This document shows, in pieces, positions 1 to 64,000 of a stretch of DNA of 64,000 nt (positions are counted from its first letter, which is position 1; each line of letters opens with the position of its first letter). The notes under the pieces are model-generated. The model did no database searches. It had not been told where the DNA came from and saw only the letters and a list, made by a program, of their open reading frames with translations. This stretch comes from an uncultured Verrucomicrobiales bacterium (GTDB lineage Bacteria; Verrucomicrobiota; Verrucomicrobiia; Verrucomicrobiales; DEV007). The translations under genes and the position numbers were made by a program. The DNA lies in the NCBI GenBank assembly GCA_938091905.1, contig CALKOM010000006.1, positions 44,009 to 108,008 of the forward strand. Reading direction: 5' to 3'.

Positions 1-726
1 AGGCTCGCCGATCCAGTGTTCTGTCTTCGTTGAGTTCGTGGTGTGGAGGATCTTGAGGCCTTCGGTCCCGCCCACGGCAAGTTCCGGTCCGAAGGGATCA
101 AAGTTGTGTGTCTTGTGTAGGGACTCATCAAGCAAGGTGAGATTCCAATTGGTCGCATTCTTGATCTCGCTTTGAGGCATTCTGTAAGAAAAGATCCGCA
201 CACCATTGTCACCTTCGCCACCCTTGTTGCCGCTACCATGCAGGGGCAAGACGACTAGTTCTGGTTGACCTGTCTTTGGTAGAATCCAGTGCATGCGGTG
301 CACAGTGGGTTCGTTAGGAAGCCTCACGACTTTCCAGCGTTGCGTGCGATCTTCTGGCGCGATCAAGTAATGGACGGATCCGGATTCACGACGGGAAATG
401 GTATTGCCAGGATTCCAGTTGGCACCGACAGCGATCTCGACTTTACCGTCACCGTCCAGATCACGGGCGGCAATGCAGACGTTGTCTTTGAGCGTGAGTT
501 TGCTTGCAATGACATGCTTGGCCCATGTGGGATTCTCGTACCAGACGATGTCGAACTGATCTGCCATAAGGATGTCGACTCTGCCATCGCCATCCACATC
601 TCCAATGGTGAGACCGTATCCGATCTTGATATCAGGGTCGATCGTCTCTGCACGAAATTGGGGAATTGCTGCGGAGCTCATCCCGAGTGAACCTATGATT
701 GTGGCAAGAAAGGGCGTCCATTTCAT
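1..726 (-). CDS. FG-GAP/VCBS repeat secreted protein (3' end runs off the window)
   Basis: Manual translation, not in the ORF track: MKWTPFLATIIGSLGMSSAAIPQFRAETID...GDVDGDGRVDILM...ARDLDGDGKVEIAVG; open to base 1; signal-peptide-like N-terminus. Confidence 0.8.
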   Translation of the reverse strand, partial: MKWTPFLATIIGSLGMSSAAIPQFRAETIDPDIKIGYGLTIGDVDGDGRVDILMADQFDIVWYENPTWAKHVIASKLTLKDNVCIAARDLDGDGKVEIAVGANWNPGNTISRRESGSVHYLIAPEDRTQRWKVVRLPNEPTVHRMHWILPKTGQPELVVLPLHGSGNKGGEGDNGVRIFSYRMPQSEIKNATNWNLTLLDESLHKTHNFDPFGPELAVGGTEGLKILHTTNSTKTEHWIGEP

Positions 727-788
727 GCCACCAGGCTAACTCCGTGTCCGTGATAGCCGCAAGCAGGGTGTGGGCGAAAGTGATGTTC

Positions 789-1433
789 CTAGGCCGAATT
801 TTCGGAAATATCGCCGATGAGCATTCTCTCCAGGTACCTCTTGAGGTGGGCCAAGCGTGTGTGAAGGCAAGCAGTCTCGAGGAGCAGGTGGCGCTCCTCC
901 GGCCTGTCTATGAAATGGTAGCCGATCAAATCTCCGAGCATTTCCGGATCTTCCAGCCCACAGACCTGCTCCTGAATGGGCCGGGAGGCCTCCTTGTTGT
1001 CCAAGGCCATCAGTTCCATGGCCTGTGAACGCACGTCTTCGACAAGATTGGAGATCTCGCCTGGGTCACCATTGACGGTTGTGATTGGGGTGACGGCGGC
1101 TGTTGTGTAGGGGCGATCGGTCTGGAAATCGGTCAGGCGGATCCGCTGAAGGCCTTGAAGGAGGAGATTGGAACAACCATCTGGTTGAGCCACGCAGGCC
1201 CGGATGAAGCCCGCCGTGGAGGCTGGATGGATCCAATCAGTGGGATCGCCTGGATCTTTAGCGTTGTTCAGCGTGCCTATGCAAAACATGCGTTCCCCTT
1301 GGAGGGCCTCTTCGAGCATCATCCGGTAACATGGCTCGAAGATGTGAAGGGGAAGCAGTCCGTGTGGAAGCAGATTGCAGCCCGATAGAGTCATGACGGG
1401 TAGGCGTTTGGGTATGGGCGGGCGATGGAGCAT
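789..1433 (-). CDS. Stand-alone LON peptidase substrate-binding domain protein
   Basis: LPVMTL...LLPHGLLPLHIFEPCYRMM...DGCSNLLLQGLQRIRL pattern of the Lon N domain; no AAA+ or protease domain. Confidence 0.85.
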   Translation of the reverse strand: MLHRPPIPKRLPVMTLSGCNLLPHGLLPLHIFEPCYRMMLEEALQGERMFCIGTLNNAKDPGDPTDWIHPASTAGFIRACVAQPDGCSNLLLQGLQRIRLTDFQTDRPYTTAAVTPITTVNGDPGEISNLVEDVRSQAMELMALDNKEASRPIQEQVCGLEDPEMLGDLIGYHFIDRPEERHLLLETACLHTRLAHLKRYLERMLIGDISENSA

Positions 1434-1585
1434 GAGAGTTTTTTTTTATTAACGTTTCTCACGCTCTTTGGGACGAATCTGGGATGTCGAGCTTTTCAGG
1501 TTGCTAGGTGGGCAGAATATGATTGTATTCTCCGCCCCGGACCTAGGGTTTTTCCAAGTTTCGGTAGGACTATTTAGGCAAATAA

Positions 1586-1843
1586 ATGAGTGAATTAAGT
1601 ATTAACCTTTCAGACTTCAAGGTCCACGAGACGGACACTGGGAGTTCCAGCGTGCAAATCGCCCGTCTAACGGAGCGCATCAACCACCTGACCGATCATC
1701 TGTCCATCCACAAGAAGGACGTTTCTTCTCGGCGTGGTCTCCTCATGCTCGTGGCTCAGCGTCGTAAGTTGCTCGATTACACCAAGCGCACGGACGAGGA
1801 ACGCTATAATGGCCTCCTGAAATCTTTAGAGCTCCGTCGCTAA
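1586..1843 (+). CDS. rpsO: 30S ribosomal protein S15
   Basis: [23 protein letters not shown]...[24 protein letters not shown]; directly upstream of pnp. Confidence 0.98.
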
Positions 1844-1936
1844 TTTGCGGTAACGCCCAGCTCCTCATACCGTCAATGCCTACCGCAACCCTGTCTTTTG
1901 ACACCATGCGAGTAGGGTCCACGGCACCCTTTTTAG

Positions 1937-1974
1937 ACTCAGCCCTGGGCCTCTCTGGTCTGGAGCTGAGTTTT
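1937..1974 (+). terminator. Putative intrinsic terminator/attenuator after rpsO
   Basis: ACTCAGC(1937-1943)...GCTGAGT(1965-1971) stem followed by a short T run. Confidence 0.5.
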
Positions 1975-1977
1975 CCT

Positions 1978-2089
1978 ATTCCCAGAGGCGTACCGATGTC
2001 TACTGGCAGGTAAACTCCGATTTCTGAGGGTGCAGACCCTAGGGAGATCGAAGTTTGCAGGCCGGTGGAGGTCGTTCGGTGACGGGAAA
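1978..2089 (+). promoter_or_regulatory. Long imperfect hairpin in the pnp 5' leader (candidate RNase III site)
   Basis: Nested pairings ACCGA/TCGGT, TCTACTGGC/GCCGGTGGA, AAACT/AGTTT, CGATTTC/GAGATCG, AGGGT/ACCCT. Confidence 0.55.
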
Positions 2090-2123
2090 TCATCAACCAC
2101 CCCAACTCAACGACTACCAACCT

Positions 2124-4289
2124 ATGAGTATTGAAAGCGTATCGGGCCAGATCGGCTCGGGCACCATTAAGATAGAGACCGGCAAGATGGCCAGACAGGC
2201 TGACGGCGCGGTCACCGTGCAACTCGGCGACACCATCGTCATCGTCACTGCTGTTTCTCAAACGAAGACTCGAGAGGGCCAAGACTGGTTCCCACTCAGT
2301 GTGGAATACAAGGAGAAGGCTTCTGCTGCAGGCCGTTTCCCTGGTGGCTACTTCAAGCGTGAAGGCCGCCCCACCGAGAAAGAGATTCTCACCTGCCGGA
2401 TGACGGATCGCCCACTGCGTCCGCTTTTCCCAAAGGGCTACCTATATGACACGCAGATCGTGTCTCTCCTCCTCAGTGCGGATGGCGAGAACGATGCGGA
2501 CATTCTGGGAATGAACGGGGCATCCGCTGCCCTTTGTGTGTCGGACATCCCCTTCGCTGGACCTATCGGCGCTGTCCGTGTCGGTCATGTCGATGGCAAA
2601 TTTATCGCCAACCCGACCCACGCTGAGCGTGAAGAGAGCGATCTCGATCTCGTCTATGTGGGAAATAAGACCGACGTCATCATGATCGAAGGTGCGGCAA
2701 ATGAGCTCGACGAAGCTGAGTTCATCAAGGCGTTGCACTTTGCTCAAGAGAACGTCACGAAACTTGTCGTGATGCAGGAAGAGCTCGTTGCCAAGGCTGG
2801 TAAAGAGAAGCGCGAAGTCGAACTCTCGGTCGCTAAGCAAGAATTGTTAGACATCGCCTATGAAGTGGCTGGCGATCGTATCGAAGAAGCGATCTACACC
2901 AAGGGCAAGGTTCCTCGCGGCAAAGCGGTTGAAGCGCTGCGCAAAGAAGTGACGGAAGCGATCACGGCCAAGTTCGAAGACGCCGGTGATTTCGAGATCA
3001 ACCAAGCCTTTGATTTCCTTCAGAAGAAAGCGTTCCGCGTGTCCATTATGGGCACTGGTAAGCGTTGCGATGGTCGTGGCACCAACGACCTGCGTCCTCT
3101 CTCTGCTGAGGCTGACCTTATCCCACGCACGCACGGTTCAGCCTTGTTCGCTCGCGGTGAAACGCAGGCTCTCGGTTTGTGCACCTTGGCCACGATGGAT
3201 GACCAGCAGTACTACGATAACTACACCGGTGGTGTGGATTCGAAGCGCTTCTTGCTCCATTACAACTTCCCTCCATTTAGTGTCGGTGAAACTGGCCGCA
3301 TGGGTGGCATCAATCGCCGTGAGATCGGTCACGGCGCCCTCGCAGAGCGCTCTATCGAGCCTGCGCTGCCTGATCCCGAGGATTTCCCTTACGCTATTCG
3401 TATCTCAAGCGAAGTGATGGAGTCGAACGGTTCCACCTCCATGGCCACGGTTTGTTCCGGCTCCATGGCCTTGTATGACGCGGGTGTCCCTCTCAAACGT
3501 CCTGTTGCTGGTATCTCTGTCGGACTCGTTTCGGAGAACGACGATGATGGGAACATGGTCAAGTACCACACGTTGCTCGACATCATTGGCTCCGAAGACT
3601 TCTTCGGTGACATGGACTTCAAACTTTGTGGCACGGAGAACGGTGTCACCGGTTACCAGTTGGACCTCAAGCTTCCTGGCTTGCCCATGAACATCCTTGA
3701 AGAGGCGATCCACCAAGCGAAAGAAGCTCGCGGCAAAGTTCTCGATGTCATGAATGAAGCGATCAGTGGCCCAGCTGAGTTGAGCCAATTCGCACCGCGC
3801 ATTGAGTCGATCAAGGTGCCTCAAGATCGTATCGGTGAACTCATCGGGCCTGGCGGTAAGGTCATCCGTGGCATCCAAGCCGAAAGTGGTGCCGAGATTA
3901 ACATCGAAGATGATGGGACAGTGCACATCTACGCGATCAAGCTAGAAGGCCTAGAGCGCGCTACGAAGATGATTAAGAACATCTTTGCTGAGATCGAAGT
4001 GGGTGCCCTCTACGAAGGAAAGATTGTTTCCACGACCAAATTTGGAGCGTTCATGGCCGTCTTGCCTGGCAAGGACGGCATGATTCACATTTCTGAACTT
4101 GCGGACTTCCGCGTAAAGTCGGTGGAAGACGTGGTCAAGGTCGGCGATATGGTCACTGCCAAGTGCATCGGCGTAGACGAGAAAGGTCGCGTCAAGATGA
4201 GCCGCAAAGCCGCCATGAAAGACAAGGCGAGCGAGAGCGGCGGCGACGAACCGCCCGAAGTGGCGGACGCCGAAGAAGTCGAAGCCTAA
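2124..4289 (+). CDS. pnp: Polyribonucleotide nucleotidyltransferase (PNPase)
   Basis: ETGKMARQADGAV, FKREGRP, RREIGHGALAER, GDMDFK, KH (IGPGGK) and S1 domains; start moved to ATG 2124. Confidence 0.98.
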   Translation: MSIESVSGQIGSGTIKIETGKMARQADGAVTVQLGDTIVIVTAVSQTKTREGQDWFPLSVEYKEKASAAGRFPGGYFKREGRPTEKEILTCRMTDRPLRPLFPKGYLYDTQIVSLLLSADGENDADILGMNGASAALCVSDIPFAGPIGAVRVGHVDGKFIANPTHAEREESDLDLVYVGNKTDVIMIEGAANELDEAEFIKALHFAQENVTKLVVMQEELVAKAGKEKREVELSVAKQELLDIAYEVAGDRIEEAIYTKGKVPRGKAVEALRKEVTEAITAKFEDAGDFEINQAFDFLQKKAFRVSIMGTGKRCDGRGTNDLRPLSAEADLIPRTHGSALFARGETQALGLCTLATMDDQQYYDNYTGGVDSKRFLLHYNFPPFSVGETGRMGGINRREIGHGALAERSIEPALPDPEDFPYAIRISSEVMESNGSTSMATVCSGSMALYDAGVPLKRPVAGISVGLVSENDDDGNMVKYHTLLDIIGSEDFFGDMDFKLCGTENGVTGYQLDLKLPGLPMNILEEAIHQAKEARGKVLDVMNEAISGPAELSQFAPRIESIKVPQDRIGELIGPGGKVIRGIQAESGAEINIEDDGTVHIYAIKLEGLERATKMIKNIFAEIEVGALYEGKIVSTTKFGAFMAVLPGKDGMIHISELADFRVKSVEDVVKVGDMVTAKCIGVDEKGRVKMSRKAAMKDKASESGGDEPPEVADAEEVEA

Positions 4290-4339
4290 TCTGGTCTATA
4301 GCGGGACTCACCAGAGCCGTTTCGGCCCAAAAGGTCATC

Positions 4340-4367
4340 GTAGGCTCCTCAGCAATGGGGAGCCTAC
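4340..4367 (+). terminator. Hairpin after pnp
   Basis: GTAGGCTCCTCA-GCAA-TGGGGAGCCTAC followed by TTCCGTTT. Confidence 0.6.
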
Positions 4368-4441
4368 TTCCGTTTCCAGGGGTTCAAACTTGAAGCTCTT
4401 TCGGATCTCCGATAAATCCTCCCCATCCCAACCTTCCAATC

Positions 4442-5620
4442 ATGAAATTATCCAAACGGCTCGCCTGTTTCTCAACGCTACCTTTCCTGCTTACTCCTGT
4501 TATAGCGGACGGCCCCTTTTACGGTGACCCGCCCGATGCAAATCATCCCTGGGGAGTCCACGATCACAATCGGCCTCAGCCGAAGATTGTCACCCCTGGC
4601 ACATGCAGTTCCCAGGAAGTACCGGGTAAGCCGCCCAGTGATGCGGTGGTGCTCTTCGATGGCACCGAAGCGACCATGAAGAATTGGGTGCCTGCTGGAA
4701 AGCCTAAGAACGATAAGCGCTGGACCCTAACGAACGGAGCCTTACAATGTACCCCGGGTGCTGGCACTGTAAAGACCACTGCGGAGTTCGGCGACTGTCA
4801 GCTACACATCGAGTGGACCGCACCCACCGAGATCAAAGGCAAGAGCCAAGGTCGGGGAAATAGTGGCGTCTTCTTTCTCGGTGGAGCCATTGAGGTTCAA
4901 GTGTTAGATAATTATAATAACCCATCCTATGCTGACGGCATGGCAGGTTCTGTCTATGGAGTGGCCCCGCCCATGGCCAACCCTCTGCGCAAGCCCGGCG
5001 AATGGCAGGCGTATGACATCATCTTTCGCCGTCCCGTTTACAAAGACGGCATGGAAGTCGATCCTGGCCGCGTCACCGTGCTAATCAATGGCGTTGTCGT
5101 GCAGGACAGTACCCCTCTTGAAGGTGGTGGCGGTCATCGCGGTCGTTCCAAATCTAGGCCATTCCCTGAGTCGGGCCCGCTTATGTTACAAGACCACGGA
5201 AACACCACCGCTTTCCGCAACATTTGGTATCGCCCCTTGCCACCACGTGCCGTTGAAGGCGGCACCGATGGCCGTCTCACGAAAGAGGCAGCTATGGTCA
5301 AGCGTCAGGAAATTGCTGCCGATATTCGCAAAGATGCGGGAACGAAGACTGGCAAAGACCAAATGTATCGTCTATTTGAGTCTCTCTGTTACGCGCCGCA
5401 CGACGAAACCCTCGCTGCAGCAACGGCCATGAGTGCTACCTATGTGGCGGAATTGAAAAGCGCTGATAAAGATGCTTTGGAGAAGCGCAAGGGTGAGGTC
5501 ATGCAAGCTCGTCAAGCCTTCAATTACCTTGTGAAACACGAGTTTGTTCCCACCAGCTTCACTGGCAAAGATGCTGTCGAAGCCATCATCGAAGCCCAAG
5601 GCTGGAACAAGAAGAAGTAG
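4442..5620 (+). CDS. DUF1080 (3-keto-disaccharide hydrolase-like) secreted protein with a helical C-terminal extension
   Basis: PPSDAVVLFDG, FGDCQLHIEW, GRGNSGVF, EVQVLDNY, LQDHG, FRNIWYR; signal peptide. Confidence 0.9.
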   Translation: MKLSKRLACFSTLPFLLTPVIADGPFYGDPPDANHPWGVHDHNRPQPKIVTPGTCSSQEVPGKPPSDAVVLFDGTEATMKNWVPAGKPKNDKRWTLTNGALQCTPGAGTVKTTAEFGDCQLHIEWTAPTEIKGKSQGRGNSGVFFLGGAIEVQVLDNYNNPSYADGMAGSVYGVAPPMANPLRKPGEWQAYDIIFRRPVYKDGMEVDPGRVTVLINGVVVQDSTPLEGGGGHRGRSKSRPFPESGPLMLQDHGNTTAFRNIWYRPLPPRAVEGGTDGRLTKEAAMVKRQEIAADIRKDAGTKTGKDQMYRLFESLCYAPHDETLAAATAMSATYVAELKSADKDALEKRKGEVMQARQAFNYLVKHEFVPTSFTGKDAVEAIIEAQGWNKKK

Positions 5621-5622
5621 TC

Positions 5623-6885
5623 GTGGATCACTCCGTGATCCCGCGCTCCATCAGTTTGGCAACGCTTCAGCTGTTAGCTGGAGCGTTTCTAGGCCACACC
5701 AACGTTCACGCCGATTGGCCCCAGTTTATGGGGCCAAATCGGAATGGGGTGAGCGCGGATTCGATTGCTCTAGCAGATGCGCTGCCCGAGGATGGGCTCG
5801 CGAAGGGGTGGTCCCACAAGCTTGGTGCTGGCTTTGCGGGGCCGATTGTAACCGGAGAACGTTGTCTGATCTTTCACCGTGAGGGCACTACGGCTCGTCT
5901 AGAATCCCTGCATGCGAAGACGGGGAAGGCCGAGTGGTCTTTCGACTATCAAACAGGCTATGTAGACCAGTTCGGATTTGATCCTGGTCCGAGGTCGACG
6001 CCGACTGTGGTAGACGATCGGGTTTTCATTCATGGAGTTGAAGGCACGCTTCATGCCGTCGATCTCAAGACAGGCAAGGCCCTCTGGAAACATGACCTTG
6101 CGAAGGACTTCAATTCGCCCCCGGGATTCTTTGGGCGGTCGTCTTCGCCACTTGTTGTGGGGGATAAGGTGATGGTCGACATTGGGGGCCGCTACAGAGG
6201 CAAGCCGGCAACTCTCGTCGCTTTCGATGTCAAGACTGGTAAGGTTACTTGGACGGCGGGTGAAGGCGAAGCAGATTACGGAGCACCGATGCTTCTGCAG
6301 GTGCCAAGTGATTCCCCGACTGCTCTGTTCTTTGTCAGGAATGGGTTCCTTGGTGTTGATCCGGCCAACGGAATGGTTCGTTTTCAGGAGCCTTTCCGGT
6401 CACGTATCAACGCGTCTGTCAATGCGGCGAGTCCGGTCGTGGTGGGAGAGCGATTCTTCCTCTCTTCCTGCTATGACGTGGGGGCGGGCGTTTGGGAATG
6501 GGACGAAGGGAAATTGCGTTCTGTTTACAAAAAGCAGGGGGTGCTAGACTGTCACTTTAACACTCCTGTTTATTTCGAAGGGCATCTTTACGGCTTTCAT
6601 GGCCGTCAGGAAACGGGCCAGGAACTTCGTTGTCTGGAATTGAACACAGGTGAGGTGAAATGGAAGGCACCGTTGCCCGCAGGCTCCGTCACTATCGCCG
6701 ATGGCAAACTTCTTGTCCTGACTGAGCGCGGTGAGTTGCTCGTGGGAAAGGCATCGCCTAGTGCTTGGCAGATACACTACCGAGCCCAGGTTGGCGGCGC
6801 CGAAACGCGGGCGCTTCCAGCCATCGCCGGCAAGTATTTCTATGTCAGAGACAAACGCCAGCTCAGTTGTGTCCAGTTACCTTAG
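5623..6885 (+). CDS. PQQ-like beta-propeller repeat protein
   Basis: DWPQFMGPNRNG N-terminus; repeated xxxTGKxxW motifs; GPRSTPTV. Confidence 0.88.
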   Translation: MDHSVIPRSISLATLQLLAGAFLGHTNVHADWPQFMGPNRNGVSADSIALADALPEDGLAKGWSHKLGAGFAGPIVTGERCLIFHREGTTARLESLHAKTGKAEWSFDYQTGYVDQFGFDPGPRSTPTVVDDRVFIHGVEGTLHAVDLKTGKALWKHDLAKDFNSPPGFFGRSSSPLVVGDKVMVDIGGRYRGKPATLVAFDVKTGKVTWTAGEGEADYGAPMLLQVPSDSPTALFFVRNGFLGVDPANGMVRFQEPFRSRINASVNAASPVVVGERFFLSSCYDVGAGVWEWDEGKLRSVYKKQGVLDCHFNTPVYFEGHLYGFHGRQETGQELRCLELNTGEVKWKAPLPAGSVTIADGKLLVLTERGELLVGKASPSAWQIHYRAQVGGAETRALPAIAGKYFYVRDKRQLSCVQLP

Positions 6886-7663
6886 AAGACGAAGCTTCTG
6901 GGTTGTTCTCTTCACGTTATGCTGCAGTATTCGCGTGCTTGGCGGCGCTGAAGAGATTCCACCGCTAAATAAGCTCGTGCTATGGGCTATCAGCACAATG
7001 CCTTCAGGTGTTGGTTATGATGCGAGTCAGCAGGCTGTCGATCGCTTGGCTGCGAGTGTGACCGTCAGCAAAGATGGGAAGACCATTGAACAAGACCTCT
7101 CCGTAGCCAAAGCCAATTTCTGTTCCGGTGCGACCTATTTGGTGTTCCTGCGCGTCATTGAGGAGTTGCGTAGTAGAGATAGCCTAAAGCTTTTGCCAAA
7201 AGTCCTCGCGCGTTATGCCCATCTCGGCGTGGCCGATGGCGAGGAGATCTTTGGGCGCTGGAATGCGAACGGCCCCGGGACAGCCAAGCTCTTTGCTGAA
7301 CTACGTTGCGGCACCAATTTCACCTCTTACGAAAAGGCAAGGCCGGGCGACTTCATGAAGATGTGGTGGAGTAATGAGATTGGATCGAAGGAGAGAGGGC
7401 ATCTCGTGGTCTATCTTGGCAAGACGATACTCAAGGGCAAAGAGGCTGTCCGTTTCTGGTCATCGAATAACCCAGACGGCTATGGCGTGAAGACTGTTCC
7501 CAAGACGAGGATCAAACGGGTTCTCTTCAGTCGCTTAGACAAGTACAGGCGCCTCAAGGACGCCGGGAAGCTTTCGCTGAAGAACGTCTTTCTGGCTGAC
7601 ATGCTGAGAAAACCCTTCACCTGGGATCAGGTGGTGAGGGAATGCCGCGTTTCCGAGAAGTAA
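6842..7663 (+). CDS. Hypothetical exported protein with an NlpC/P60-like Cys/His motif arrangement (start uncertain)
   Basis: NFCSG...ARPGDFMKMWW...GHLVVYLG; hydrophobic N-terminal segment. Confidence 0.6.
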   Translation: MSETNASSVVSSYLRRRSFWVVLFTLCCSIRVLGGAEEIPPLNKLVLWAISTMPSGVGYDASQQAVDRLAASVTVSKDGKTIEQDLSVAKANFCSGATYLVFLRVIEELRSRDSLKLLPKVLARYAHLGVADGEEIFGRWNANGPGTAKLFAELRCGTNFTSYEKARPGDFMKMWWSNEIGSKERGHLVVYLGKTILKGKEAVRFWSSNNPDGYGVKTVPKTRIKRVLFSRLDKYRRLKDAGKLSLKNVFLADMLRKPFTWDQVVRECRVSEK

Positions 7664-7715
7664 GGCATCACTGGGGACGTTGACACCCTCGTCCATTGTG
7701 GCCTACAACGGCACC

Positions 7716-9083
7716 ATGATGAAACGACGTGACTTCCTCCAAACCGGCGGGGCTGCTGGCCTTGCACTTTCCGCATCGAAATGGTCCGCCTATGCTCAGG
7801 GTGAACTAGATGCCAAACCCAAGCGGGTTGGCCTTATCGGATCGGGATGGTATGGAAAGGTCGATCTTCTACGCCTGATCCAAGTTTCCCCAGTGGAGGT
7901 CGTTTCTCTTTGCGATGTCGATAGCAAGATGCTCAAGGAGGCCGGCGAGATCGTCGCGTCGCGGCAGAAATCTGGTAAGACACCGCGCCTCTATCATGAC
8001 TACCGCAAGATGCTGGCGGAGAAGGATCTCGATATTGTACTGATCGCCACACCAGATCATTGGCATGCCTTGCCGATGATCGAGGCAGTGGAAGCTGGAG
8101 CTGATGTCTACGTGCAGAAGCCCACTGGTGTGGATGTCGTCGAGAGCCAGGCCATGCTCGCGGCCGCGCGGAAACATGGGAGCGTGGTGCAAGTTGGCAC
8201 GCAGCGACGCAGCACGCCGCATTTGATCGAAGCCATGAACGAAGTCGTCAAGGCTGGAAAGTTGGGCAACATTGCGCATGCGGAGATTTGTTGTTACTAT
8301 CACATGCGCAACCGGAGTAACCATCCGGATACTACCCCTCCGGAGCACTTAGATTTCGACATGTGGACAGGCCCCGCGCCCATGCGTCCCTTCAATCAGA
8401 TCATGCACCCACGTGGATGGCGTGCCTTCATGGAGTATTCCAATGGGATTGTCGGTGACATGTGCGTCCACATGCTCGACGCCGTGCGCTGGATGCTCGA
8501 TCTTGGTTGGCCAACGCATATCAGCAGCACCGGTGGCATCCTCGTGCAGAAAGATGCCAAGGCAAATACCACAGACACGCAATCTGCTAGTTTCGACTTC
8601 GGTGATATTACGGTGGATTGGAATCACCGTTCCTGGGGAGCGGCACCGGACCCGGAATACCCATGGGCCTTCTTTATTTACGGCGACAAGGGCACGCTGA
8701 AAGCCAGCGTGAACAAGTATGAGTTCATTCCTCGTGGAAAAGGTGCCAAGCCGATGAGTGGCAAAGCGCTCATCGAGTTCGATAAGTATCCTGAGGACGA
8801 GAATGAGAAGGATCTCGAAACCCACGTTGCTTCTGCCGTGCGAGGACACATGACGGATTTTCTGGCACGCGTTGCCGACCGTGGGCGCCCCGTGGCTGAC
8901 ATTGAGCAAGGGCACATCTCTTCCGCTTCCTCAATCCTTGCTAACATTGCCTTGGATCTGGGGCGGACGTTAGAATGGGACCCCGTTGCCGGGCGAGTGA
9001 TCGGCGATCCAGAGGCGAACAGACGCCTGGCACGCCCTTATCGCGCTCCATGGGAACATCCCGATCCAAAGAGCTATTCGTAG
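7716..9083 (+). CDS. Gfo/Idh/MocA family oxidoreductase, Tat-exported
   Basis: KRRDFL Tat motif; GLIGSGWYG; ATPDHWHA; YVQKP; QVGTQRRS. Confidence 0.92.
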   Translation: MMKRRDFLQTGGAAGLALSASKWSAYAQGELDAKPKRVGLIGSGWYGKVDLLRLIQVSPVEVVSLCDVDSKMLKEAGEIVASRQKSGKTPRLYHDYRKMLAEKDLDIVLIATPDHWHALPMIEAVEAGADVYVQKPTGVDVVESQAMLAAARKHGSVVQVGTQRRSTPHLIEAMNEVVKAGKLGNIAHAEICCYYHMRNRSNHPDTTPPEHLDFDMWTGPAPMRPFNQIMHPRGWRAFMEYSNGIVGDMCVHMLDAVRWMLDLGWPTHISSTGGILVQKDAKANTTDTQSASFDFGDITVDWNHRSWGAAPDPEYPWAFFIYGDKGTLKASVNKYEFIPRGKGAKPMSGKALIEFDKYPEDENEKDLETHVASAVRGHMTDFLARVADRGRPVADIEQGHISSASSILANIALDLGRTLEWDPVAGRVIGDPEANRRLARPYRAPWEHPDPKSYS

Positions 9084-9152
9084 GCTGAGGCGAGAACCAC
9101 CGTTTCTATCCTGTCCGCTTGTTGGGAGATTGATCACTCAAGCGTCGAGGCG

Positions 9153-10055
9153 CTAGGCTAACCCAAACACGTGATCCATATTGGCGGATACTTCCTTTAG
9201 TCTAGCGATATCTCCTCCACCAACTTCTGCGGCACACCAGCCGTGAAAATTAATCTCTGTTAGCGCTTTGCAGACATCGGTGAAATCGAGATCGCCTTCA
9301 CCGATTTTAGTAAACTTGTTGGCTTTGCGGGAGAACCCTTTGACGTCGAGTTTGATGACGCGTTTGCCAAGCGCGCGAATCCAGTCACCCATGGATCCGT
9401 ATTTCCAGTGATTACCAATATCAAACTGCATCCCGACCCAGGGTGAATTGAATTCGTCGACATAGCGGACAAACTTCTCGGCATTCTGACCGGCAACACC
9501 TTCGTGATCGTAACAAAAGTGATTCCAGACATTCTCTATGGCGATCGCGACACCCAACTCGGCTGCCAAGGGAATGGCTTTGGCAATGTTCTCAATCGAG
9601 CGCGGCCATATCTCCTTCTCTGGTCCATCCTTCCCGTGGCCGACCACTAACAACAGCGTGTGACCGCCTACCGCCTTGGTCTGGCGAAGCCCTTCCTTCA
9701 ATGCTTCTAGCGCTTTTGCGCGAACAGCAACGTCTGGATCGGTGTGTCGGACGTTCCAGTGCCCGGAATTGACCGAGCCATCAACAGGCAGGCCGGATTC
9801 CACGATAGCTCTCTTGGTTTCTTCGATATTAATACCAGGCGCATTCATTTCAATGCCATCGAACCCCGCATCTTTGGCGACTTTGAACTTCTCGGTCAAT
9901 GATCCTGGCGCTTTCACCATGCCAATCTTCAGTGTCTTGAGCAGGCGTCCTTTTAACGGGAAAGAAGACTCAGCGCCAAAGGCGTAGAAGGGAGTTGCTG
10001 CCAAGGCTGTAGTGGTGTGAAGGAATCGGCGACGATTGTAGCGATCTGTTCTCAT
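9153..10055 (-). CDS. Sugar phosphate isomerase/epimerase (xylose isomerase-like TIM barrel), Tat-exported
   Basis: NRRRFL; AGFDGIE; IAIENVWN; FDIGNH; KLDVKGF. Confidence 0.88.
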   Translation of the reverse strand: MRTDRYNRRRFLHTTTALAATPFYAFGAESSFPLKGRLLKTLKIGMVKAPGSLTEKFKVAKDAGFDGIEMNAPGINIEETKRAIVESGLPVDGSVNSGHWNVRHTDPDVAVRAKALEALKEGLRQTKAVGGHTLLLVVGHGKDGPEKEIWPRSIENIAKAIPLAAELGVAIAIENVWNHFCYDHEGVAGQNAEKFVRYVDEFNSPWVGMQFDIGNHWKYGSMGDWIRALGKRVIKLDVKGFSRKANKFTKIGEGDLDFTDVCKALTEINFHGWCAAEVGGGDIARLKEVSANMDHVFGLA

Positions 10056-10112
10056 GAGATCTAAGCTCCCTGATGGTGTGTCATCAAGTCAAGGTCCAAC
10101 CGAAAGAGCCTG

Positions 10113-11537
10113 CTAGGCGAGGATATCGTGCACGACCTTGCCGTGGACATCAGTGAGGCGGAAATCCCTTCCCTGGAATCGGAAGGTGAGTTGTTCATGA
10201 TCGATGCCTAACTGATGCAGAATGGTGGCTTGGAGATCATGGACATGAACGGGATTCTCGATCGCTCCGAAGCCTAACTCATCTGTTTGGCCGTAGGAGA
10301 TGCCTGGCTTGAAACCGCCACCGGCGACCCACATGGTGTACGCGCTGACGTGGTGATCGCGCCCTGTGGGTTTGCGCAGTTCGCCCACTGGCGTCCGGCC
10401 AAACTCGCCGCCCCACACCACGATGGTGTTCTCTAACAAACCTCGTTGCTTGAGATCTTTAACCAAAGCTGCTGAAGCTTGGTCTACCTGCTTGGCTCGC
10501 AAGGGAAGTTCCTTTTCGAGAGATTCGCCGCCGCCATGCTGGTCCCAGCTTGTGTGATAGAGCTGAACGAAACGTGTGCCGCGTTCAACCAGTCGTCGGG
10601 CCAGGAGGCAGTTGTTGGCAAAGGAGGCTTCGCCGGGCTTGGCTCCGTACATGGCCAACGTGGACTTGGATTCCGATTGAACATCCATGAGTTCTGGGGC
10701 GCTGCTCTGCATGCGATAAGCCATCTCGTAGGCCGCAATGCGGGTGGCGATCTCCGGATCCCCAACCAGATCGAGACGCTGCTGATTGAGATCTGCTAAC
10801 GCATTGACGAAATCTCCCTGGCGCCGGTGATCGATACCCGGAGGGTTCGTGAGATTCAAGATCGGATCGCCACTGCCCCGAAACGGTACTCCCTGGTAAG
10901 TGGACGGAAGAAACCCGCTCGACCAGAGCGTGCCGCCTGCTCTGGGGCCGCGTGGCCCAGACTGCAATACGACAAAGCCTGGGAGGTTGTTAGACTCGCT
11001 ACCGAGCCCGTAGGTGACCCAGCTCCCCATGGAGGGGCGACCGGGCTGCGGAGAGCCCGTGTTGACGAAGAGTTTCGCCGGACCGTGATTAAACACGTCG
11101 GTCGACATGCCTTTGATGAAACACACGTCATCTACGATGGAGCGGTGATGGGGTAGAAGTTCGCTCAGCGTCGCGCCGCTTTGCCCATAGGTTCCAAATT
11201 CACGCTGAGGTCCTAGCAAACGTTCGTTCCCTTTGAGAAAGGCGAAGCGCTTCCCCTTCATCGCTTCCTCAGGCGGTTTCTGGCCGGAGTACTTGGCGAG
11301 TAGAGGTTTGTGATCAAAGAGTTCCAACTGGCTCGGACCGCCGGCCATGAAGAGGTAGATGACATTCTTGGCTTTTCCCGTTTCCGGAGACGCCTTTGGC
11401 TCCATGGGATTGAGTGCTGCCGAGGCCTTTGGGCCAAGCAAAGAAGCCAGGGCCACGGAGCCCAGCCCCACCCGGCAATCTTCGAAGAAATGCCGTCGGG
11501 TTAGCGTTCTTAGATGGTTTTGATAAGCAAGGTTCAT
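10113..11537 (-). CDS. DUF1501 domain protein
   Basis: AKNVIYLFMAGGPSQLELFD, LLARRLVERG, WGGEFGRTP, GRDHH, GRDFRLTDVHG; Tat-like TRRHFF. Confidence 0.93.
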   Translation of the reverse strand: MNLAYQNHLRTLTRRHFFEDCRVGLGSVALASLLGPKASAALNPMEPKASPETGKAKNVIYLFMAGGPSQLELFDHKPLLAKYSGQKPPEEAMKGKRFAFLKGNERLLGPQREFGTYGQSGATLSELLPHHRSIVDDVCFIKGMSTDVFNHGPAKLFVNTGSPQPGRPSMGSWVTYGLGSESNNLPGFVVLQSGPRGPRAGGTLWSSGFLPSTYQGVPFRGSGDPILNLTNPPGIDHRRQGDFVNALADLNQQRLDLVGDPEIATRIAAYEMAYRMQSSAPELMDVQSESKSTLAMYGAKPGEASFANNCLLARRLVERGTRFVQLYHTSWDQHGGGESLEKELPLRAKQVDQASAALVKDLKQRGLLENTIVVWGGEFGRTPVGELRKPTGRDHHVSAYTMWVAGGGFKPGISYGQTDELGFGAIENPVHVHDLQATILHQLGIDHEQLTFRFQGRDFRLTDVHGKVVHDILA

Positions 11538-11547
11538 AACAGAGCAA

Positions 11548-13776
11548 TCAATCTCGGGTCACAAATTCATCCAGGTTCACCACGACGCGGGCGATGGCGA
11601 TCCACCCATCGTTGGTGTTGTCATGGGTCTTGAAGTACTGAAGTAGACGATCGGTTTCTGCTTGCGAAGGAGGGCGACAAAGGCAGAGGCGGAAACACTG
11701 CTCGATCCGTTGAGCCTCAGTTAGACTGACATCTCTCTGGAGGCGCTTGGCCAGCGCGCGGACGAGTTCCATTTGAGCAGGGTCGTTGGCCAAGGTCAGT
11801 GATTGTAGTGGTGTGTTCGAACGTTCCCTCTGAGTGCACGTGGTATTGAAGTCCGGCGTATCGAAAGTACTCAGCATGGGGTGAGGCGCACTTCGATAGA
11901 AGAACGTGTACATTCCGCGTCGATAGCGATCTGCTCCCTTGGCTGTCTTCCAAGACTTTTTATTCTGGGTGAAAGCATAGACACCATCTGGCTGCGGTGG
12001 GTAGACGCTCGGCCCGCCAATCCGTTTTGATAACAGGCCACTCGCGGACAAGGTGAGATCACGAACGACTTCGGCTTCAACACGAAATCGTGCCTGTCTA
12101 CCCAGGAGGCGATTCCGAGGATCGGCTTGCATGAGATCGGCACGGTGATGAGAGCGCTGACGATAAGTGGCGCTGGTGAGGATGGTGCGATGCAGCGCCT
12201 TGAGCGACCACCCCTTGTCGATTAGTTCTGAGGCCAACCAATCGAGTAGTGCCGGGTGAGTTGGCGGCGTGCCTTGCATGCCGAAGTCGTTCTCCGTCTC
12301 GACCAAGCCACGTCCAAAGAATCGGATCCAAAGGCGATTGACCAGGACCCGTGACGTCAGCGGATGTTCGGGGCGAACTAACCATTCTGCGAGATCGAGC
12401 CGATTCCTTTGCTCGTCTGATTTCGCCAGTGGTGGCAGGCAGGCCGGGACATCCGGTTTTACCGCGTCGCCTTTGCGCAAAAAGTCGCCGCGAACATGAA
12501 CGTGGGTGGGGCGCGCTTTCTCAAGTTCGCGCATGATCATGGTTTGTGGGTAACGTTTATCCCAATCGCGGAGAGCTTGTTCTGCCGTTTTTAGATCTGC
12601 CTTCAGTGTCTTATCGTTCTTGTTCTTCTTGAGAGCTTCTTTCCTGTCTTTTACGCGCTTGTCGAGCTGCTCCCGTTTGTTGAGCGCGGTTTTGGGAGCG
12701 AGGCGTAGCTGGGGGTTTCGGCTGTTCCTGTCTTCGCTGGAGTTGAAGAAGGCGAACATCTGAAAGTATTCCGCGTGGGTGATTGGATCATACTTGTGGG
12801 TGTGGCATTGGGCGCACCCAACTGACAGGCCTAACCAGACTTGTCCCGTGGTATTGGTTCGGTCGACGGCGGATTCATTTCGAAACTGTTCTGGATCAGA
12901 GCCGCCCTCGGTATTGATCAACGTGTTGCGATGGAAACCTGTGGCAACAAGCTGGGCCTGTGTTGGTTTGGGCAAGAGATCGCCTGCCAGTTGCTCGATG
13001 GTGAAACTATCGAAAGGTTTGTCGGCGTTGAGAGCACCAATGACCCAATCTCGGTAAGGCCACATGATGCGGGCTCCATCAGGCGCATAACCATCAGAGT
13101 CGGCGTAGCGTGCCTGGTCTAACCAATGTCGCCCCCATCGCTCTCCATAGTGAGGACCTGCTAGTAACCGATCCAAATAGCGTTCCTCTGCATTTGGGTG
13201 GTCATCGCGTTCAAAGTCATCCACCGCATCTGGGCTGGGCAAGATTCCCGTGAGGTCCAGATGCAGGCGTCTTGCTAGAGTTGAGCGAGAGGCTTCCTCA
13301 GAAGGGCTGAGACGTTCAGATTCTAGTTGTCGGAGAATGAAAGGGTCGAGTTGGTGCCGTGTCCATTCTGAGTCTTTCACTTGAGGAGGAGGCTCACGTT
13401 GTATTGGGAGAAAAGCCCAGTGCGGTTCATAGGGTGCTCCTTCTGCTATCCACCGTTCTAACAAAGCAATTTGAGGCTCCGTCAGCGGCTTCTTCGTCTC
13501 TGGCGGAGGCATGAGATCTTCGAGATCGTGTGTGCGAAGACGAGTTACTAAAGGGCTCTCTGCTGGTTTGCCGGGAACAATGACGTCAGCGATTGCAGTC
13601 TCTCGAAGATCCAGACGCAGGTCTGCCTTCCGCGACTTCTCATCGGGTCCGTGGCAAGTGAAGCAGTGATTGGAAAGCAGTCCCCGAATCTCGCGATTGA
13701 AACTGACTGGCTCCTCCTGAGCCGTGATGATACGAGGCAAGAAGATCAGAACGATGAGCCACCGGAGGAATCGCAT
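11548..13776 (-). CDS. Planctomycete cytochrome c / DUF1549 (PSCyt2) / DUF1553 (PSD1) protein
   Basis: CFTCHGPD, YGERWGRHWLDQARYADSDG, CAQCHTHKYDP, SNTPLQSLTL; likely start MRFLRWL at 13776. Confidence 0.93.
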   Translation of the reverse strand: MRFLRWLIVLIFLPRIITAQEEPVSFNREIRGLLSNHCFTCHGPDEKSRKADLRLDLRETAIADVIVPGKPAESPLVTRLRTHDLEDLMPPPETKKPLTEPQIALLERWIAEGAPYEPHWAFLPIQREPPPQVKDSEWTRHQLDPFILRQLESERLSPSEEASRSTLARRLHLDLTGILPSPDAVDDFERDDHPNAEERYLDRLLAGPHYGERWGRHWLDQARYADSDGYAPDGARIMWPYRDWVIGALNADKPFDSFTIEQLAGDLLPKPTQAQLVATGFHRNTLINTEGGSDPEQFRNESAVDRTNTTGQVWLGLSVGCAQCHTHKYDPITHAEYFQMFAFFNSSEDRNSRNPQLRLAPKTALNKREQLDKRVKDRKEALKKNKNDKTLKADLKTAEQALRDWDKRYPQTMIMRELEKARPTHVHVRGDFLRKGDAVKPDVPACLPPLAKSDEQRNRLDLAEWLVRPEHPLTSRVLVNRLWIRFFGRGLVETENDFGMQGTPPTHPALLDWLASELIDKGWSLKALHRTILTSATYRQRSHHRADLMQADPRNRLLGRQARFRVEAEVVRDLTLSASGLLSKRIGGPSVYPPQPDGVYAFTQNKKSWKTAKGADRYRRGMYTFFYRSAPHPMLSTFDTPDFNTTCTQRERSNTPLQSLTLANDPAQMELVRALAKRLQRDVSLTEAQRIEQCFRLCLCRPPSQAETDRLLQYFKTHDNTNDGWIAIARVVVNLDEFVTRD

Positions 13777-14090
13777 AGGGGTAGATTGGCGCCGTTTCCC
13801 ACCGGGGTCGAGCGGGGAATCTAAAGGTACACCGTTCTCCCGAAAGGAGTGCCCGTCGTCAGGGGTGAGATCACGGCATCCACCGCGAGGACGCATCAGG
13901 GCACAGGACAAACGTGCTGAACCAAGTTGGGACGTTGGCTTTACTTTGTGTGTGATCTCTTCAGGCTCATTCTCGGTGATCAGCTCCTCGAGCTGAACGA
14001 CTGCCGTGGTGAAGAAAGGCGGCTTACTTATTCGAAACATGACTCCCGGCTCGGGTACCGCTACGACTGAACGGGCTGCCCTTTCTACAA

Positions 14091-15875
14091 ATGAAACTTT
14101 TATCCATCACGATCACTGGGATTGTATTTGCGGCATGCATCGTATCCTCACATGCCGCGGAAGTAACCCTGCCCGAAATCTACGCGGATCACATGGTGAT
14201 CCAGACGGATGAACCAATCATTGTTTCAGGCACGGTTTCTCCGACTTCCGCAGAACTCGAGATCAAACTAGCTGGGCAAACCGTGTCCGTGACGCCGCGG
14301 TTGTTTGGAGGCTGGACGGCGACCCTGGACCCTGTCAGTGAAGTTGGTGGCTCTCACACCCTCACCATTTCGGCGGAGGGTGAGGTGGCGCATACTATCG
14401 AGGACATCACCTTTGGGGATGTGTGGCTGTGCGGAGGGCAGTCGAACATGGCTTGGGATATGACTACGATCAATGACAGCGCCGCCGAGATCGCGAGTGC
14501 TGACTTTCCTGACATCCGCCTCATGGAGGTGAGTCTGCGAACGAGTAGTAAGCCTCTTGCTGAGGTGAAAGAGATCGATCAAGATTGGACGCGATGTTCT
14601 CCAACGGCAGTGCGCCGATTCTCTGCAGTGGGTTATCTGTTTGGTCGCGAGTTGCACCAGAAGACGGGACGTCCCATTGGCTTGATTCAAAGTGCTTGGG
14701 GCGGCTCCAGGATTGAAACGTGGATACCTGACACTGCGCTTCAGGGCAGCCCCTACACCGACAACATCGCTGGTCGCAATTTCGGCCAGCAACAACACAA
14801 GCCTTCTATCTGTTACAATGCTATGATTCACGGCCTGGCGCCGTTGGCCCTGAAGGGTGTCATTTGGTATCAAGGTGAGAACAATCAGACGCATCCGGAA
14901 GAGTATCGCAGTCTCATGGAGACGTGGATTGATTCGTGGCGGGATCTTTGGCAGGCGCCGGAACTGCCCTTTTATTACGTTCAGTTGGCGAACTATGCGC
15001 CAGGCCAGGATTGGGAACTCTTGCGCGAAGCGCAGACTCAGACACTCGCTATTTCGAACACGGGCATGGCGGTGACGATCGATATCGGTGCTTCGAATGA
15101 CATCCATCCGCGCAACAAGCAAGGTACAGCGACGCGTTTGGCCGCCATCGCCCTAGCCAAGACCTACGGCCAAGATCGCGTTTACTCGGGGCCACTGCTC
15201 AAAGCCGCAGAGTCTGATGGGCACAACATCACCCTTCGTTTCGATCATGTCGGTTCCGGCCTTGCAAGCGCTGAAGGTCTTGCAGGCTTTCAGGTGCTGA
15301 CCGCCGAAGGCCGGTGGTCGAAGGGAAATGCAAAGATAGTCGGCGACACGGTCGAGATTCCAGGTACCCTGTTTCGCACCAATCCTCAAGGTGTCCGCTA
15401 CGGATGGGATAGTGATCCCGTCATTAGCTTGTCTAACAAGGAAGGCTTTCCTGCCGTGCCCTTTCGTTTCGAATCACTCGATCAGGTTTATGCGAGTTGG
15501 CGAGATCAGTTGGTCGGTGCCGAGCGTCGACCTAACGAAGACGCCGATGGTGATAGCGTAAGCAATTTGATGCAGTACGCCACTGCTCATAGAGATCCTC
15601 GCATGGTCACTTCGAGCAATGGTAGTGCTGAACTTTCTTTCCATCGTCGTGCCAATGCCTTGGATGTTACTATCGCCGTGGAGCAGTCAGGTGATCTCGA
15701 GACATGGACCGAAATCTGGTCCTCAGGGCAGCCGGACAGCAGTGGATTCGCTTGGAGCCAAGAGCGTGCTTGGGGTGCATCGATGACGGATCGTTATGCC
15801 ATCACCTTGCCCACGGATGCGAAAACGAGCATGCTTTATCGGATTCGCTATGGTCTGAGCGAGGATGATCTCTAG
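14091..15875 (+). CDS. Sialate O-acetylesterase (SASA) family secreted protein with shared C-terminal domain
   Basis: GDVWLCGGQSNM, WGGSRIETW, GVIWYQGE, DIHPRNK. Confidence 0.9.
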   Translation: MKLLSITITGIVFAACIVSSHAAEVTLPEIYADHMVIQTDEPIIVSGTVSPTSAELEIKLAGQTVSVTPRLFGGWTATLDPVSEVGGSHTLTISAEGEVAHTIEDITFGDVWLCGGQSNMAWDMTTINDSAAEIASADFPDIRLMEVSLRTSSKPLAEVKEIDQDWTRCSPTAVRRFSAVGYLFGRELHQKTGRPIGLIQSAWGGSRIETWIPDTALQGSPYTDNIAGRNFGQQQHKPSICYNAMIHGLAPLALKGVIWYQGENNQTHPEEYRSLMETWIDSWRDLWQAPELPFYYVQLANYAPGQDWELLREAQTQTLAISNTGMAVTIDIGASNDIHPRNKQGTATRLAAIALAKTYGQDRVYSGPLLKAAESDGHNITLRFDHVGSGLASAEGLAGFQVLTAEGRWSKGNAKIVGDTVEIPGTLFRTNPQGVRYGWDSDPVISLSNKEGFPAVPFRFESLDQVYASWRDQLVGAERRPNEDADGDSVSNLMQYATAHRDPRMVTSSNGSAELSFHRRANALDVTIAVEQSGDLETWTEIWSSGQPDSSGFAWSQERAWGASMTDRYAITLPTDAKTSMLYRIRYGLSEDDL

Positions 15876-16057
15876 GCTATTTCACCAGGCCGCTATCGGG
15901 CGTTATGGCAGCTTTTAGTAGCCAAAGTCTAGGACTAGGCAGCCAGCCAGTGACCAAGAACATCCACTATTGTTACCCAGCAAATTCGTGAGATTTGCTA
16001 GCCTAGGGCTTGGATTCTACAAATTGCACTGATAAGGTGACGGTCAGCCCTTTGCCT

Positions 16058-19000
16058 ATGAAAAGACGATTTCTCTTCCCTTTGCTCCTTTTAGCGGCCC
16101 TTGGCCTTGTTGGCTCGGCTTCGGCGGAGGTCACGATCACTGAGTTGGCAGCCGTTAATCTAGACGGTCCAGAGGACAAGGATGAGGACTTTTCACCGTG
16201 GATTGAGGTCTACAACGATTCAGAAGAAGAGACCAACCTCAAAGGGTGGTATCTCACAAACGATCCTGAAAATCCTACGAAATGGGAGATTCCAAATCTG
16301 AAAGTGCCAGCAAGCGGCTACTCGCTCATTTATATGTCAGGGAAAGACTACGGCTCTCTCTTTAGTCAGGAAGTGCACGCCAGTTTTAAGCTTTCTACCG
16401 GCACAGATTATCTGGCTCTGGTTCAAGCTGATGGCCAGACGATTGGCCAAGCTTACGAAGACATTCCAAAACAACGCGCTGGATTCTCTTATGGGCTTGA
16501 TGAGAATGGAGAATACACCTTCTTTCAGATAGAAACGCCATTGGCGGCTAACAGGACTCCTGTTGCGGGCTTTGTAAGTGACACAAAGTTTTCTCTTGAT
16601 CGTGGGTTCTATGATGAACCGATTCAGGTAGAGATCACGACAGACACGCCTGACGCGATCATCTACTATTCGACGAACGGTCGGGAACCTTCTAAAGGAT
16701 CGCTCTTCAGTGGCCCGATTGAACACATTTATGAGGGGCCCATCACCATTGATCAGACTACCGTTCTGCGAGCGGCAGCTTTCAAAAAAGGGCTGGGGCA
16801 GAGCAATGTCGATACGCAGACTTACCTCTTTACGAGCGATGTGGCAGAGCAGCCGGACATGGACATGAGTTATGTCAGTGATTGGGCTTCTCAAATGGAT
16901 GCCGCGCTGAAGGCAGTACCAACGATTTCGATTGCCATCGATGATGACGAGCATTTGATCAAGCGAGGTCAAGGGCAGACACGATTTGAGGGCACGACGC
17001 TCAACGATTATGAGTCCAAAGTCTCCGTGGAGTGGCTTAATAGCGACGGAGCGGAGGGCTTTCAGACGGATGCCGGCGTTTCTCGTTTCGGGGGGTACTA
17101 CACCGATCATGGCAAGTATTCTTACCGCTTTCAGTTTCGGAAAGAGTATGGAACCGCGAAGCTGAAGTATCCTGTATTCCGCAACCACGAGAACGGTCGT
17201 GCACCGGCGGAGGAGTTTGATTCACTTAATCTGCGGTCTGGATCTCATGACATGCAGGCGCGGGGCGCCTATATGTCAAACCGCTTTGTGGATGATAGCA
17301 TGCTAGAAATGGGTGGCATCGCGCCGCACGGGCGTTTCGTCCATGTCTATATCAATGGCAGTTATAACGGGCAGTATCATTTGCGTGAACGTTGGAATGC
17401 GGCCATGCACGCCAGCTACTTTGGTGGGGATGAATCGGATTACGATGCGATCAATCGAAACGACAATTTCCAGCAGGATGCCAAGGCGTTTGATGGGAAT
17501 CAAGACTACTGGAAAGAGGTTGAGCAGCTAGCTCGGGAGCCGTCGCCATGGGAGGCCTTGCAAGGGAACGTCGATATCAAGGACTTCTACGAGTTCATGA
17601 TGGTTTGGTCGTCCGGCAATTCAGAAAGCGAGATGCAAGCGGTGGGCTCGAAGGCTCTAGGCGTCCCCTTCACCTTCTACATGAAGGATGCGGACGGGTG
17701 GTTGATCAAAAGCTCGCACCGCGGCGGCCGTGGACGTTTCACCACGCGTGGTCCTGGGGCGTTCAACACGGAGCTGCTAGCAGAGAGGCATCCTGATCAT
17801 CAGATGTTCCTCGCTGATCTTGTTCACAAACACTTTACCAATGGAGGAGCCATGACTCCGGAACAGACTATTCCACGATTGCAGCGCCGCGTGGATGAGA
17901 TTGAAACTTCGTTTATTGCTGAGTCTGCCCGTTGGCGGAAGTACAAGCCGCACGCCTGGTATAAATATCAGCAAGATATCATGGACCGCCACTTCTCGAC
18001 CTTGGCAGATAACATGCTAGACATGTTCAAGGGTATCAACGTCTACCCAGATGACATCCAAGCACCAAAGCCCAATCGGCGTGGCGGTAGGATCGAGCCT
18101 GGATTTGCTTTCAAAATGGCGGCGGGTTCTCTGTTCAGTCCTGAGAGAGGTGAGTTCTGGTATACGCTGGATGGTTCTGATCCCAGGCTTCCTGGTGGCG
18201 TTCGATCTGACACTGCCATTCAATATGATAGAGAAGGGCCTGGATTAGAACTCAATGAAACGGTGACAGTGAAGGCGCGGACCTTTAAGTCTAGCCTCTT
18301 TAGCAATGGGATCTGGAGCCCGTTGATGGAAACCACCTTCCATATCGGTAAGAAGCCTGAGGCGGGTGATTTGGTGATTTCGGAGATTCATTACCGTCCT
18401 GCATCCCCCAACGATGAGGAAATTGCTGCAGGGTTTACGAAGAGGAGTGTATTCGAGTTTATCGAGCTTTACAATAGGACGGACACTGTGGTGAGTCTTC
18501 TGGATATTGCCCTAACAAATGGCGTGCGCTTCGAATTTGCTGACGCCGAGGTCATGGATCTGGCGCCTGGCAAAGCGGCTGTGGTCGTTGCCAACCGCGA
18601 AGCCTTTGAGCATCGGTATGGAACTGGCTTGCCGGTGGCGGGCGAGTTTGCGGGGTTTAAACTCAGTGATAGTGGTGAGAGACTTCGTCTAAGCTTGCTC
18701 GATGGGCAGGTGTTGCAGGACATGCGATACAACGACAAAGAGCCGTGGCCAGAGGAGCCGGATGGAACAGGTCCAAGCCTCACCTTGAAGGACCCCCGGG
18801 TGATGGATGGCTATTCCCCAGCCGATTGGTATGCAAGTGAGACCGCTGGTGGGTCTCCAGGGACATTGGAGTCAAGCGATCCCGACGATGTCGATCAGGA
18901 TGGGGATGGCCTTACGGCTTTGATAGAAGAAGCCCTTGGTTCGAGCGATACGGATGCCGCCTCTGGCCCTGCCAATATGGCGATTGAGCATCGGGCCTTC

Positions 19001-19246
19001 GAAATTGATGGAAACACCGATAGCTATTGGGCTTTTGAAACCACGAGCAACGCTGTCGCAGAAACATTTGTTTACGAAATGGAAGTTTCCCCGGATCTCA
19101 AGGTTTGGGAGTCGTCTAATGCTACTTTTGAGCAAGTCAGTTCTCCCCAAGCTCCTGCAGAGAGACTGACTTGGCGGAGTAAAGCACCGATTCAAGAATT
19201 GGACGGCACGGTTTTATTCGTTCGTCTGCGTGTGACGCGGCAGTAG
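16058..19246 (+). CDS. Secreted lamin-tail (LTD) / chitobiase-Fn3 / CotH kinase-like protein
   Basis: ITELAAVN...WIEVYN...LKGWYLTND; FSLDRGFY; FVHVYINGSYNGQY; ISEIHYRP; LSDSGERLRL. Confidence 0.85.
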   Translation: MKRRFLFPLLLLAALGLVGSASAEVTITELAAVNLDGPEDKDEDFSPWIEVYNDSEEETNLKGWYLTNDPENPTKWEIPNLKVPASGYSLIYMSGKDYGSLFSQEVHASFKLSTGTDYLALVQADGQTIGQAYEDIPKQRAGFSYGLDENGEYTFFQIETPLAANRTPVAGFVSDTKFSLDRGFYDEPIQVEITTDTPDAIIYYSTNGREPSKGSLFSGPIEHIYEGPITIDQTTVLRAAAFKKGLGQSNVDTQTYLFTSDVAEQPDMDMSYVSDWASQMDAALKAVPTISIAIDDDEHLIKRGQGQTRFEGTTLNDYESKVSVEWLNSDGAEGFQTDAGVSRFGGYYTDHGKYSYRFQFRKEYGTAKLKYPVFRNHENGRAPAEEFDSLNLRSGSHDMQARGAYMSNRFVDDSMLEMGGIAPHGRFVHVYINGSYNGQYHLRERWNAAMHASYFGGDESDYDAINRNDNFQQDAKAFDGNQDYWKEVEQLAREPSPWEALQGNVDIKDFYEFMMVWSSGNSESEMQAVGSKALGVPFTFYMKDADGWLIKSSHRGGRGRFTTRGPGAFNTELLAERHPDHQMFLADLVHKHFTNGGAMTPEQTIPRLQRRVDEIETSFIAESARWRKYKPHAWYKYQQDIMDRHFSTLADNMLDMFKGINVYPDDIQAPKPNRRGGRIEPGFAFKMAAGSLFSPERGEFWYTLDGSDPRLPGGVRSDTAIQYDREGPGLELNETVTVKARTFKSSLFSNGIWSPLMETTFHIGKKPEAGDLVISEIHYRPASPNDEEIAAGFTKRSVFEFIELYNRTDTVVSLLDIALTNGVRFEFADAEVMDLAPGKAAVVVANREAFEHRYGTGLPVAGEFAGFKLSDSGERLRLSLLDGQVLQDMRYNDKEPWPEEPDGTGPSLTLKDPRVMDGYSPADWYASETAGGSPGTLESSDPDDVDQDGDGLTALIEEALGSSDTDAASGPANMAIEHRAFEIDGNTDSYWAFETTSNAVAETFVYEMEVSPDLKVWESSNATFEQVSSPQAPAERLTWRSKAPIQELDGTVLFVRLRVTRQ

Positions 19247-19258
19247 GCTGTTTACGAA

Positions 19259-20380
19259 GTGTACATCTCGATTGAGGAGTTCGACCGTGTTTGCAAGCAA
19301 GTCGTCTCTCTCGACGACTATCCTTGTGCGGTAGCGATCGAGCACAACGTTGTCATTTACTCTGGCGATCAACTTCGCGAGAGGATGGGGGACGGCGCGA
19401 GCGAGATCAAAGCCGAGTTCGCTGCCTGTCTCAAAGATGGTCCTGGTGTCTTTGCGATTAGCGGCGCCTATGCGGACACTTCTGTCATTGCTAAAACTAC
19501 GGACTTGTTTCTGAGTATCATTGGCGATGAGCGAGCCGCTGGTGTCGGCAAGGGTGATCATTTCGGCGCCAACGAACGCATTTGGAATTCAAAACAGAAA
19601 GCCTGTGAACGTGATCCTGAACTGTTCATCGATTACTACAGCAACCCGTTGCTAGCGCTTGCTTGTCAGGCCTGGCTTGGGCCGTTCTATCAAGTGACGG
19701 CGCAAGTCAACAATGTGAAACCGGGGAGCCAAGCGCAGTCGGTTCATCGAGATTACCATTTGGGTTTTCAAAGTGCGGACGATGTCGGGAGATTCCCTGC
19801 GCATGCACAGGTCATGTCCCAGTATCTCACCCTCCAAGGCGCCATTGCCCATGGCGACATGCCCCTTGAGTCAGGCCCAACGCATCTCCTGCCATTTTCA
19901 CAACGATACGAGCCTGGTTACTTAGCTTATCGTCGTCCTGAATTTGCGGCTTACTTTGACCGGCACAAAGTTCAGGTGCCGCTTAAGAATGGAGATATGC
20001 TCTTCTTCAATCCGGCGTTGTTCCACGGTGCTGGCACCAATGCTGGAGATTGTGACCGCCTGGCAAACTTGCTCCAGATTTCTTCCGCGTTCGGTCGCTC
20101 CATGGAATCACTTGATACGCATGCGATGATCTCTGCGGTCTATTCTACGCTGAAGGACCGTCAGGCAGAGGGCACGGTGACACCAGACGACGTTGATAAT
20201 ATCATCGCCGCAGTTGCCGACGGATATGCCTTTCCGACCAACCTCGATTCCGATCCTCCTATCGGTGGCAATGCGCCAGAAACAGATCAGCAACTGATGC
20301 GGCAAGCGCTCGGTGCCGAGTGGTCGCTAGATCGGCTCATGGATGCCTTGGCCGCGCGTGCTGAGCGGCGGCGGCCATAG
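19259..20380 (+). CDS. Phytanoyl-CoA dioxygenase (PhyH) family Fe/2OG enzyme
   Basis: HRDYHLGF (HxD), FFNPALFHGAG, LLQISSAFG. Confidence 0.88.
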   Translation: MYISIEEFDRVCKQVVSLDDYPCAVAIEHNVVIYSGDQLRERMGDGASEIKAEFAACLKDGPGVFAISGAYADTSVIAKTTDLFLSIIGDERAAGVGKGDHFGANERIWNSKQKACERDPELFIDYYSNPLLALACQAWLGPFYQVTAQVNNVKPGSQAQSVHRDYHLGFQSADDVGRFPAHAQVMSQYLTLQGAIAHGDMPLESGPTHLLPFSQRYEPGYLAYRRPEFAAYFDRHKVQVPLKNGDMLFFNPALFHGAGTNAGDCDRLANLLQISSAFGRSMESLDTHAMISAVYSTLKDRQAEGTVTPDDVDNIIAAVADGYAFPTNLDSDPPIGGNAPETDQQLMRQALGAEWSLDRLMDALAARAERRRP

Positions 20381-20407
20381 GTGGAAAGGCTATGAAATAG
20401 GGCTAGA

Positions 20408-20529
20408 TTTGGAGTGCTGTGACCTGGCACAGCTTTGGATTATCTGCGGCAGTTGACGCAGCAAACGCCTCCAACTTCCATCGTAATACTCCCGCCCCAA
20501 TCCAAAGGGCTGCCAGATGAGCGCACTCC
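20408..20529. repeat. Degenerate inverted REP-like pair (REPIN-like)
   Basis: Left GGAGTGCTGTGACCTGGCACAGCTTTGGATT versus reverse complement of right GGAGTGCGCTCATCTGGCAGCCCTTTGGATT; left copy has an internal GCTGTG/CACAGC stem. Confidence 0.6.
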
Positions 20530-20651
20530 GTGAGCTCATCGAACAACGAGCTAGCGTTCATCTCGAGTGCGCCTATTTCCGTGCCATTCGGTCATAAGCG
20601 CGATGTTCCAGCGGTCAGTCTAGACCATGGGCCATCTGGGGCTAAGGTGTA

Positions 20652-23348
20652 GTGATGAACCTTTGTCGTCTCGCCTCTCTGCTCTTGCTGATAAGCTTGA
20701 GTTGCCTTCAAGGACAAGACGCCGTCGGAACGATTGCCCCTGTAGAGTTTTCTTTGCGCGATCAGACGTTCGCGGAGTCGATGGTGTTAGAGTTGAGCTG
20801 TAGCACAGAGGGGGCAGTGATCCGATATTCTACGGATGGAAATCCGCTGACCTTGTTCAACTCAGCTGTGTATACGAAGCCACTCACCATCAATGGGACT
20901 ACTTGGATTCGTGCGCAGGCATCCGTTTCCAAAGAGTCTAGCGTGATCACGAGTGGTCATTACATTCATTTGGCGGAGGATGTGAGGGACTTCGAATCGC
21001 CATTGCCAATTCTGGTGCTGGAGAACTTTGGTCAAGGTCGCGTTCCTTCCAAGGATTGGAATCAAACCGGTGCGGGTGTTCAGCAAGTGGCGAGACAGCG
21101 TGCCCAATGGTTTCTCTTTGATCGCGATGATGAAGATGGCATCAGTCGGTTGCAACGCGAGCCTAACCAATCCGCGAGACTCGGGGTGCGAGTGCGGGGG
21201 GCCTTCTCGTCTTCCTTTCCCCGAAAGCCATTCTCTGTCGAAGCGTGGGACGAAGAGGATCAGGAAACAGCGATCAAGCCTCTTGGAATGCCAAAGGAAT
21301 CGGATTGGGTCCTCTATCCGCCGAATGCCGTGCAGGATCGGACGCTACTCTACAACACATGGTTGTATGACTTAAGTCGTTCGATTGGTGGCAATGCGAT
21401 GCGTTTCCGGTTTACCGAAGCCTTTGTCCATACAGATGGCGGGTCCTTGTCGATGGATGACCATGCGGGAGTGTATGTCATCCTGGAGAAAGTGAAACGC
21501 GACGGCAACCGTCTCGATTTCCCCCAACTCTCTGAGGACGGTAAGGAGGGAGGGTGGCTTCTGAGCATCAATCGCATGGATCCGATCCCGGTTGGCGGCT
21601 ATCCGACAGCCAATGGAGCCACGGAGCCGCAGTTCTTTCATACGGCTGGACCAAACCGGAATTTGCAAACCTCACCCAATCAAGCGGGACGCGGTGATGA
21701 TATTCCTCGTCAGGGAAACGCTTTTATCAATTTCGAATCGCCTAACGGGTATGCGATCAATGAGGCGCAGCGTGATGCGATCGAGGGTTGGTTTGAGACG
21801 TTTGAAGACGTGCTCTACAGCAATCATTTCCGCGATCCCGTGAATGGCTATCGGCGCTATTTGAATGTCGATAGCTTTGTCGACTACTTCATTCTGCACG
21901 ACATCACGCGGAACACCGATGGTCTTCTCATTAGCATGTGGGTTTACAAGGAAGGTCCTGAGGCCAAACTCAAAATGGGGCCGGTATGGGATTACGATCT
22001 GGCCTACAAAAGCACGGCAACTTCTAGCCTAGCAATAAATCGTGATCGCCTCTGGTATGCGCGTCTCTGGCAAGATCCAGATTTCGAGCAACGCTATAGC
22101 GATCGCTGGCAGGAGTTGCGGGCTGGGCCCCTGTCGGACGAAGCGATTCATGCTCGAATTGATAGTCAGGCAGCTGAGATCACCGAGGAGGTGGCCAGTA
22201 GGCATGGCGTTAGCAGTTGGGGATCGCGCCTCACGATTTGGAAGAATTGGATCACTGATAGAGCGGCGGCGATTGACAAGAAATTTGAACCTCGGCCCAA
22301 GATTGTTCAGCCGAGTGGTAAGATTCACATCGGTGCTCGGGTATCCCTCAAAGCGGGCACCATTTTCTCTGCGCGTGATATTTATGTTACTACGGATGGT
22401 ACAGATCCGAGAGCGCCGGGCGGAGCTGTGGCGGATCAAGCGTCCTTGCTGGATTCTAGCGTTTCGCTTGAGAAGTCGACCCAGATACGCGGCCGCGTCT
22501 TGCATAAGGACACCTGGAGCGGGCTTGTCGAGGCGTGGTATTTCGTTGAAGAGGAACCTGTATCGATAGTGAATCTTGGAATCTCCAAGATTCACTATCA
22601 TCCTTCGGACCCCACGGCTGAAGAGATTGCTGCAGGATTTGACAACGACGATGACTTTGAGTTTCTCGAATTTAGGAACCTCTCGGAGCAGACGTTGCAT
22701 CTTGGAGGAGCACAGTTCTCGGACGGTATCGACTTCACCTTTGGTGCCGAGACGATTTCTCCGCAGGATAGGGTGCTGCTTGTTCGGAATAGGGAGGCTT
22801 TTGAGCGGCGCTATGGAAATGCGCTTCCCGTGGTGGGGGAGTACGAGGGGAGCCTTCGGAACTCTGGGGAATCTTTACGATTGTTAGATTTCGGCGGGAA
22901 TTTGATTGAAGAGATTGAATTCAATGATCGTGGTTCCTGGCCAAGGTCTGCTGATGGGGACGGTCCCAGCCTCGTGCGGATGGAGTCCTCATCGAATGGC
23001 CCGTTCGCATGGCGTCCAAGTGTTTCTGATCAAGGGGCTCCTGGCATAGATGATCAGCTTAAATTCGACGGTGTTTCCAATCTGATTGAGTTCGCTTTGG
23101 GATCTCGAACTCCGGTGAACGTCTCCCGAGAGGAAGACACCGACCGTGCTGTCTTCTCTTATCAACGCAATCTAGCAGCCCACTCGGCTATCTTCGTAGA
23201 GACGTCTTCAGATCTCTTGGACTGGACAGTTTTAGATGCAGTCCAAATTGACCGCCAGTATCTAACGCTGGGAACTGCTGAAGAGCGGTTGTCTGTGCCA
23301 AAGGAACATGCTGGCGCCTTCTATCGTCTTCGTATTGAGTCCCCCTAG
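20652..23348 (+). CDS. Secreted CotH kinase family protein with chitobiase/Fn3 and LTD domains
   Basis: VRGAFSSSFPRKPFSVE, GMPKESDWVL, GVYVILEKVK, MGPVWDYDLA, ISKIHYHP. Confidence 0.9.
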   Translation: MMNLCRLASLLLLISLSCLQGQDAVGTIAPVEFSLRDQTFAESMVLELSCSTEGAVIRYSTDGNPLTLFNSAVYTKPLTINGTTWIRAQASVSKESSVITSGHYIHLAEDVRDFESPLPILVLENFGQGRVPSKDWNQTGAGVQQVARQRAQWFLFDRDDEDGISRLQREPNQSARLGVRVRGAFSSSFPRKPFSVEAWDEEDQETAIKPLGMPKESDWVLYPPNAVQDRTLLYNTWLYDLSRSIGGNAMRFRFTEAFVHTDGGSLSMDDHAGVYVILEKVKRDGNRLDFPQLSEDGKEGGWLLSINRMDPIPVGGYPTANGATEPQFFHTAGPNRNLQTSPNQAGRGDDIPRQGNAFINFESPNGYAINEAQRDAIEGWFETFEDVLYSNHFRDPVNGYRRYLNVDSFVDYFILHDITRNTDGLLISMWVYKEGPEAKLKMGPVWDYDLAYKSTATSSLAINRDRLWYARLWQDPDFEQRYSDRWQELRAGPLSDEAIHARIDSQAAEITEEVASRHGVSSWGSRLTIWKNWITDRAAAIDKKFEPRPKIVQPSGKIHIGARVSLKAGTIFSARDIYVTTDGTDPRAPGGAVADQASLLDSSVSLEKSTQIRGRVLHKDTWSGLVEAWYFVEEEPVSIVNLGISKIHYHPSDPTAEEIAAGFDNDDDFEFLEFRNLSEQTLHLGGAQFSDGIDFTFGAETISPQDRVLLVRNREAFERRYGNALPVVGEYEGSLRNSGESLRLLDFGGNLIEEIEFNDRGSWPRSADGDGPSLVRMESSSNGPFAWRPSVSDQGAPGIDDQLKFDGVSNLIEFALGSRTPVNVSREEDTDRAVFSYQRNLAAHSAIFVETSSDLLDWTVLDAVQIDRQYLTLGTAEERLSVPKEHAGAFYRLRIESP

Positions 23349-23364
23349 CCCAACTCCCTGCACC

Positions 23365-26300
23365 ATGCGTCTTGCTTCTCTTCCTCATTGCTTAGTGATT
23401 GTTATGTTTCTTTCCGAAGTGTCTGCGGAGGTGATCATCTCAGAGTTCTTAGCTCGAAATGAGACTGGCCTGAAGGATGAGGATGGCCAATTGGCTGACT
23501 GGATTGAAATTGAGAATACCGGATCCGAGGCGGTCAGTCTTGAAGGATGGACCCTCACAGATAACCTGAATCGCCCGCGCAAATGGGATTTCCCGGCCGT
23601 GAGTCTGCCTGCAGGCGAGCGCCGAACGATTTTTGCCACGCGGAAAGATCGGAGTGGGCCGGAGGGTGAATGGCACACGAACTTCCGGCTATCGGCTCCA
23701 GGAGAAACGCTGGCCATCTTTATGCCTGATGGAGAAACCGCCGCCGATCAGATCGAAGCCGCGCCGCAGTTTGATGATATCAGTTTTGGGCGAGACGGCG
23801 TGACTGGGCACGTTGGCTATTTGGATAGGGTGACACCAGATGAAACGAACGGAAGTCTGGTCTATTCGGGTCCTGTGATCTCAGACGTCTCCTACGCGCC
23901 GGTTCCGTTGATGCCGGGTGACGATGTGGTGATCACGGCACGTGTGACGGCGCGGGAATCGGATATTCAAGAGGTGAAACTGCTATCAGTGGTTGCTTTT
24001 GGCTCGGTCGGCAATGGCATCACGATACGTGATGACGGCGAAGGCGATGATGCCGAAGCTGGAGATGGACTTTACACGGGCGTCATTTCTGGAAGAACGC
24101 TCTTTGGGCCGAAGGTCAAGGCGGGTGAAATGGTGCGCTGGGCAGTGACAGCGACAGATGCGAATAACGGTAGTTCGCGGCTGCCGACCTTTCTCGATCA
24201 GGAGGGTGTCGAGCAATCGCCAGAGTTCTTTGGTACGGTCGCTGCGGCGACGATCGATACGGAGCTGCCGGTATTTGAGTGGTACACGGGCGACGAACGC
24301 AACTCAGGCACTCGAACTGGGGCACGGGCCTCGGTGAGCTACAATGGGAATTTCTATGACAACATCTTTGTGAGAGCCCGGGGCGGAGCTACCAATGGGC
24401 AGTCGCAGAAATTTAACTTCAACAACGCTTTTCCGTGCTTCGTCGATGAAGATCTTCCCGCCGTGGGGGAGTTGAACCTCAATGCCCAGGGAGGAGATTC
24501 CACGCATTTAAGGCAACCGCTAGCTTTTGAGAGCTATACCTGGATTGGCAATGCAGCTTGCAAGTCATTCCTCACAGTGATGCGGTTGAATGGGAAAGAG
24601 GACCGCACGGGCGTTCTGATTGAGCAAGTCGATGAAGATTTCCTCGAACGTCATGGTTTCGATCCGCTAGGCGATCTCTACAAGATGGTGCAGAGATCGA
24701 ACTTGGATCCTGTCTTTGCTGATACGACCACGGGTATTGAGAAGAAGACGGGCGATCTGTCCGACCTAAGTACGTTCGCATCACTTGTTGAGGGGCTCGA
24801 TAAGGAAGACCAAGAGTTGAAGGCCTACATGTTTGATTCACTGAATTTGCCTCAAGTGTTCAATTACCTTGCTATGCGCTCCATTACGCAAGATGCGGAC
24901 GATGTGAGGAAGAATTTCTACGTCTACAATGATGTCTTAGATACTGGAGAATGGTCCATCTTTCCTTGGGACAAAGACTGGACTTTCGGCATCACGGGAG
25001 ATGGAGGCCAGCATTTGAAGCACCCTTTCTTTGCTGATCAAGCGCATCGCAAGGACAATGCCAACCAGTGGAACAAGCTCTATGAAGCCATCTTCAACGA
25101 TGCGACGACTCGGCAAATGTATTTGAGGCGTCTGCGCTCGGCGATGGATGCGACTCTCCAGCCTAGCGACACCCCAGAAGCGGAACTGCGCTTTGAGAGT
25201 CGTGTCGATGAACTCTTTGCCCAAGCGGAGGGCGATGTGCCGAGTAGTGGGCCAAGAACGGTGAAGCGCTTCTTTCCAGAGCGTCGTGGCGATCTCTACG
25301 AAACGTATTCTGGACTGATTCCGAGTGCCCAAGAGGCGATGCCGGCGATCCAGATTGGTGACGTCGAGTTCCAGCCTGCTTCAGGGAGGCAAGACGAGGA
25401 ATTTATTCAGTTGGTTAATAAGGCCCGAACCGCAGTGGATGTGTCAGGGTGGGAATTGGATGGAGCGGTGAAATTCACGTTTGCTGAGGGAACTGTCTTG
25501 GCAGCTCGCAGCTTGTTTGATCCGAGCATCTCGACGTCGCTCTACGTTTCCCCAAATGTGAATGCCTTTCGTGCGCGTTCGGAAAGTCCCACAGGAGGCG
25601 AGGCCCACTTTGTCCAGGGGCCGTATCGCGGTCATCTCTCCAATCGCGGCGAGACCATTGTCTTAAAGGATAGCGAGGGGAACATCATCGCAGAGAAGAC
25701 TTATGAAGGAAATCCTACGGATGTGGAGCGTTACCTTCTTCTGTCAGAAATCATGTACCAGCCTGCAGATCCTAACGGTGAGGCGGAGTTCATCGAACTC
25801 TACAATGCAAGCGATTCGGTGGAACTCGATCTCACGGGGTTGCGGTTCACGGATGGAATCGACTTCGCCTTTATGGAGGGAACGACGCTTGCGCCCAATG
25901 GGTACTTACTGATTGTCAGGAACCGAGCAGCTTTTGAAAGCGTCTATGGGGGCACGGTGCCGATCGCCGGGGAGTTTGCCAATCAATCACGTCTCAACAA
26001 CGCCGGCGAGCGGATCAAATTGGATAACGCCCTCAATAGTACGATCTTTGAAGTACGCTACAACGATAAGGAGCCATGGCCGACCGAGGCGGCTGGTATG
26101 GGATTGTCTCTCACTCTCGTGGAACCCGTCGCGGGCAGCGACTTCGAAGAAGTCGAGTCATGGCGGGCCAGCGCAGGCACTCCCGGGCAGCCTGCGGGCC
26201 CAGGTGGTGGCAATGATCTCCAAGATGTCGACAATGACGGAATAGTAGCTCTGCTAGAAGAGGCTTTCGGAACGAGCGACAATGATCCTGGCGCAGGGGC

Positions 26301-26541
26301 AGGTGCCGTTCGTGTCACTATTGAAAGCGACCGCCTGGTGGTGCGCGCCTCATTGGGGAACAGTGAGGGCATTGACCTGGCCTTGCAGACGTCTTCGGAG
26401 CTGACGGGTTGGGAAGACGGTGGCGATCGCTTTGCTCGGAGCGATGCGAACGGCTTGGCCATATGGACGAGCACGGTTGCGATTGGTGAAGCGGCGTTCC
26501 AAGCCATTCGTCTCGCGGCCACTCGACTTTTGGCTCCGTAA
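23365..26541 (+). CDS. Secreted LTD / CotH kinase family protein
   Basis: IISEFLARN...DWIEIEN; EQVDEDFL; DDVRKNFYVY; FPWDKDWTFG; two C-terminal LTDs. Confidence 0.88.
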   Translation: MRLASLPHCLVIVMFLSEVSAEVIISEFLARNETGLKDEDGQLADWIEIENTGSEAVSLEGWTLTDNLNRPRKWDFPAVSLPAGERRTIFATRKDRSGPEGEWHTNFRLSAPGETLAIFMPDGETAADQIEAAPQFDDISFGRDGVTGHVGYLDRVTPDETNGSLVYSGPVISDVSYAPVPLMPGDDVVITARVTARESDIQEVKLLSVVAFGSVGNGITIRDDGEGDDAEAGDGLYTGVISGRTLFGPKVKAGEMVRWAVTATDANNGSSRLPTFLDQEGVEQSPEFFGTVAAATIDTELPVFEWYTGDERNSGTRTGARASVSYNGNFYDNIFVRARGGATNGQSQKFNFNNAFPCFVDEDLPAVGELNLNAQGGDSTHLRQPLAFESYTWIGNAACKSFLTVMRLNGKEDRTGVLIEQVDEDFLERHGFDPLGDLYKMVQRSNLDPVFADTTTGIEKKTGDLSDLSTFASLVEGLDKEDQELKAYMFDSLNLPQVFNYLAMRSITQDADDVRKNFYVYNDVLDTGEWSIFPWDKDWTFGITGDGGQHLKHPFFADQAHRKDNANQWNKLYEAIFNDATTRQMYLRRLRSAMDATLQPSDTPEAELRFESRVDELFAQAEGDVPSSGPRTVKRFFPERRGDLYETYSGLIPSAQEAMPAIQIGDVEFQPASGRQDEEFIQLVNKARTAVDVSGWELDGAVKFTFAEGTVLAARSLFDPSISTSLYVSPNVNAFRARSESPTGGEAHFVQGPYRGHLSNRGETIVLKDSEGNIIAEKTYEGNPTDVERYLLLSEIMYQPADPNGEAEFIELYNASDSVELDLTGLRFTDGIDFAFMEGTTLAPNGYLLIVRNRAAFESVYGGTVPIAGEFANQSRLNNAGERIKLDNALNSTIFEVRYNDKEPWPTEAAGMGLSLTLVEPVAGSDFEEVESWRASAGTPGQPAGPGGGNDLQDVDNDGIVALLEEAFGTSDNDPGAGAGAVRVTIESDRLVVRASLGNSEGIDLALQTSSELTGWEDGGDRFARSDANGLAIWTSTVAIGEAAFQAIRLAATRLLAP

Positions 26542-26770
26542 AACGATGTTCAAGAGGCTTCGTGGTTATTCTGGTGGACGATTCTTCTCTAGACCAGGAT
26601 CAGGAAGTTATTGAGGTCTTATTCCAGCCTTAAGACCAACGATAGAACCGTTAGCACGGTTGAAACGCGATGGCGTGATCGTTGTTCCAACGTTGCCCCT
26701 GACGGAACGGCAAAACCTATGATGGAATTGTTTAGTTAACTTCGCGCAACGCGGTCCTGTAACTTCGACA

Positions 26771-26806
26771 AAGAGAAAGGGGCACTCTCTGCAGAGAATG
26801 CCCCTT
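26771..26806 (-). terminator. Intrinsic terminator of the LamG gene
   Basis: AAGGGGCA...TGCCCCTT stem; T-rich tail on the minus strand. Confidence 0.7.
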
Positions 26807-26835
26807 GTAGTCGATTGATTTGTACTGAACCGATC

Positions 26836-29800
26836 TTACTGCTCAACGCCTCGGTAGTAGCCGGCAGCTCTTCCTAGGCGTGCGGCATCACTATCCTCGA
26901 AGTTGATCTCGCCTTGCAATCCGGGCTCGACTACCTCCCAGGTCTGCAAGTCTTGCGAGTACTCGATGTTGTAGGTCGTGTTTGCCGCGCCTGTGAAGGA
27001 GACGCCGATGCTGCCAGGGCCTGAGACAATGGCAATAACCGGTGCTTCTCCAGCTGGTGGCGGTTTGACTGGGCCCAATGTCAGGATCTGATTTAACGAT
27101 GCGCCAGAGGTGGCGAGCGTCACCACTTCGTCATTGGTCAGTGGGCGTGTCCAGAAGGCGATATCATCGATGAGGCCATTCCAGGTCCGGTCTGCGGTGT
27201 CTGGGTTCTGACCGATCATCATGGGCATTACATTATCCTCGAGAGTCGGCGCCAAGCCTTCCTCAACGAGCTCACCATCCACAAAGAGACGCACGGCGAC
27301 ATCGGGCTCACTTACGAGGGCGATATGATGCAGCTCACCATCATTCACATCGGGACCTTCTCTGGCAATGTCACCAGCGCCCCCATTGCCAACCAGGCGG
27401 TTTGTGTCGCCGCCCTGACGGTGGATGCGCCATTGATTCTGTTCCCCCTTCGCTGCCAAGGCTTGCCAGCCTTTATCAAATCCATCGACCCGAAACCAGG
27501 CCGATACGGTGAACCCTGTCGGATTGTCAGGGGCTCCAAAGTCGAACAGATCTTCATTCGCAAGCGGTGTTTCGATGTATTGACCGGCGCCATCGAGATC
27601 GACGCCTTGGCCAAAGGCACCTTCGGTGAAGGTGAGGTCTGCGGCGGGATGATCGGCGAGTAACTCGGGCATGTCTTGTTTGTCGCCGCCTTCCCAGACT
27701 TTGCCGACGCCATGGCTGTTGCCGGCTGTGTCCTGCAAGTCGCCGTCGAGCGGGTAATAGGCCACCAAGCCTTCCGCCAGCGAGCTGTTACCACTGCTTG
27801 GGAGGGCGCTCACTATGACGTTGTCGAACTGGATGGTTTCCGTGGCACCACCCGTGCGCGCACCAAAGGCGATCCGCATGGCAGGTGTCGCTTGGAAATC
27901 GTCGAGCGCCAACTTGTCGTAGATGGTCTCGCCATCGACAACCACGGTCACGCCGACACCCGGCTGATAAGTGATGCTAATCGGGTGAAATTCACCATCG
28001 AAGTTGTAGAAACGACTGTCTTTGATGTCTTCCCCATCTTCAAGACGCTGGATCTCAACGTCGTTGCCGTCGAGACTGACATCGATGCCAATGCCCGTGG
28101 CAGCGCCTTCACCACCATTGTTCCAGGTATCAAACTCCACTGCCAAGCCACTACTATGGCCTTCTTCACCAGCTGTGGCACCGTCATCGATTTCACCATA
28201 GTTGAAGGAGAACCCATCCGCAGGCTGACCTTCAGCTGCGAGTAGCAGATCCGCCTCAAAGACAAAGCCATCGGCGAGATCGGCAATAACCGGTAGTTTA
28301 TAGCTAGCGCTTTCACTTCCAACGCCATCTTCAGTGAGTTGCAAGGCTTGATCGACGATCTTCGTGGAGCCTTGATTACTGGAGAGAACAGAGCCATCTC
28401 TCAGATCGGTCTCATCATTCGCGTAGGCATCGAAGTTGTTCTCATAATGAATCGGCACGATCCCACCAGCATCGATCGATTGGATGAACTGCAAGGATAC
28501 ACCACTGAGAATAGCATTACCGTCAGCGAAGCCAGCATCCGTGCCGTTCAAGTCGATGACGACATCGCCGGCTTCGGTCTGATTGAATTCGTAAATGAGG
28601 TAGGCAGCAGAAGCACCACTATAGTCGCTTTCTTGGAACGCGTTCGGGCTGAAGGATTCAACGATATCTTCTCCATCCACTTTGACGAAGAAGCCGCGGT
28701 CGCAACACTTCTCACCAAAGATCATTTGTAAGCGATAGGCGCCGCGGTCCACATCCTTGAGCGTCACGACGACACCTGAGGGTTGGCCCGACCAGCGAAT
28801 ACCACTGGCGACCTTGGCCAGACCAATGCCTTCAGGCGAATCACCGAAGTTATTGGCTGCGGCCCAATCTTCGATGTGATTCGTTGCTTCGATTACAATA
28901 TTGTCAGGAGCTGGGGTGTCGGCGAGGAAGAGGATATCACCCACCTGCACGTCTTCTTCGGTCTCGGCCACATTGACCGCGTGGGTGAATGAACCGGTGA
29001 TGGTCAGATCACCGAGGGTGTCTTCGGCAAGTTTCCCCACGAGCACTTGCTCATGGATAGGCCCACCTTCCTGATTTCCAGGACTGTTAGGATCGAGAGG
29101 GTCGAAGCCGTTGGCCACTTCAAAAGAGTCGCTGAATTTGTCGCCATCGGTGTCACGATTGGTGGGACTCGTTCCAAATTCGGCTTCGCGGCCGTTGGTT
29201 AAGCCATCACGGTCATTGTCACCGTCTGAGAAATCGTTAGGGTCATTCCCGCTGGCAAGTTCAGCCGCATCTTCAAAGCCGTCATCATCGGAATCTACAG
29301 AGAGCGGGTTGGTCTCATGGATGTTCACTTCCGCTCCGTCTTCGAGACCATCGCCATCGGTATCGACCAACAAGGGATCCGTTCCAAGCTCAGCCTCCAG
29401 GTTATCGGCCAAGCCATCGCCATCGCTATCGATGGGCGCATTGTCGCCCACTGGCAGCGACAAGCCTGGGGAGTCTTTCAATTGACCGACTTCATCCGCC
29501 GTGATGATTCGATTGTAGATCTGCACATTATCAAAGGTGCCGTCCAGGGGCAGGCCCCCATTGTAAGAGCTGAACTGAAACGCGAAGGATCTGTTGTCCG
29601 TCAATACCAATGGATCTGGCAAGCTGTTAGCCACGCCATCGACATAGATAGTGGCGCTTCGAGCTTCCGGCGTGTTGTCATAAACGAGCACAATGTGATG
29701 CGCTTGCCCTGCGACTAAAACGTTCTCTGCTACGAACTCTGGATTCTCCCCGGCAGATTCTGGGAGCCACGCTAACGAGCTGTCTATGGCTAGAAGCGCG

Positions 29801-31182
29801 AAGGCTGGTGTGCCAATGTTACCTCGAGCGAAGACAGTCCCGACGTTGGCACTCAGGGCGTCTAGTTGCATCCATAACGAAACACTAAAGTTGTCCAGTG
29901 CTTCGATGCCTTCCACCACGAGTTCGCCGCCGCCGGAAGTCTTCAATGCGGTGCCTCCTGAGAGGCCCTCAGCACCAAGCTCAGCCGTGCCAGCTGGTAT
30001 GAGCAAAGTTCCGTTGTTTCCATTACCAGAAATATCGGCCACCTCGAGATTACCAATGGCCTCATCGAGCTGCAAATGGGTGAGTGGGCCAAGACGATTG
30101 ATCACACTGGCGGTCAAGGGAACCGTGATGGCGGTTTCGGTTTGGTCATTGCTAGTAATCTCCATCGTAGCATTGAACGCGCCCGTTCTGCCAGCCGGAT
30201 CAAAGCTCACCTCAAGCTCCGCTTTGGGTTCTGGTGCACCATCCACGCCAGTGTCGGCAGGCACCGTGACCGGCAATGCCGTCAGTACTGTGAAATGGGA
30301 GGCATCCGGGCCGGTGATCGCAATGCTAGAAACCTCCAAATCTGTGGTGGGTCCGGTATTGCGTATTCGAAACGTATTGACTGTCGCAGGTGTGGAGGAC
30401 ACCTGCCCGAACTTGAGTGCCGAGCCGGACAGCAAATTGGGGTCATCATCGCTGGTATTTAGCGTGTGCACCACCAAACCTTGAAGAATGGGATTGTTGT
30501 CCCCACCCAACTGATCTTGGCCACCAATGTGTTGTTGCATGATGATATTAAGTTCGCCATCACCTGAGGCTTCGAATTCTCCCACATACACAAAGGTGTT
30601 CTCAGGAGACCAGGCATCAGGATCTTCGTTGGTGCCTTCAGAAGTGAAATCGTCCACTGTTAAGACATCATTGACCGAGATGTCCCAGTGCCGATCACGA
30701 TCGGCACCTTCATTGACTAAGATTTGGACTTCGTAGAGGCCGCCACCATCGAGACCGGACACATCCATGGTTAAAGGGCTAGGTGCTGCTGACCAACGGA
30801 TGTCCTCCATGATGGCAGACAGATTGTCCGCCGAATCGCCATCACCACCGCTGAAGCCTGGTGCTGCGGCCCAGCCATCGATAAAGTGTGTGGATGTCAA
30901 GTCGACCCGCACGCTTTCGCGTTCTACCAAGCCGATGGTATTGTCATCCGTCTTATCAGTTTGAAAGAGGACGCCGTTGACTTCGCGATCTTCATCCCCA
31001 AAGACATCCACAGCGACCACGACAGTGTCAGGGTCGAGATGCAATTCATCGGGGCTGGTGATTTGGAGGATCCTGCCGTTGCCATCGTCTTCATTGAGAA
31101 CGATGGTCTCGGCAGCTAGCGGTGTTGTGTGAACGATAAGAAATGTCGTCAACATCACCTTGAGTGAGAGGTGTAGTTTCAT
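26836..31182 (-). CDS. Large secreted multi-domain lectin/adhesin-like protein (two LamG domains, Ig-like domain, thrombospondin type-3 Ca-binding repeats, legume-lectin-like domain)
   Basis: Signal peptide; FSVSLW...HHIVLV...YVDG...GTFDNVQIYNR; DSDGDGLAD/DTDGDGLED repeats; ADGFSF...AVEFDTW. Confidence 0.8.
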   Translation of the reverse strand: MKLHLSLKVMLTTFLIVHTTPLAAETIVLNEDDGNGRILQITSPDELHLDPDTVVVAVDVFGDEDREVNGVLFQTDKTDDNTIGLVERESVRVDLTSTHFIDGWAAAPGFSGGDGDSADNLSAIMEDIRWSAAPSPLTMDVSGLDGGGLYEVQILVNEGADRDRHWDISVNDVLTVDDFTSEGTNEDPDAWSPENTFVYVGEFEASGDGELNIIMQQHIGGQDQLGGDNNPILQGLVVHTLNTSDDDPNLLSGSALKFGQVSSTPATVNTFRIRNTGPTTDLEVSSIAITGPDASHFTVLTALPVTVPADTGVDGAPEPKAELEVSFDPAGRTGAFNATMEITSNDQTETAITVPLTASVINRLGPLTHLQLDEAIGNLEVADISGNGNNGTLLIPAGTAELGAEGLSGGTALKTSGGGELVVEGIEALDNFSVSLWMQLDALSANVGTVFARGNIGTPAFALLAIDSSLAWLPESAGENPEFVAENVLVAGQAHHIVLVYDNTPEARSATIYVDGVANSLPDPLVLTDNRSFAFQFSSYNGGLPLDGTFDNVQIYNRIITADEVGQLKDSPGLSLPVGDNAPIDSDGDGLADNLEAELGTDPLLVDTDGDGLEDGAEVNIHETNPLSVDSDDDGFEDAAELASGNDPNDFSDGDNDRDGLTNGREAEFGTSPTNRDTDGDKFSDSFEVANGFDPLDPNSPGNQEGGPIHEQVLVGKLAEDTLGDLTITGSFTHAVNVAETEEDVQVGDILFLADTPAPDNIVIEATNHIEDWAAANNFGDSPEGIGLAKVASGIRWSGQPSGVVVTLKDVDRGAYRLQMIFGEKCCDRGFFVKVDGEDIVESFSPNAFQESDYSGASAAYLIYEFNQTEAGDVVIDLNGTDAGFADGNAILSGVSLQFIQSIDAGGIVPIHYENNFDAYANDETDLRDGSVLSSNQGSTKIVDQALQLTEDGVGSESASYKLPVIADLADGFVFEADLLLAAEGQPADGFSFNYGEIDDGATAGEEGHSSGLAVEFDTWNNGGEGAATGIGIDVSLDGNDVEIQRLEDGEDIKDSRFYNFDGEFHPISITYQPGVGVTVVVDGETIYDKLALDDFQATPAMRIAFGARTGGATETIQFDNVIVSALPSSGNSSLAEGLVAYYPLDGDLQDTAGNSHGVGKVWEGGDKQDMPELLADHPAADLTFTEGAFGQGVDLDGAGQYIETPLANEDLFDFGAPDNPTGFTVSAWFRVDGFDKGWQALAAKGEQNQWRIHRQGGDTNRLVGNGGAGDIAREGPDVNDGELHHIALVSEPDVAVRLFVDGELVEEGLAPTLEDNVMPMMIGQNPDTADRTWNGLIDDIAFWTRPLTNDEVVTLATSGASLNQILTLGPVKPPPAGEAPVIAIVSGPGSIGVSFTGAANTTYNIEYSQDLQTWEVVEPGLQGEINFEDSDAARLGRAAGYYRGVEQ

Positions 31183-31234
31183 GAGGTTTTAAGGGTGTAG
31201 CAATGGCCATTCCACTCAACAAATGGCCAACTTG

Positions 31235-33148
31235 TCAATCATCAACGACTTGCGGCTCTACAATATGTAACTTTTGCGTATTCGGTGTGCCCACTTGTTG
31301 CCGCACGCCGCTAGGCCACAGGACTTCCACTTGTGTTGCCTTTGTGTCACCAAGCCCGAAGTAGAGAGGTAACACCCCGTGCGAGAGGTAACCCGTGACG
31401 CCATCGTGCACTTTGGTGTAGGTCTTCGAATTCGTCGTATGCACCTTCACGATCGCCCCGAGGCCATCACGATTGGATTGCGAGCCTTGTAAGGTGATCC
31501 TGAGTGACTGCACCGTGTGCTTCGCCGTCAGATTGCTGACCAAAACCATGGGCCCGTCGCCAAATTCATTGGTGACAATGTCTAGATCGCCGTCGTTCTC
31601 CAAATCAAAGATGGCCGAACTACGCGACCCTAACGCTGCCCATACTTCGACCGGCTTCGTGAGGCTGTGATCTTTCACCAAGCCGTGGTCTTTGTCATCA
31701 CCAGTGGGATCAAGCGTGAACCAAGGCTTCGCAGTGCGCTCGTCCCGACGAGGTTCCACGCCGAGGATGAATTCGGTGTCTAAGAAGGACTGGCCTTGAT
31801 TGTTTAGCAACACACTGTTCACGCCATAGCGGAAAGGGAAATTCATGCTCGCGGTGATGAAGACATCGTTCCAGCCATCCGCATTGAGATCTCCGACTGA
31901 GAGCCCCCAAGGCCAGTAGTTTTCAGTGCCGAGTCTATCAGAGATCTCATCGAAAGCTCCGTCAGCTCGGCCTTGGAAGAAGGTGTTGCCAAAGACGCTA
32001 GCGGCTTTCTCGCCAACCATGGATTCCGGCCAGCGCATCATCGACTTCAGTTTCTCCTGGTTCGGGCCTTGGGCTTCGCTCATGTCTGAATGCATGTCCG
32101 TCACAAAGAGGTCCATGAGGCCATCATTGTTGTAGTCCAAGGATTTGATGCCCATGGCACCCCAGGAGGTCTTTGGGAAGCGTTCCGCCGTGCGGCGCTC
32201 GAAGCGTTTGCCGTTCACGTTCTCGTAGAACTCGTCTGGCCCTTGCATGTTCGTTACGTAGAGATCTGGCCAGCTATCGCCATTCGGATCGATCGGGCTG
32301 GCATCGCCGGTCCAACTCACGTCGTTTAGCTCCATGGCGGCGGACACTTCCTTGAATCGGTTGCCGCCAAGATTGTGATAGAGAAGGCTGCGCTCATTGC
32401 GTTCCTCCGGTTTCAAATGACCGGCAAAGGCGTCATCCACACCGAGGTGGTAGCCACCTTCTCCGCGCTGATCCGGCTTGGTGTAAACGCCCACGTTGCA
32501 GACAAAGAGATCGAGCAGTCCGTCTCTATCGTAGTCAAAGAACACGCCCGCAGAAGAATGTCCCTTGTGGCCAAGTCCGGCTTGTTTGGTGCGATCAGTG
32601 AAACGCCCTTGGCCATCGTTTTCGAAGAAATGATTCCCATCCCGTACGGTGCTGACGAAGAGATCGGGATCGCCATCGTTGTCGGTGTCTGCAAACGAAG
32701 CTGCGACACAAACTTTATTTCCAAGGGCGATGTTAGGCGTGGTGATGTCTTTGAACTTTCCGCCACCGACATTCTTCCAGAGGCCATTGGAGCCGATTTG
32801 GTTGGTGAAGAAGAGATCGATCAAGCCATCGCCATCCACATCAGATGGGGCAATGCCATTTCCGTGATCGTAGTGCACCGGTTTGTGCAGTTTGGCTGAA
32901 TCAGCCACGATCTGGTTCACGAAGGTGATCCCACTTGCGGCTACTTCATCGCTGAACTTAAAGTCATGGTAGACAGCGAACGAAGGGGTGCTGGCTAGCT
33001 GTAGCTGCTTCCGCGCTTCCATCCAATTCGGCTTCATCACGTCTGGAGGATAGGGAAACGGCTCCATTCCCCGAGCGACCGGGACCAGGAAACATGCCAA
33101 TGCGAGCCAGGACTCTAGACTTGGAAAGGGAGAGGTGGCTTGTTTCAA
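31235..33148 (-). CDS. CRTAC1-family FG-GAP + ASPIC/UnbV protein (start uncertain)
   Basis: Multiple DxDxDGxxDL repeats; SNRDGLGAIV...GYLSH...LYFGLG...EVLWPSG. Confidence 0.9.
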   Translation of the reverse strand: MKQATSPFPSLESWLALACFLVPVARGMEPFPYPPDVMKPNWMEARKQLQLASTPSFAVYHDFKFSDEVAASGITFVNQIVADSAKLHKPVHYDHGNGIAPSDVDGDGLIDLFFTNQIGSNGLWKNVGGGKFKDITTPNIALGNKVCVAASFADTDNDGDPDLFVSTVRDGNHFFENDGQGRFTDRTKQAGLGHKGHSSAGVFFDYDRDGLLDLFVCNVGVYTKPDQRGEGGYHLGVDDAFAGHLKPEERNERSLLYHNLGGNRFKEVSAAMELNDVSWTGDASPIDPNGDSWPDLYVTNMQGPDEFYENVNGKRFERRTAERFPKTSWGAMGIKSLDYNNDGLMDLFVTDMHSDMSEAQGPNQEKLKSMMRWPESMVGEKAASVFGNTFFQGRADGAFDEISDRLGTENYWPWGLSVGDLNADGWNDVFITASMNFPFRYGVNSVLLNNQGQSFLDTEFILGVEPRRDERTAKPWFTLDPTGDDKDHGLVKDHSLTKPVEVWAALGSRSSAIFDLENDGDLDIVTNEFGDGPMVLVSNLTAKHTVQSLRITLQGSQSNRDGLGAIVKVHTTNSKTYTKVHDGVTGYLSHGVLPLYFGLGDTKATQVEVLWPSGVRQQVGTPNTQKLHIVEPQVVDD

Positions 33149-36100
33149 TGGGGGATCAGAATAGAACTAACAGTCGCATGCAGTTTCGTCATCCTAGCTC
33201 TCCTTGCGGCGTGTGGCGATGGTGAAAAGGCTGTTTCTGGATCCAAGCGCCGTGATTCGCCAGCTCCTCGCAAGGCAGAGATCACTTTCGGGGAAATGGG
33301 CATTCAAGGGCCGAGCGATAGCCGCGATTGGCCAACAGAAAGCTTCACGGAGCAAGCGAACAAGCAGCTATTTCGACTGAAGGCCTACTTCAAAGGACAG
33401 GCGGATTGGCCAGCCGACATGGTTTCAAAGGCGGTTGCTGACACGGTGTTGCGCCCATCCGCTCTGCAGACAGTTCTCGAAGATGACCACTTCTACATTC
33501 AGCGGGGAACGGGCGGAGATGGCGATACTCTGAGGGATCTTGCCGCTCCCTATCAATCAGAATCTCGGCACGCCAAGTTCAAGATATTTGATGTCCGGCA
33601 GGAATCCAGGAGGGTTCAGACGAAGATCGCTGCGAGTTTGTCAGGGAAGACGGATCGTGGTTCGCAACAAGAGACCTCGACTTGGGAGGTAGCGTGGTCA
33701 CTCGATTCTGACCCGCAGATACTGATCATCGAGCTTCAAGAGTATGAGGTGAGCCTAACGAAACGCTCGCAAACAGGAAGCGCGTTTCAGGATGCGACTG
33801 AGGCGGTGTTTAAAGACGTGGCCGCTTATGGCGATCAGTTAGCCTATGGGGTCGATCACTGGGCGACGCGAATCGAAGCCGCTTTCGGCATTGGTGTGTC
33901 CGGTTGGGAAGGTCTCGCCTTGGGTGATGCGAATGGCGACGGCCTCGACGATCTCTACGTGTGTCAACCCGGCGGATTGCCAAACCGCCTCTTTATAAGG
34001 AAGCCGGACGGCACGGTGTTTGATGCTTCATCCTTCGCTGGCGTCGATTGGCGTCTGCAGACGCAGTCCGCTCTCTTTGTGGATTTGGACAACGATCATG
34101 ACCAAGACCTTGTTCTCGGCACGACTTTGGGCTTGATCCTCATGGCGAACGACGGTCGCGGCACGTTCACGGTGAAAGCTAGCCAGTTGATTCCGGAAGG
34201 TGCAGCCATGAGTTTATCGAGTGCTGACTTCGATCTCGATGGGGATTTGGATATCTACGTTACCAGTTATTCTCGCCGCCGCAGCATGAGTGGCGGGACA
34301 ACGTTGTTAGGGCGTCCAATGCCTTATCACGATGCCAACAACGGCAGTCGCAACGTTCTCTTTCGCAATGATCGGGAGTGGAAATTTAACAATGCGACAG
34401 TGGAGCTCGGGTTGGATGAGAACAACAGGCGGTTCAGTTTCGCAGCCTCCTGGGAGGACTACGACAACGATGGCGACCCTGATCTCTATGTGGCGAATGA
34501 CTACGGTCGCAACAATCTCTATCGCAATGACAGGGATGAAGAAGGGTGTCATCAATTCGTCGATGTGGCCGCGCAAGCCGGCGTCGAAGATATCTCCGCA
34601 GGCATGTCCGTCTCTTGGGGTGACTATGATGCGGATGGTTGGATGGATCTGTATGTAAGCAACATGTGGTCTTCAGCGGGAAACCGCGTGGCCTATCAGA
34701 GGCAGTTTCAATCGGGAGCTGACGCAGAAACATTGGTGGCGATGCAGCGGCATGCGCGAGGCAATTCCCTCTTCAGAAACTTGGGTGATGGAACCTTTCA
34801 GGATGTGAGTGTGCATCAAGGTGTCACTCTGGGTCGTTGGGCATGGGGTTCGCGCTTCGTGGATCTGAACAGTGACGGCTGGGAAGATTTGTTCGTCGCG
34901 AACGGTTTCATCACCCAGCCGGATGACTCCGGTGACTTGTGAAGCTTCTACTGGCGCCAGGTCGTGGCGCAATCGCCGGTCGACGAAGTTCGCCCGGAAG
35001 AGGCTAAGGACTACCTGGGGAATTGGGACGCTCTCAGTACGATGATCACGCGAGGGCGCTCCTTCAGTGGTCGCGAACGTCACTGCGCCTTTCTCAATAC
35101 GCGAGGCCAATCGTTCGCAAATGTGTCAGGTGGAACGGGGCTCGATCTCATCGATGATGGCCGTGGCCTAGCTGTGTGCGATTGGGACAACGATGGTGAT
35201 CTCGATCTTTGGATAACCCAGCGCAATGGGCCCCGAGTCCGTTTCTTGCGCAATGAGCTTTCTGAGAATGTGAATGCGTTGTCTGTTCGTTTAGAAGGCG
35301 CTACTTGCAACCGCGATGCCATTGGTGCTCGGGTTCTTGCGGAGACATCGAGTGGCCGGAAGCTTGTACGCACGTTGCGAGCAGGCGATAGCTTTCTTAG
35401 TCAATCTAGCAAACTCCTACACTTTGGGCTGGCCTCAAGCGAAACGGTTCTCTCACTCGCGGTGAGCTGGCCAGGGGAAACCCAACCCGAAACCTTTCCT
35501 ATAGATGGCATGAGCGCCTGTCTCCTCGTGCAAGGGGCGGGAGTTTCTAAACCCGAAGACCGCAAACGATCTCCAGAGCCGCTGGCGAGTTCGGTTCCAA
35601 AGGCACCTGATTCTCCGGACAGTTGGCGCTTGGTGCTCTTGCATCGGAAAGAGTTGCCCGAGATCAAGTATGTAGATTTCGAAGGCGATCTGAGGGCGCT
35701 CGAACCCAATGGTCCAACGTTGGTCACCCTATGGGCGAGTTGGTGCGCTCCATGTCTGAAAGAGTTAACAGCTCTTGCCGAAGCTGAAGAGACGTTTGGG
35801 GCGAAGAACCTCAGGATCGTCGCACTCTGTACGGATGCGCTGGTGGACGGCGATGCCAGAGCAGATTTCGGTCCAGCCAAGGCTTTGGTGGCCAAATCTG
35901 GCTATCCGTTTGACCTTGGATTGGTCGATGCCGGTGGGGCTCAAGCGCTGTCAGGGATCCACTACCGCACGCTCGCGGTGCAACGGCCTTTATCCCTGCC
36001 CTCAAGTTTCCTAACGGACGCGTCAGGTCGAATTGGCGTTCTCTATCAGGGACCAGTCAGCGTGGATCAATTGCTTGCGGACATTGATCTGCTAGGATCA

Positions 36101-36946
36101 TCTGGAAACGTAATTGAAGCCGCCGCCTTTCCATTTCCAGGTCGCAACGGCGTCGAGCACTTCACGTTGACACCGTTGACCTTTGCCCAAGCGTACCACA
36201 CCAGTGGGGACAGTGATGCCGCTCGTGCCTATCTCAGCGAACAATTGGCTGAACGCGAAGGAACGCTGAAAGAACTCTACTTCCTCGGCACCTTAGAACA
36301 GTCACAAGGCCACTGGGAAGCCGCTGTGGTTGCTTATGGGAAAGTGCTTAAACGTTCCCCTCAGCATCCTGCGATCCGTGTCCCTCTGGGCGTGGCCCTT
36401 TGGAAGACTGGTCGCTTATCCGAAGCCAAGGAGCACTTCAATGTGGCCGAGGCTCTCGGTCCCGAAAGACCAGCTGTCTGGGCGGAGCTCGGTCGTGCCC
36501 ATCTTCAGATAGGTTTGCCCGCAGACGCGGTGACCTATTTCAACAAAGGCGGTCATCGCCAATTCGCTGCCAAAGCCTTGTTGGCGGCTGGTCAAGGGAA
36601 GCGGGCTGTAGCGATTTATGAAACGCTGTTGAAAGAGAATCCACAAGCTCACCAAGTGAAGAATGATCTCGCCTGGATCCTGGCAACACATCCAGAGATT
36701 TCGGTTAGAAATGCAAAGCGTGCACTCGACTTGGCAAATCAGTTAGCAAAGCTCTCGGGATTTCGAGATTTGTATGTCCTTGATACCCTGAGCGCTGCTC
36801 AAGCGAATACGGGAAATTTTGAAGAAGCGATCAAGCAGGCGACGACGGCCCGTCGGCTGGCACGGGCCGTCGGCCTCACCAAGCTGGCGGAAGAGATGAG
36901 CGACCGGCTTCGAGCCTATCGAAGCAAACAGCCTTTCCGGAAGTAA
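33140..36946 (+). CDS. FG-GAP / ASPIC-UnbV / TlpA-like redoxin / TPR lipoprotein, one frame with an internal TGA at 34940-34942 (candidate selenoprotein; otherwise two CDS 33140-34942 and ~34964-36946)
   Basis: LAAC lipobox; FG-GAP repeats on both sides of ...SGDL*SFYWRQVV...; NRDAIGARV...SQSS...HFGL; WASWCAPC; TPR-like helices. Coding status is secure, readthrough is inferred. Confidence 0.7.
34943..34990 (+). promoter_or_regulatory. Candidate bacterial SECIS hairpin
   Basis: 11 nt after TGA: GCGCCA-GGTCG-TGGCGC; lower pairings ACTG/CGGT and AGCTTC/GAAGTT. Confidence 0.55.
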
Positions 36947-37286
36947 AACGCCGAGGTCAGCTCGATTTGATGAGCTCGTTATAGCTGAAAATAGTTCTTT
37001 GATTGAGCAATGGTAAGTACGGCAATGGTCGAGAAGGTTCTTACGTGGTTCCATGGCCCCAGCTGGCGACGTAGGGCTGCGACTTTGGGAAGTTCTCGGG
37101 GAGTTCAAGGTCGAGCGCTGCGAGTTTGTTATGGAGCGGCACATTGATCGATAGCATAGCCGCGCTGCTTTGGTTGGAGTTTGCATGAATACAATGATTC
37201 GCTCTTAAAGCGTAACAGGCCGTTCTCTTGAGCGCCACGGCTCTTCGTAAGATTGCTGACGTTTGGAATACATATTGGTTGAAAAT

Positions 37287-37302
37287 GCCGACATTTGTCA
37301 GC
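37287..37302. promoter_or_regulatory. Putative BlaI/CopY-type operator
   Basis: Imperfect palindrome GCCGACA-TT-TGTCAGC just after TTGAAA (37279-37284), 13 nt upstream of the regulator ATG. Confidence 0.55.
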
Positions 37303-37315
37303 ATGAGTCTTTCCT

Positions 37316-37723
37316 ATGACGAAACGGCAACCGTTGTCAGATGGCGAAACCGAGCTGATGAAGTCCGTGTGGACGCTTGTAGAAGCTACTGTTCCGAATC
37401 TTGTGTTGGCGCTCAATAAGCGGCGGCAGGAAGATCCCATCACTCGTGGGACAATTCAGGTCTTGCTGAATCGGATTGAAGCGAAAGGATGGCTCAACCG
37501 AAAGAAGGTAGGCCGCGGCTACGTCTATGAGGCTAGTGTATCCGAAGCGGATGGACTTGCTGAACTAGCATCACAGTTTCGAGCTAAAGTTTTTGATGGG
37601 TCTTTCCTCCGCTTAGTGCAATCGCTAGTAAATGCGAATGGCCTGAAGAAAGAGGACATCGCTCATCTGCGTGCGCTTCTTGATCGAACAGAAGCCTCTC
37701 TCAAAGAAAGGAAAGGCAAATGA
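37316..37723 (+). CDS. BlaI/MecI/CopY family transcriptional repressor
   Basis: LSDGETELMKSVW...TIQVLLNRIEAKGWL...GRGYVY...FDGS. Confidence 0.92.
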   Translation: MTKRQPLSDGETELMKSVWTLVEATVPNLVLALNKRRQEDPITRGTIQVLLNRIEAKGWLNRKKVGRGYVYEASVSEADGLAELASQFRAKVFDGSFLRLVQSLVNANGLKKEDIAHLRALLDRTEASLKERKGK

Positions 37724-38382
37724 TCGACTCAATATTCTAGCGGTTTTCAGAGCACAGCGTGGCGCTTGCGCTCGGACCCTTTCTTCTCGTGGCGGTAGCC
37801 GCGCCTGCGCTGCGATATGCGAACAGGCCTTCAATAGCGGCCAGGGCTCTTGTGCCTATTCTTCTAGCGGCTCCATTGTTGCTCTTGTTAGTTGATTCTG
37901 TAGCTCCGCCTGATTCGGCACTTTTCATGGCAGCAGTAGATACGGTCGCTCTTGGTGAAGCTGAGACTTCAAAACTATCAGCAAATGGAGTCGTAAATCG
38001 AATCGTGATCGGAGCTGCACCAAAGCTGATCGATTGGCTGGGCATGATGCTCGTGACCTGGTCCGTAGGTAGTTTATTGGGGCTGATCTGCTTGGGACGA
38101 GATCTCTTTCGTCTACACCAGCATTTCAAAGGGCTGCAGGAACTTCCTGATAGTGACGCTGCGAAGCTAACAGTCGACGTCGCCACCCATCTTCTTTATT
38201 GTATGTCTGTTATTAATACTTGCTCGTTCTGTTTTTGTAAACGTCTCCCCACTGTGCCGTGCAATCTGATTGCGGAAACGCCGTCTGCTCAGCTCGATTG
38301 TATCGTGTGGCATGAAGAGAGTCCTCTCTGTCCCCGATACGTGCAGTTCATGGACTGGAGATATGGATCGGAGATCGCGTGA
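37720..38382 (+). pseudogene. Decayed BlaR1/M56-like sensor
   Basis: ATGA overlap with the repressor stop; in-frame TAG at 37738-37740; TM segments; HExxH eroded to 'IVWHEESP'. Confidence 0.6.
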
Positions 38383-38399
38383 CGAAGGCGGTGATTCAG

Positions 38400-39359
38400 A
38401 AGCGTGTCGAAGTGCGGGTGACGAAGTGCATGTGACCTTGCGTTACACGGCGTATTTGCATCCGGTGGACGGCACCTATGAGTATGTTTACCCGACTGTT
38501 GTCGGGCCTCGCTATGTGAGTGATCGGGGGGCTGATGATCAGTTGCAGGAAGGTTGGGTGTCGAATCCTTAACTCCAGGAGAGCGAGCGTTCTCTGACCA
38601 CGGTGGCTCTGAAGGTAACGTTGAACGCGGGTATGTCGTTGCAACAAGTGGCGTCCACAAGCCATGACGTGAAGGTGGGCTACAAGAACAAGACCTCTAC
38701 CGTGGTGACAGTGGATGGTGAAGCGACGGAAGTTGGCAATCGAGACTTTATCCTGCGCTAGCAGTTGAGTGGGAGAGAGATTGCTCCTGGTTTGCTAGTG
38801 CACGAAGCCGAGAAGGGGGGATGCCTTGGGCGAGAACTTCTTCTTGCTAACCGTACAACCACCGAAACGTGTCAAGCCAGAGCAGATCGTGCCTCGGTAT
38901 GATGTTGGTGTCAGGAATTGCTCCGGCTCGATGCGGAGATTCTTTCTTGATGTGAGCAAAGCCCTTCTCACGCGTTTGCTGGGAAGTATAAAACGCCATG
39001 AGACCTTCAATGTGCTGCTCTTTGCTAGGAGTTCGCAGGCTTTCGTAGAGATTTCTGTAGCTGCGAATGCTAAGAACATCATCCGTGCCCTGAAGTTCAT
39101 TGACCGGCAAGGCCGTGGCGGCACCGAGTTGCTGTCTGCCTTGGATGATGCTTTTTGTCTGCCTGGTGCGGAAGGGCATGCGTGGTCTGTCGTGGTCGTC
39201 GCGGATGGCTTTGTCACGGTGGAGCGATAGGCCTTTGCCTATGTGGACTGTGCTCTCGCTCAGGGAAACCTCTTCGCCTTTGGAATTGGCTCAAGCGTGA
39301 AGCGGCATTTGATAGAAGGACTCGTTCACGCCGGGTGAGGAGAGCCTTTCACCATGACG
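38400..39359 (+). pseudogene. VIT + vWA domain protein remnant
   Basis: YEYVYPTVVGPRY, GNRDFILRYQL, GENFFLLTVQPP, FNVLLF, GGTELL, NLFAFGIGSSV spread over several frames with internal stops. Confidence 0.8.
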
Positions 39360-39577
39360 AGCAGGAATCCTTTTTCCTCAGTGACTTCGCGCATGAGCCG
39401 GATGCTTGGGTGGCCGTTCGTGCCGTGGTAGTAGATGATGGCGGGCCATTTCTCGGATGATGGGGCGTCGGGTTTCCAGAGGGGTAACTCGGTTTCCTGG
39501 TCTGGCCAAGGAAGGATGAGCAGTTCCGCCGATACGCTATAGATCGAAAGCCAAAGGAGCACCAGGCAGAAATGCAT
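39326..39577 (-). pseudogene. 3'-truncated secreted esterase-like (alpha/beta hydrolase) fragment
   Basis: Signal peptide then WPAIIYYHGTNG...GFLLV; ends abruptly inside the antisense vWA remnant. Confidence 0.55.
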
Positions 39578-39623
39578 ACGGCGACTGTAGCGTTCTCTAC
39601 CGAGGGTGGCAAATGCAGGGGTG

Positions 39624-40574
39624 CTACTCTTCGATGAAGAGTTGCTTCTGACGTCGCCGAAGGTGGCGGTCTTTGGGGAGGTTGACCTTGGCGGTCTCTG
39701 TGTCAGGGAGGATAAGCGTGCGAGCGCGTTCGATGAGATCGAAATCAACATTGCTCACCTTCTGACCTTTCATCCAGAGGAAGAGTAGGCGTCTTTGTAA
39801 GGCGAGCGGTAGTCTACGGAGGTTGGGGACGGAGAGTGTGGTTTGCTCTGCATCGGCTTGAACGAGGCTGTCCAAGTAATCGCTCTCTGCGGACGTTTGC
39901 TCGGCGAGCCTGGCGACGGCCGTGCGAACATCGCGTTTAAAGGTATCCGCGAGTTGAGGAATCAACTCGTGCCTGACACGGTTGCGAAGAAAGGTGCGGT
40001 CGTCGTTGGAAGCGTCCTCACGGAACGGCCATTTCTCTTGGGAGGCTTGCTCAAGGATTTCGCTGCGCCAGATGCCTAGCAAGGGGCGATAGATTTCCAG
40101 GCGCTTCTTGCCGATGGTTTGGGTGGAGGCTTCGCGCATGCCTCCGAGACCGCTGGATCCTGCGCCGCGGAAGAGGCTCATGAGGACGCTCTCGACCTGA
40201 TCGTCGGCATGGTGAGCGAGAAAGAGGCGAGGACAGCGATGCTCCCGCGCTACTTGGGTAAAGAACGCGTAGCGGGCAGTTCTAGCAGCGGTTTCGATCG
40301 ATTGCTTGCTGGCTTTGGCAAGTTTGGTGACGTTCTCGCGGGCGATGACGGCTGTGTAGTCCAACCGCTCTGCGAGTTTCCTGACAAACGTGGCATCTGC
40401 GGTGGATGCCCGGCCGCGCAGGCCATGGTTGAGATGGGCGACGACGAGCTTGCGATAGCCCAACTCATGAAGCAGGCGCAGGAGGACAACTGAATCGGCA
40501 CCGCCAGAGACTCCGATGAGGTAGCGGCGAGTGACCGCATGCTGTTCAGGGAGTTGGCGCAGCGCCTCAATCAC
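39624..40574 (-). CDS. tilS: tRNA(Ile)-lysidine synthase
   Basis: GVSGGADS, HLNHGLRG, ARTARY, AHHADDQVE, RPLL, RNRVR; start set to the GTG just after the serS stop. Confidence 0.95.
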   Translation of the reverse strand: MIEALRQLPEQHAVTRRYLIGVSGGADSVVLLRLLHELGYRKLVVAHLNHGLRGRASTADATFVRKLAERLDYTAVIARENVTKLAKASKQSIETAARTARYAFFTQVAREHRCPRLFLAHHADDQVESVLMSLFRGAGSSGLGGMREASTQTIGKKRLEIYRPLLGIWRSEILEQASQEKWPFREDASNDDRTFLRNRVRHELIPQLADTFKRDVRTAVARLAEQTSAESDYLDSLVQADAEQTTLSVPNLRRLPLALQRRLLFLWMKGQKVSNVDFDLIERARTLILPDTETAKVNLPKDRHLRRRQKQLFIEE

Positions 40575-40582
40575 GAGCCAAA

Positions 40583-41860
40583 CTAACGGATCTCCGTAGC
40601 CCCCCGAAGGTAAGGTTGGAGTGGCTCTGGGATCTTGATAGAGCCGTCTGGCTGTTGCCACGTCTCGACGAGCGCGACGTATAAACGTGGAAGCGCGAGG
40701 CCGGAACCGTTTAAGGTGTGGCAGAAGCGATTTTTCTTCGTCTCGGCGTCCTTGAAGCGCAGGTTCATGCGGCGCGCTTGGTAGTCGTAGAAATTGCTAC
40801 AGCTGGAAACTTCAAGGTAACCGTTGTGGCCGGGAGCCCAGACTTCGAGATCGTAGGTCTTGGCGGCAGAGAAACCGAGATCACCCGTGCAGAGCTCGAT
40901 CACGCGATAATGAAGCCCTAACAGTTGCAGGGCTTTCTCGGCATGACCGGTGAGGTCCTCGAGTGCTTGAGTGGAGTTGTCAGGGTGGGTCATTTGCACG
41001 AGCTCCACCTTGTCAAACTGGTGCATGCGGATGAGACCCTTGCTTTCACGGCCGGCAGAACCTGCTTCGCGGCGGAAGCAAGGGGTGTGGGCTGTGTATT
41101 TGATGGGAAGGTCCGCTTCGGGAACTATTTCTTCACGGCGTAGGTTGGTCACGGGGACCTCTGCCGTGGGCGCGAGAAAGAAGGCGCCGCCTTCGAGATC
41201 GTACATGTCGTCCTCGAATTTAGGGAGCTGACCGGTGCCGAACATGCATTCGCGACGCACGAGGTAGGGCGGGCTGATTTCGGTATAGCCGTGCTCTTCG
41301 GTTTGCAGGTCGAGGAGAAACTGAATGAGCGCACGCTGCAGGCGAGCGCCTTTGCCTGTGAAGACGACATAGCCCGAGCCGGAGAGGGTGGCTCCTGCTT
41401 CGAAATCAAACAGGCCCAACTCACTGCCTAGGGTGACGTGATCTTTGAGATCTTCCGTGTGTGGCTTGGCATCGCCCCAGGTGCGTGTTTCTGGATTGGC
41501 CGTTTCGTCTTGGCCGACCGGGCAATCCGCATGAGGCATGTTCGGAATGCTCAGGAGGACATCGCGTTGTTGGGTCTCTGATTCTAGCACTTGCTCGTCG
41601 AGTGCTTTGATCGATTCGCCAATCGTCCTGACATTGGCTTCGATTTCAGAGGTGTCCTGACCATCCTTACGCAACTTGCCGATTTCCTTGCTCGTTTGAT
41701 TGCGTTCTTGCTGCAATTCTTGGCGCTTGGTCTCAGCCTGACGGCGTGTTTGGTCGAAGGCGAGGACTTCATCGACAAGGCCAGGATAGTCTCCGCCACG
41801 TGTTTTCACACGGGCTTTCACCTCCTCTGGTTGGTCGCGGAGTAGTCGGATATCGAGCAT
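40583..41860 (-). CDS. serS: Serine--tRNA ligase
   Basis: MLDIRLLR start; GTGQLPKF, PTAEVP, FRREAGS, RMHQFDKVE, EVSSCSN, HTLNGSGLA. Confidence 0.98.
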   Translation of the reverse strand: MLDIRLLRDQPEEVKARVKTRGGDYPGLVDEVLAFDQTRRQAETKRQELQQERNQTSKEIGKLRKDGQDTSEIEANVRTIGESIKALDEQVLESETQQRDVLLSIPNMPHADCPVGQDETANPETRTWGDAKPHTEDLKDHVTLGSELGLFDFEAGATLSGSGYVVFTGKGARLQRALIQFLLDLQTEEHGYTEISPPYLVRRECMFGTGQLPKFEDDMYDLEGGAFFLAPTAEVPVTNLRREEIVPEADLPIKYTAHTPCFRREAGSAGRESKGLIRMHQFDKVELVQMTHPDNSTQALEDLTGHAEKALQLLGLHYRVIELCTGDLGFSAAKTYDLEVWAPGHNGYLEVSSCSNFYDYQARRMNLRFKDAETKKNRFCHTLNGSGLALPRLYVALVETWQQPDGSIKIPEPLQPYLRGATEIR

Positions 41861-41941
41861 GCGCGACCGTAGCTTATGGCCTTCAAAAGGAAAGCCGTTT
41901 TCCGGCGAGACCCTAGGCAGGACATGCGCTAGACTGGGCCC

Positions 41942-42868
41942 ATGCCGGAGTTTCGCCCTCACCTTTCTGACTGGGAACCATGTCCCTATCTGCCAGTGCC
42001 GCACGAGCCGCTCACGCACCTTGTCATGGCACCCTTTGGCAAAGGCCGTGGCGAGGACTTTTATGAAACGGCGCTGACCTATGCGGGGTCGCTGTGGTTG
42101 CAGGGCTTGCCAGCTCGTAGTCTGCTGTTGATCAATCGGGCGCTCGGTGCGGATCTCACGGGCGATGAATCCATCCTTGAGACGTGGCCACTGCCTTATG
42201 CGGCCGTGCGTTGGATCTTGGAAAATCGCGTCGACGACGAGGCTCATTTCATTGGTAATCCGCGACGTCACTATCAGCATCTAGCCACACGCATGGTGCC
42301 TCCACGCAAAACACAACGCAGTTGGCGTGCGTGGGCGTGTTGGTATCTCTCGGTGCAAGTGCTCCCGTCCGAAGATTATCCGGCCGACGAACTCCAGATT
42401 CGCAATGAGGGTGTTGTCGAACCGACACCGGCACAGATTGGTGAGGCGTTGGAGTCTCATGGCATTTCGGGAGAACGAGTACTTTGGGAACGTGTCTCTA
42501 ACAAGACCGAAACCGTGGTTGTGCTTGGTGCGAGTGATCGGCCGGAGCGCTATGCGCACAAGGCGATCCTTCAGCTGATGGATCATGGGCTCCAGGTTAT
42601 TCCCGTACATCCGCGATTGAAAGAAGTGGCGGGTTTGTCGGTAATGGCAACGCTAGACACCGTGGAAGCTCCGGTGGACACGGTGACGTTGTATGTAAAT
42701 CCGAAGATCTCGGAGCCGATGGCGAATGCCCTTGTCGCGCTCAAACCACGGCGCGTGATCTTCAATCCTGGGACCGAGTCAGCTGAGCTCTCTGCGCGAT
42801 TGCAACAAGCTGGCATCGCGACCGAGGATGCGTGCACCTTGGTCCTGCTAGCAACGGGCCAGTATTAG
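41942..42868 (+). CDS. Hypothetical N-terminal domain fused to a CoA-binding (YccU-like) domain
   Basis: C-terminal VVVLGASDRPERYAHKA...PVHP...VDTVTLYV...RVIFNPGTE...ACTLVLL. Confidence 0.8.
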   Translation: MPEFRPHLSDWEPCPYLPVPHEPLTHLVMAPFGKGRGEDFYETALTYAGSLWLQGLPARSLLLINRALGADLTGDESILETWPLPYAAVRWILENRVDDEAHFIGNPRRHYQHLATRMVPPRKTQRSWRAWACWYLSVQVLPSEDYPADELQIRNEGVVEPTPAQIGEALESHGISGERVLWERVSNKTETVVVLGASDRPERYAHKAILQLMDHGLQVIPVHPRLKEVAGLSVMATLDTVEAPVDTVTLYVNPKISEPMANALVALKPRRVIFNPGTESAELSARLQQAGIATEDACTLVLLATGQY

Positions 42869-42922
42869 TAGCCGCGATCTTCATAGACGCACCCGCAGAA
42901 GATTGGCAGGGTTGGATGGACC

Positions 42923-45589
42923 ATGCCAAGTGTTTTCAGACGCACTCTTCTTTGTCTTTGCTGGTGGCCCCTCCTTGCATCAGCGCAGGACGCCTTTCCT
43001 GACCGAGAGAGCTTTGTCGCGCATCCGCGCAAAGTGGAGCAGGTGCCGATGGACGCCTTTATGTTTGGCGAGGAGTTTGCCGATGACTTGAAGATGGAGG
43101 TGTGGGCGCAATCGCCCATGATTTATTCACCCGTGGCCATGGACGTGGATGCCCAGGGGCGACTTTGGGTGACAGAAGGAATTGACTACAATGTTAATAA
43201 GCGCATCGCGACAGGACAATCGATCATGGTGCTGAGCGATACGGATCACGATGGCAAGGCGGATGAATCGCATATCTTCGTGACGGACCAGGATGTCAGA
43301 CATGCGCCCCTCGGCATTGCGGTGTTTGATAACAGGATCGTCCTGTCATCGACACCAGACCTGATTATTTACACAGATGTGGATCGGAATGCTGTCTTTG
43401 ATCCGAATGTCGACAAACGAGAAGTCTTTCTAACGGGTTTCAAGAACACCCGCCATGATCACACACTCCATGCCGTGGTGGGTTCGCCGACCGGGGAATG
43501 GTACTTCAGCTATGGGAACTGCGGTGCGGATATTCATACAAGAGATGGGCGCCAATTCCTCTCAGGCTGCTACTACGGATTCCCTGAAGCTATTGGTAAG
43601 CCGAGTTCAGATGGGCATGTCTATGTGGGTGGCGTGGCCATGCGCATCCAGCCGGACGGAACAGGCCTTCATCCGGTGGGGCACAACCTGCGTAACACGC
43701 ACGATATGTTTGTAACATCGCTAGGCGATGTGTTGCAGAGCGACAATGACGACCCTGCCCATTGTCGGTCTACGTGGTTGATGGAGCATGGCAATATGGG
43801 CTATGCGGACCTGCGAGACGGGAGCCGTTCTTGGGAAGAAGTTTCCAAGAGCTGGGACGAGCCCCAGGGCTGGCATCGTGATCTACGATTCTCTCGCTCG
43901 CACTGGCGGGAGAATTATCCTGGTGCGTTGCCTCCGGGCTCCGTATACGGGGCGGGTTCACCTACGGGAAATGTGTTCATCGAAGGAGATGAGTTGGGAA
44001 AGAACAATCGAGGTGTCTATCTTGTCTGCGACATGATGCGCAAGGAAGTCATGGCTTGTCGGCCTACAGCGAAGGACGCCCAGATCGAGATGGGCAAGCA
44101 TCGTCCGTTTCTCACTCTGAAGTCGGACTCGAAAGGTGAGAACTTTCTCCCCACAGATGTGGTGATAGGGCCAGACGGCGCGCTTTATGTGAGTGATTTC
44201 TTTAACGATACCAGTCGGCGGACCAATCAGTTGTCTGGCACGATTTATCGAATCACTCACCGGGACTCGAAAGCGAGTAAGCCGCCAGTCATCGATTTCG
44301 AATCCAATGAGGGACTGTTAACGGCGCTGAAGAATCCTGCTGTGAATGTACGTGCGGAAGCGGTAAGGCGTTTGATGAAATCTGGAGGGGTGAACTTGGC
44401 TAAGCTGAAGGCCTTCTTTGAGAACGAGCAGAATCCGTATCTACGCATGCGTTCCCTGTGGATCTTGGCCCATTTGAACCAAGCTTATGTAAGGCAGTCG
44501 CTAGAGTCCGAGGATGAATCGGAGCGGCTGGTCGCTTTCCGCGCTTTGCGAAGAGCAGATCCAAGATGCGTCCTCGGGATGGTAAATACGCTTCACCGTG
44601 ACCCGGCTCCGAGCATTCGCCGAGAAGTTGCTATTGCCCTTCGTGATTATCCATTGGAGTCGTGTGAGGCCGTACTGCCCGATCTGATCAAGGGCTATGA
44701 TGGGAAGAATCGTTGGTATCTCGAGGCGCTTGGTATCGCGGCGACAAAGAAAGAAGGACCGATCTACAAGAAATGGGTTCGCCCGGGTTTAAATGAAGTT
44801 CCCTATGGGGACTGGGACATGCGAGCGAAGAACCTGGCTTGGCGGTTCCACACACCGGAGGCGATTGAGGATATTTTTGCAGTGATCCTAGCACAGAAGC
44901 CAAGTCTTGAGGAGTTTCGCCATTTGGCGATGGCCTTTGCCAGTTTCCGCAGTGATGCGGAACGTCGCGATCGTGCAGCCAAGCTGAGTGAACTCTCCAC
45001 CTTGAAAGGCTTTGCTGACGAGGGCTATCAAATCACGATCGATGAGATTCTGAGACGCGATCTGAATGACCTGAAAGGGGAGTATGTGAGGAGTAGCATC
45101 ATCGTGCCCACTTCTTTCGGAATTGAAACGACTTTGTCAGACATCGAGGTCATTGCAACTCTGGAAGGCGATGCGGTGCGCGGTAAGGTGAAGACACAGG
45201 CCTGCCTTGCCTGTCACAAAGTTCAGGGGGTGGGTGTGGTGTTTGGTCCTGACTTGTCGCATTGGGGCTCTACCCGGACCATTCCAGAGATTCTTAAAGA
45301 GATCATTGACCCCTCAGCTAAGCTTGCGCACGGCTACGACAAGCCGGTGCGGCTGATCAAAGGTGAACATGTGATGGAAGGCCAGCTTTCGAATTTCAGT
45401 TGGCATGCCGGTTCGTTGAAATTGAAAGTATACGGTGGTCAAACGAAGAAGATCCTCTTTCGCAAGTCGGGTGCGAAGGTCGAGCGCCTGGAGAATCACT
45501 CGTGGATGCCACCTGCATCCTCTATGGGGTTAACGGATCAAGACGTGCGTGACGTGGCCGAGTATTTGAAGACACTAGGGGGATCATGA
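42923..45589 (+). CDS. PVC-type membrane-bound dehydrogenase-like protein with HEAT-like repeats and CxxCH cytochrome c
   Basis: PVAMDVDAQGRLWV, DTDHDGKAD, DHTLH, SDNDD, CLACHKV...FGPDLS...MP. Confidence 0.9.
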   Translation: MPSVFRRTLLCLCWWPLLASAQDAFPDRESFVAHPRKVEQVPMDAFMFGEEFADDLKMEVWAQSPMIYSPVAMDVDAQGRLWVTEGIDYNVNKRIATGQSIMVLSDTDHDGKADESHIFVTDQDVRHAPLGIAVFDNRIVLSSTPDLIIYTDVDRNAVFDPNVDKREVFLTGFKNTRHDHTLHAVVGSPTGEWYFSYGNCGADIHTRDGRQFLSGCYYGFPEAIGKPSSDGHVYVGGVAMRIQPDGTGLHPVGHNLRNTHDMFVTSLGDVLQSDNDDPAHCRSTWLMEHGNMGYADLRDGSRSWEEVSKSWDEPQGWHRDLRFSRSHWRENYPGALPPGSVYGAGSPTGNVFIEGDELGKNNRGVYLVCDMMRKEVMACRPTAKDAQIEMGKHRPFLTLKSDSKGENFLPTDVVIGPDGALYVSDFFNDTSRRTNQLSGTIYRITHRDSKASKPPVIDFESNEGLLTALKNPAVNVRAEAVRRLMKSGGVNLAKLKAFFENEQNPYLRMRSLWILAHLNQAYVRQSLESEDESERLVAFRALRRADPRCVLGMVNTLHRDPAPSIRREVAIALRDYPLESCEAVLPDLIKGYDGKNRWYLEALGIAATKKEGPIYKKWVRPGLNEVPYGDWDMRAKNLAWRFHTPEAIEDIFAVILAQKPSLEEFRHLAMAFASFRSDAERRDRAAKLSELSTLKGFADEGYQITIDEILRRDLNDLKGEYVRSSIIVPTSFGIETTLSDIEVIATLEGDAVRGKVKTQACLACHKVQGVGVVFGPDLSHWGSTRTIPEILKEIIDPSAKLAHGYDKPVRLIKGEHVMEGQLSNFSWHAGSLKLKVYGGQTKKILFRKSGAKVERLENHSWMPPASSMGLTDQDVRDVAEYLKTLGGS

Positions 45590-46446
45590 GCCTGGAGGTG
45601 GTTGAGCTAAAATTGGAATTGCTGCGGTCCTGGTATCGCAGTCGCCCCAGCGATGCCTACAAGAATCAAGCGGGTCATGTGGCCATATTCGCCGGTTCGT
45701 TAGGCTTCACTGGCGCCGCAGAACTGACAGCCGAGGCGGCATTGAGTGGCGGTGCTGGGCTGGTCTCATTGTATGTAGAGTCTAGCATCCATACGATTGT
45801 TGCGATGCGATGTCCTCCCGAGATCATGGTCCATCCGTTGCCACCGACTATGACAGCGGAAACCCTGTCTGATCTGAGTGCGGATGTCTTTGCTTTTGGC
45901 CCTGGGATCGGAAATTCCCCAGACGAGGCATTCTTGGATTGGTTACAGAGTGAGACCCGACCCATCGTTGTGGATGCTGATGGCCTCAATCTGATGGCCC
46001 GTCACTTGGATAAGCGATTGTCCATCGCCCAAGCAGGGCCACGTGTATTGACTCCGCATCCCGGTGAGTTTGCCAGGCTCTTTCCAAAGGAAACGACGTT
46101 GCCCACGCGACGTGAGCGTGCGGAAGCAGTCGCCCAGGCGTTTCCCCTAACGCTGCTTTACAAGGGAGAGAAGACACTGATTGCTCAGCAAGGGGGGGCT
46201 GTGTATCGAAACACGACGGGAAACCCTGGCATGGCCACAGGAGGGATGGGAGATGTGCTTACGGGCATCATCGTGGCCTTGGTGGCGCAGGGTTATGCGT
46301 CGGAGCACGCGGCTTGCCTGGGCGCCTGGCTGGCTGGGCGTGCGGCTGATCACGCCATTGAATCTGGTGTGGCGACCCATGAGACCCTTCGTCCCACGAC
46401 GGTGATACTGCATCTTGCCGGTGCATTCCGGGAGATTAACGGCTGA
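45586..46446 (+). CDS. nnrD: NAD(P)H-hydrate dehydratase (dehydratase domain only)
   Basis: AGSLGFTGAA, GPGIG, VVDADGLN, LTPHPGEF, GNPGMATGGMGDVLTG. Confidence 0.92.
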   Translation: MSLEVVELKLELLRSWYRSRPSDAYKNQAGHVAIFAGSLGFTGAAELTAEAALSGGAGLVSLYVESSIHTIVAMRCPPEIMVHPLPPTMTAETLSDLSADVFAFGPGIGNSPDEAFLDWLQSETRPIVVDADGLNLMARHLDKRLSIAQAGPRVLTPHPGEFARLFPKETTLPTRRERAEAVAQAFPLTLLYKGEKTLIAQQGGAVYRNTTGNPGMATGGMGDVLTGIIVALVAQGYASEHAACLGAWLAGRAADHAIESGVATHETLRPTTVILHLAGAFREING

Positions 46447-46570
46447 AGAGAATTCGATATTACTTTGTTAAGCCGCCATTTTCGCGAGCGAAAGGATTGT
46501 CTCGGACAGAATTGCAGAATTTGTAAAATTAACAGAAGATAAAGAATGATCAATGAATCTATCATTAGAG

Positions 46571-46981
46571 CTATTTCAGTTTCTGGCCAACAAAGTATTT
46601 AGGTGTTGTGATGGGGTTGTCTTGAAAACTTACCGGCTCAGTGGCCGGTTTCGCCGGAGGCGGTTGAATCGGTGGATCAGCTTGGGAATAGCGAGCCACC
46701 ATCCAGAGTACGACGAGTGCGAACACAAGGTATGCCAATGGAAGAATGCCAGTGAAGAAGAGACCCTTGCTGGGTTCGTTCCGAAATCAGATGGCCGCTA
46801 CGAGTGCATAGAGGCCAACGAGCAATGCTAGAATTGCACAGAGCAAGAAGAATCCCAACGCTGCAATGCCTGCATCGATTCTTGTCTTGTCTTTCGCGGC
46901 CCAACGAGGTCCGACCACTCCTGCGGTTGTGAATACTCCGGACAGCGTGACGGAAAACAGAATGTGAAGTCGTCGATTCAT
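46571..46981 (-). pseudogene. Small membrane protein interrupted by an in-frame TGA (46787-46789)
   Basis: Frame continues past TGA as FRNEPSKGLFFTGILPLAYLVFALVVLWMVARY plus a Pro-rich tail to TAG at 46571. Confidence 0.5.
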
Positions 46982-47035
46982 TGCATTTAGGGAAGTGTGG
47001 TGTTAGCCTGGGCCTGCCACATTTGCCCAAGAAAC

Positions 47036-47734
47036 TTATGAGGTCTCTTCCAACGGCTCATAGCGGTAGCCTTTGCCGCGCACATTCTGGATGAGTTGAG
47101 CGTAGTTCCCTAATTTCTCTCGCAAACGCATCAAGTGCGTGTCGAGCGTCCGGCTGGTGGCGTTGCCTTTACCCCAGACTTTCTCAAACAGAGTCTCACG
47201 AGCGACCATATCGCCAGCTTGCTCGATGAGGAGAGCGAGGAGTTTGAATTCGGTTGAGGTGAGATTGACGAGTTCGCCGTCCAAGTAGCAGCGCAGCGCA
47301 CTGCGGTCCAAGAAGAAGTCGCCGGATTCCAAAGTCGTTTCGATGCCAGTCTCTGGTAGCCACTTGAGTAAAGCTTGCACGCGAAGGACAAGTTCCTTGG
47401 GGCTGAAGGGCTTGGTGACGTAGTCATCTACACCTGCTTTGAGACCAGCGATGCGGTCACTCACTTCCGCTTTCGCTGTGACCATGATGACCGGAATTTC
47501 TTTTGTCCGAGAGTCTTGTTTAAGGCCATCAAACACTTGGAATCCGTGCATGCCAGGTAGCATGAGGTCGAGAACGATTGCGCTGGGGCGATCATGCTGA
47601 GCGAGCTTCAGACCATCCCTGCCGTTATACGCTTTGAGTGTACGAAGTCCTGCCTTTTCAAGATTAAAACAGACAAGGTCTACCACGTCGATCTCGTCGT
47701 CGATTACTAAGACGGTATGTTGAGCAGTATCCAT
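47036..47734 (-). CDS. OmpR/PhoB family response regulator
   Basis: VIDDE, LDLMLPG, GVDDYVTKPFSP, LTSTEFKLL, RTLDTHLMRLREKL, VRGKGY. Confidence 0.95.
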   Translation of the reverse strand: MDTAQHTVLVIDDEIDVVDLVCFNLEKAGLRTLKAYNGRDGLKLAQHDRPSAIVLDLMLPGMHGFQVFDGLKQDSRTKEIPVIMVTAKAEVSDRIAGLKAGVDDYVTKPFSPKELVLRVQALLKWLPETGIETTLESGDFFLDRSALRCYLDGELVNLTSTEFKLLALLIEQAGDMVARETLFEKVWGKGNATSRTLDTHLMRLREKLGNYAQLIQNVRGKGYRYEPLEETS

Positions 47735-47776
47735 TGGGAGTGGCGCGGGCAATCTCGCTTAAAATGGTGCGTAAAT

Positions 47777-48544
47777 TCAACGAACAAGGCGAGTGCCATT
47801 TGGGCGGAATCGCTGAAAGAGAGGGCGAAATCTTGATGAGCGACGGAGGAAACCGTCTTGGAGGCAGAGCTCGTGCATGGAACTCGGTGCGATGAGGTGC
47901 CGATCCTTTCCTGAGTCCATTCGTTTCTTGTAGTAGTGTGCAAACTTGTCGGTGTCGACCGTGAGGCGTCCTGTTGCATCGAAGCGCAATTCACTGATGC
48001 GTTGTGATGGGGCAACGGCGGTTTGCATGAGCCAGAAATGAGTTGGTGCAATGACGGGGCGGCCTAGCGTGTTTGCTAAATCAGCAGCTAAGTTGTCGTC
48101 GCCTTCTCCTGTCAGACAGCTGTAAAGAATCACGGGTGCGCCTGGCTGGAGTGCCTTTCCAATGCCCTCACAGACAGACGAAACGTTCCGCTGGTGAAGA
48201 TTGGGCCCGCTTCCGAGGTGGAGTTTGTTAGGCTTCCCATGGAAGGCGAGGATGAGGCCGGCTAGCGGTCCAGTGGTACGTTTCGTGTCCTGAACGGTGT
48301 TTCGTAGTTCAGCGAGATCAGTGATCCGATGGTAGCTTGCTTGGATTCCAGGAAGCTGAGCGAAGTTATTGGCGAGGGTCGTCTCAAGGCTGTCGAAACT
48401 ACCCATTGGGTCGTGCTGGGCGATAAGGATGAGGACACTCTGAGTCCCTCCTCGGATGGTTGTGGTGGGGGTGTGTTGGCACCCACTAGCCAAACACAGG
48501 CTGAGCATTCCTAAGAAGAGATACGTGCGAAGCCGGGAGGTCAT
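47777..48544 (-). CDS. Hypothetical lipoprotein with a possible caspase-fold His/Cys dyad
   Basis: LASGC lipobox; ILAFHG...ILYSCLTG. Confidence 0.6.
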   Translation of the reverse strand: MTSRLRTYLFLGMLSLCLASGCQHTPTTTIRGGTQSVLILIAQHDPMGSFDSLETTLANNFAQLPGIQASYHRITDLAELRNTVQDTKRTTGPLAGLILAFHGKPNKLHLGSGPNLHQRNVSSVCEGIGKALQPGAPVILYSCLTGEGDDNLAADLANTLGRPVIAPTHFWLMQTAVAPSQRISELRFDATGRLTVDTDKFAHYYKKRMDSGKDRHLIAPSSMHELCLQDGFLRRSSRFRPLFQRFRPNGTRLVR

Positions 48545-48615
48545 GCCAGAAACACAACGGGCGCAGCATCTCTGCTGCGCCCGTCGATTCACTTAATCAG
48601 GATGGAATAATAATC

Positions 48616-49908
48616 TTAGAACTCGAGGCGGATGGCACCGAATCCGGTGACGGTGTCGATGCTGTCGCGACTACCGCTGATGTCGTCGAGCTCAGCATAC
48701 TCGACGCCAAACATAAACTTGAGGCTCTTATTGATGTAGTAGTTCACGCCACCATAGAGAGCCCAGTAGTCTTCACCCCGAGTGCTTCCTGCCGAGCTAA
48801 CACCAGGATCCGAGGCAACGACGCGACGTGCGTAGCGGCTTTGGTGCCGGACTGATCCTCCGCCATCGGCTTCCATGTTCTCGTACCGGAGCACGGCCTC
48901 AAGCTTGTCCGTCAGCATCACGCTCGGCATGAGGTAGAATCCGTCGATCTCGCCACCATTGAAGAGCTCGGCGTGAACATACTCAGCCAAGAAGCTGAAA
49001 CGACCGGTTGCTAGAGAGACGCTGGCTGCCCATGCGCTCTCCGGGCCAAACTTCTGGTCGATCCCGTCATCGTCAGCATTGTCAATGTAGTCTAGACGGA
49101 ACGCCAACTGATCGAGGCCAACTTGCTCTGAGAAATCAAGGCCAACACTAGCATTTAGTAGATACTCGGGAACGCCTTCGTTTCCACGATTGGTAAGCTC
49201 TGAGCTGCGTTGGTCCCCACTCTCACCGTTGTAGGCACCGAGTTGGTAATCGAAGATGCCATAATCACCTGCGAAACTGATACCCGTGATCTTACCCGGA
49301 TCAAAGGAGTTCGAAATATTCGAACGTTCGACCGTCTTGATCTTAGAAGACGACGTGTTGAGCTCTGCTCCGAAGCGAGGGCGAAGGTGCTCGAAGGTGA
49401 TCGTAGTCCAATCGAGCCCGTTGTAACGCAAATAAGCGTCCTCCAGAAGGGTGGAGGAATCGGTCGTCTGGATGTTTCCAACGAGTTCGAAGCTCCAATC
49501 GTCAAGAATCTTGCCGGAAACGCCAAGACGCAAGCGGCGCCACTCTTGCGTTGAGAAGTCAGAGTATTCGTCAGCAGATGCATAGCCGAATTGGTAATGC
49601 ATGCGGCCACGCACCTTCAGCTCGGTCACCGCCGATTGCTTTGGGGTCACGAAGACCTCGTCGCGATCCACAGGATCTGCCATGGGCTCTGGCTCAGGCA
49701 CATACTCACCAGCCACGAAGTCGGTCGGGCGTTGTGCTCTGTTTGCCTTCTCGGCGCTCAGTTCTTGACGGAGAATCGAGAGTTCGTGTTCGAGCGCACG
49801 AAGGCGTGCGTCTGTCGCTGGCTCGTTGGCTTGCAACGAAAGAGCGGTTCCTAGCGTCAGGCAAACTGCCGACGCGCTGAGTAGGTGCTTCTTTGAAGTC
49901 AGGTTCAT
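48616..49908 (-). CDS. OprO/OprP-like (phosphate-selective) porin
   Basis: Signal peptide, N-terminal coiled coil, RRLRLGVSG, LEDAY, TSSSKIKTVERS, GVNYY, terminal Phe. Confidence 0.8.
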   Translation of the reverse strand: MNLTSKKHLLSASAVCLTLGTALSLQANEPATDARLRALEHELSILRQELSAEKANRAQRPTDFVAGEYVPEPEPMADPVDRDEVFVTPKQSAVTELKVRGRMHYQFGYASADEYSDFSTQEWRRLRLGVSGKILDDWSFELVGNIQTTDSSTLLEDAYLRYNGLDWTTITFEHLRPRFGAELNTSSSKIKTVERSNISNSFDPGKITGISFAGDYGIFDYQLGAYNGESGDQRSSELTNRGNEGVPEYLLNASVGLDFSEQVGLDQLAFRLDYIDNADDDGIDQKFGPESAWAASVSLATGRFSFLAEYVHAELFNGGEIDGFYLMPSVMLTDKLEAVLRYENMEADGGGSVRHQSRYARRVVASDPGVSSAGSTRGEDYWALYGGVNYYINKSLKFMFGVEYAELDDISGSRDSIDTVTGFGAIRLEF

Positions 49909-49982
49909 AGGTTATCTTACGGATTGATCAGATAAGGGAGCGATTAAGAAGGGGTAACGTGACGATGTCGACATGTTTCTAT

Positions 49983-49999
49983 GTGACATTTCCGTGATA
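49983..49999. promoter_or_regulatory. Pho-box-like direct repeat between porin and TBDR
   Basis: GTGACA-TTTCC-GTGATA with 11-bp period (reverse complement TATCAC-N5-TGTCAC). Confidence 0.5.
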
Positions 50000-50219
50000 C
50001 AACTGACCTAAAACTGTTAGAGTCAATGCGTTGAGGCAGATCCGTCGGCGTGGTAGAGCTCTCATGCGGGGGCCGTCGGTGCAGGGGGTGGTGAATTTGG
50101 TCGTGCTGACAGCATGATGGCTCGCTGCGGGAGGCGCCAGCGTAGAGTCTTATGTGACAAGATCTTTGCCGAAGGCGCGTTTCTCATAGTTGCCGCCAAA
50201 CGCATACGTTGGGGATTCT

Positions 50220-53200
50220 ATGACCGGGAACCCCTTTCACCTGCGCCGCTACCTTTTACTGGTCCTCCTTGTGAGCTTCTCGGGGCTTTTCGCGCAGGAG
50301 GAAATTGAGCCCGTTGCTGCGGTTGCGGACGAGGTGGATCTCTATGCGGAGCAACTGGCCAAGCCCATCGAGTCGACAAAGGGTCGCTTTGTCGGCAAGG
50401 CCTACGATGCGAAGTCGGGCAAGCCGCTTGTAGGGGTGGGCATTCAGATTGAAGACACGGGGGCCTTCACCATCACGGACGACAAGGGGCGGTTCATTAT
50501 CGATGCCGTCGAGCCTGGCACCTACACCATTGTCATTAGTCAAGGCGGTTACGAGCCCGTGCGGGCCGAAGAGGTACTGATCAAGTCTGGTCAGGTGAGC
50601 AACTTGGCCAGTGCCACGGGTGCGCTTGAGCGGGCACCTATTGAGACCAGTGACGAGATCTATGAGATGGAAGAGATCGAAGTCGTTTCGGAGCTGGTGG
50701 AGGAAGGTGCCGAAAGTCTCCTCTTTGATCGGAAAGAGTTAGAACAACTCATCACGTCGATGGGAAAAGAAGAGTTCTCGAAGGTTGGGGCGGGCGACGT
50801 GATCTCTGCGGTGGGGCGCATGGCGGGAGCTAATGTGCTCGATGGGAAATACGCAGTCATTCGTGGTCTCGCTGATCGCTATTCGCAGACGACTTTGAAC
50901 GGAGCGCTCATTCCAAGTGGTGACCCTTCCAAGAAGGCTGTCCAATTGGACTTGATTGCTACGTATTTGTTAGAAGAATTGCGGACCTACAAGACAGCGT
51001 CTCCTGATCTCACAGGCGAGTTTGCCGGTGGACTCGTCGATATTCGTACACTGAAGTTTCCTGAAGAATTGCTGCTAAGTTTCAGTGTGAGTACAGAGTT
51101 TGATTCAGAAGCGACGAAGGAAGAGTTCTTCAAGAACCCGGATAGAAAGATGGATTTTCTCGGCAGAGTAAGTGATAGTCTTCCCGAAGTCAGTGGCATT
51201 CTCGATTTTCCCCGGGGTGTGACGCGAAGCCGGACGCCGCCAAGCGCGGCGCAGTTGAAGGCCCAGACAGAGTGGAGGGCCATCCACAATTCGGGTTCAC
51301 TCTTGCCGGACTCGAGCCATGCTGCACCGAACACGAGCTTTAGCTTTGGAGTGGGCAATAGCATTGAATTGAGCAACGGGACGCTTGGGGTCGTCCTCGC
51401 TTTCGACCAAGGTCACAGTTACAGCACCAAGATTGCCCGTGAAGTGAATCGCGGTTCGTTCAGTACGGGTCAGTTTGGTCCGAGGCAGAGTCAGCTTCAG
51501 AATGTCTTTGATGAGAATATTGATTGGGGTGGGCTAGGAACGTTGGCCTATCAGAGCAAGGACGAGAACCACTTCATGGGGCTCACTTTAATGACCAATA
51601 ATTCCGCGACTGACAATGTTACGCAAGGGCGGCGGGTGCTTGACCAAGAGGACGGTCAGTTTGTCGATTCAAACGGCAATGATATCTTGCGTATTGGTGA
51701 CTATCTTGGGGCTGATGGTCAGATTTATCGTGCCTATGATGAGATCGGCTACATGCAGCGCTCTCTCGATGTGGCCCAGCTTTCAGGGAACCACAAGTTC
51801 ACCGAACTCAAGGATCTTGAGATGAACTATATCCTCAGCCTAGCAAATGCTGAGGAGGACCGTCCGGACCAGCGCTTCTACCGTAGTTATCAGATTGACT
51901 ATCTTGATCCGTCTTTGGGGACGCTCTTCACGCAAACGAATCTGATTCCTGAGGTGAATGAGAAGAGTTCTTACCGTACTTATGCCAATACGGCGGAATC
52001 CGCGTTCTTTGGTCAAGCTGGCTTTGTCTATCCTGTCTGGCGGAATGACAACGAAGACGCCTTCAAGTTGAAATTTGGAAGCTCTCGCTTCGACAAAGAG
52101 CGCCAAGTGCGAGGACGTCTCTTTGTTTATGACCGCACGAGTTCCATCCGCCGGGACATCAATGAGAATGATGAATTGGGGCTCGAGTTTCATGAGGACT
52201 TTGCAACGAGCGGTGACTCGATCAATGGCACGGGGCTCAATCGTCGGGGCGATGGCGTCTTCATTCGCGACCTCACGGCGGGTGGGGGAGAGGTTCGAAA
52301 TGTGGATGCATTTTCTGAAACGAACTCGCACTACTTTGCCGGAAACTTTAAGATGGGAGGAACGCGTCTAAACGGGGGTATCCGTTATGAGGAAGAACTT
52401 CGTGGCTACGATATCCTCGCCAATTTGAATGATCCCAATATCGTAGGCTCAGATGAGCAGAAGGAGGCGTATCTCCTTCCATCGCTCTCGCTTGACCACA
52501 CGTGGGGAGGAGACGACGAATTCAAGTTTCGCATCTCTTATGGGCGCACGGTCGCGCGGCCGACGTTCTACGAGTTTGCACCGGTCAAGACGATCGACCA
52601 GAAGACCGGACTCCAGATCAATGGTAATCAGGAACTCGAAGACACCATTATTGATAACTTTGACATTGGCCTTGAGTGGTACCCGAACCCAGGGGAGCAG
52701 TTCTCTGTCAGTCTTTTCCATAAGGAAATGGAAAGTCCGATCGTGACCACCGTGGGTCTGCAAGATGGCACGACGTTCTTCCGAAGCTGGAGAAACAGTG
52801 AATCGGGAACGATCTCTGGGATTGAATTGGAGATGCGTAAGAAGTTCTGGGACTACTGGACGTTGGGAGCGAACTTTACCTATATTAAAAGTGAGATTGG
52901 TCCGCTGGCAGGGGCTGGGGGAAACACAGGATCGGCGACGGTTTTCGAAGGCCAGCCGGAGTACATTATGAATCTCAACCTGGGTTACGAGAATCCGGAT
53001 TGGGGCTTCTCTGCGAACCTGGTCTATAACTACACGGATGATATTCTCACGGACGTGACATCAAGTAAGTCCATTCCGAATGTCTTTAAAGCGGCGACGC
53101 ACTCCTTGGACTTCTTTATGTCCAAAGAACTCGGCAATGGTTTCAAGCTCAAGATGGGCGTCGAGAATATTCTGGGTGACGACTTCGAGAAATTCTATGA

Positions 53201-53273
53201 AGGCGAGGACTTGGTCTACGATGCCTATACCCGCCCGAGAACGTTTAAGTTGGGGCTCGGTTGGACCTATTAG
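50220..53273 (+). CDS. TonB-dependent receptor with N-terminal carboxypeptidase-regulatory-like domain
   Basis: GKAYDAKSGKPLVG; TonB-box-like EEIEVVS; plug IRGLADRY...LNG; RTVARPTFYE; GNQEL; terminal aromatic residue. Confidence 0.93.
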   Translation: MTGNPFHLRRYLLLVLLVSFSGLFAQEEIEPVAAVADEVDLYAEQLAKPIESTKGRFVGKAYDAKSGKPLVGVGIQIEDTGAFTITDDKGRFIIDAVEPGTYTIVISQGGYEPVRAEEVLIKSGQVSNLASATGALERAPIETSDEIYEMEEIEVVSELVEEGAESLLFDRKELEQLITSMGKEEFSKVGAGDVISAVGRMAGANVLDGKYAVIRGLADRYSQTTLNGALIPSGDPSKKAVQLDLIATYLLEELRTYKTASPDLTGEFAGGLVDIRTLKFPEELLLSFSVSTEFDSEATKEEFFKNPDRKMDFLGRVSDSLPEVSGILDFPRGVTRSRTPPSAAQLKAQTEWRAIHNSGSLLPDSSHAAPNTSFSFGVGNSIELSNGTLGVVLAFDQGHSYSTKIAREVNRGSFSTGQFGPRQSQLQNVFDENIDWGGLGTLAYQSKDENHFMGLTLMTNNSATDNVTQGRRVLDQEDGQFVDSNGNDILRIGDYLGADGQIYRAYDEIGYMQRSLDVAQLSGNHKFTELKDLEMNYILSLANAEEDRPDQRFYRSYQIDYLDPSLGTLFTQTNLIPEVNEKSSYRTYANTAESAFFGQAGFVYPVWRNDNEDAFKLKFGSSRFDKERQVRGRLFVYDRTSSIRRDINENDELGLEFHEDFATSGDSINGTGLNRRGDGVFIRDLTAGGGEVRNVDAFSETNSHYFAGNFKMGGTRLNGGIRYEEELRGYDILANLNDPNIVGSDEQKEAYLLPSLSLDHTWGGDDEFKFRISYGRTVARPTFYEFAPVKTIDQKTGLQINGNQELEDTIIDNFDIGLEWYPNPGEQFSVSLFHKEMESPIVTTVGLQDGTTFFRSWRNSESGTISGIELEMRKKFWDYWTLGANFTYIKSEIGPLAGAGGNTGSATVFEGQPEYIMNLNLGYENPDWGFSANLVYNYTDDILTDVTSSKSIPNVFKAATHSLDFFMSKELGNGFKLKMGVENILGDDFEKFYEGEDLVYDAYTRPRTFKLGLGWTY

Positions 53274-53481
53274 TTGGCGGATGAATCCTGACGGATGTTC
53301 TATTAGAAATAGGCAGCGCTACGAGACCTTGTTATTCTTCGGTGTGACGAAACTGGCACGCGGAATGTGAAAGCGTGAGTCGAAAGGGGCAATGTGTCAT
53401 TTCTTTCACTTTTAGAACGTTTCGAGGCGGTCCTATCCATCCTAGATGTCAGAGAGTTTGACGAACCTCGAGAACCTAATC

Positions 53482-56400
53482 ATGAAATACAGACAAAGTA
53501 TTCGCCGACTGAAGTCAGTCGGATTCGCCTTCGTCTCTGCCTGCCTCGCGGCGGTCGGGACGACCCACGCGGCAGACGTTAACGTCACCGCTAATATTAA
53601 CGCTGATACCACTTGGACCGCCGATAATGACTATCTACTGGGTGGTCCTATCTGGGTGGTGGATGGAGCCGTGCTAACGATCGAGCCAGGCACCACCGTG
53701 TATGGCTTTGAGGCAGACGGAGCGGTGACTCCGGGTGCGCTCGTCATCACGCGGGGCTCTAAAATCATCGCAAATGGCCGGGTAGAGGCACCGATCGTCT
53801 TCACCGCTCTCGCTGAACGCGATGGTTTCGATGACGACGGTGATCCTGCGACACCAGGAGTGCCCCTTACTTTGGAAGACAGCGGCCAATGGGGTGGCTT
53901 GGTCATCCTAGGGAACTCGATTCTCAACACGGCCAATGCTGACGGGAAAGACTTCGGTGAATTCAAGGTCGAGGGTTTCCCAACGAGCACGGCGAGCGAT
54001 CTCGTGACCTACGGCGGAGACAACGACGACGATGACTCGGGTGTCCTGCGCTATGTCTCGATCCGCTACGGTGGAAGTATCTTGACGGATAATAACGAGA
54101 TCAACGGCCTTACATTGGGCGCTGTCGGTCGCGGGACGACGATCGAATACATCGAGGTGTTCAATAACTCGGATGATGGTGTCGAGTTCTTCGGTGGCAC
54201 GGTGGATACGAAGTATATGGCGATGATCTTCAATGAAGACGAGTCCTTCGATATTGACCAAGGCTACCGTGGTCGGAATCAGTTTTGGTTTGCACTGCAG
54301 AAAGACGTTGGTGAACTCTCCGACTTCGGTGGTGAGCATGACGGTGGTGATGGCAATGATAAGACGTTAGAGCCATTCGCACGAGTGCAAGTTTACAATG
54401 CGACCTACATCGGTGGCGGCCCCGACGGCAAGACAGGTAAAGGCGTCTTCAACTTGAAGGACAACTTCGCTGGTCAGTATCACAACAGTGTGTTCATGGA
54501 CTTCCGCGGTTATGCGATGGCGATCGGCGGAGAGAGCACGATCGCTCGCGCAAACACAGCAGGTGACCTCAGCTTTGAGAACAACATTTGGTATGACATC
54601 GGGAGCTACGACGGCACGGTCGCCTCGCTCACCGCCAATGGCCTGGCTGAAGAGTTGGCCAACGTTTCCGAGAAAGGAAACACCTATGCGAACCCATTCC
54701 TCGGTGGTACCAGTCGCCTCGGTAATGGCGGTCTCGATCCTCGCCCTTCGGCATCCGGAGCAGCTTATAACACGCCGATGTCGTCAGTTTCTGGCGGATT
54801 TTATACGCCAGTGAATTACAAAGGAGCGTTCAGTTCGGAGGAGAATTGGCTCAAAGGGTGGTCTCACCTCGATCAGTTAGGCTACTTTGATGAGCCTGCC
54901 GCTGTGAAGACAGACGTCGAAGTCACTGCTGACATCACGACGGACACGACTTGGTCTAACGACAACAACTACTTGTTAGGCGGCCCAATCTGGGTGCGTG
55001 ACGGAGCAAGCCTCACCATTGAAGCTGGCACCACCATCTATGGTTTCGAAGCCGAAGGTGCGGTGACGCCAGGTGCACTAGTTATTCAGCGTGACGCCAA
55101 GATCTTTGCGGAAGGCACGCGTGCGAATCCAATCGTCTTCACGGCTCTCGCCGAGCGTGACGGTGTCGATGACGATGGTGATCCTGCAACGCCAGGCGTT
55201 CCTATCACCTTGGAAGACAGCGGTCAGTGGGGTGGTTTGGTCATCCTAGGAAATTCCGTTCTCAACACGGCGAACGCTGATGGCAAAGACTTCGGTGAAT
55301 TCAAGGTCGAAGGCTTCCCCACGAGCACGGCAAGTGATCTTGTGAGTTACGGTGGGAACGATGACGGAGACAGTTCCGGTATCCTTCGCTACGTCTCGAT
55401 TCGCTACGGTGGTAGTGTTTTGACTGACAACAACGAGATCAATGGTCTCACCTTAGGTGCTGTTGGAAGTGGCACGCGCATTGAATACATCGAGGTGTTC
55501 AACAACTCAGACGACGGTGTCGAGTTCTTCGGTTCGACGGTGGACACGCGCTACATGGCAATGGCCTTCAATGAAGACGAGTCCTTTGACATCGACCAAG
55601 GCTTCCGCGGACGCGGTCAGTTCTGGTTCGCCGTGCAGAAAGATGTGGGTGAACTCTCCGACTTCGGTGGTGAGCACGACGGTGGTGATGGCGATGACAA
55701 GTCGCTCAAGCCTCTCGCTGAGCCGATGATCTACAACGCGACTTACATCGGTGGCGGTCCAAACGGCAAGTCTGGCAAAGGTGCCTTCAACTTGAAGGAC
55801 AATTTCGCGGGTCAATACCACAATAGTGTGTTCACAGGCTTCCGCGGCTATGGTGTTGCGGTTGGTGGCGAACTTACCCTCGCACGTGTGAATGACGGCA
55901 AGCTTCGTTATGAGAACAACACGTGGGGCGACTTTGGCCTCAATGACGGCACGCTCGCTTCGCTCACGCTGAATGGCAGTGCAGAAGAGTTGCTTTTGTT
56001 AGCCTCGGATCGCGGTAATACGGTCGAGGATCCAGCTCTTCGCGGTATCAGCCGCGTAGCCGACGGGATGTTAGACCCTCGTCCTACGGACGCGAGCCCA
56101 CTGCTTACGGCAACCTTGAGTGACTTTCCGGCAGGCCAATCCGGTTTCTACGTTCCCGCAGATTATCGCGGTGCCTTCGGAGACACGAACTGGCTAGAAG
56201 GCTGGTCTCATCTCTCAGGTGCTGGATTTCTCGGCGATCTTAACGGTGGGGGCAACAGCGGGGGTGACACTGATTCCGACAACGACGGTACCTCGGATGC
56301 GGTGGAGAATGCCATAGGAACCGATCCTAACAACGCTGCAGAGTCCTTCGTGATCACCGATGTGACCGCTGGAACTATCAGCTTTCCAAGTGCAGATGGC

Positions 56401-56550
56401 ACGAACTTCGATGTGGAATACTCCGAAGATCTTGTCACTTGGATCGTGGTCGACTCGGTGGCCGGTGCCGCTGGGTCCACTACCTACACGGATGCAGACG
56501 CTACGCGTCTCGGCCGAACCTCGGGCTATTACCGTGTGACACTGAAGTAG
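53482..56550 (+). CDS. Secreted protein with two tandem ~446-aa beta-helix-like domains and shared C-terminal domain
   Basis: Duplicated GQWGGLVILG...SG(V/I)LRYVSIRYGG...NEINGLTLGAVG...NSDDGVEFFG. Confidence 0.85.
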   Translation: MKYRQSIRRLKSVGFAFVSACLAAVGTTHAADVNVTANINADTTWTADNDYLLGGPIWVVDGAVLTIEPGTTVYGFEADGAVTPGALVITRGSKIIANGRVEAPIVFTALAERDGFDDDGDPATPGVPLTLEDSGQWGGLVILGNSILNTANADGKDFGEFKVEGFPTSTASDLVTYGGDNDDDDSGVLRYVSIRYGGSILTDNNEINGLTLGAVGRGTTIEYIEVFNNSDDGVEFFGGTVDTKYMAMIFNEDESFDIDQGYRGRNQFWFALQKDVGELSDFGGEHDGGDGNDKTLEPFARVQVYNATYIGGGPDGKTGKGVFNLKDNFAGQYHNSVFMDFRGYAMAIGGESTIARANTAGDLSFENNIWYDIGSYDGTVASLTANGLAEELANVSEKGNTYANPFLGGTSRLGNGGLDPRPSASGAAYNTPMSSVSGGFYTPVNYKGAFSSEENWLKGWSHLDQLGYFDEPAAVKTDVEVTADITTDTTWSNDNNYLLGGPIWVRDGASLTIEAGTTIYGFEAEGAVTPGALVIQRDAKIFAEGTRANPIVFTALAERDGVDDDGDPATPGVPITLEDSGQWGGLVILGNSVLNTANADGKDFGEFKVEGFPTSTASDLVSYGGNDDGDSSGILRYVSIRYGGSVLTDNNEINGLTLGAVGSGTRIEYIEVFNNSDDGVEFFGSTVDTRYMAMAFNEDESFDIDQGFRGRGQFWFAVQKDVGELSDFGGEHDGGDGDDKSLKPLAEPMIYNATYIGGGPNGKSGKGAFNLKDNFAGQYHNSVFTGFRGYGVAVGGELTLARVNDGKLRYENNTWGDFGLNDGTLASLTLNGSAEELLLLASDRGNTVEDPALRGISRVADGMLDPRPTDASPLLTATLSDFPAGQSGFYVPADYRGAFGDTNWLEGWSHLSGAGFLGDLNGGGNSGGDTDSDNDGTSDAVENAIGTDPNNAAESFVITDVTAGTISFPSADGTNFDVEYSEDLVTWIVVDSVAGAAGSTTYTDADATRLGRTSGYYRVTLK
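53575..56232 (+). repeat. Intragenic tandem duplication (copies start at 53575 and 54913, offset 1338 nt)
   Basis: Long near-identical peptide stretches with many synonymous differences. Confidence 0.9.
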
Positions 56551-56581
56551 TCTGATGAACTAGCAAATTGCGATAAGGGAC

Positions 56582-56612
56582 GAGGGGTCATCGTGTGCTG
56601 CGATGGCCCCTC
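56582..56612 (+). terminator. Hairpin after the duplicated beta-helix gene
   Basis: GAGGGGTCATCGT-GTGCT-GCGATGGCCCCTC; weak T tail. Confidence 0.55.
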
Positions 56613-56831
56613 ATTCTGTACAGCCGATGAGACCCGGCTACGATGAGTGGTCGTGACGAGACAGTTGGGCATTGATCTGACTACTTTGGGGCTCTGATCG
56701 AATGGGCGCCTGTTTCACATTTGCCAAGTTGTCACAACGAGTTCTGGGAAGCCTCCGTCTATCTGACATATTTGTTTCCAAAGACTGTTCGAAAGATGGA
56801 GGTCCGAGTGGGACAAGGAGTGGACTGCCAA

Positions 56832-57509
56832 ATGGAAACTGTCCTTCTCATTGATGACGAATCTGACTTGTTGGACCTGTTGGCGGTAAGTTTGGAGCCG
56901 GCGGGTTATCGAACGATCAAAGAGGCTTCAGGTGTAAAAGGGCTCCGTGCTCTTGAGGCTGGGCCTCCTGATCTTATCCTTCTCGATCTGGTTCTACCTG
57001 ACATGTCGGGTTTTGAGGTGCTCCATAGGATCAGGGAACATCCGGGGTGCAATCTCGTTCCTGTCATGATCCTCTCGGCGCGGGGTGCCGTTGAGGATCG
57101 GATCGAGGGCTTTTCACGTGGAGCTGATGACTATCTGGGAAAGCCATTCTCCATGAAGGAGCTGGTTCTGCGCGTCCAATCGTTGGTACGCCGATCTTCT
57201 GCCAATAGGAATGTGATACAATCAGGCACGTTGATAGTTGATCAAGATAGCTTTCGTTGTTTCCTTGGCGGCAAGCAGCTCGATTTAACGACTATAGAAT
57301 ACAAGATCTTGACCTGTTTGCTGAAGGGAGACGGGAAGATACTGCCTCGTAAACGAATTGTCGAGCAGGTGTGGGGCCACACGCTTGAAGGTTCGTCTCG
57401 TTCGTTGGATACGCACGTGAAGCGTTTGAGGGGGAAGCTTGGGACTCGTGCGGATGCTATCCGTACGGTTCGTAGCAAAGGATATCGCTTGGTTCCGCTC
57501 CATTCGTGA
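56832..57509 (+). CDS. OmpR/PhoB family response regulator
   Basis: LIDDE, LDLVLPDMSG, GADDYLGKPFS, LTTIEYKIL, RSLDTHVKRLRGKL. Confidence 0.95.
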   Translation: METVLLIDDESDLLDLLAVSLEPAGYRTIKEASGVKGLRALEAGPPDLILLDLVLPDMSGFEVLHRIREHPGCNLVPVMILSARGAVEDRIEGFSRGADDYLGKPFSMKELVLRVQSLVRRSSANRNVIQSGTLIVDQDSFRCFLGGKQLDLTTIEYKILTCLLKGDGKILPRKRIVEQVWGHTLEGSSRSLDTHVKRLRGKLGTRADAIRTVRSKGYRLVPLHS

Positions 57510-57537
57510 GAGGTGCGGTATCCCTGTCTGAATTGAC

Positions 57538-57554
57538 GTGACAAGATCGTGACT
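57538..57554. promoter_or_regulatory. Pho-box-like direct repeat upstream of the ArsR/TonB cluster
   Basis: GTGACA-AGATC-GTGACT with 11-bp period. Confidence 0.5.
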
Positions 57555-57678
57555 CTGCGCCGGTTGATTGGAGGGATGCAGGACACGTAAGTCTTTATTA
57601 TCCGCTCTCGCGTTTGTTCATCGCTCCATTCATTCTACTGCCGGGGGAGGCCGAATCACGGTTACGACGAATCAGCAT

Positions 57679-57984
57679 GTGACGCAGTCCTGTTGTGAAC
57701 TTTTCAAGGCGCTCGCCGATGAGACTCGATTGCTCATAGTGAGAGAGTTGCTGTCGAAGCCATTGATTGTCGGCGAGCTGGCGGAACGGCTTTCGATATC
57801 ACATTACAACGTGTCTAAGCATCTTAAAGTGCTTCGAGAGTGTGGTGTGATCGTGATTACAAAGGAGGGACGGCAAGTGTGCTCTCGACTCAATCTGGCT
57901 AGAAAACAGAGTGCATCTGCCAGAGGGCATGATGGCTGGGTGCTGGAATTGGGGTATTGCGTGATACGCTTCGGAGAAGCCTAG
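57679..57984 (+). CDS. ArsR/SmtB family transcriptional regulator (start uncertain)
   Basis: FKALADETRLLIV...VGELAE...VSKHLKVLRECG...KEGR. Confidence 0.88.
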   Translation: MTQSCCELFKALADETRLLIVRELLSKPLIVGELAERLSISHYNVSKHLKVLRECGVIVITKEGRQVCSRLNLARKQSASARGHDGWVLELGYCVIRFGEA

Positions 57985-58021
57985 GTGACAGGATTGTTGC
58001 ATGTGAATCTTCGCTCAACTC

Positions 58022-58840
58022 GTGAGCTCACCACAAAGTATGCGCATTCAGGCAACTATTGTGAATCGACCCCTTTCCATACTCATCAGCACAGGCCTGC
58101 TTCTCGGCGCCGCCTCTGCCCAATCCCCGGCCGCCGAGACGGCGGAGAAAGACATCGCGCTCATGCGAAGCTACATCGACCGCTGGGTGGCTGCGAGTCA
58201 AGATGTGGCCAAAACACGAACGAATTGGCAGTTTGAGAAAGACATTCTTCTCGCCACGAAGGAGTCCCTTGAAGGCGAAGTCGATCAGGTGAAGGCGCAG
58301 ATCGAGGACGCGAAGAAGGAAGAAACCATCGTTGATGAGACGAGCAAGGATCTTGCCAAAGAGCAGGTGGAATTGTCAAATGCGTCAGAGGCCGTCACCG
58401 CGGTGGTTGAGAAGTTAGAGGCTCGCTTGGTAGGACTGATTCCGCAGTTGCCTAGCTATCTCCAGCGTGATCTCGGAGCGGATCTTGAGTTGCTCAATAA
58501 CAAAGAGAAGCGTGAGAAGTCTGGCATTGCCACTCGGGTCACTACGATCACCAATGTGCTGATCGCGGCCGAGAAAGCGAACAGTGATATCATCAGTGTG
58601 AACGAGGAGCGCGACGTGAATGGAAAAACGCAGAGTGTGAGGACGGTCTATTTGGGACTCGCTACGGCTTACTCCTCGACAGAGGACGGTTCTGTAGGCT
58701 GGATCGGGACGCCCAGTGCCTCTGGCTGGACTTTCGAGGAACGACCCGACGAAGCCGAGGCCATTTCCAAGGTCGTCGCCATCGCCAATGACGAAGCCGA
58801 TGTCAGTTTCGTGCCTGTGACCGCCAAGATTTCTGATTAA
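58022..58840 (+). CDS. DUF3450-like periplasmic coiled-coil protein
   Basis: Signal peptide, long coiled coil, VYLGL...Y...DG...G; position ahead of ExbB genes. Confidence 0.7.
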   Translation: MSSPQSMRIQATIVNRPLSILISTGLLLGAASAQSPAAETAEKDIALMRSYIDRWVAASQDVAKTRTNWQFEKDILLATKESLEGEVDQVKAQIEDAKKEETIVDETSKDLAKEQVELSNASEAVTAVVEKLEARLVGLIPQLPSYLQRDLGADLELLNNKEKREKSGIATRVTTITNVLIAAEKANSDIISVNEERDVNGKTQSVRTVYLGLATAYSSTEDGSVGWIGTPSASGWTFEERPDEAEAISKVVAIANDEADVSFVPVTAKISD

Positions 58841-58843
58841 CCG

Positions 58844-60322
58844 ATGTTTAAGAATTCTATCCTAGCGCTCTTCCTGGCTCTCAGTCTGACTGGTGTCAGC
58901 TCTGGGCAATCGCTTAGTGGCGCGGTGAGCAGTGCCAAGCGTGATCTTGAGAAGGCTCTGTCTGAGCTGAATGCCCTGCAATCTTCAATTGCCAAAGAGA
59001 AGATCCCTCTGAATACGCAGATCGATTTGCTTGAATCGCAGGTGCGTGACGAATCGACCAAGCTGCGGGACTTACGCCGCGAGCAAGTCGCGCGTTCGCG
59101 TGATCAAGTTCAGCTGAGCAACGAAGTCAAAGCGCGCCGCGTAGAAGCGGATTTCATGGCTAGCGTGCTAGGCGACTATGCGCGTGGCTTTACGAATCGC
59201 TTGCATGCTAGCGAGCACCAGCTCTACAGCGAGAGCGTGCAGCAAAGCAATGATCGGGTGGCTTCGGGCAACTTGTCACGTGCGGAAGTCTTTGCCGAGC
59301 GAATGAATGTGGTCACGCAAGCGGTCGATCGCTTGGACAAAGTGATCGGCGGCGCGAGCTACGAGGGCAAAGCTCTGACGGAAGTCGAAGGTGTGGTGGA
59401 TGGAACCTACGCATTGATAGGCCCAACAGCGCTGTTCACCTCGAAAGATGGCCAGCTGAGTGGTGTCACGAACACGGTGACAGAAGAAGGGGTCAAGCCC
59501 ACGGCGATCGATTTGGGCAACAAGGATGGTATTGCAAAGCTCATCAATACGAAGGAGGGCGTTATTCCCTTGGACGCCTCTGGTGGGCGTGCCCTCGTCA
59601 TGGACCGCGCCAAGGATTCGATCCGCGAACACGTGGCCAAGGGTGGCTTGGTTGGTTATTGCATCCTTATTCTCGGGGCTTTGGCTTTGCTAATTGCGCT
59701 GTTTAAGCTCTTCGAAATCTTACGGTTTGCTGTCCCCTCGCCACGCCAGATCCAGTCGATCCTCGAGAACTTGATCGATGGGAAGAAGAAGCAGGCCGAA
59801 GCGACGGCACGCGGTATCTCTGGAACCGCTGGCGAGATGATGATGGTTGGTGTCGACAATTTCCATCGCAAGCGCCGCGCTTTGGAAGAGCTTCTTTATG
59901 AGAGGATGCTAGGCATTCGCCCTAAACTGGAACGCTTCTTGCCTTTCCTTGCCGTGACTGCTGCTGCTGCTCCTTTGATGGGCTTGCTAGGAACAGTCAT
60001 GGGCATGATCAAGACGTTCAAGCTGATCACGGAGTTCGGCACGGGTGATGCCAAGAGCTTGTCCTCGGGTATCTCCGAAGCCCTGGTCACGACTGAGCTT
60101 GGTCTTGTGGTGGCCATTCCAATTCTCATCATTCACGGCATCCTCACACGGATGTCACGGGGCCGCATTGGCCGTATGGAGGGCGCTGCCATGGCGTTCT
60201 TGAATGGAATATCGACGAACGACGACAAGAAATCTCCTGAACCAGAGCCCCAGCCGAAAGTGAAGGCGAAGGCCAAGGCGGAGGGCCAGACCGAACCCCG
60301 TGCAGTGCAAGATGCTGCCTAA
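58844..60322 (+). CDS. MotA/TolQ/ExbB family protein with a large periplasmic N-terminus (TtpC-like)
   Basis: GGLVGYCIL; AAPLMGLLGTVMGMIKTF; GISEALVTTELGLVVAIP. Confidence 0.9.
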   Translation: MFKNSILALFLALSLTGVSSGQSLSGAVSSAKRDLEKALSELNALQSSIAKEKIPLNTQIDLLESQVRDESTKLRDLRREQVARSRDQVQLSNEVKARRVEADFMASVLGDYARGFTNRLHASEHQLYSESVQQSNDRVASGNLSRAEVFAERMNVVTQAVDRLDKVIGGASYEGKALTEVEGVVDGTYALIGPTALFTSKDGQLSGVTNTVTEEGVKPTAIDLGNKDGIAKLINTKEGVIPLDASGGRALVMDRAKDSIREHVAKGGLVGYCILILGALALLIALFKLFEILRFAVPSPRQIQSILENLIDGKKKQAEATARGISGTAGEMMMVGVDNFHRKRRALEELLYERMLGIRPKLERFLPFLAVTAAAAPLMGLLGTVMGMIKTFKLITEFGTGDAKSLSSGISEALVTTELGLVVAIPILIIHGILTRMSRGRIGRMEGAAMAFLNGISTNDDKKSPEPEPQPKVKAKAKAEGQTEPRAVQDAA

Positions 60323-60346
60323 CGAAACTGAACGAATATACCTGTT

Positions 60347-61051
60347 ATGAATCTCCAAGAAATCTTCACTATTCTACAAAGCGGTGGCTGGGTCATGATC
60401 ATGCTGGCTGTGCTAGCGTTGATTCTTTATGTCACGGCATCTGACCTAGCCTACTATGTCTATTCGGGAAACCTGGGGGGAAAGATGACCTCATGGCTTG
60501 CGTGGATTCGCGACCCGTCCAAAGCCAATGGACAAGTCGGGGAAATTATCCAGTACACTCAGGGTGGAAATGCGGATGCCAAGCGCATCCAGCAACGCTT
60601 TGAGCAAGTGCGTTACGAGACGTCTTCGAGAGTGAGCCATCGATTGGTATTACTCAATACACTCGTGGCCGCCGCGCCGCTAGCGGGTTTGTTGGGGACG
60701 GTGATCGGCATGCTCGGCACTTTCGGTGGACTGGCTGCAGGTGGCAGCGAGTCGATGTCGCTGGTTGCCGGCGGCATTCATGAAGCTTTGCTCACGACTC
60801 AGACTGGGTTGATGATCGCTTTGCCAGGAGTGTTTGCTTCTCTTGTCATCAAGCGACGGAAGAACACGCTTGAGGAGGCCATTTCTCGTCTCGAAAGCAT
60901 GACGCTCATTCACAAGACTGGCCTCGATGCACTCTTGGAGGAAGAAGAGGAAGAAGTGGCCGCTCCCGCACCTACCCGCACTGCACCAACACGGGCTCCT
61001 GCTCAGGAACCTATCCTGGTCGGAGACGACTCCGGGATGCAGTTGGCCTAA
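60347..61051 (+). CDS. exbB: MotA/TolQ/ExbB proton channel protein
   Basis: APLAGLLGTVIGM; GIHEALLTTQTGL. Confidence 0.88.
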   Translation: MNLQEIFTILQSGGWVMIMLAVLALILYVTASDLAYYVYSGNLGGKMTSWLAWIRDPSKANGQVGEIIQYTQGGNADAKRIQQRFEQVRYETSSRVSHRLVLLNTLVAAAPLAGLLGTVIGMLGTFGGLAAGGSESMSLVAGGIHEALLTTQTGLMIALPGVFASLVIKRRKNTLEEAISRLESMTLIHKTGLDALLEEEEEEVAAPAPTRTAPTRAPAQEPILVGDDSGMQLA

Positions 61052-61072
61052 CCTCTTGATCTGTTATAGACG

Positions 61073-61480
61073 ATGTTAGGGCGACGCGGAATGTCAGACG
61101 AGAGCGATGATGTGTCTATCGACTTGTCTCCAATGATCGACTGTATCTTTATCCTCCTTATCTTCTTCATTGTGACCACGGTGTTCGTGAATGAGACCGG
61201 GGTGACGGTGATCAAGCCTGAGGTCAAGAATGCCTCTGCGCTTGATAAGAACAGCATTCTCATCGCAGTCACCAAGGACAATGATGTCGCCTACGATGGC
61301 AAGATCATTGGCATTCCCGGTGTGGCTACCGTTGTGAAGCAGGCGTTAAAGGACAACAAAGACATGCCTGTCATCATTCAAGGCGATACCGATGCGAGTC
61401 ATGGCATCGTTCAAATGGTTCATGGCGAAGCGCTGGTTTCCGGAGCGACCAAGATCTCCGTCTCGACCAAGAAGAACTAG
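61073..61480 (+). CDS. exbD: Biopolymer transport protein ExbD
   Basis: [29 protein letters not shown]. Confidence 0.93.
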
Positions 61481-61490
61481 CGAAGCGATC

Positions 61491-62174
61491 ATGGCGGCGA
61501 CGAGCGACCATCTCATCTACCAGTCCTCGCCATCACGTAAGGGGCTCCTGGTTGCGGCTGCTGGTGGCTTGTTCATGACCGTGCTGATCTTTCTCGCCAT
61601 CCCTTTCAGCCAGTTGATAGAGAAGCTCACCTTGCCTGAGGACGCGGCTCCGCAAGGAGCGGTCATGGCGCCGCCGCCACCACCGCCACCACCTCCGCTT
61701 CCTCCTCCCCCACCGCCGGAGGAGGAGCCACCTGAGGAAGAAGAACCCCCTCCTGAGCTTCAAGATGAGCCGATGGATCTTGATATCCCGATGCCGGACC
61801 TTCCTGCTGGGCTCGGCGCGGGTGGATTCTTTATTGATGACAAGTACAACATCGACCTCAAACGGGACGTGCTAGGGGCTGATGGCATCTTTGGAGCAGA
61901 TCAATTGGACAATCGCCCGCGTCCCTTACGAGCCACTCCGCCGCGCTATCCTAAGGCCATGAAGCGTGCCAAAAAGCAGGGGCGCGTTACGCTTTTCGTC
62001 GTGATCGATGAAATGGGCCGCGTACTTTCTGCCGAGGTCCGCAAGTCCACGGATTCAGGATTCAACGAAGAAGCGCTCAAGGCGGCGCGAAAGTGGACAT
62101 TCAAGGCTCCTACTAAGAACGGTCGGCCCGTGCGTGCCAAGATGCTCATCCCCGTTTCGTTCAAACTTGAATAG
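61491..62174 (+). CDS. tonB: Energy transducer TonB
   Basis: N-terminal TM, poly-Pro linker, PRYP...QGRV...IDEMGRV...WTFKAP. Confidence 0.92.
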   Translation: MAATSDHLIYQSSPSRKGLLVAAAGGLFMTVLIFLAIPFSQLIEKLTLPEDAAPQGAVMAPPPPPPPPPLPPPPPPEEEPPEEEEPPPELQDEPMDLDIPMPDLPAGLGAGGFFIDDKYNIDLKRDVLGADGIFGADQLDNRPRPLRATPPRYPKAMKRAKKQGRVTLFVVIDEMGRVLSAEVRKSTDSGFNEEALKAARKWTFKAPTKNGRPVRAKMLIPVSFKLE

Positions 62175-62191
62175 ACAACTCTAAGGATATT

Positions 62192-63616
62192 ATGAAATAT
62201 GTTATCTCCACCCTAGCATTGCTAGGAAGTGTGGCTTTTGCACAGCAACCGGGCTCGCTTTTCAAGGATCCTGAATTTCAAAAGCGTTTCCAGGGATCGT
62301 ACGGCTTTCTTCCGGATGTCGAGCCGAGGCCCAACCCTCAAGATGAGGAAGAAACGGCCTATTTCCTGGCAGTAAAAGATCTCTTGGCGTCGGCTAACAT
62401 GAGAGCTCTAAAGGTGAAGCTTGTTGCCGATCTTCAGCCCGACATTTCGCATGCCGCCTTGCAGTTCATGCTCGGGAATATCTATTTCCAAGAGGAGAAC
62501 AATGCAGAGGCCGCCAAATGGTACCTGTCGGCCATCAAGAAATTCCCATCCTATTTGCGTGCTCATAAGAACCTGGGATTGGTGTATTTCCAGCAGGATG
62601 ATGTTCCAAAGGCAATCGTTTCGTTGAGCAAAGCGGTCGAACTAGGTGATAAGAGTGCGCAAACCATGGGGTTGTTGGGCGCTTGTCATGCGACCACCGA
62701 GAATTGGATGGCCGCCGAGTCTGCGCTTCGTCAGGCAATCGTACTTCAACCTAACAAGAAGCAGTGGACGAACCAGTTGCTTAAAGTTCTCTTTGATAGT
62801 GAGCAATGGGAATCCGCGTTGAGTATTGTTGAAGGGCAGTTGAAAGAAGCTCCTGGTGATGATCGTCTCTGGGGCATGAAAGCGCGGGCGCTGATGGGGC
62901 TGAATCGCTCCGAGGAGGCTACCTTCGCGTTCGAGGCCCTGCGTCACATGGGCAAGGCCTCGGCACCGATCCTCGAAACCCTAGGTGGGATGTACATGGA
63001 GCAAGAGAAGCCGAATGCAGCACTCTCCGCATACACGGCTGCGGCAAAAGCATCCAAGGAGTTGAAGGGGAGCTCGACGTTGAGAACAGCAAACCTCCTC
63101 TTCGGGTATCAGTATGTGGATCAGGCAAAGAGCTATGTGAAGATCCTGAAGCCACGTCTGAAGGAACTAACGCCAACAGAGCAGTTAGAATTGCGGACGC
63201 TCGAAGCGAAGATTGCTAGAGTTGAGGGTAATGACTCTGGTGCCATGACGATCTTGCAGGACATCATTCTTAAGGATAACCTGAACGGAGAAGCGCGGAT
63301 AGAGCTTGCTCAACTCTTTGAGCGCGCTGCCATCGAAGCCGATGAAGAAACGAAGAAGGCGGAACATTATGCGAGGGCAAAGATGTACTTTGATCAAGCG
63401 ATGCAGATTGAAGGGAGTGCTGCGATGGCTGCTCAGCGTTGTGGGCAAATGTATGCGTATCGTGCGGACTACGTGAAAGCAGTAGCGCTCCTACAGAAAG
63501 CCTTTCAGCTCAAGCCACGAGACGAGCTCGACCAGTACATCAAGCGCGTCGAACGCGCTGCCCGTCGCCAGGAAGCCAAAGCGGCTGCTGACAAAGCCTC
63601 GGCACCAAAGGCGTGA
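62192..63616 (+). CDS. Secreted tetratricopeptide repeat protein
   Basis: Signal peptide; repeated LG.IY...A...Y..A helical motifs. Confidence 0.85.
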   Translation: MKYVISTLALLGSVAFAQQPGSLFKDPEFQKRFQGSYGFLPDVEPRPNPQDEEETAYFLAVKDLLASANMRALKVKLVADLQPDISHAALQFMLGNIYFQEENNAEAAKWYLSAIKKFPSYLRAHKNLGLVYFQQDDVPKAIVSLSKAVELGDKSAQTMGLLGACHATTENWMAAESALRQAIVLQPNKKQWTNQLLKVLFDSEQWESALSIVEGQLKEAPGDDRLWGMKARALMGLNRSEEATFAFEALRHMGKASAPILETLGGMYMEQEKPNAALSAYTAAAKASKELKGSSTLRTANLLFGYQYVDQAKSYVKILKPRLKELTPTEQLELRTLEAKIARVEGNDSGAMTILQDIILKDNLNGEARIELAQLFERAAIEADEETKKAEHYARAKMYFDQAMQIEGSAAMAAQRCGQMYAYRADYVKAVALLQKAFQLKPRDELDQYIKRVERAARRQEAKAAADKASAPKA

Positions 63617-63782
63617 AGATCTAAAAGCCGAAGTTGAGTTGAACGCGAAAGTACTTCTGTCTCTCTGATTCATCGATCGGGATCTCAAACGAGAATCGAC
63701 CGGGCTCTGCTGGGTTGAACATGAAAGGGAGGAAGACAGGCATCCATGGTTCTAAGGACTCGTCCATGGTGGTGTGGGATTC

Positions 63783-64000
63783 TAGTACTGACCGGCGTAG
63801 GTTCGTTTAGGTTGTCGCTGGGAATCCCTTGAACATCCATTTGAAGGGTTTTGCCATGGTCGTGTTGAAGTAGTCGATGAAGTCCATGATTCGGGTCCTG
63901 AGATCCTCTGTTGAGGTGAAACTGCCAGTGCGTAGCAGCTTTCGAACGAGGATGCTGAACCAAATTTCAATCTGATTGACCCAGGAGCAGTGCTTGGGGG
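63783..64000 (-). mobile_element. IS630-family element end; transposase C-terminus at 63807->64000
   Basis: Manual translation PKHCSWVNQIEIWFSILVRKLL...FTSTEDL...FIDYFN...KPFKW; end-like CTAGTACTGACCGGCGTA with a TA dinucleotide. Confidence 0.85.

Follow-up and report, generated by a model that had tools for sequence, protein, structure and literature searches.

An in-frame TGA at position 34940 of a 64-kb window (the whole stretch of 64,000 nucleotides analysed here, from an uncultured Verrucomicrobiales bacterium) is very probably a selenocysteine (Sec) codon, and positions 33140-36946 would thus constitute one gene. An earlier note, made from the letters of this DNA, had proposed that the UGA is decoded, most simply as Sec. 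We find Sec decoding strongly supported because the TGA is conserved, homologues are split at the same place, Cys occupies the site in close unsplit homologues, and the hairpin that follows is conserved, is under selection and resembles that of Escherichia coli fdhF.

A single TGA joins two open reading frames

The TGA at 34940-34942 joins, within one frame, an upstream ORF of 600 aa (33140-34942) and a downstream ORF of 660 aa (34964-36946), an arrangement that the earlier note had described and that the coordinates and a translation with TGA as U confirmed. Read in this way, the whole gene (33140-36946, + strand) comprises 1268 codons and a TAA stop, and its product of 1268 residues contains a single U at position 601, in the context SGDL-U-SFYWRQVV. 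The start codon is uncertain, TTG 33140 being the first start in frame. The frame bounded by TAA or TAG spans 33119-36946 and contains this one in-frame TGA only, which is also the only TGA in the window with an extended open frame before it (607 codons) and after it (667 codons).

Seven codons (34943-34963, + strand; SFYWRQV) separate the TGA from GTG 34964, where translation could first restart, and they are conserved as amino acids. Two codon alignments revealed synonymous variants in 6 of the 7 codon columns after the TGA, with the residue kept in most sequences, and the motif SFFWRQVV also follows the site in unsplit homologues. Judged from this pattern of substitution, the codons directly after the TGA are translated.

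The interruption is conserved among homologues and, at the DNA level, is always TGA

We fetched 79 genome loci for codon comparison, a set in which the source genome was not included. The aligned codon was TGA in 12 of the 79, including 10 of the 14 best-scoring loci, and the TGA loci span four phyla (Verrucomicrobiota, Planctomycetota, Acidobacteriota and Gemmatimonadota). Neither TAA nor TAG occurred at the aligned site in any of the 79. A distant paralogue, L031, carries a TGA after '..EDL' that is one column off, with a GGUC hairpin that lies outside the minimum free energy (MFE) fold; it is therefore counted as no more than a possible 13th locus. The real 3' stops of the 13 TGA genes are TAA in 3, TAG in 3 and TGA in 3, the remaining 4 genes being incomplete.

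Protein records extend this picture. Among the best N-terminal homologues (67-98% identity), 119 of 120 terminate exactly at '..GDL' or '..DL', at a stop codon that protein records do not display, and all 120 of the best C-terminal homologues (up to 98% identity) begin 3-61 residues past the site. The downstream half therefore stays intact across a large clade. Every public record examined splits the family into a 'VCBS/FG-GAP repeat protein' and an 'ASPIC/UnbV / TPR / thioredoxin' half, and a Verrucomicrobiaceae isolate is among the homologue matches. Wherever DNA was at hand, then, the aligned sequences have a conserved stop that is always TGA.

Cys stands at the site in 8-9 unsplit homologues (9 of the 120 listed; 8 of the 96 non-TGA rows of the family alignment), among them the closest one, P0013 (61%); in locus L073 the codon there is TGT. 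The tabulation of codons that the earlier note had set as a test thus came out in favour of Sec, with a TGA that recurs beyond this assembly and gives way to Cys in close unsplit homologues. Most homologues have neither Sec nor Cys at the site, and N, S, E, D, G, H, A, Y, Q and R were all seen. Such a variable residue opposite Sec, not dominated by Cys, is unusual for a Sec with a catalytic role. In a tree of 244 N-terminal regions, the Sec forms fall into one very large clade plus several scattered lineages; outgroup rooting of this tree failed because the 'paralogue' label lacked monophyly. Paralogues aside, the window and the loci share no conserved neighbours.

These comparisons bear on two readings in which the TGA is not decoded. 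The first takes the TGA as a nonsense mutation, the mark of a pseudogene or a sequencing error confined to this assembly; the earlier note had raised nonsense mutation as a caveat, and the comparative data refute this reading. In its favour, the TGA is only one base away from the Cys codons TGC and TGT of close homologues, but a stop at the same place in nearly all of the best N-terminal homologues, a TGA in 12-13 independent loci from four phyla, 667 open codons downstream and the high identity of relatives elsewhere leave a negligible chance for this explanation. The divergence of these relatives (67-98%) excludes copies of one erroneous record.

The second reading takes the TGA as a true stop within a conserved split gene, consisting of a 600-aa FG-GAP lipoprotein and an ASPIC/thioredoxin/TPR protein that starts from GTG 34964, perhaps by translational coupling with the hairpin modulating re-initiation. 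Two genes are indeed annotated everywhere, 74 of the 120 C-terminal halves are called from that conserved GTG, and coupling is formally compatible with a conserved start that lies 21 nt after a conserved stop. Yet the seven codons from TGA to GTG are conserved as amino acids and correspond to the SFFWRQVV of unsplit homologues, all 13 cases with DNA have TGA as the stop although real gene ends in these genes use all three stops, and Cys replaces the stop in close homologues. In the predicted structure, the cut would fall within the propeller, at the start of a helix, and the GTG is partly buried in the 3' arm of the hairpin. The C-terminal half also has no signal peptide, although its TlpA-like domain would be expected outside the cytoplasm: in a crude motif test of the best 120 sequences each, a lipobox-like motif was found in 70/120 N-terminal homologues versus 0/120 C-terminal halves, and 2/120 of the latter had a hydrophobic stretch. 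Taken together, we consider a split gene highly improbable and Sec decoding the better account of the conserved TGA.

A hairpin 11 nt past the TGA resembles the fdhF SECIS element

The SECIS-like hairpin GCGCCA-GGUCG-UGGCGC (34954-34970, + strand) follows the TGA after a spacer of 11 nt, with 6 bp and 17 nt from UGA to loop. Its arms, GCGCCA (34954-34959) and TGGCGC (34965-34970), enclose the loop GGTCG (34960-34964). This spacing and stem-loop, as pointed out in the earlier note, were borne out, and the hairpin lies within the MFE fold; the lower stems described in that note were absent from this fold, which consisted of the 6-bp hairpin and a separate hairpin downstream, with no bulged U.

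Taken by itself, the window hairpin is within chance, because shuffles and synonymous recodings fold comparably: the 66-nt hairpin region was not stabler than its shuffles (z = 0.11; 106 of 200 folded at least as well), and 6% of its own synonymous recodings folded as well as the native sequence. The hairpin letters are mostly dictated by the conserved WRQVVA codons. The comparative data, by contrast, go beyond chance. A single structure imposed on all 13 TGA sequences paired 65.4% of cells, no better than shuffles; this poor fit arises because two subfamilies have stems one column apart, and they were therefore analysed separately. In the subfamily of 8 sequences, 95.8% of cells pair, and one pair varies among GU, CG, GC and AU, with 11 of 500 shuffles reaching the observed score; the covariation signal consists of this one pair in 8 sequences. 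In the second subfamily (4 sequences), the stem is re-registered with a GGUC loop, and covariation was uninformative, 500 of 500 shuffles equalling the observed value.

The native hairpin was stabler than the mean synonymous recoding in 13 of 13 TGA genes (fractions 0.006-0.209; combined p 7.8e-7, for genes that are not phylogenetically independent). The same recoding test gave 0.90, 0.13, 0.64 and 0.91 for four non-TGA orthologues. The earlier note had asked for a test of synonymous covariation in the hairpin; a compensatory pair, together with a stability above that of synonymous recodings, was seen in TGA genes only. On these sequence comparisons, selection acts on the hairpin specifically where the gene has the TGA. 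A comparable hairpin (-9.4 kcal/mol) was observed in one non-TGA orthologue, L071.

We also compared the hairpin with the published bSECIS criteria, namely a loop of 3-9 nt with G in the first two loop positions, a stem of 4-16 bp, a spacing of 16-37 nt and an MFE <= -7.5 kcal/mol (PMC13188914). The window hairpin lies within these limits (loop GGUCG of 5 nt, 6 bp, spacing 17, -11.4 kcal/mol), as do 11 of the 13 TGA genes for all four criteria in a 27-nt sub-window. The exceptions are L003, which deviates in the loop, and L057, which is 0.1 kcal/mol short of the energy threshold. Rfam gave no match in 34800-35150. A covariance model built from the 8 sequences and searched over 973 kb recovered, beyond its training set, the orthologous site in L071 (29.6 bits), L020, L008, L057, L027 and L007, and nothing else below E 0.5; this model mostly tracks the conserved codons and adds little.

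The likeness to the SECIS element of fdhF (formate dehydrogenase H, Sec140), proposed in the earlier note, held when the real E. coli sequence was used. In both, the spacer is 11 nt and the upper stem starts from the 12th nt after UGA, and the apical loop begins with GGUC and is closed by an A-U pair, with a UGA-to-loop distance of 18 nt in fdhF versus 17 nt in the window. In the fdhF element, the upper stem has a bulged U, and the UGA region takes part in a lower stem. The window hairpin differs in its perfect 6-bp stem without a bulged U, its 5-nt loop GGUCG and the lack of a lower stem in the MFE fold. It is therefore similar to the fdhF element but not of the strict E. coli type.

The proposed Sec residue is predicted to lie in a CRTAC1-like propeller, outside the thioredoxin motif

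The domains of the joined protein begin with an N-terminal signal with a lipobox-like LLAAC (33140-33214, + strand; Cys25), read from the translation (..LLAAC-G) and present in the upstream part only. From this lipobox-like N-terminus, the product would be exported and is probably lipid-anchored. An FG-GAP/VCBS beta-propeller of CRTAC1 type follows at about residues 230-715 (33827-35284, + strand; Pfam FG-GAP_3, 2.9e-36, 124.3 bits versus a cut-off of 26.9) and is broken by a helical insertion that starts with Sec601. DxDxDG motifs of FG-GAP type occur on either side of the TGA, so that both the repeats flanking it and the export signal upstream alone agree with the earlier description. Next come the UnbV_ASPIC domain at residues 727-782 (35318-35485, + strand; Pfam PF07593, 48.1 bits versus a cut-off of 23.4) and a TlpA/ResA-like thioredoxin-fold domain at residues 855-974 (35702-36061, + strand), in which WCAPC occupies residues 868-872 (Cys869 and Cys872; 35744-35755). 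The fold of this domain matches 4nmu_A, a thiol-disulfide oxidoreductase, with a TM (target) of 0.75, and a helix begins at C869/A870 in the model. Pfam scores for the region were slightly below threshold (AhpC-TSA 25.7 versus 26; Redoxin 25.3 versus 26.6), and the NCBIfam TlpA and DsbE models scored far under their cut-offs. A C-terminal TPR superhelix at about residues 1015-1260 (36182-36919, + strand) is recognised by Pfam TPR families, and the model is helical from residue 1012 on and matches TPR structures.

In the high-confidence structure model (pLDDT 92.9), Sec601 is predicted to begin a helix that is inserted between two strands of the propeller. The earlier placement of Sec in the propeller rather than in the redoxin motif was thus upheld, the model setting it at the N-terminus of the inserted helix. 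The best structural match is murine CRTAC1 (9etn_A; E 2.3e-20, TM (target) 0.69, 611 aligned columns), which is also the sole PDB sequence match. Both proteins have an FG-GAP beta-propeller followed by a UnbV_ASPIC domain; identity is 16%, and the window protein, unlike CRTAC1, adds an N-terminal beta domain, the Sec-bearing helical insertion, the thioredoxin-like domain and TPR repeats. The title of PDB entry 9etn does not describe CRTAC1 as a selenoprotein.

Proposed Sec forms retain the CxxC of the fused thioredoxin-like domain

The CxxC of the thioredoxin-like domain is intact in 10 of the 10 Sec loci that reach this domain and in all 120 of the best C-terminal halves, compared with 28 of 88 homologues that have neither Sec nor Cys at the site (Fisher p 3.4e-5), an association that is correlative and phylogenetically confounded within these sequences. 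Some of the nearest non-Sec neighbours retain the CxxC too. A further cysteine, Cys649 (RERHC; codon 35084-35086, + strand), lies at the start of the next propeller strand and shows enrichment within the Sec lineage nearest to the window, with 108/120 of the best C-terminal halves carrying it versus 10/87 homologues that have neither Sec nor Cys at the site. The idea that Cys649 partners Sec in all forms was rejected; this residue is confined to the subfamily of the window and absent in more distant Sec forms.

Selenocysteine machinery and decoding by other means

We found no tRNA gene in the 64-kb window and no tRNA-Sec in the flanks of 18 loci, and none of the 32 ORFs of at least 200 aa in the window matched selA, selB or selD, in agreement with the earlier remark that no sel genes lie here. 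This negative result leaves room for a reading in which a near-cognate tRNA for Trp or Cys, or else a suppressor, reads through the UGA, with the hairpin as a general stimulator; one long protein would be made either way. The site tolerates many residues in homologues, and UGA-to-Trp reassignment has been reported in some Verrucomicrobiota (PMC13462651). However, UGA is not generally reassigned here, because TGA serves as the stop of 9 among the window's 33 long ORFs and an in-frame TGA occurs in no other gene there. The sense residue in the closest relatives is Cys, never Trp, the position, size and GGUC loop of the hairpin fit the SelB-type SECIS model and fdhF, and redox cysteines are retained uniquely in the Sec forms. 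In addition, Planctomycetes that carry similar ASPIC/UnbV/FG-GAP candidates have complete Sec-insertion gene sets (PMC4807772). We accordingly give non-Sec read-through only a small chance and retain Sec as the preferred reading of the UGA.

Relation to known selenoproteins

The family is in no selenoprotein catalogue that we searched, and four similar candidates appear in one supplementary table. It is absent from Table 1 (119 families) of the 2026 catalogue (PMC13188914) and is not mentioned in the deep-Sep and BSepDB texts and supplements that were searched; the main texts of PMC5029168, PMC2398784, PMC9312934 and PMC9402790 do not mention the phyla or domains of the family. No NCBIfam selenoprotein model scored above its cut-off (WAxxUGC_long, 20.2 bits versus 300). 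Full novelty, as claimed in the earlier note, is nevertheless not borne out, since Table S9 of a 2016 study lists four ASPIC/UnbV/FG-GAP selenoprotein candidates, IMG genes 2643313947/8, 2643315136/7, 2643315207/8 and 2643291570/1 (PMC4807772). By the entries of that table, these have the same domain content, and in each an in-frame UGA divides the annotation into two neighbouring genes; 3 of the 4 gave a positive bSECISearch result, and the closest hit residue is reported as Gly. They differ from the present case in being given as table entries, with no alignment, phylogenetic range, analysis of the SECIS or inference of function, and the main text is silent on them. Their orthology with the window gene and an identical Sec site are assumed.

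Like the window protein, selenoproteins with a thioredoxin motif have a TlpA/AhpC-TSA-like domain that bears a redox motif and presumably works extracytoplasmically. They carry Sec inside that motif (UxxC, UGC), whereas the window protein has an ordinary WCxxC, with Sec 268 residues upstream in the propeller.

Proposed mechanism and implications

By analogy with E. coli, a SelB-type elongation factor carrying Sec-tRNA(Sec) would bind the hairpin 11 nt past the UGA, with its apical loop GGUCG, and Sec would be inserted at the UGA in place of termination. Read from its N-terminus, the product would then present a beta domain, an FG-GAP propeller like that of CRTAC1, a UnbV/ASPIC domain, a thioredoxin domain of TlpA type bearing WCxxC, and TPR repeats. 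Because Sec forms always retain the CxxC of the fused TlpA-like domain, we infer an extracytoplasmic redox role, in which Sec601 would be the redox-active centre, working with or recycled by this CxxC; in the lineage of the window itself, Cys649 may act as resolving partner. This chemistry would have been lost from homologues whose residue at the site is N, S, E, D, G, A or H, and in which the CxxC is often degenerate.

On a wider scale, it is possible, though somewhat doubtful, that the window protein typifies a large and abundant class of extracytoplasmic selenoenzymes in the four phyla named above, with a catalytic Sec at a helix N-terminus on a CRTAC1-type propeller, serviced in cis by the fused TlpA-like CxxC. 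If so, a redox active site could be housed by the ASPIC/CRTAC1 propeller, a non-thioredoxin fold, and those homologues that combine a degenerate CxxC with Asn, Ser, Glu or a similar residue would be de-selenised and catalytically retired. The selenoproteome census would also overlook a selenium sink of major importance in marine and soil bacteria, since annotation systematically records the gene as two proteins. Gene callers that terminate at UGA limit the discovery of bacterial selenoproteins, and recognition of this family would correct hundreds of annotations of exported proteins of ~1200 residues. It would add a selenoprotein with Sec outside the thioredoxin motif whose non-Sec relatives are mostly not Cys forms. 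The Verrucomicrobiaceae isolate among the matches indicates cultured carriers for experiments, and the Sec reading would offer a first testable chemical hypothesis for the functionally obscure CRTAC1/ASPIC-UnbV family.

Results

An in-frame TGA followed by a hairpin

The candidate gene (33140-36946, + strand), which would encode an exported FG-GAP/UnbV_ASPIC/thioredoxin-like/TPR protein, carries an in-frame TGA at 34940-34942 between an ORF of 600 aa (33140-34942) and one of 660 aa (34964-36946). As the earlier note had claimed, the two ORFs share a frame; reading the TGA as U yields a protein of 1268 residues whose only U, residue 601, is flanked as ..SGDL-U-SFYWRQVVAQ... The stem-loop was likewise found where it had been placed, with its 5' arm GCGCCA (34954-34959, + strand) starting eleven nucleotides past the TGA, the loop GGTCG (34960-34964, +) between both arms, and the 3' arm TGGCGC at 34965-34970 (+). 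The MFE fold of a 66-nt region includes this hairpin, without the lower stems that had been proposed to extend it, and the stability of the region was not above that of dinucleotide shuffles (z = 0.11).

No other TGA in the window has long open frames on both sides. Since TGA terminates 9 of the 33 long ORFs in the window, the codon is not generally reassigned. We found no tRNA genes within the 64 kb and, as previously noted, no match to sel genes among the 32 window ORFs of at least 200 aa.

Conservation of the interruption

At the aligned site, full-length homologues of the same architecture (45-61% identity) vary widely: among the 120 listed, N 27, L 18, I 2 (distant paralogue group), S 15, E 11, C 9, D 9, G 7, H 5, A 4, Y 2, Q 2, R 1 and unaligned 2, with Cys in the closest of them (61% identity). 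Such a protein set is biased against TGA forms because gene callers stop at TGA. One scan of representative genomes at the DNA level gave at least 79 loci, the source genome not being among those listed. The site codon was TGA in 12 of these 79 listed matches, from Akkermansiaceae, Roseibacillus and Verrucomicrobiales (two loci each) and from Phycisphaerae, Planctomycetota, Pirellulaceae, Vicinamibacteria, Acidobacteriota and Gemmatimonadetes (one each). Ten of the 14 best-scoring loci had TGA, the other four having GCG, AAC, TCC and GAG; one further locus (L073) had TGT. TGA is thus not unique to this assembly, and Cys, the alternative that the earlier note had named as favouring Sec, stands at the site in some homologues, most others having different residues. 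TAA or TAG occurred at the site in none of the 79 listed loci, and the true 3' ends of the TGA-carrying genes were TAA, TAG and TGA (three each).

Queries with the separate ORFs gave a consistent picture. Among the best 120 N-terminal clusters (67-98% identity, FG-GAP domains only, about 550-680 aa; named relatives from Verrucomicrobiales and Akkermansiaceae), 119 end in '..DL' at the site, and all of the 120 best C-terminal clusters (39-98% identity) start 3-61 residues past it. The interruption is thus ancient and widespread, with both halves intact, which rules out sequencing error and pseudogene alike, and with them the nonsense mutation considered earlier. The GTG codon of residue 609 is the annotated start in 74 of these 120 C-terminal clusters. 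In the window, this GTG (34964-34966) is the codon of a conserved Val609 and straddles the junction of the hairpin loop and 3' arm, which suggests that the "second gene" start is a systematic annotation artefact.

A distant paralogue from a Planctomycetota MAG (L031) has a TGA (625-627) one column off the site, after '..TETEDL' and before a different peptide, LSLVIEGV. About 24 nt past this TGA the sequence could form a GCGUC-GGUC-GACGC hairpin, which the MFE fold lacks; L031 may be an independent Sec form.

Evidence for translation through the TGA

In the eight closest loci, the seven codons that separate the TGA from the first potential restart codon read S-F-F/Y-W-R-Q-V, with synonymous variants in six of the seven columns (AGC/AGT, TTT/TTC, TAC/TAT, CGC/CGG/CGA, CAG/CAA, GTC/GTG/GTT). 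Unsplit homologues conserve the same motif, SFFWRQVV, and the seven codons are therefore under selection as protein. A split at the TGA would cut the predicted propeller at a helix start, and would deprive the half with the thioredoxin-like and TPR domains of an export signal. In a crude test, a lipobox-like motif was present in 70/120 N-terminal versus 0/120 C-terminal halves, in keeping with the export signal described for the upstream part only.

Pfam placed FG-GAP repeats, UnbV_ASPIC (727-782) and TPR repeats in the 1268-aa protein, with an AhpC-TSA/Redoxin thioredoxin-fold domain (855-974, motif WCAPC) scoring just under the cut-off; none of the NCBIfam selenoprotein models fits it. Residues 69-1268 were modelled with AlphaFold2 from a 102-row alignment, with Cys in place of the TGA, at a mean pLDDT of 92.9 and a pTM of 0.89. 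In the PDB the model best matched murine CRTAC1 (9etn_A; E 2.3e-20, TM by target 0.69), TPR superhelices and, with a TM of 0.75, the Bacillus thiol-disulfide oxidoreductase 4nmu_A. In this predicted model, residue 601 opens helix 601-611, which together with the long helix 619-637 forms an insertion between two propeller strands, and Cys649 begins the strand that follows; this agrees with the earlier placement of Sec in the propeller, outside the redoxin motif. Cys869 and Cys872 are predicted at a helix N-terminus, as is the CxxC of thioredoxins.

The hairpin as a probable SECIS element

A single register for all 13 TGA sequences failed, as two subfamilies among them have stems shifted by one column. 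Within the window's subfamily, which has 8 sequences, 95.8% of cells are paired, and the Arg wobble base covaries with the first base of the codon three positions past the loop (GU 3, CG 2, GC 2, AU 1). The observed pairing or covariation was reached by 11 of 500 shuffles, and slid registers gave 19-65% pairing. The second subfamily (4 sequences, too few to test) has a different stem with loop GGUC.

Coding constraint was controlled for by 1000 synonymous recodings per gene at its own codon usage. In 13/13 TGA genes the native hairpin exceeded the mean stability of its recodings, the fraction of recodings at least as stable being 0.006-0.209 (window, 0.06), with a Fisher-combined p of 7.8e-7, a statistic that ignores kinship. 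Four sense-codon orthologues gave 0.90, 0.13, 0.64 and 0.91.

Set against the consensus model that has been published for bacterial SECIS elements (PMC13188914), the window hairpin conforms on all four criteria (5-nt loop starting GG, 6 bp, UGA-to-loop 17 nt, -11.4 kcal/mol); among the 13 TGA genes, 11 conform on all four. The likeness to fdhF, the E. coli formate dehydrogenase H gene, holds on the K-12 sequence, where the upper stem also runs from the 12th nucleotide after UGA; the fdhF loop, GGUC with a closing A-U pair, lies 18 nt from UGA, compared with GGUCG at 17 nt here, and the bulged U and lower stem of fdhF have no counterpart in the window. The hairpin region had no match in Rfam.

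A possible redox role

The CxxC of the thioredoxin-like domain is kept in 10/10 Sec-form loci reaching the domain and in 120/120 best C-terminal halves, in 3/8 Cys forms, and in 28 of 88 full-length homologues in which the site holds a residue other than Sec or Cys (SxxC 23, SxxS 7 and other variants among the rest); retention is associated with the Sec form (Fisher p 3.4e-5). Some of the nearest non-Sec neighbours likewise keep CxxC, and most Sec forms fall in one large clade, the others in scattered lineages, so the association is correlative, suggestive and not proven. Cys649 is present in 108/120 C-terminal halves versus 10/87 non-Sec homologues; its absence from more distant Sec forms points to a lineage feature. 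Alignment position 184 (33690-33692), in the N-terminal beta domain, is Cys in 86% of Sec-lineage N-terminal halves and 11% of non-Sec homologues, and Val in the window itself. From the CxxC association and the helix N-terminal position of Sec601, we infer that its selenol is redox-active, working outside the cytoplasm in concert with the CxxC domain of the same protein; Sec601 could alternatively be a soft-metal ligand.

Genomic context

The divergent neighbour (31235-33148, - strand) is a complete 637-aa FG-GAP and UnbV_ASPIC (CRTAC1-like) paralogue without an in-frame TGA, the SFFWRQVV insertion or the thioredoxin or TPR part, so that Sec and non-Sec members stand head to head. Beyond it lie a 1448-aa protein with laminin-G, TSP3 and lectin domains (26836-31182, -) and three consecutive large proteins of 1078, 898 and 1077 aa (16010-26541, +) combining CotH kinase, lamin-tail (LTD) and chitobiase C-terminal/Fn3-associated domains. 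Directly 3' of the selenoprotein gene, 37316-38382 (+) encodes a BlaI/penicillinase-repressor family regulator (135 aa) and then a 207-aa ORF to which Pfam gives no family. The serS (40583-42280, -) and tilS (39624-40661, -) ORFs overlap by 79 nt; 140 codons of the serS ORF precede the first match of the SerRS model, and its real start is probably internal. SerRS also charges tRNA-Sec; nothing observed ties this serS to the TGA finding. The window also encodes a PVC-type haem-binding protein, which together with the named relatives of the N-terminal half indicates an origin in Verrucomicrobiota. In a Gemmatimonadetes MAG locus (L009), the Sec-form homologue is followed, some 3 kb downstream, by an array of 17 tRNA genes (11174-13799, -), none of them tRNA-Sec.

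Discussion

Our comparative evidence strongly supports the proposal that the UGA is decoded as Sec, making TGA 34940-34942 very probably a selenocysteine codon. Literature searches pairing selenoprotein with FG-GAP or UnbV, or selenocysteine with ASPIC, gave no relevant report. None of the 119 prokaryotic selenoprotein families tabulated in a 2026 review (PMC13188914) is an FG-GAP, VCBS, ASPIC/UnbV, CRTAC1 or TPR protein, and no such family terms occur in the main texts of deep-Sep (PMC12013277) and BSepDB (PMC13326102) or in the portions of their supplements that the search covered. Prior art exists in Table S9 of PMC4807772, which lists four ASPIC/UnbV/FG-GAP selenoprotein candidates, each annotated as two genes and three of them positive by bSECISearch, from two host genomes with full Sec-insertion gene sets; its main text does not discuss the four. 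On this reading the gene is a case of ordinary bacterial recoding of UGA as Sec. Its family has been flagged a single time as a candidate, does not appear in the catalogues and is mis-annotated systematically.
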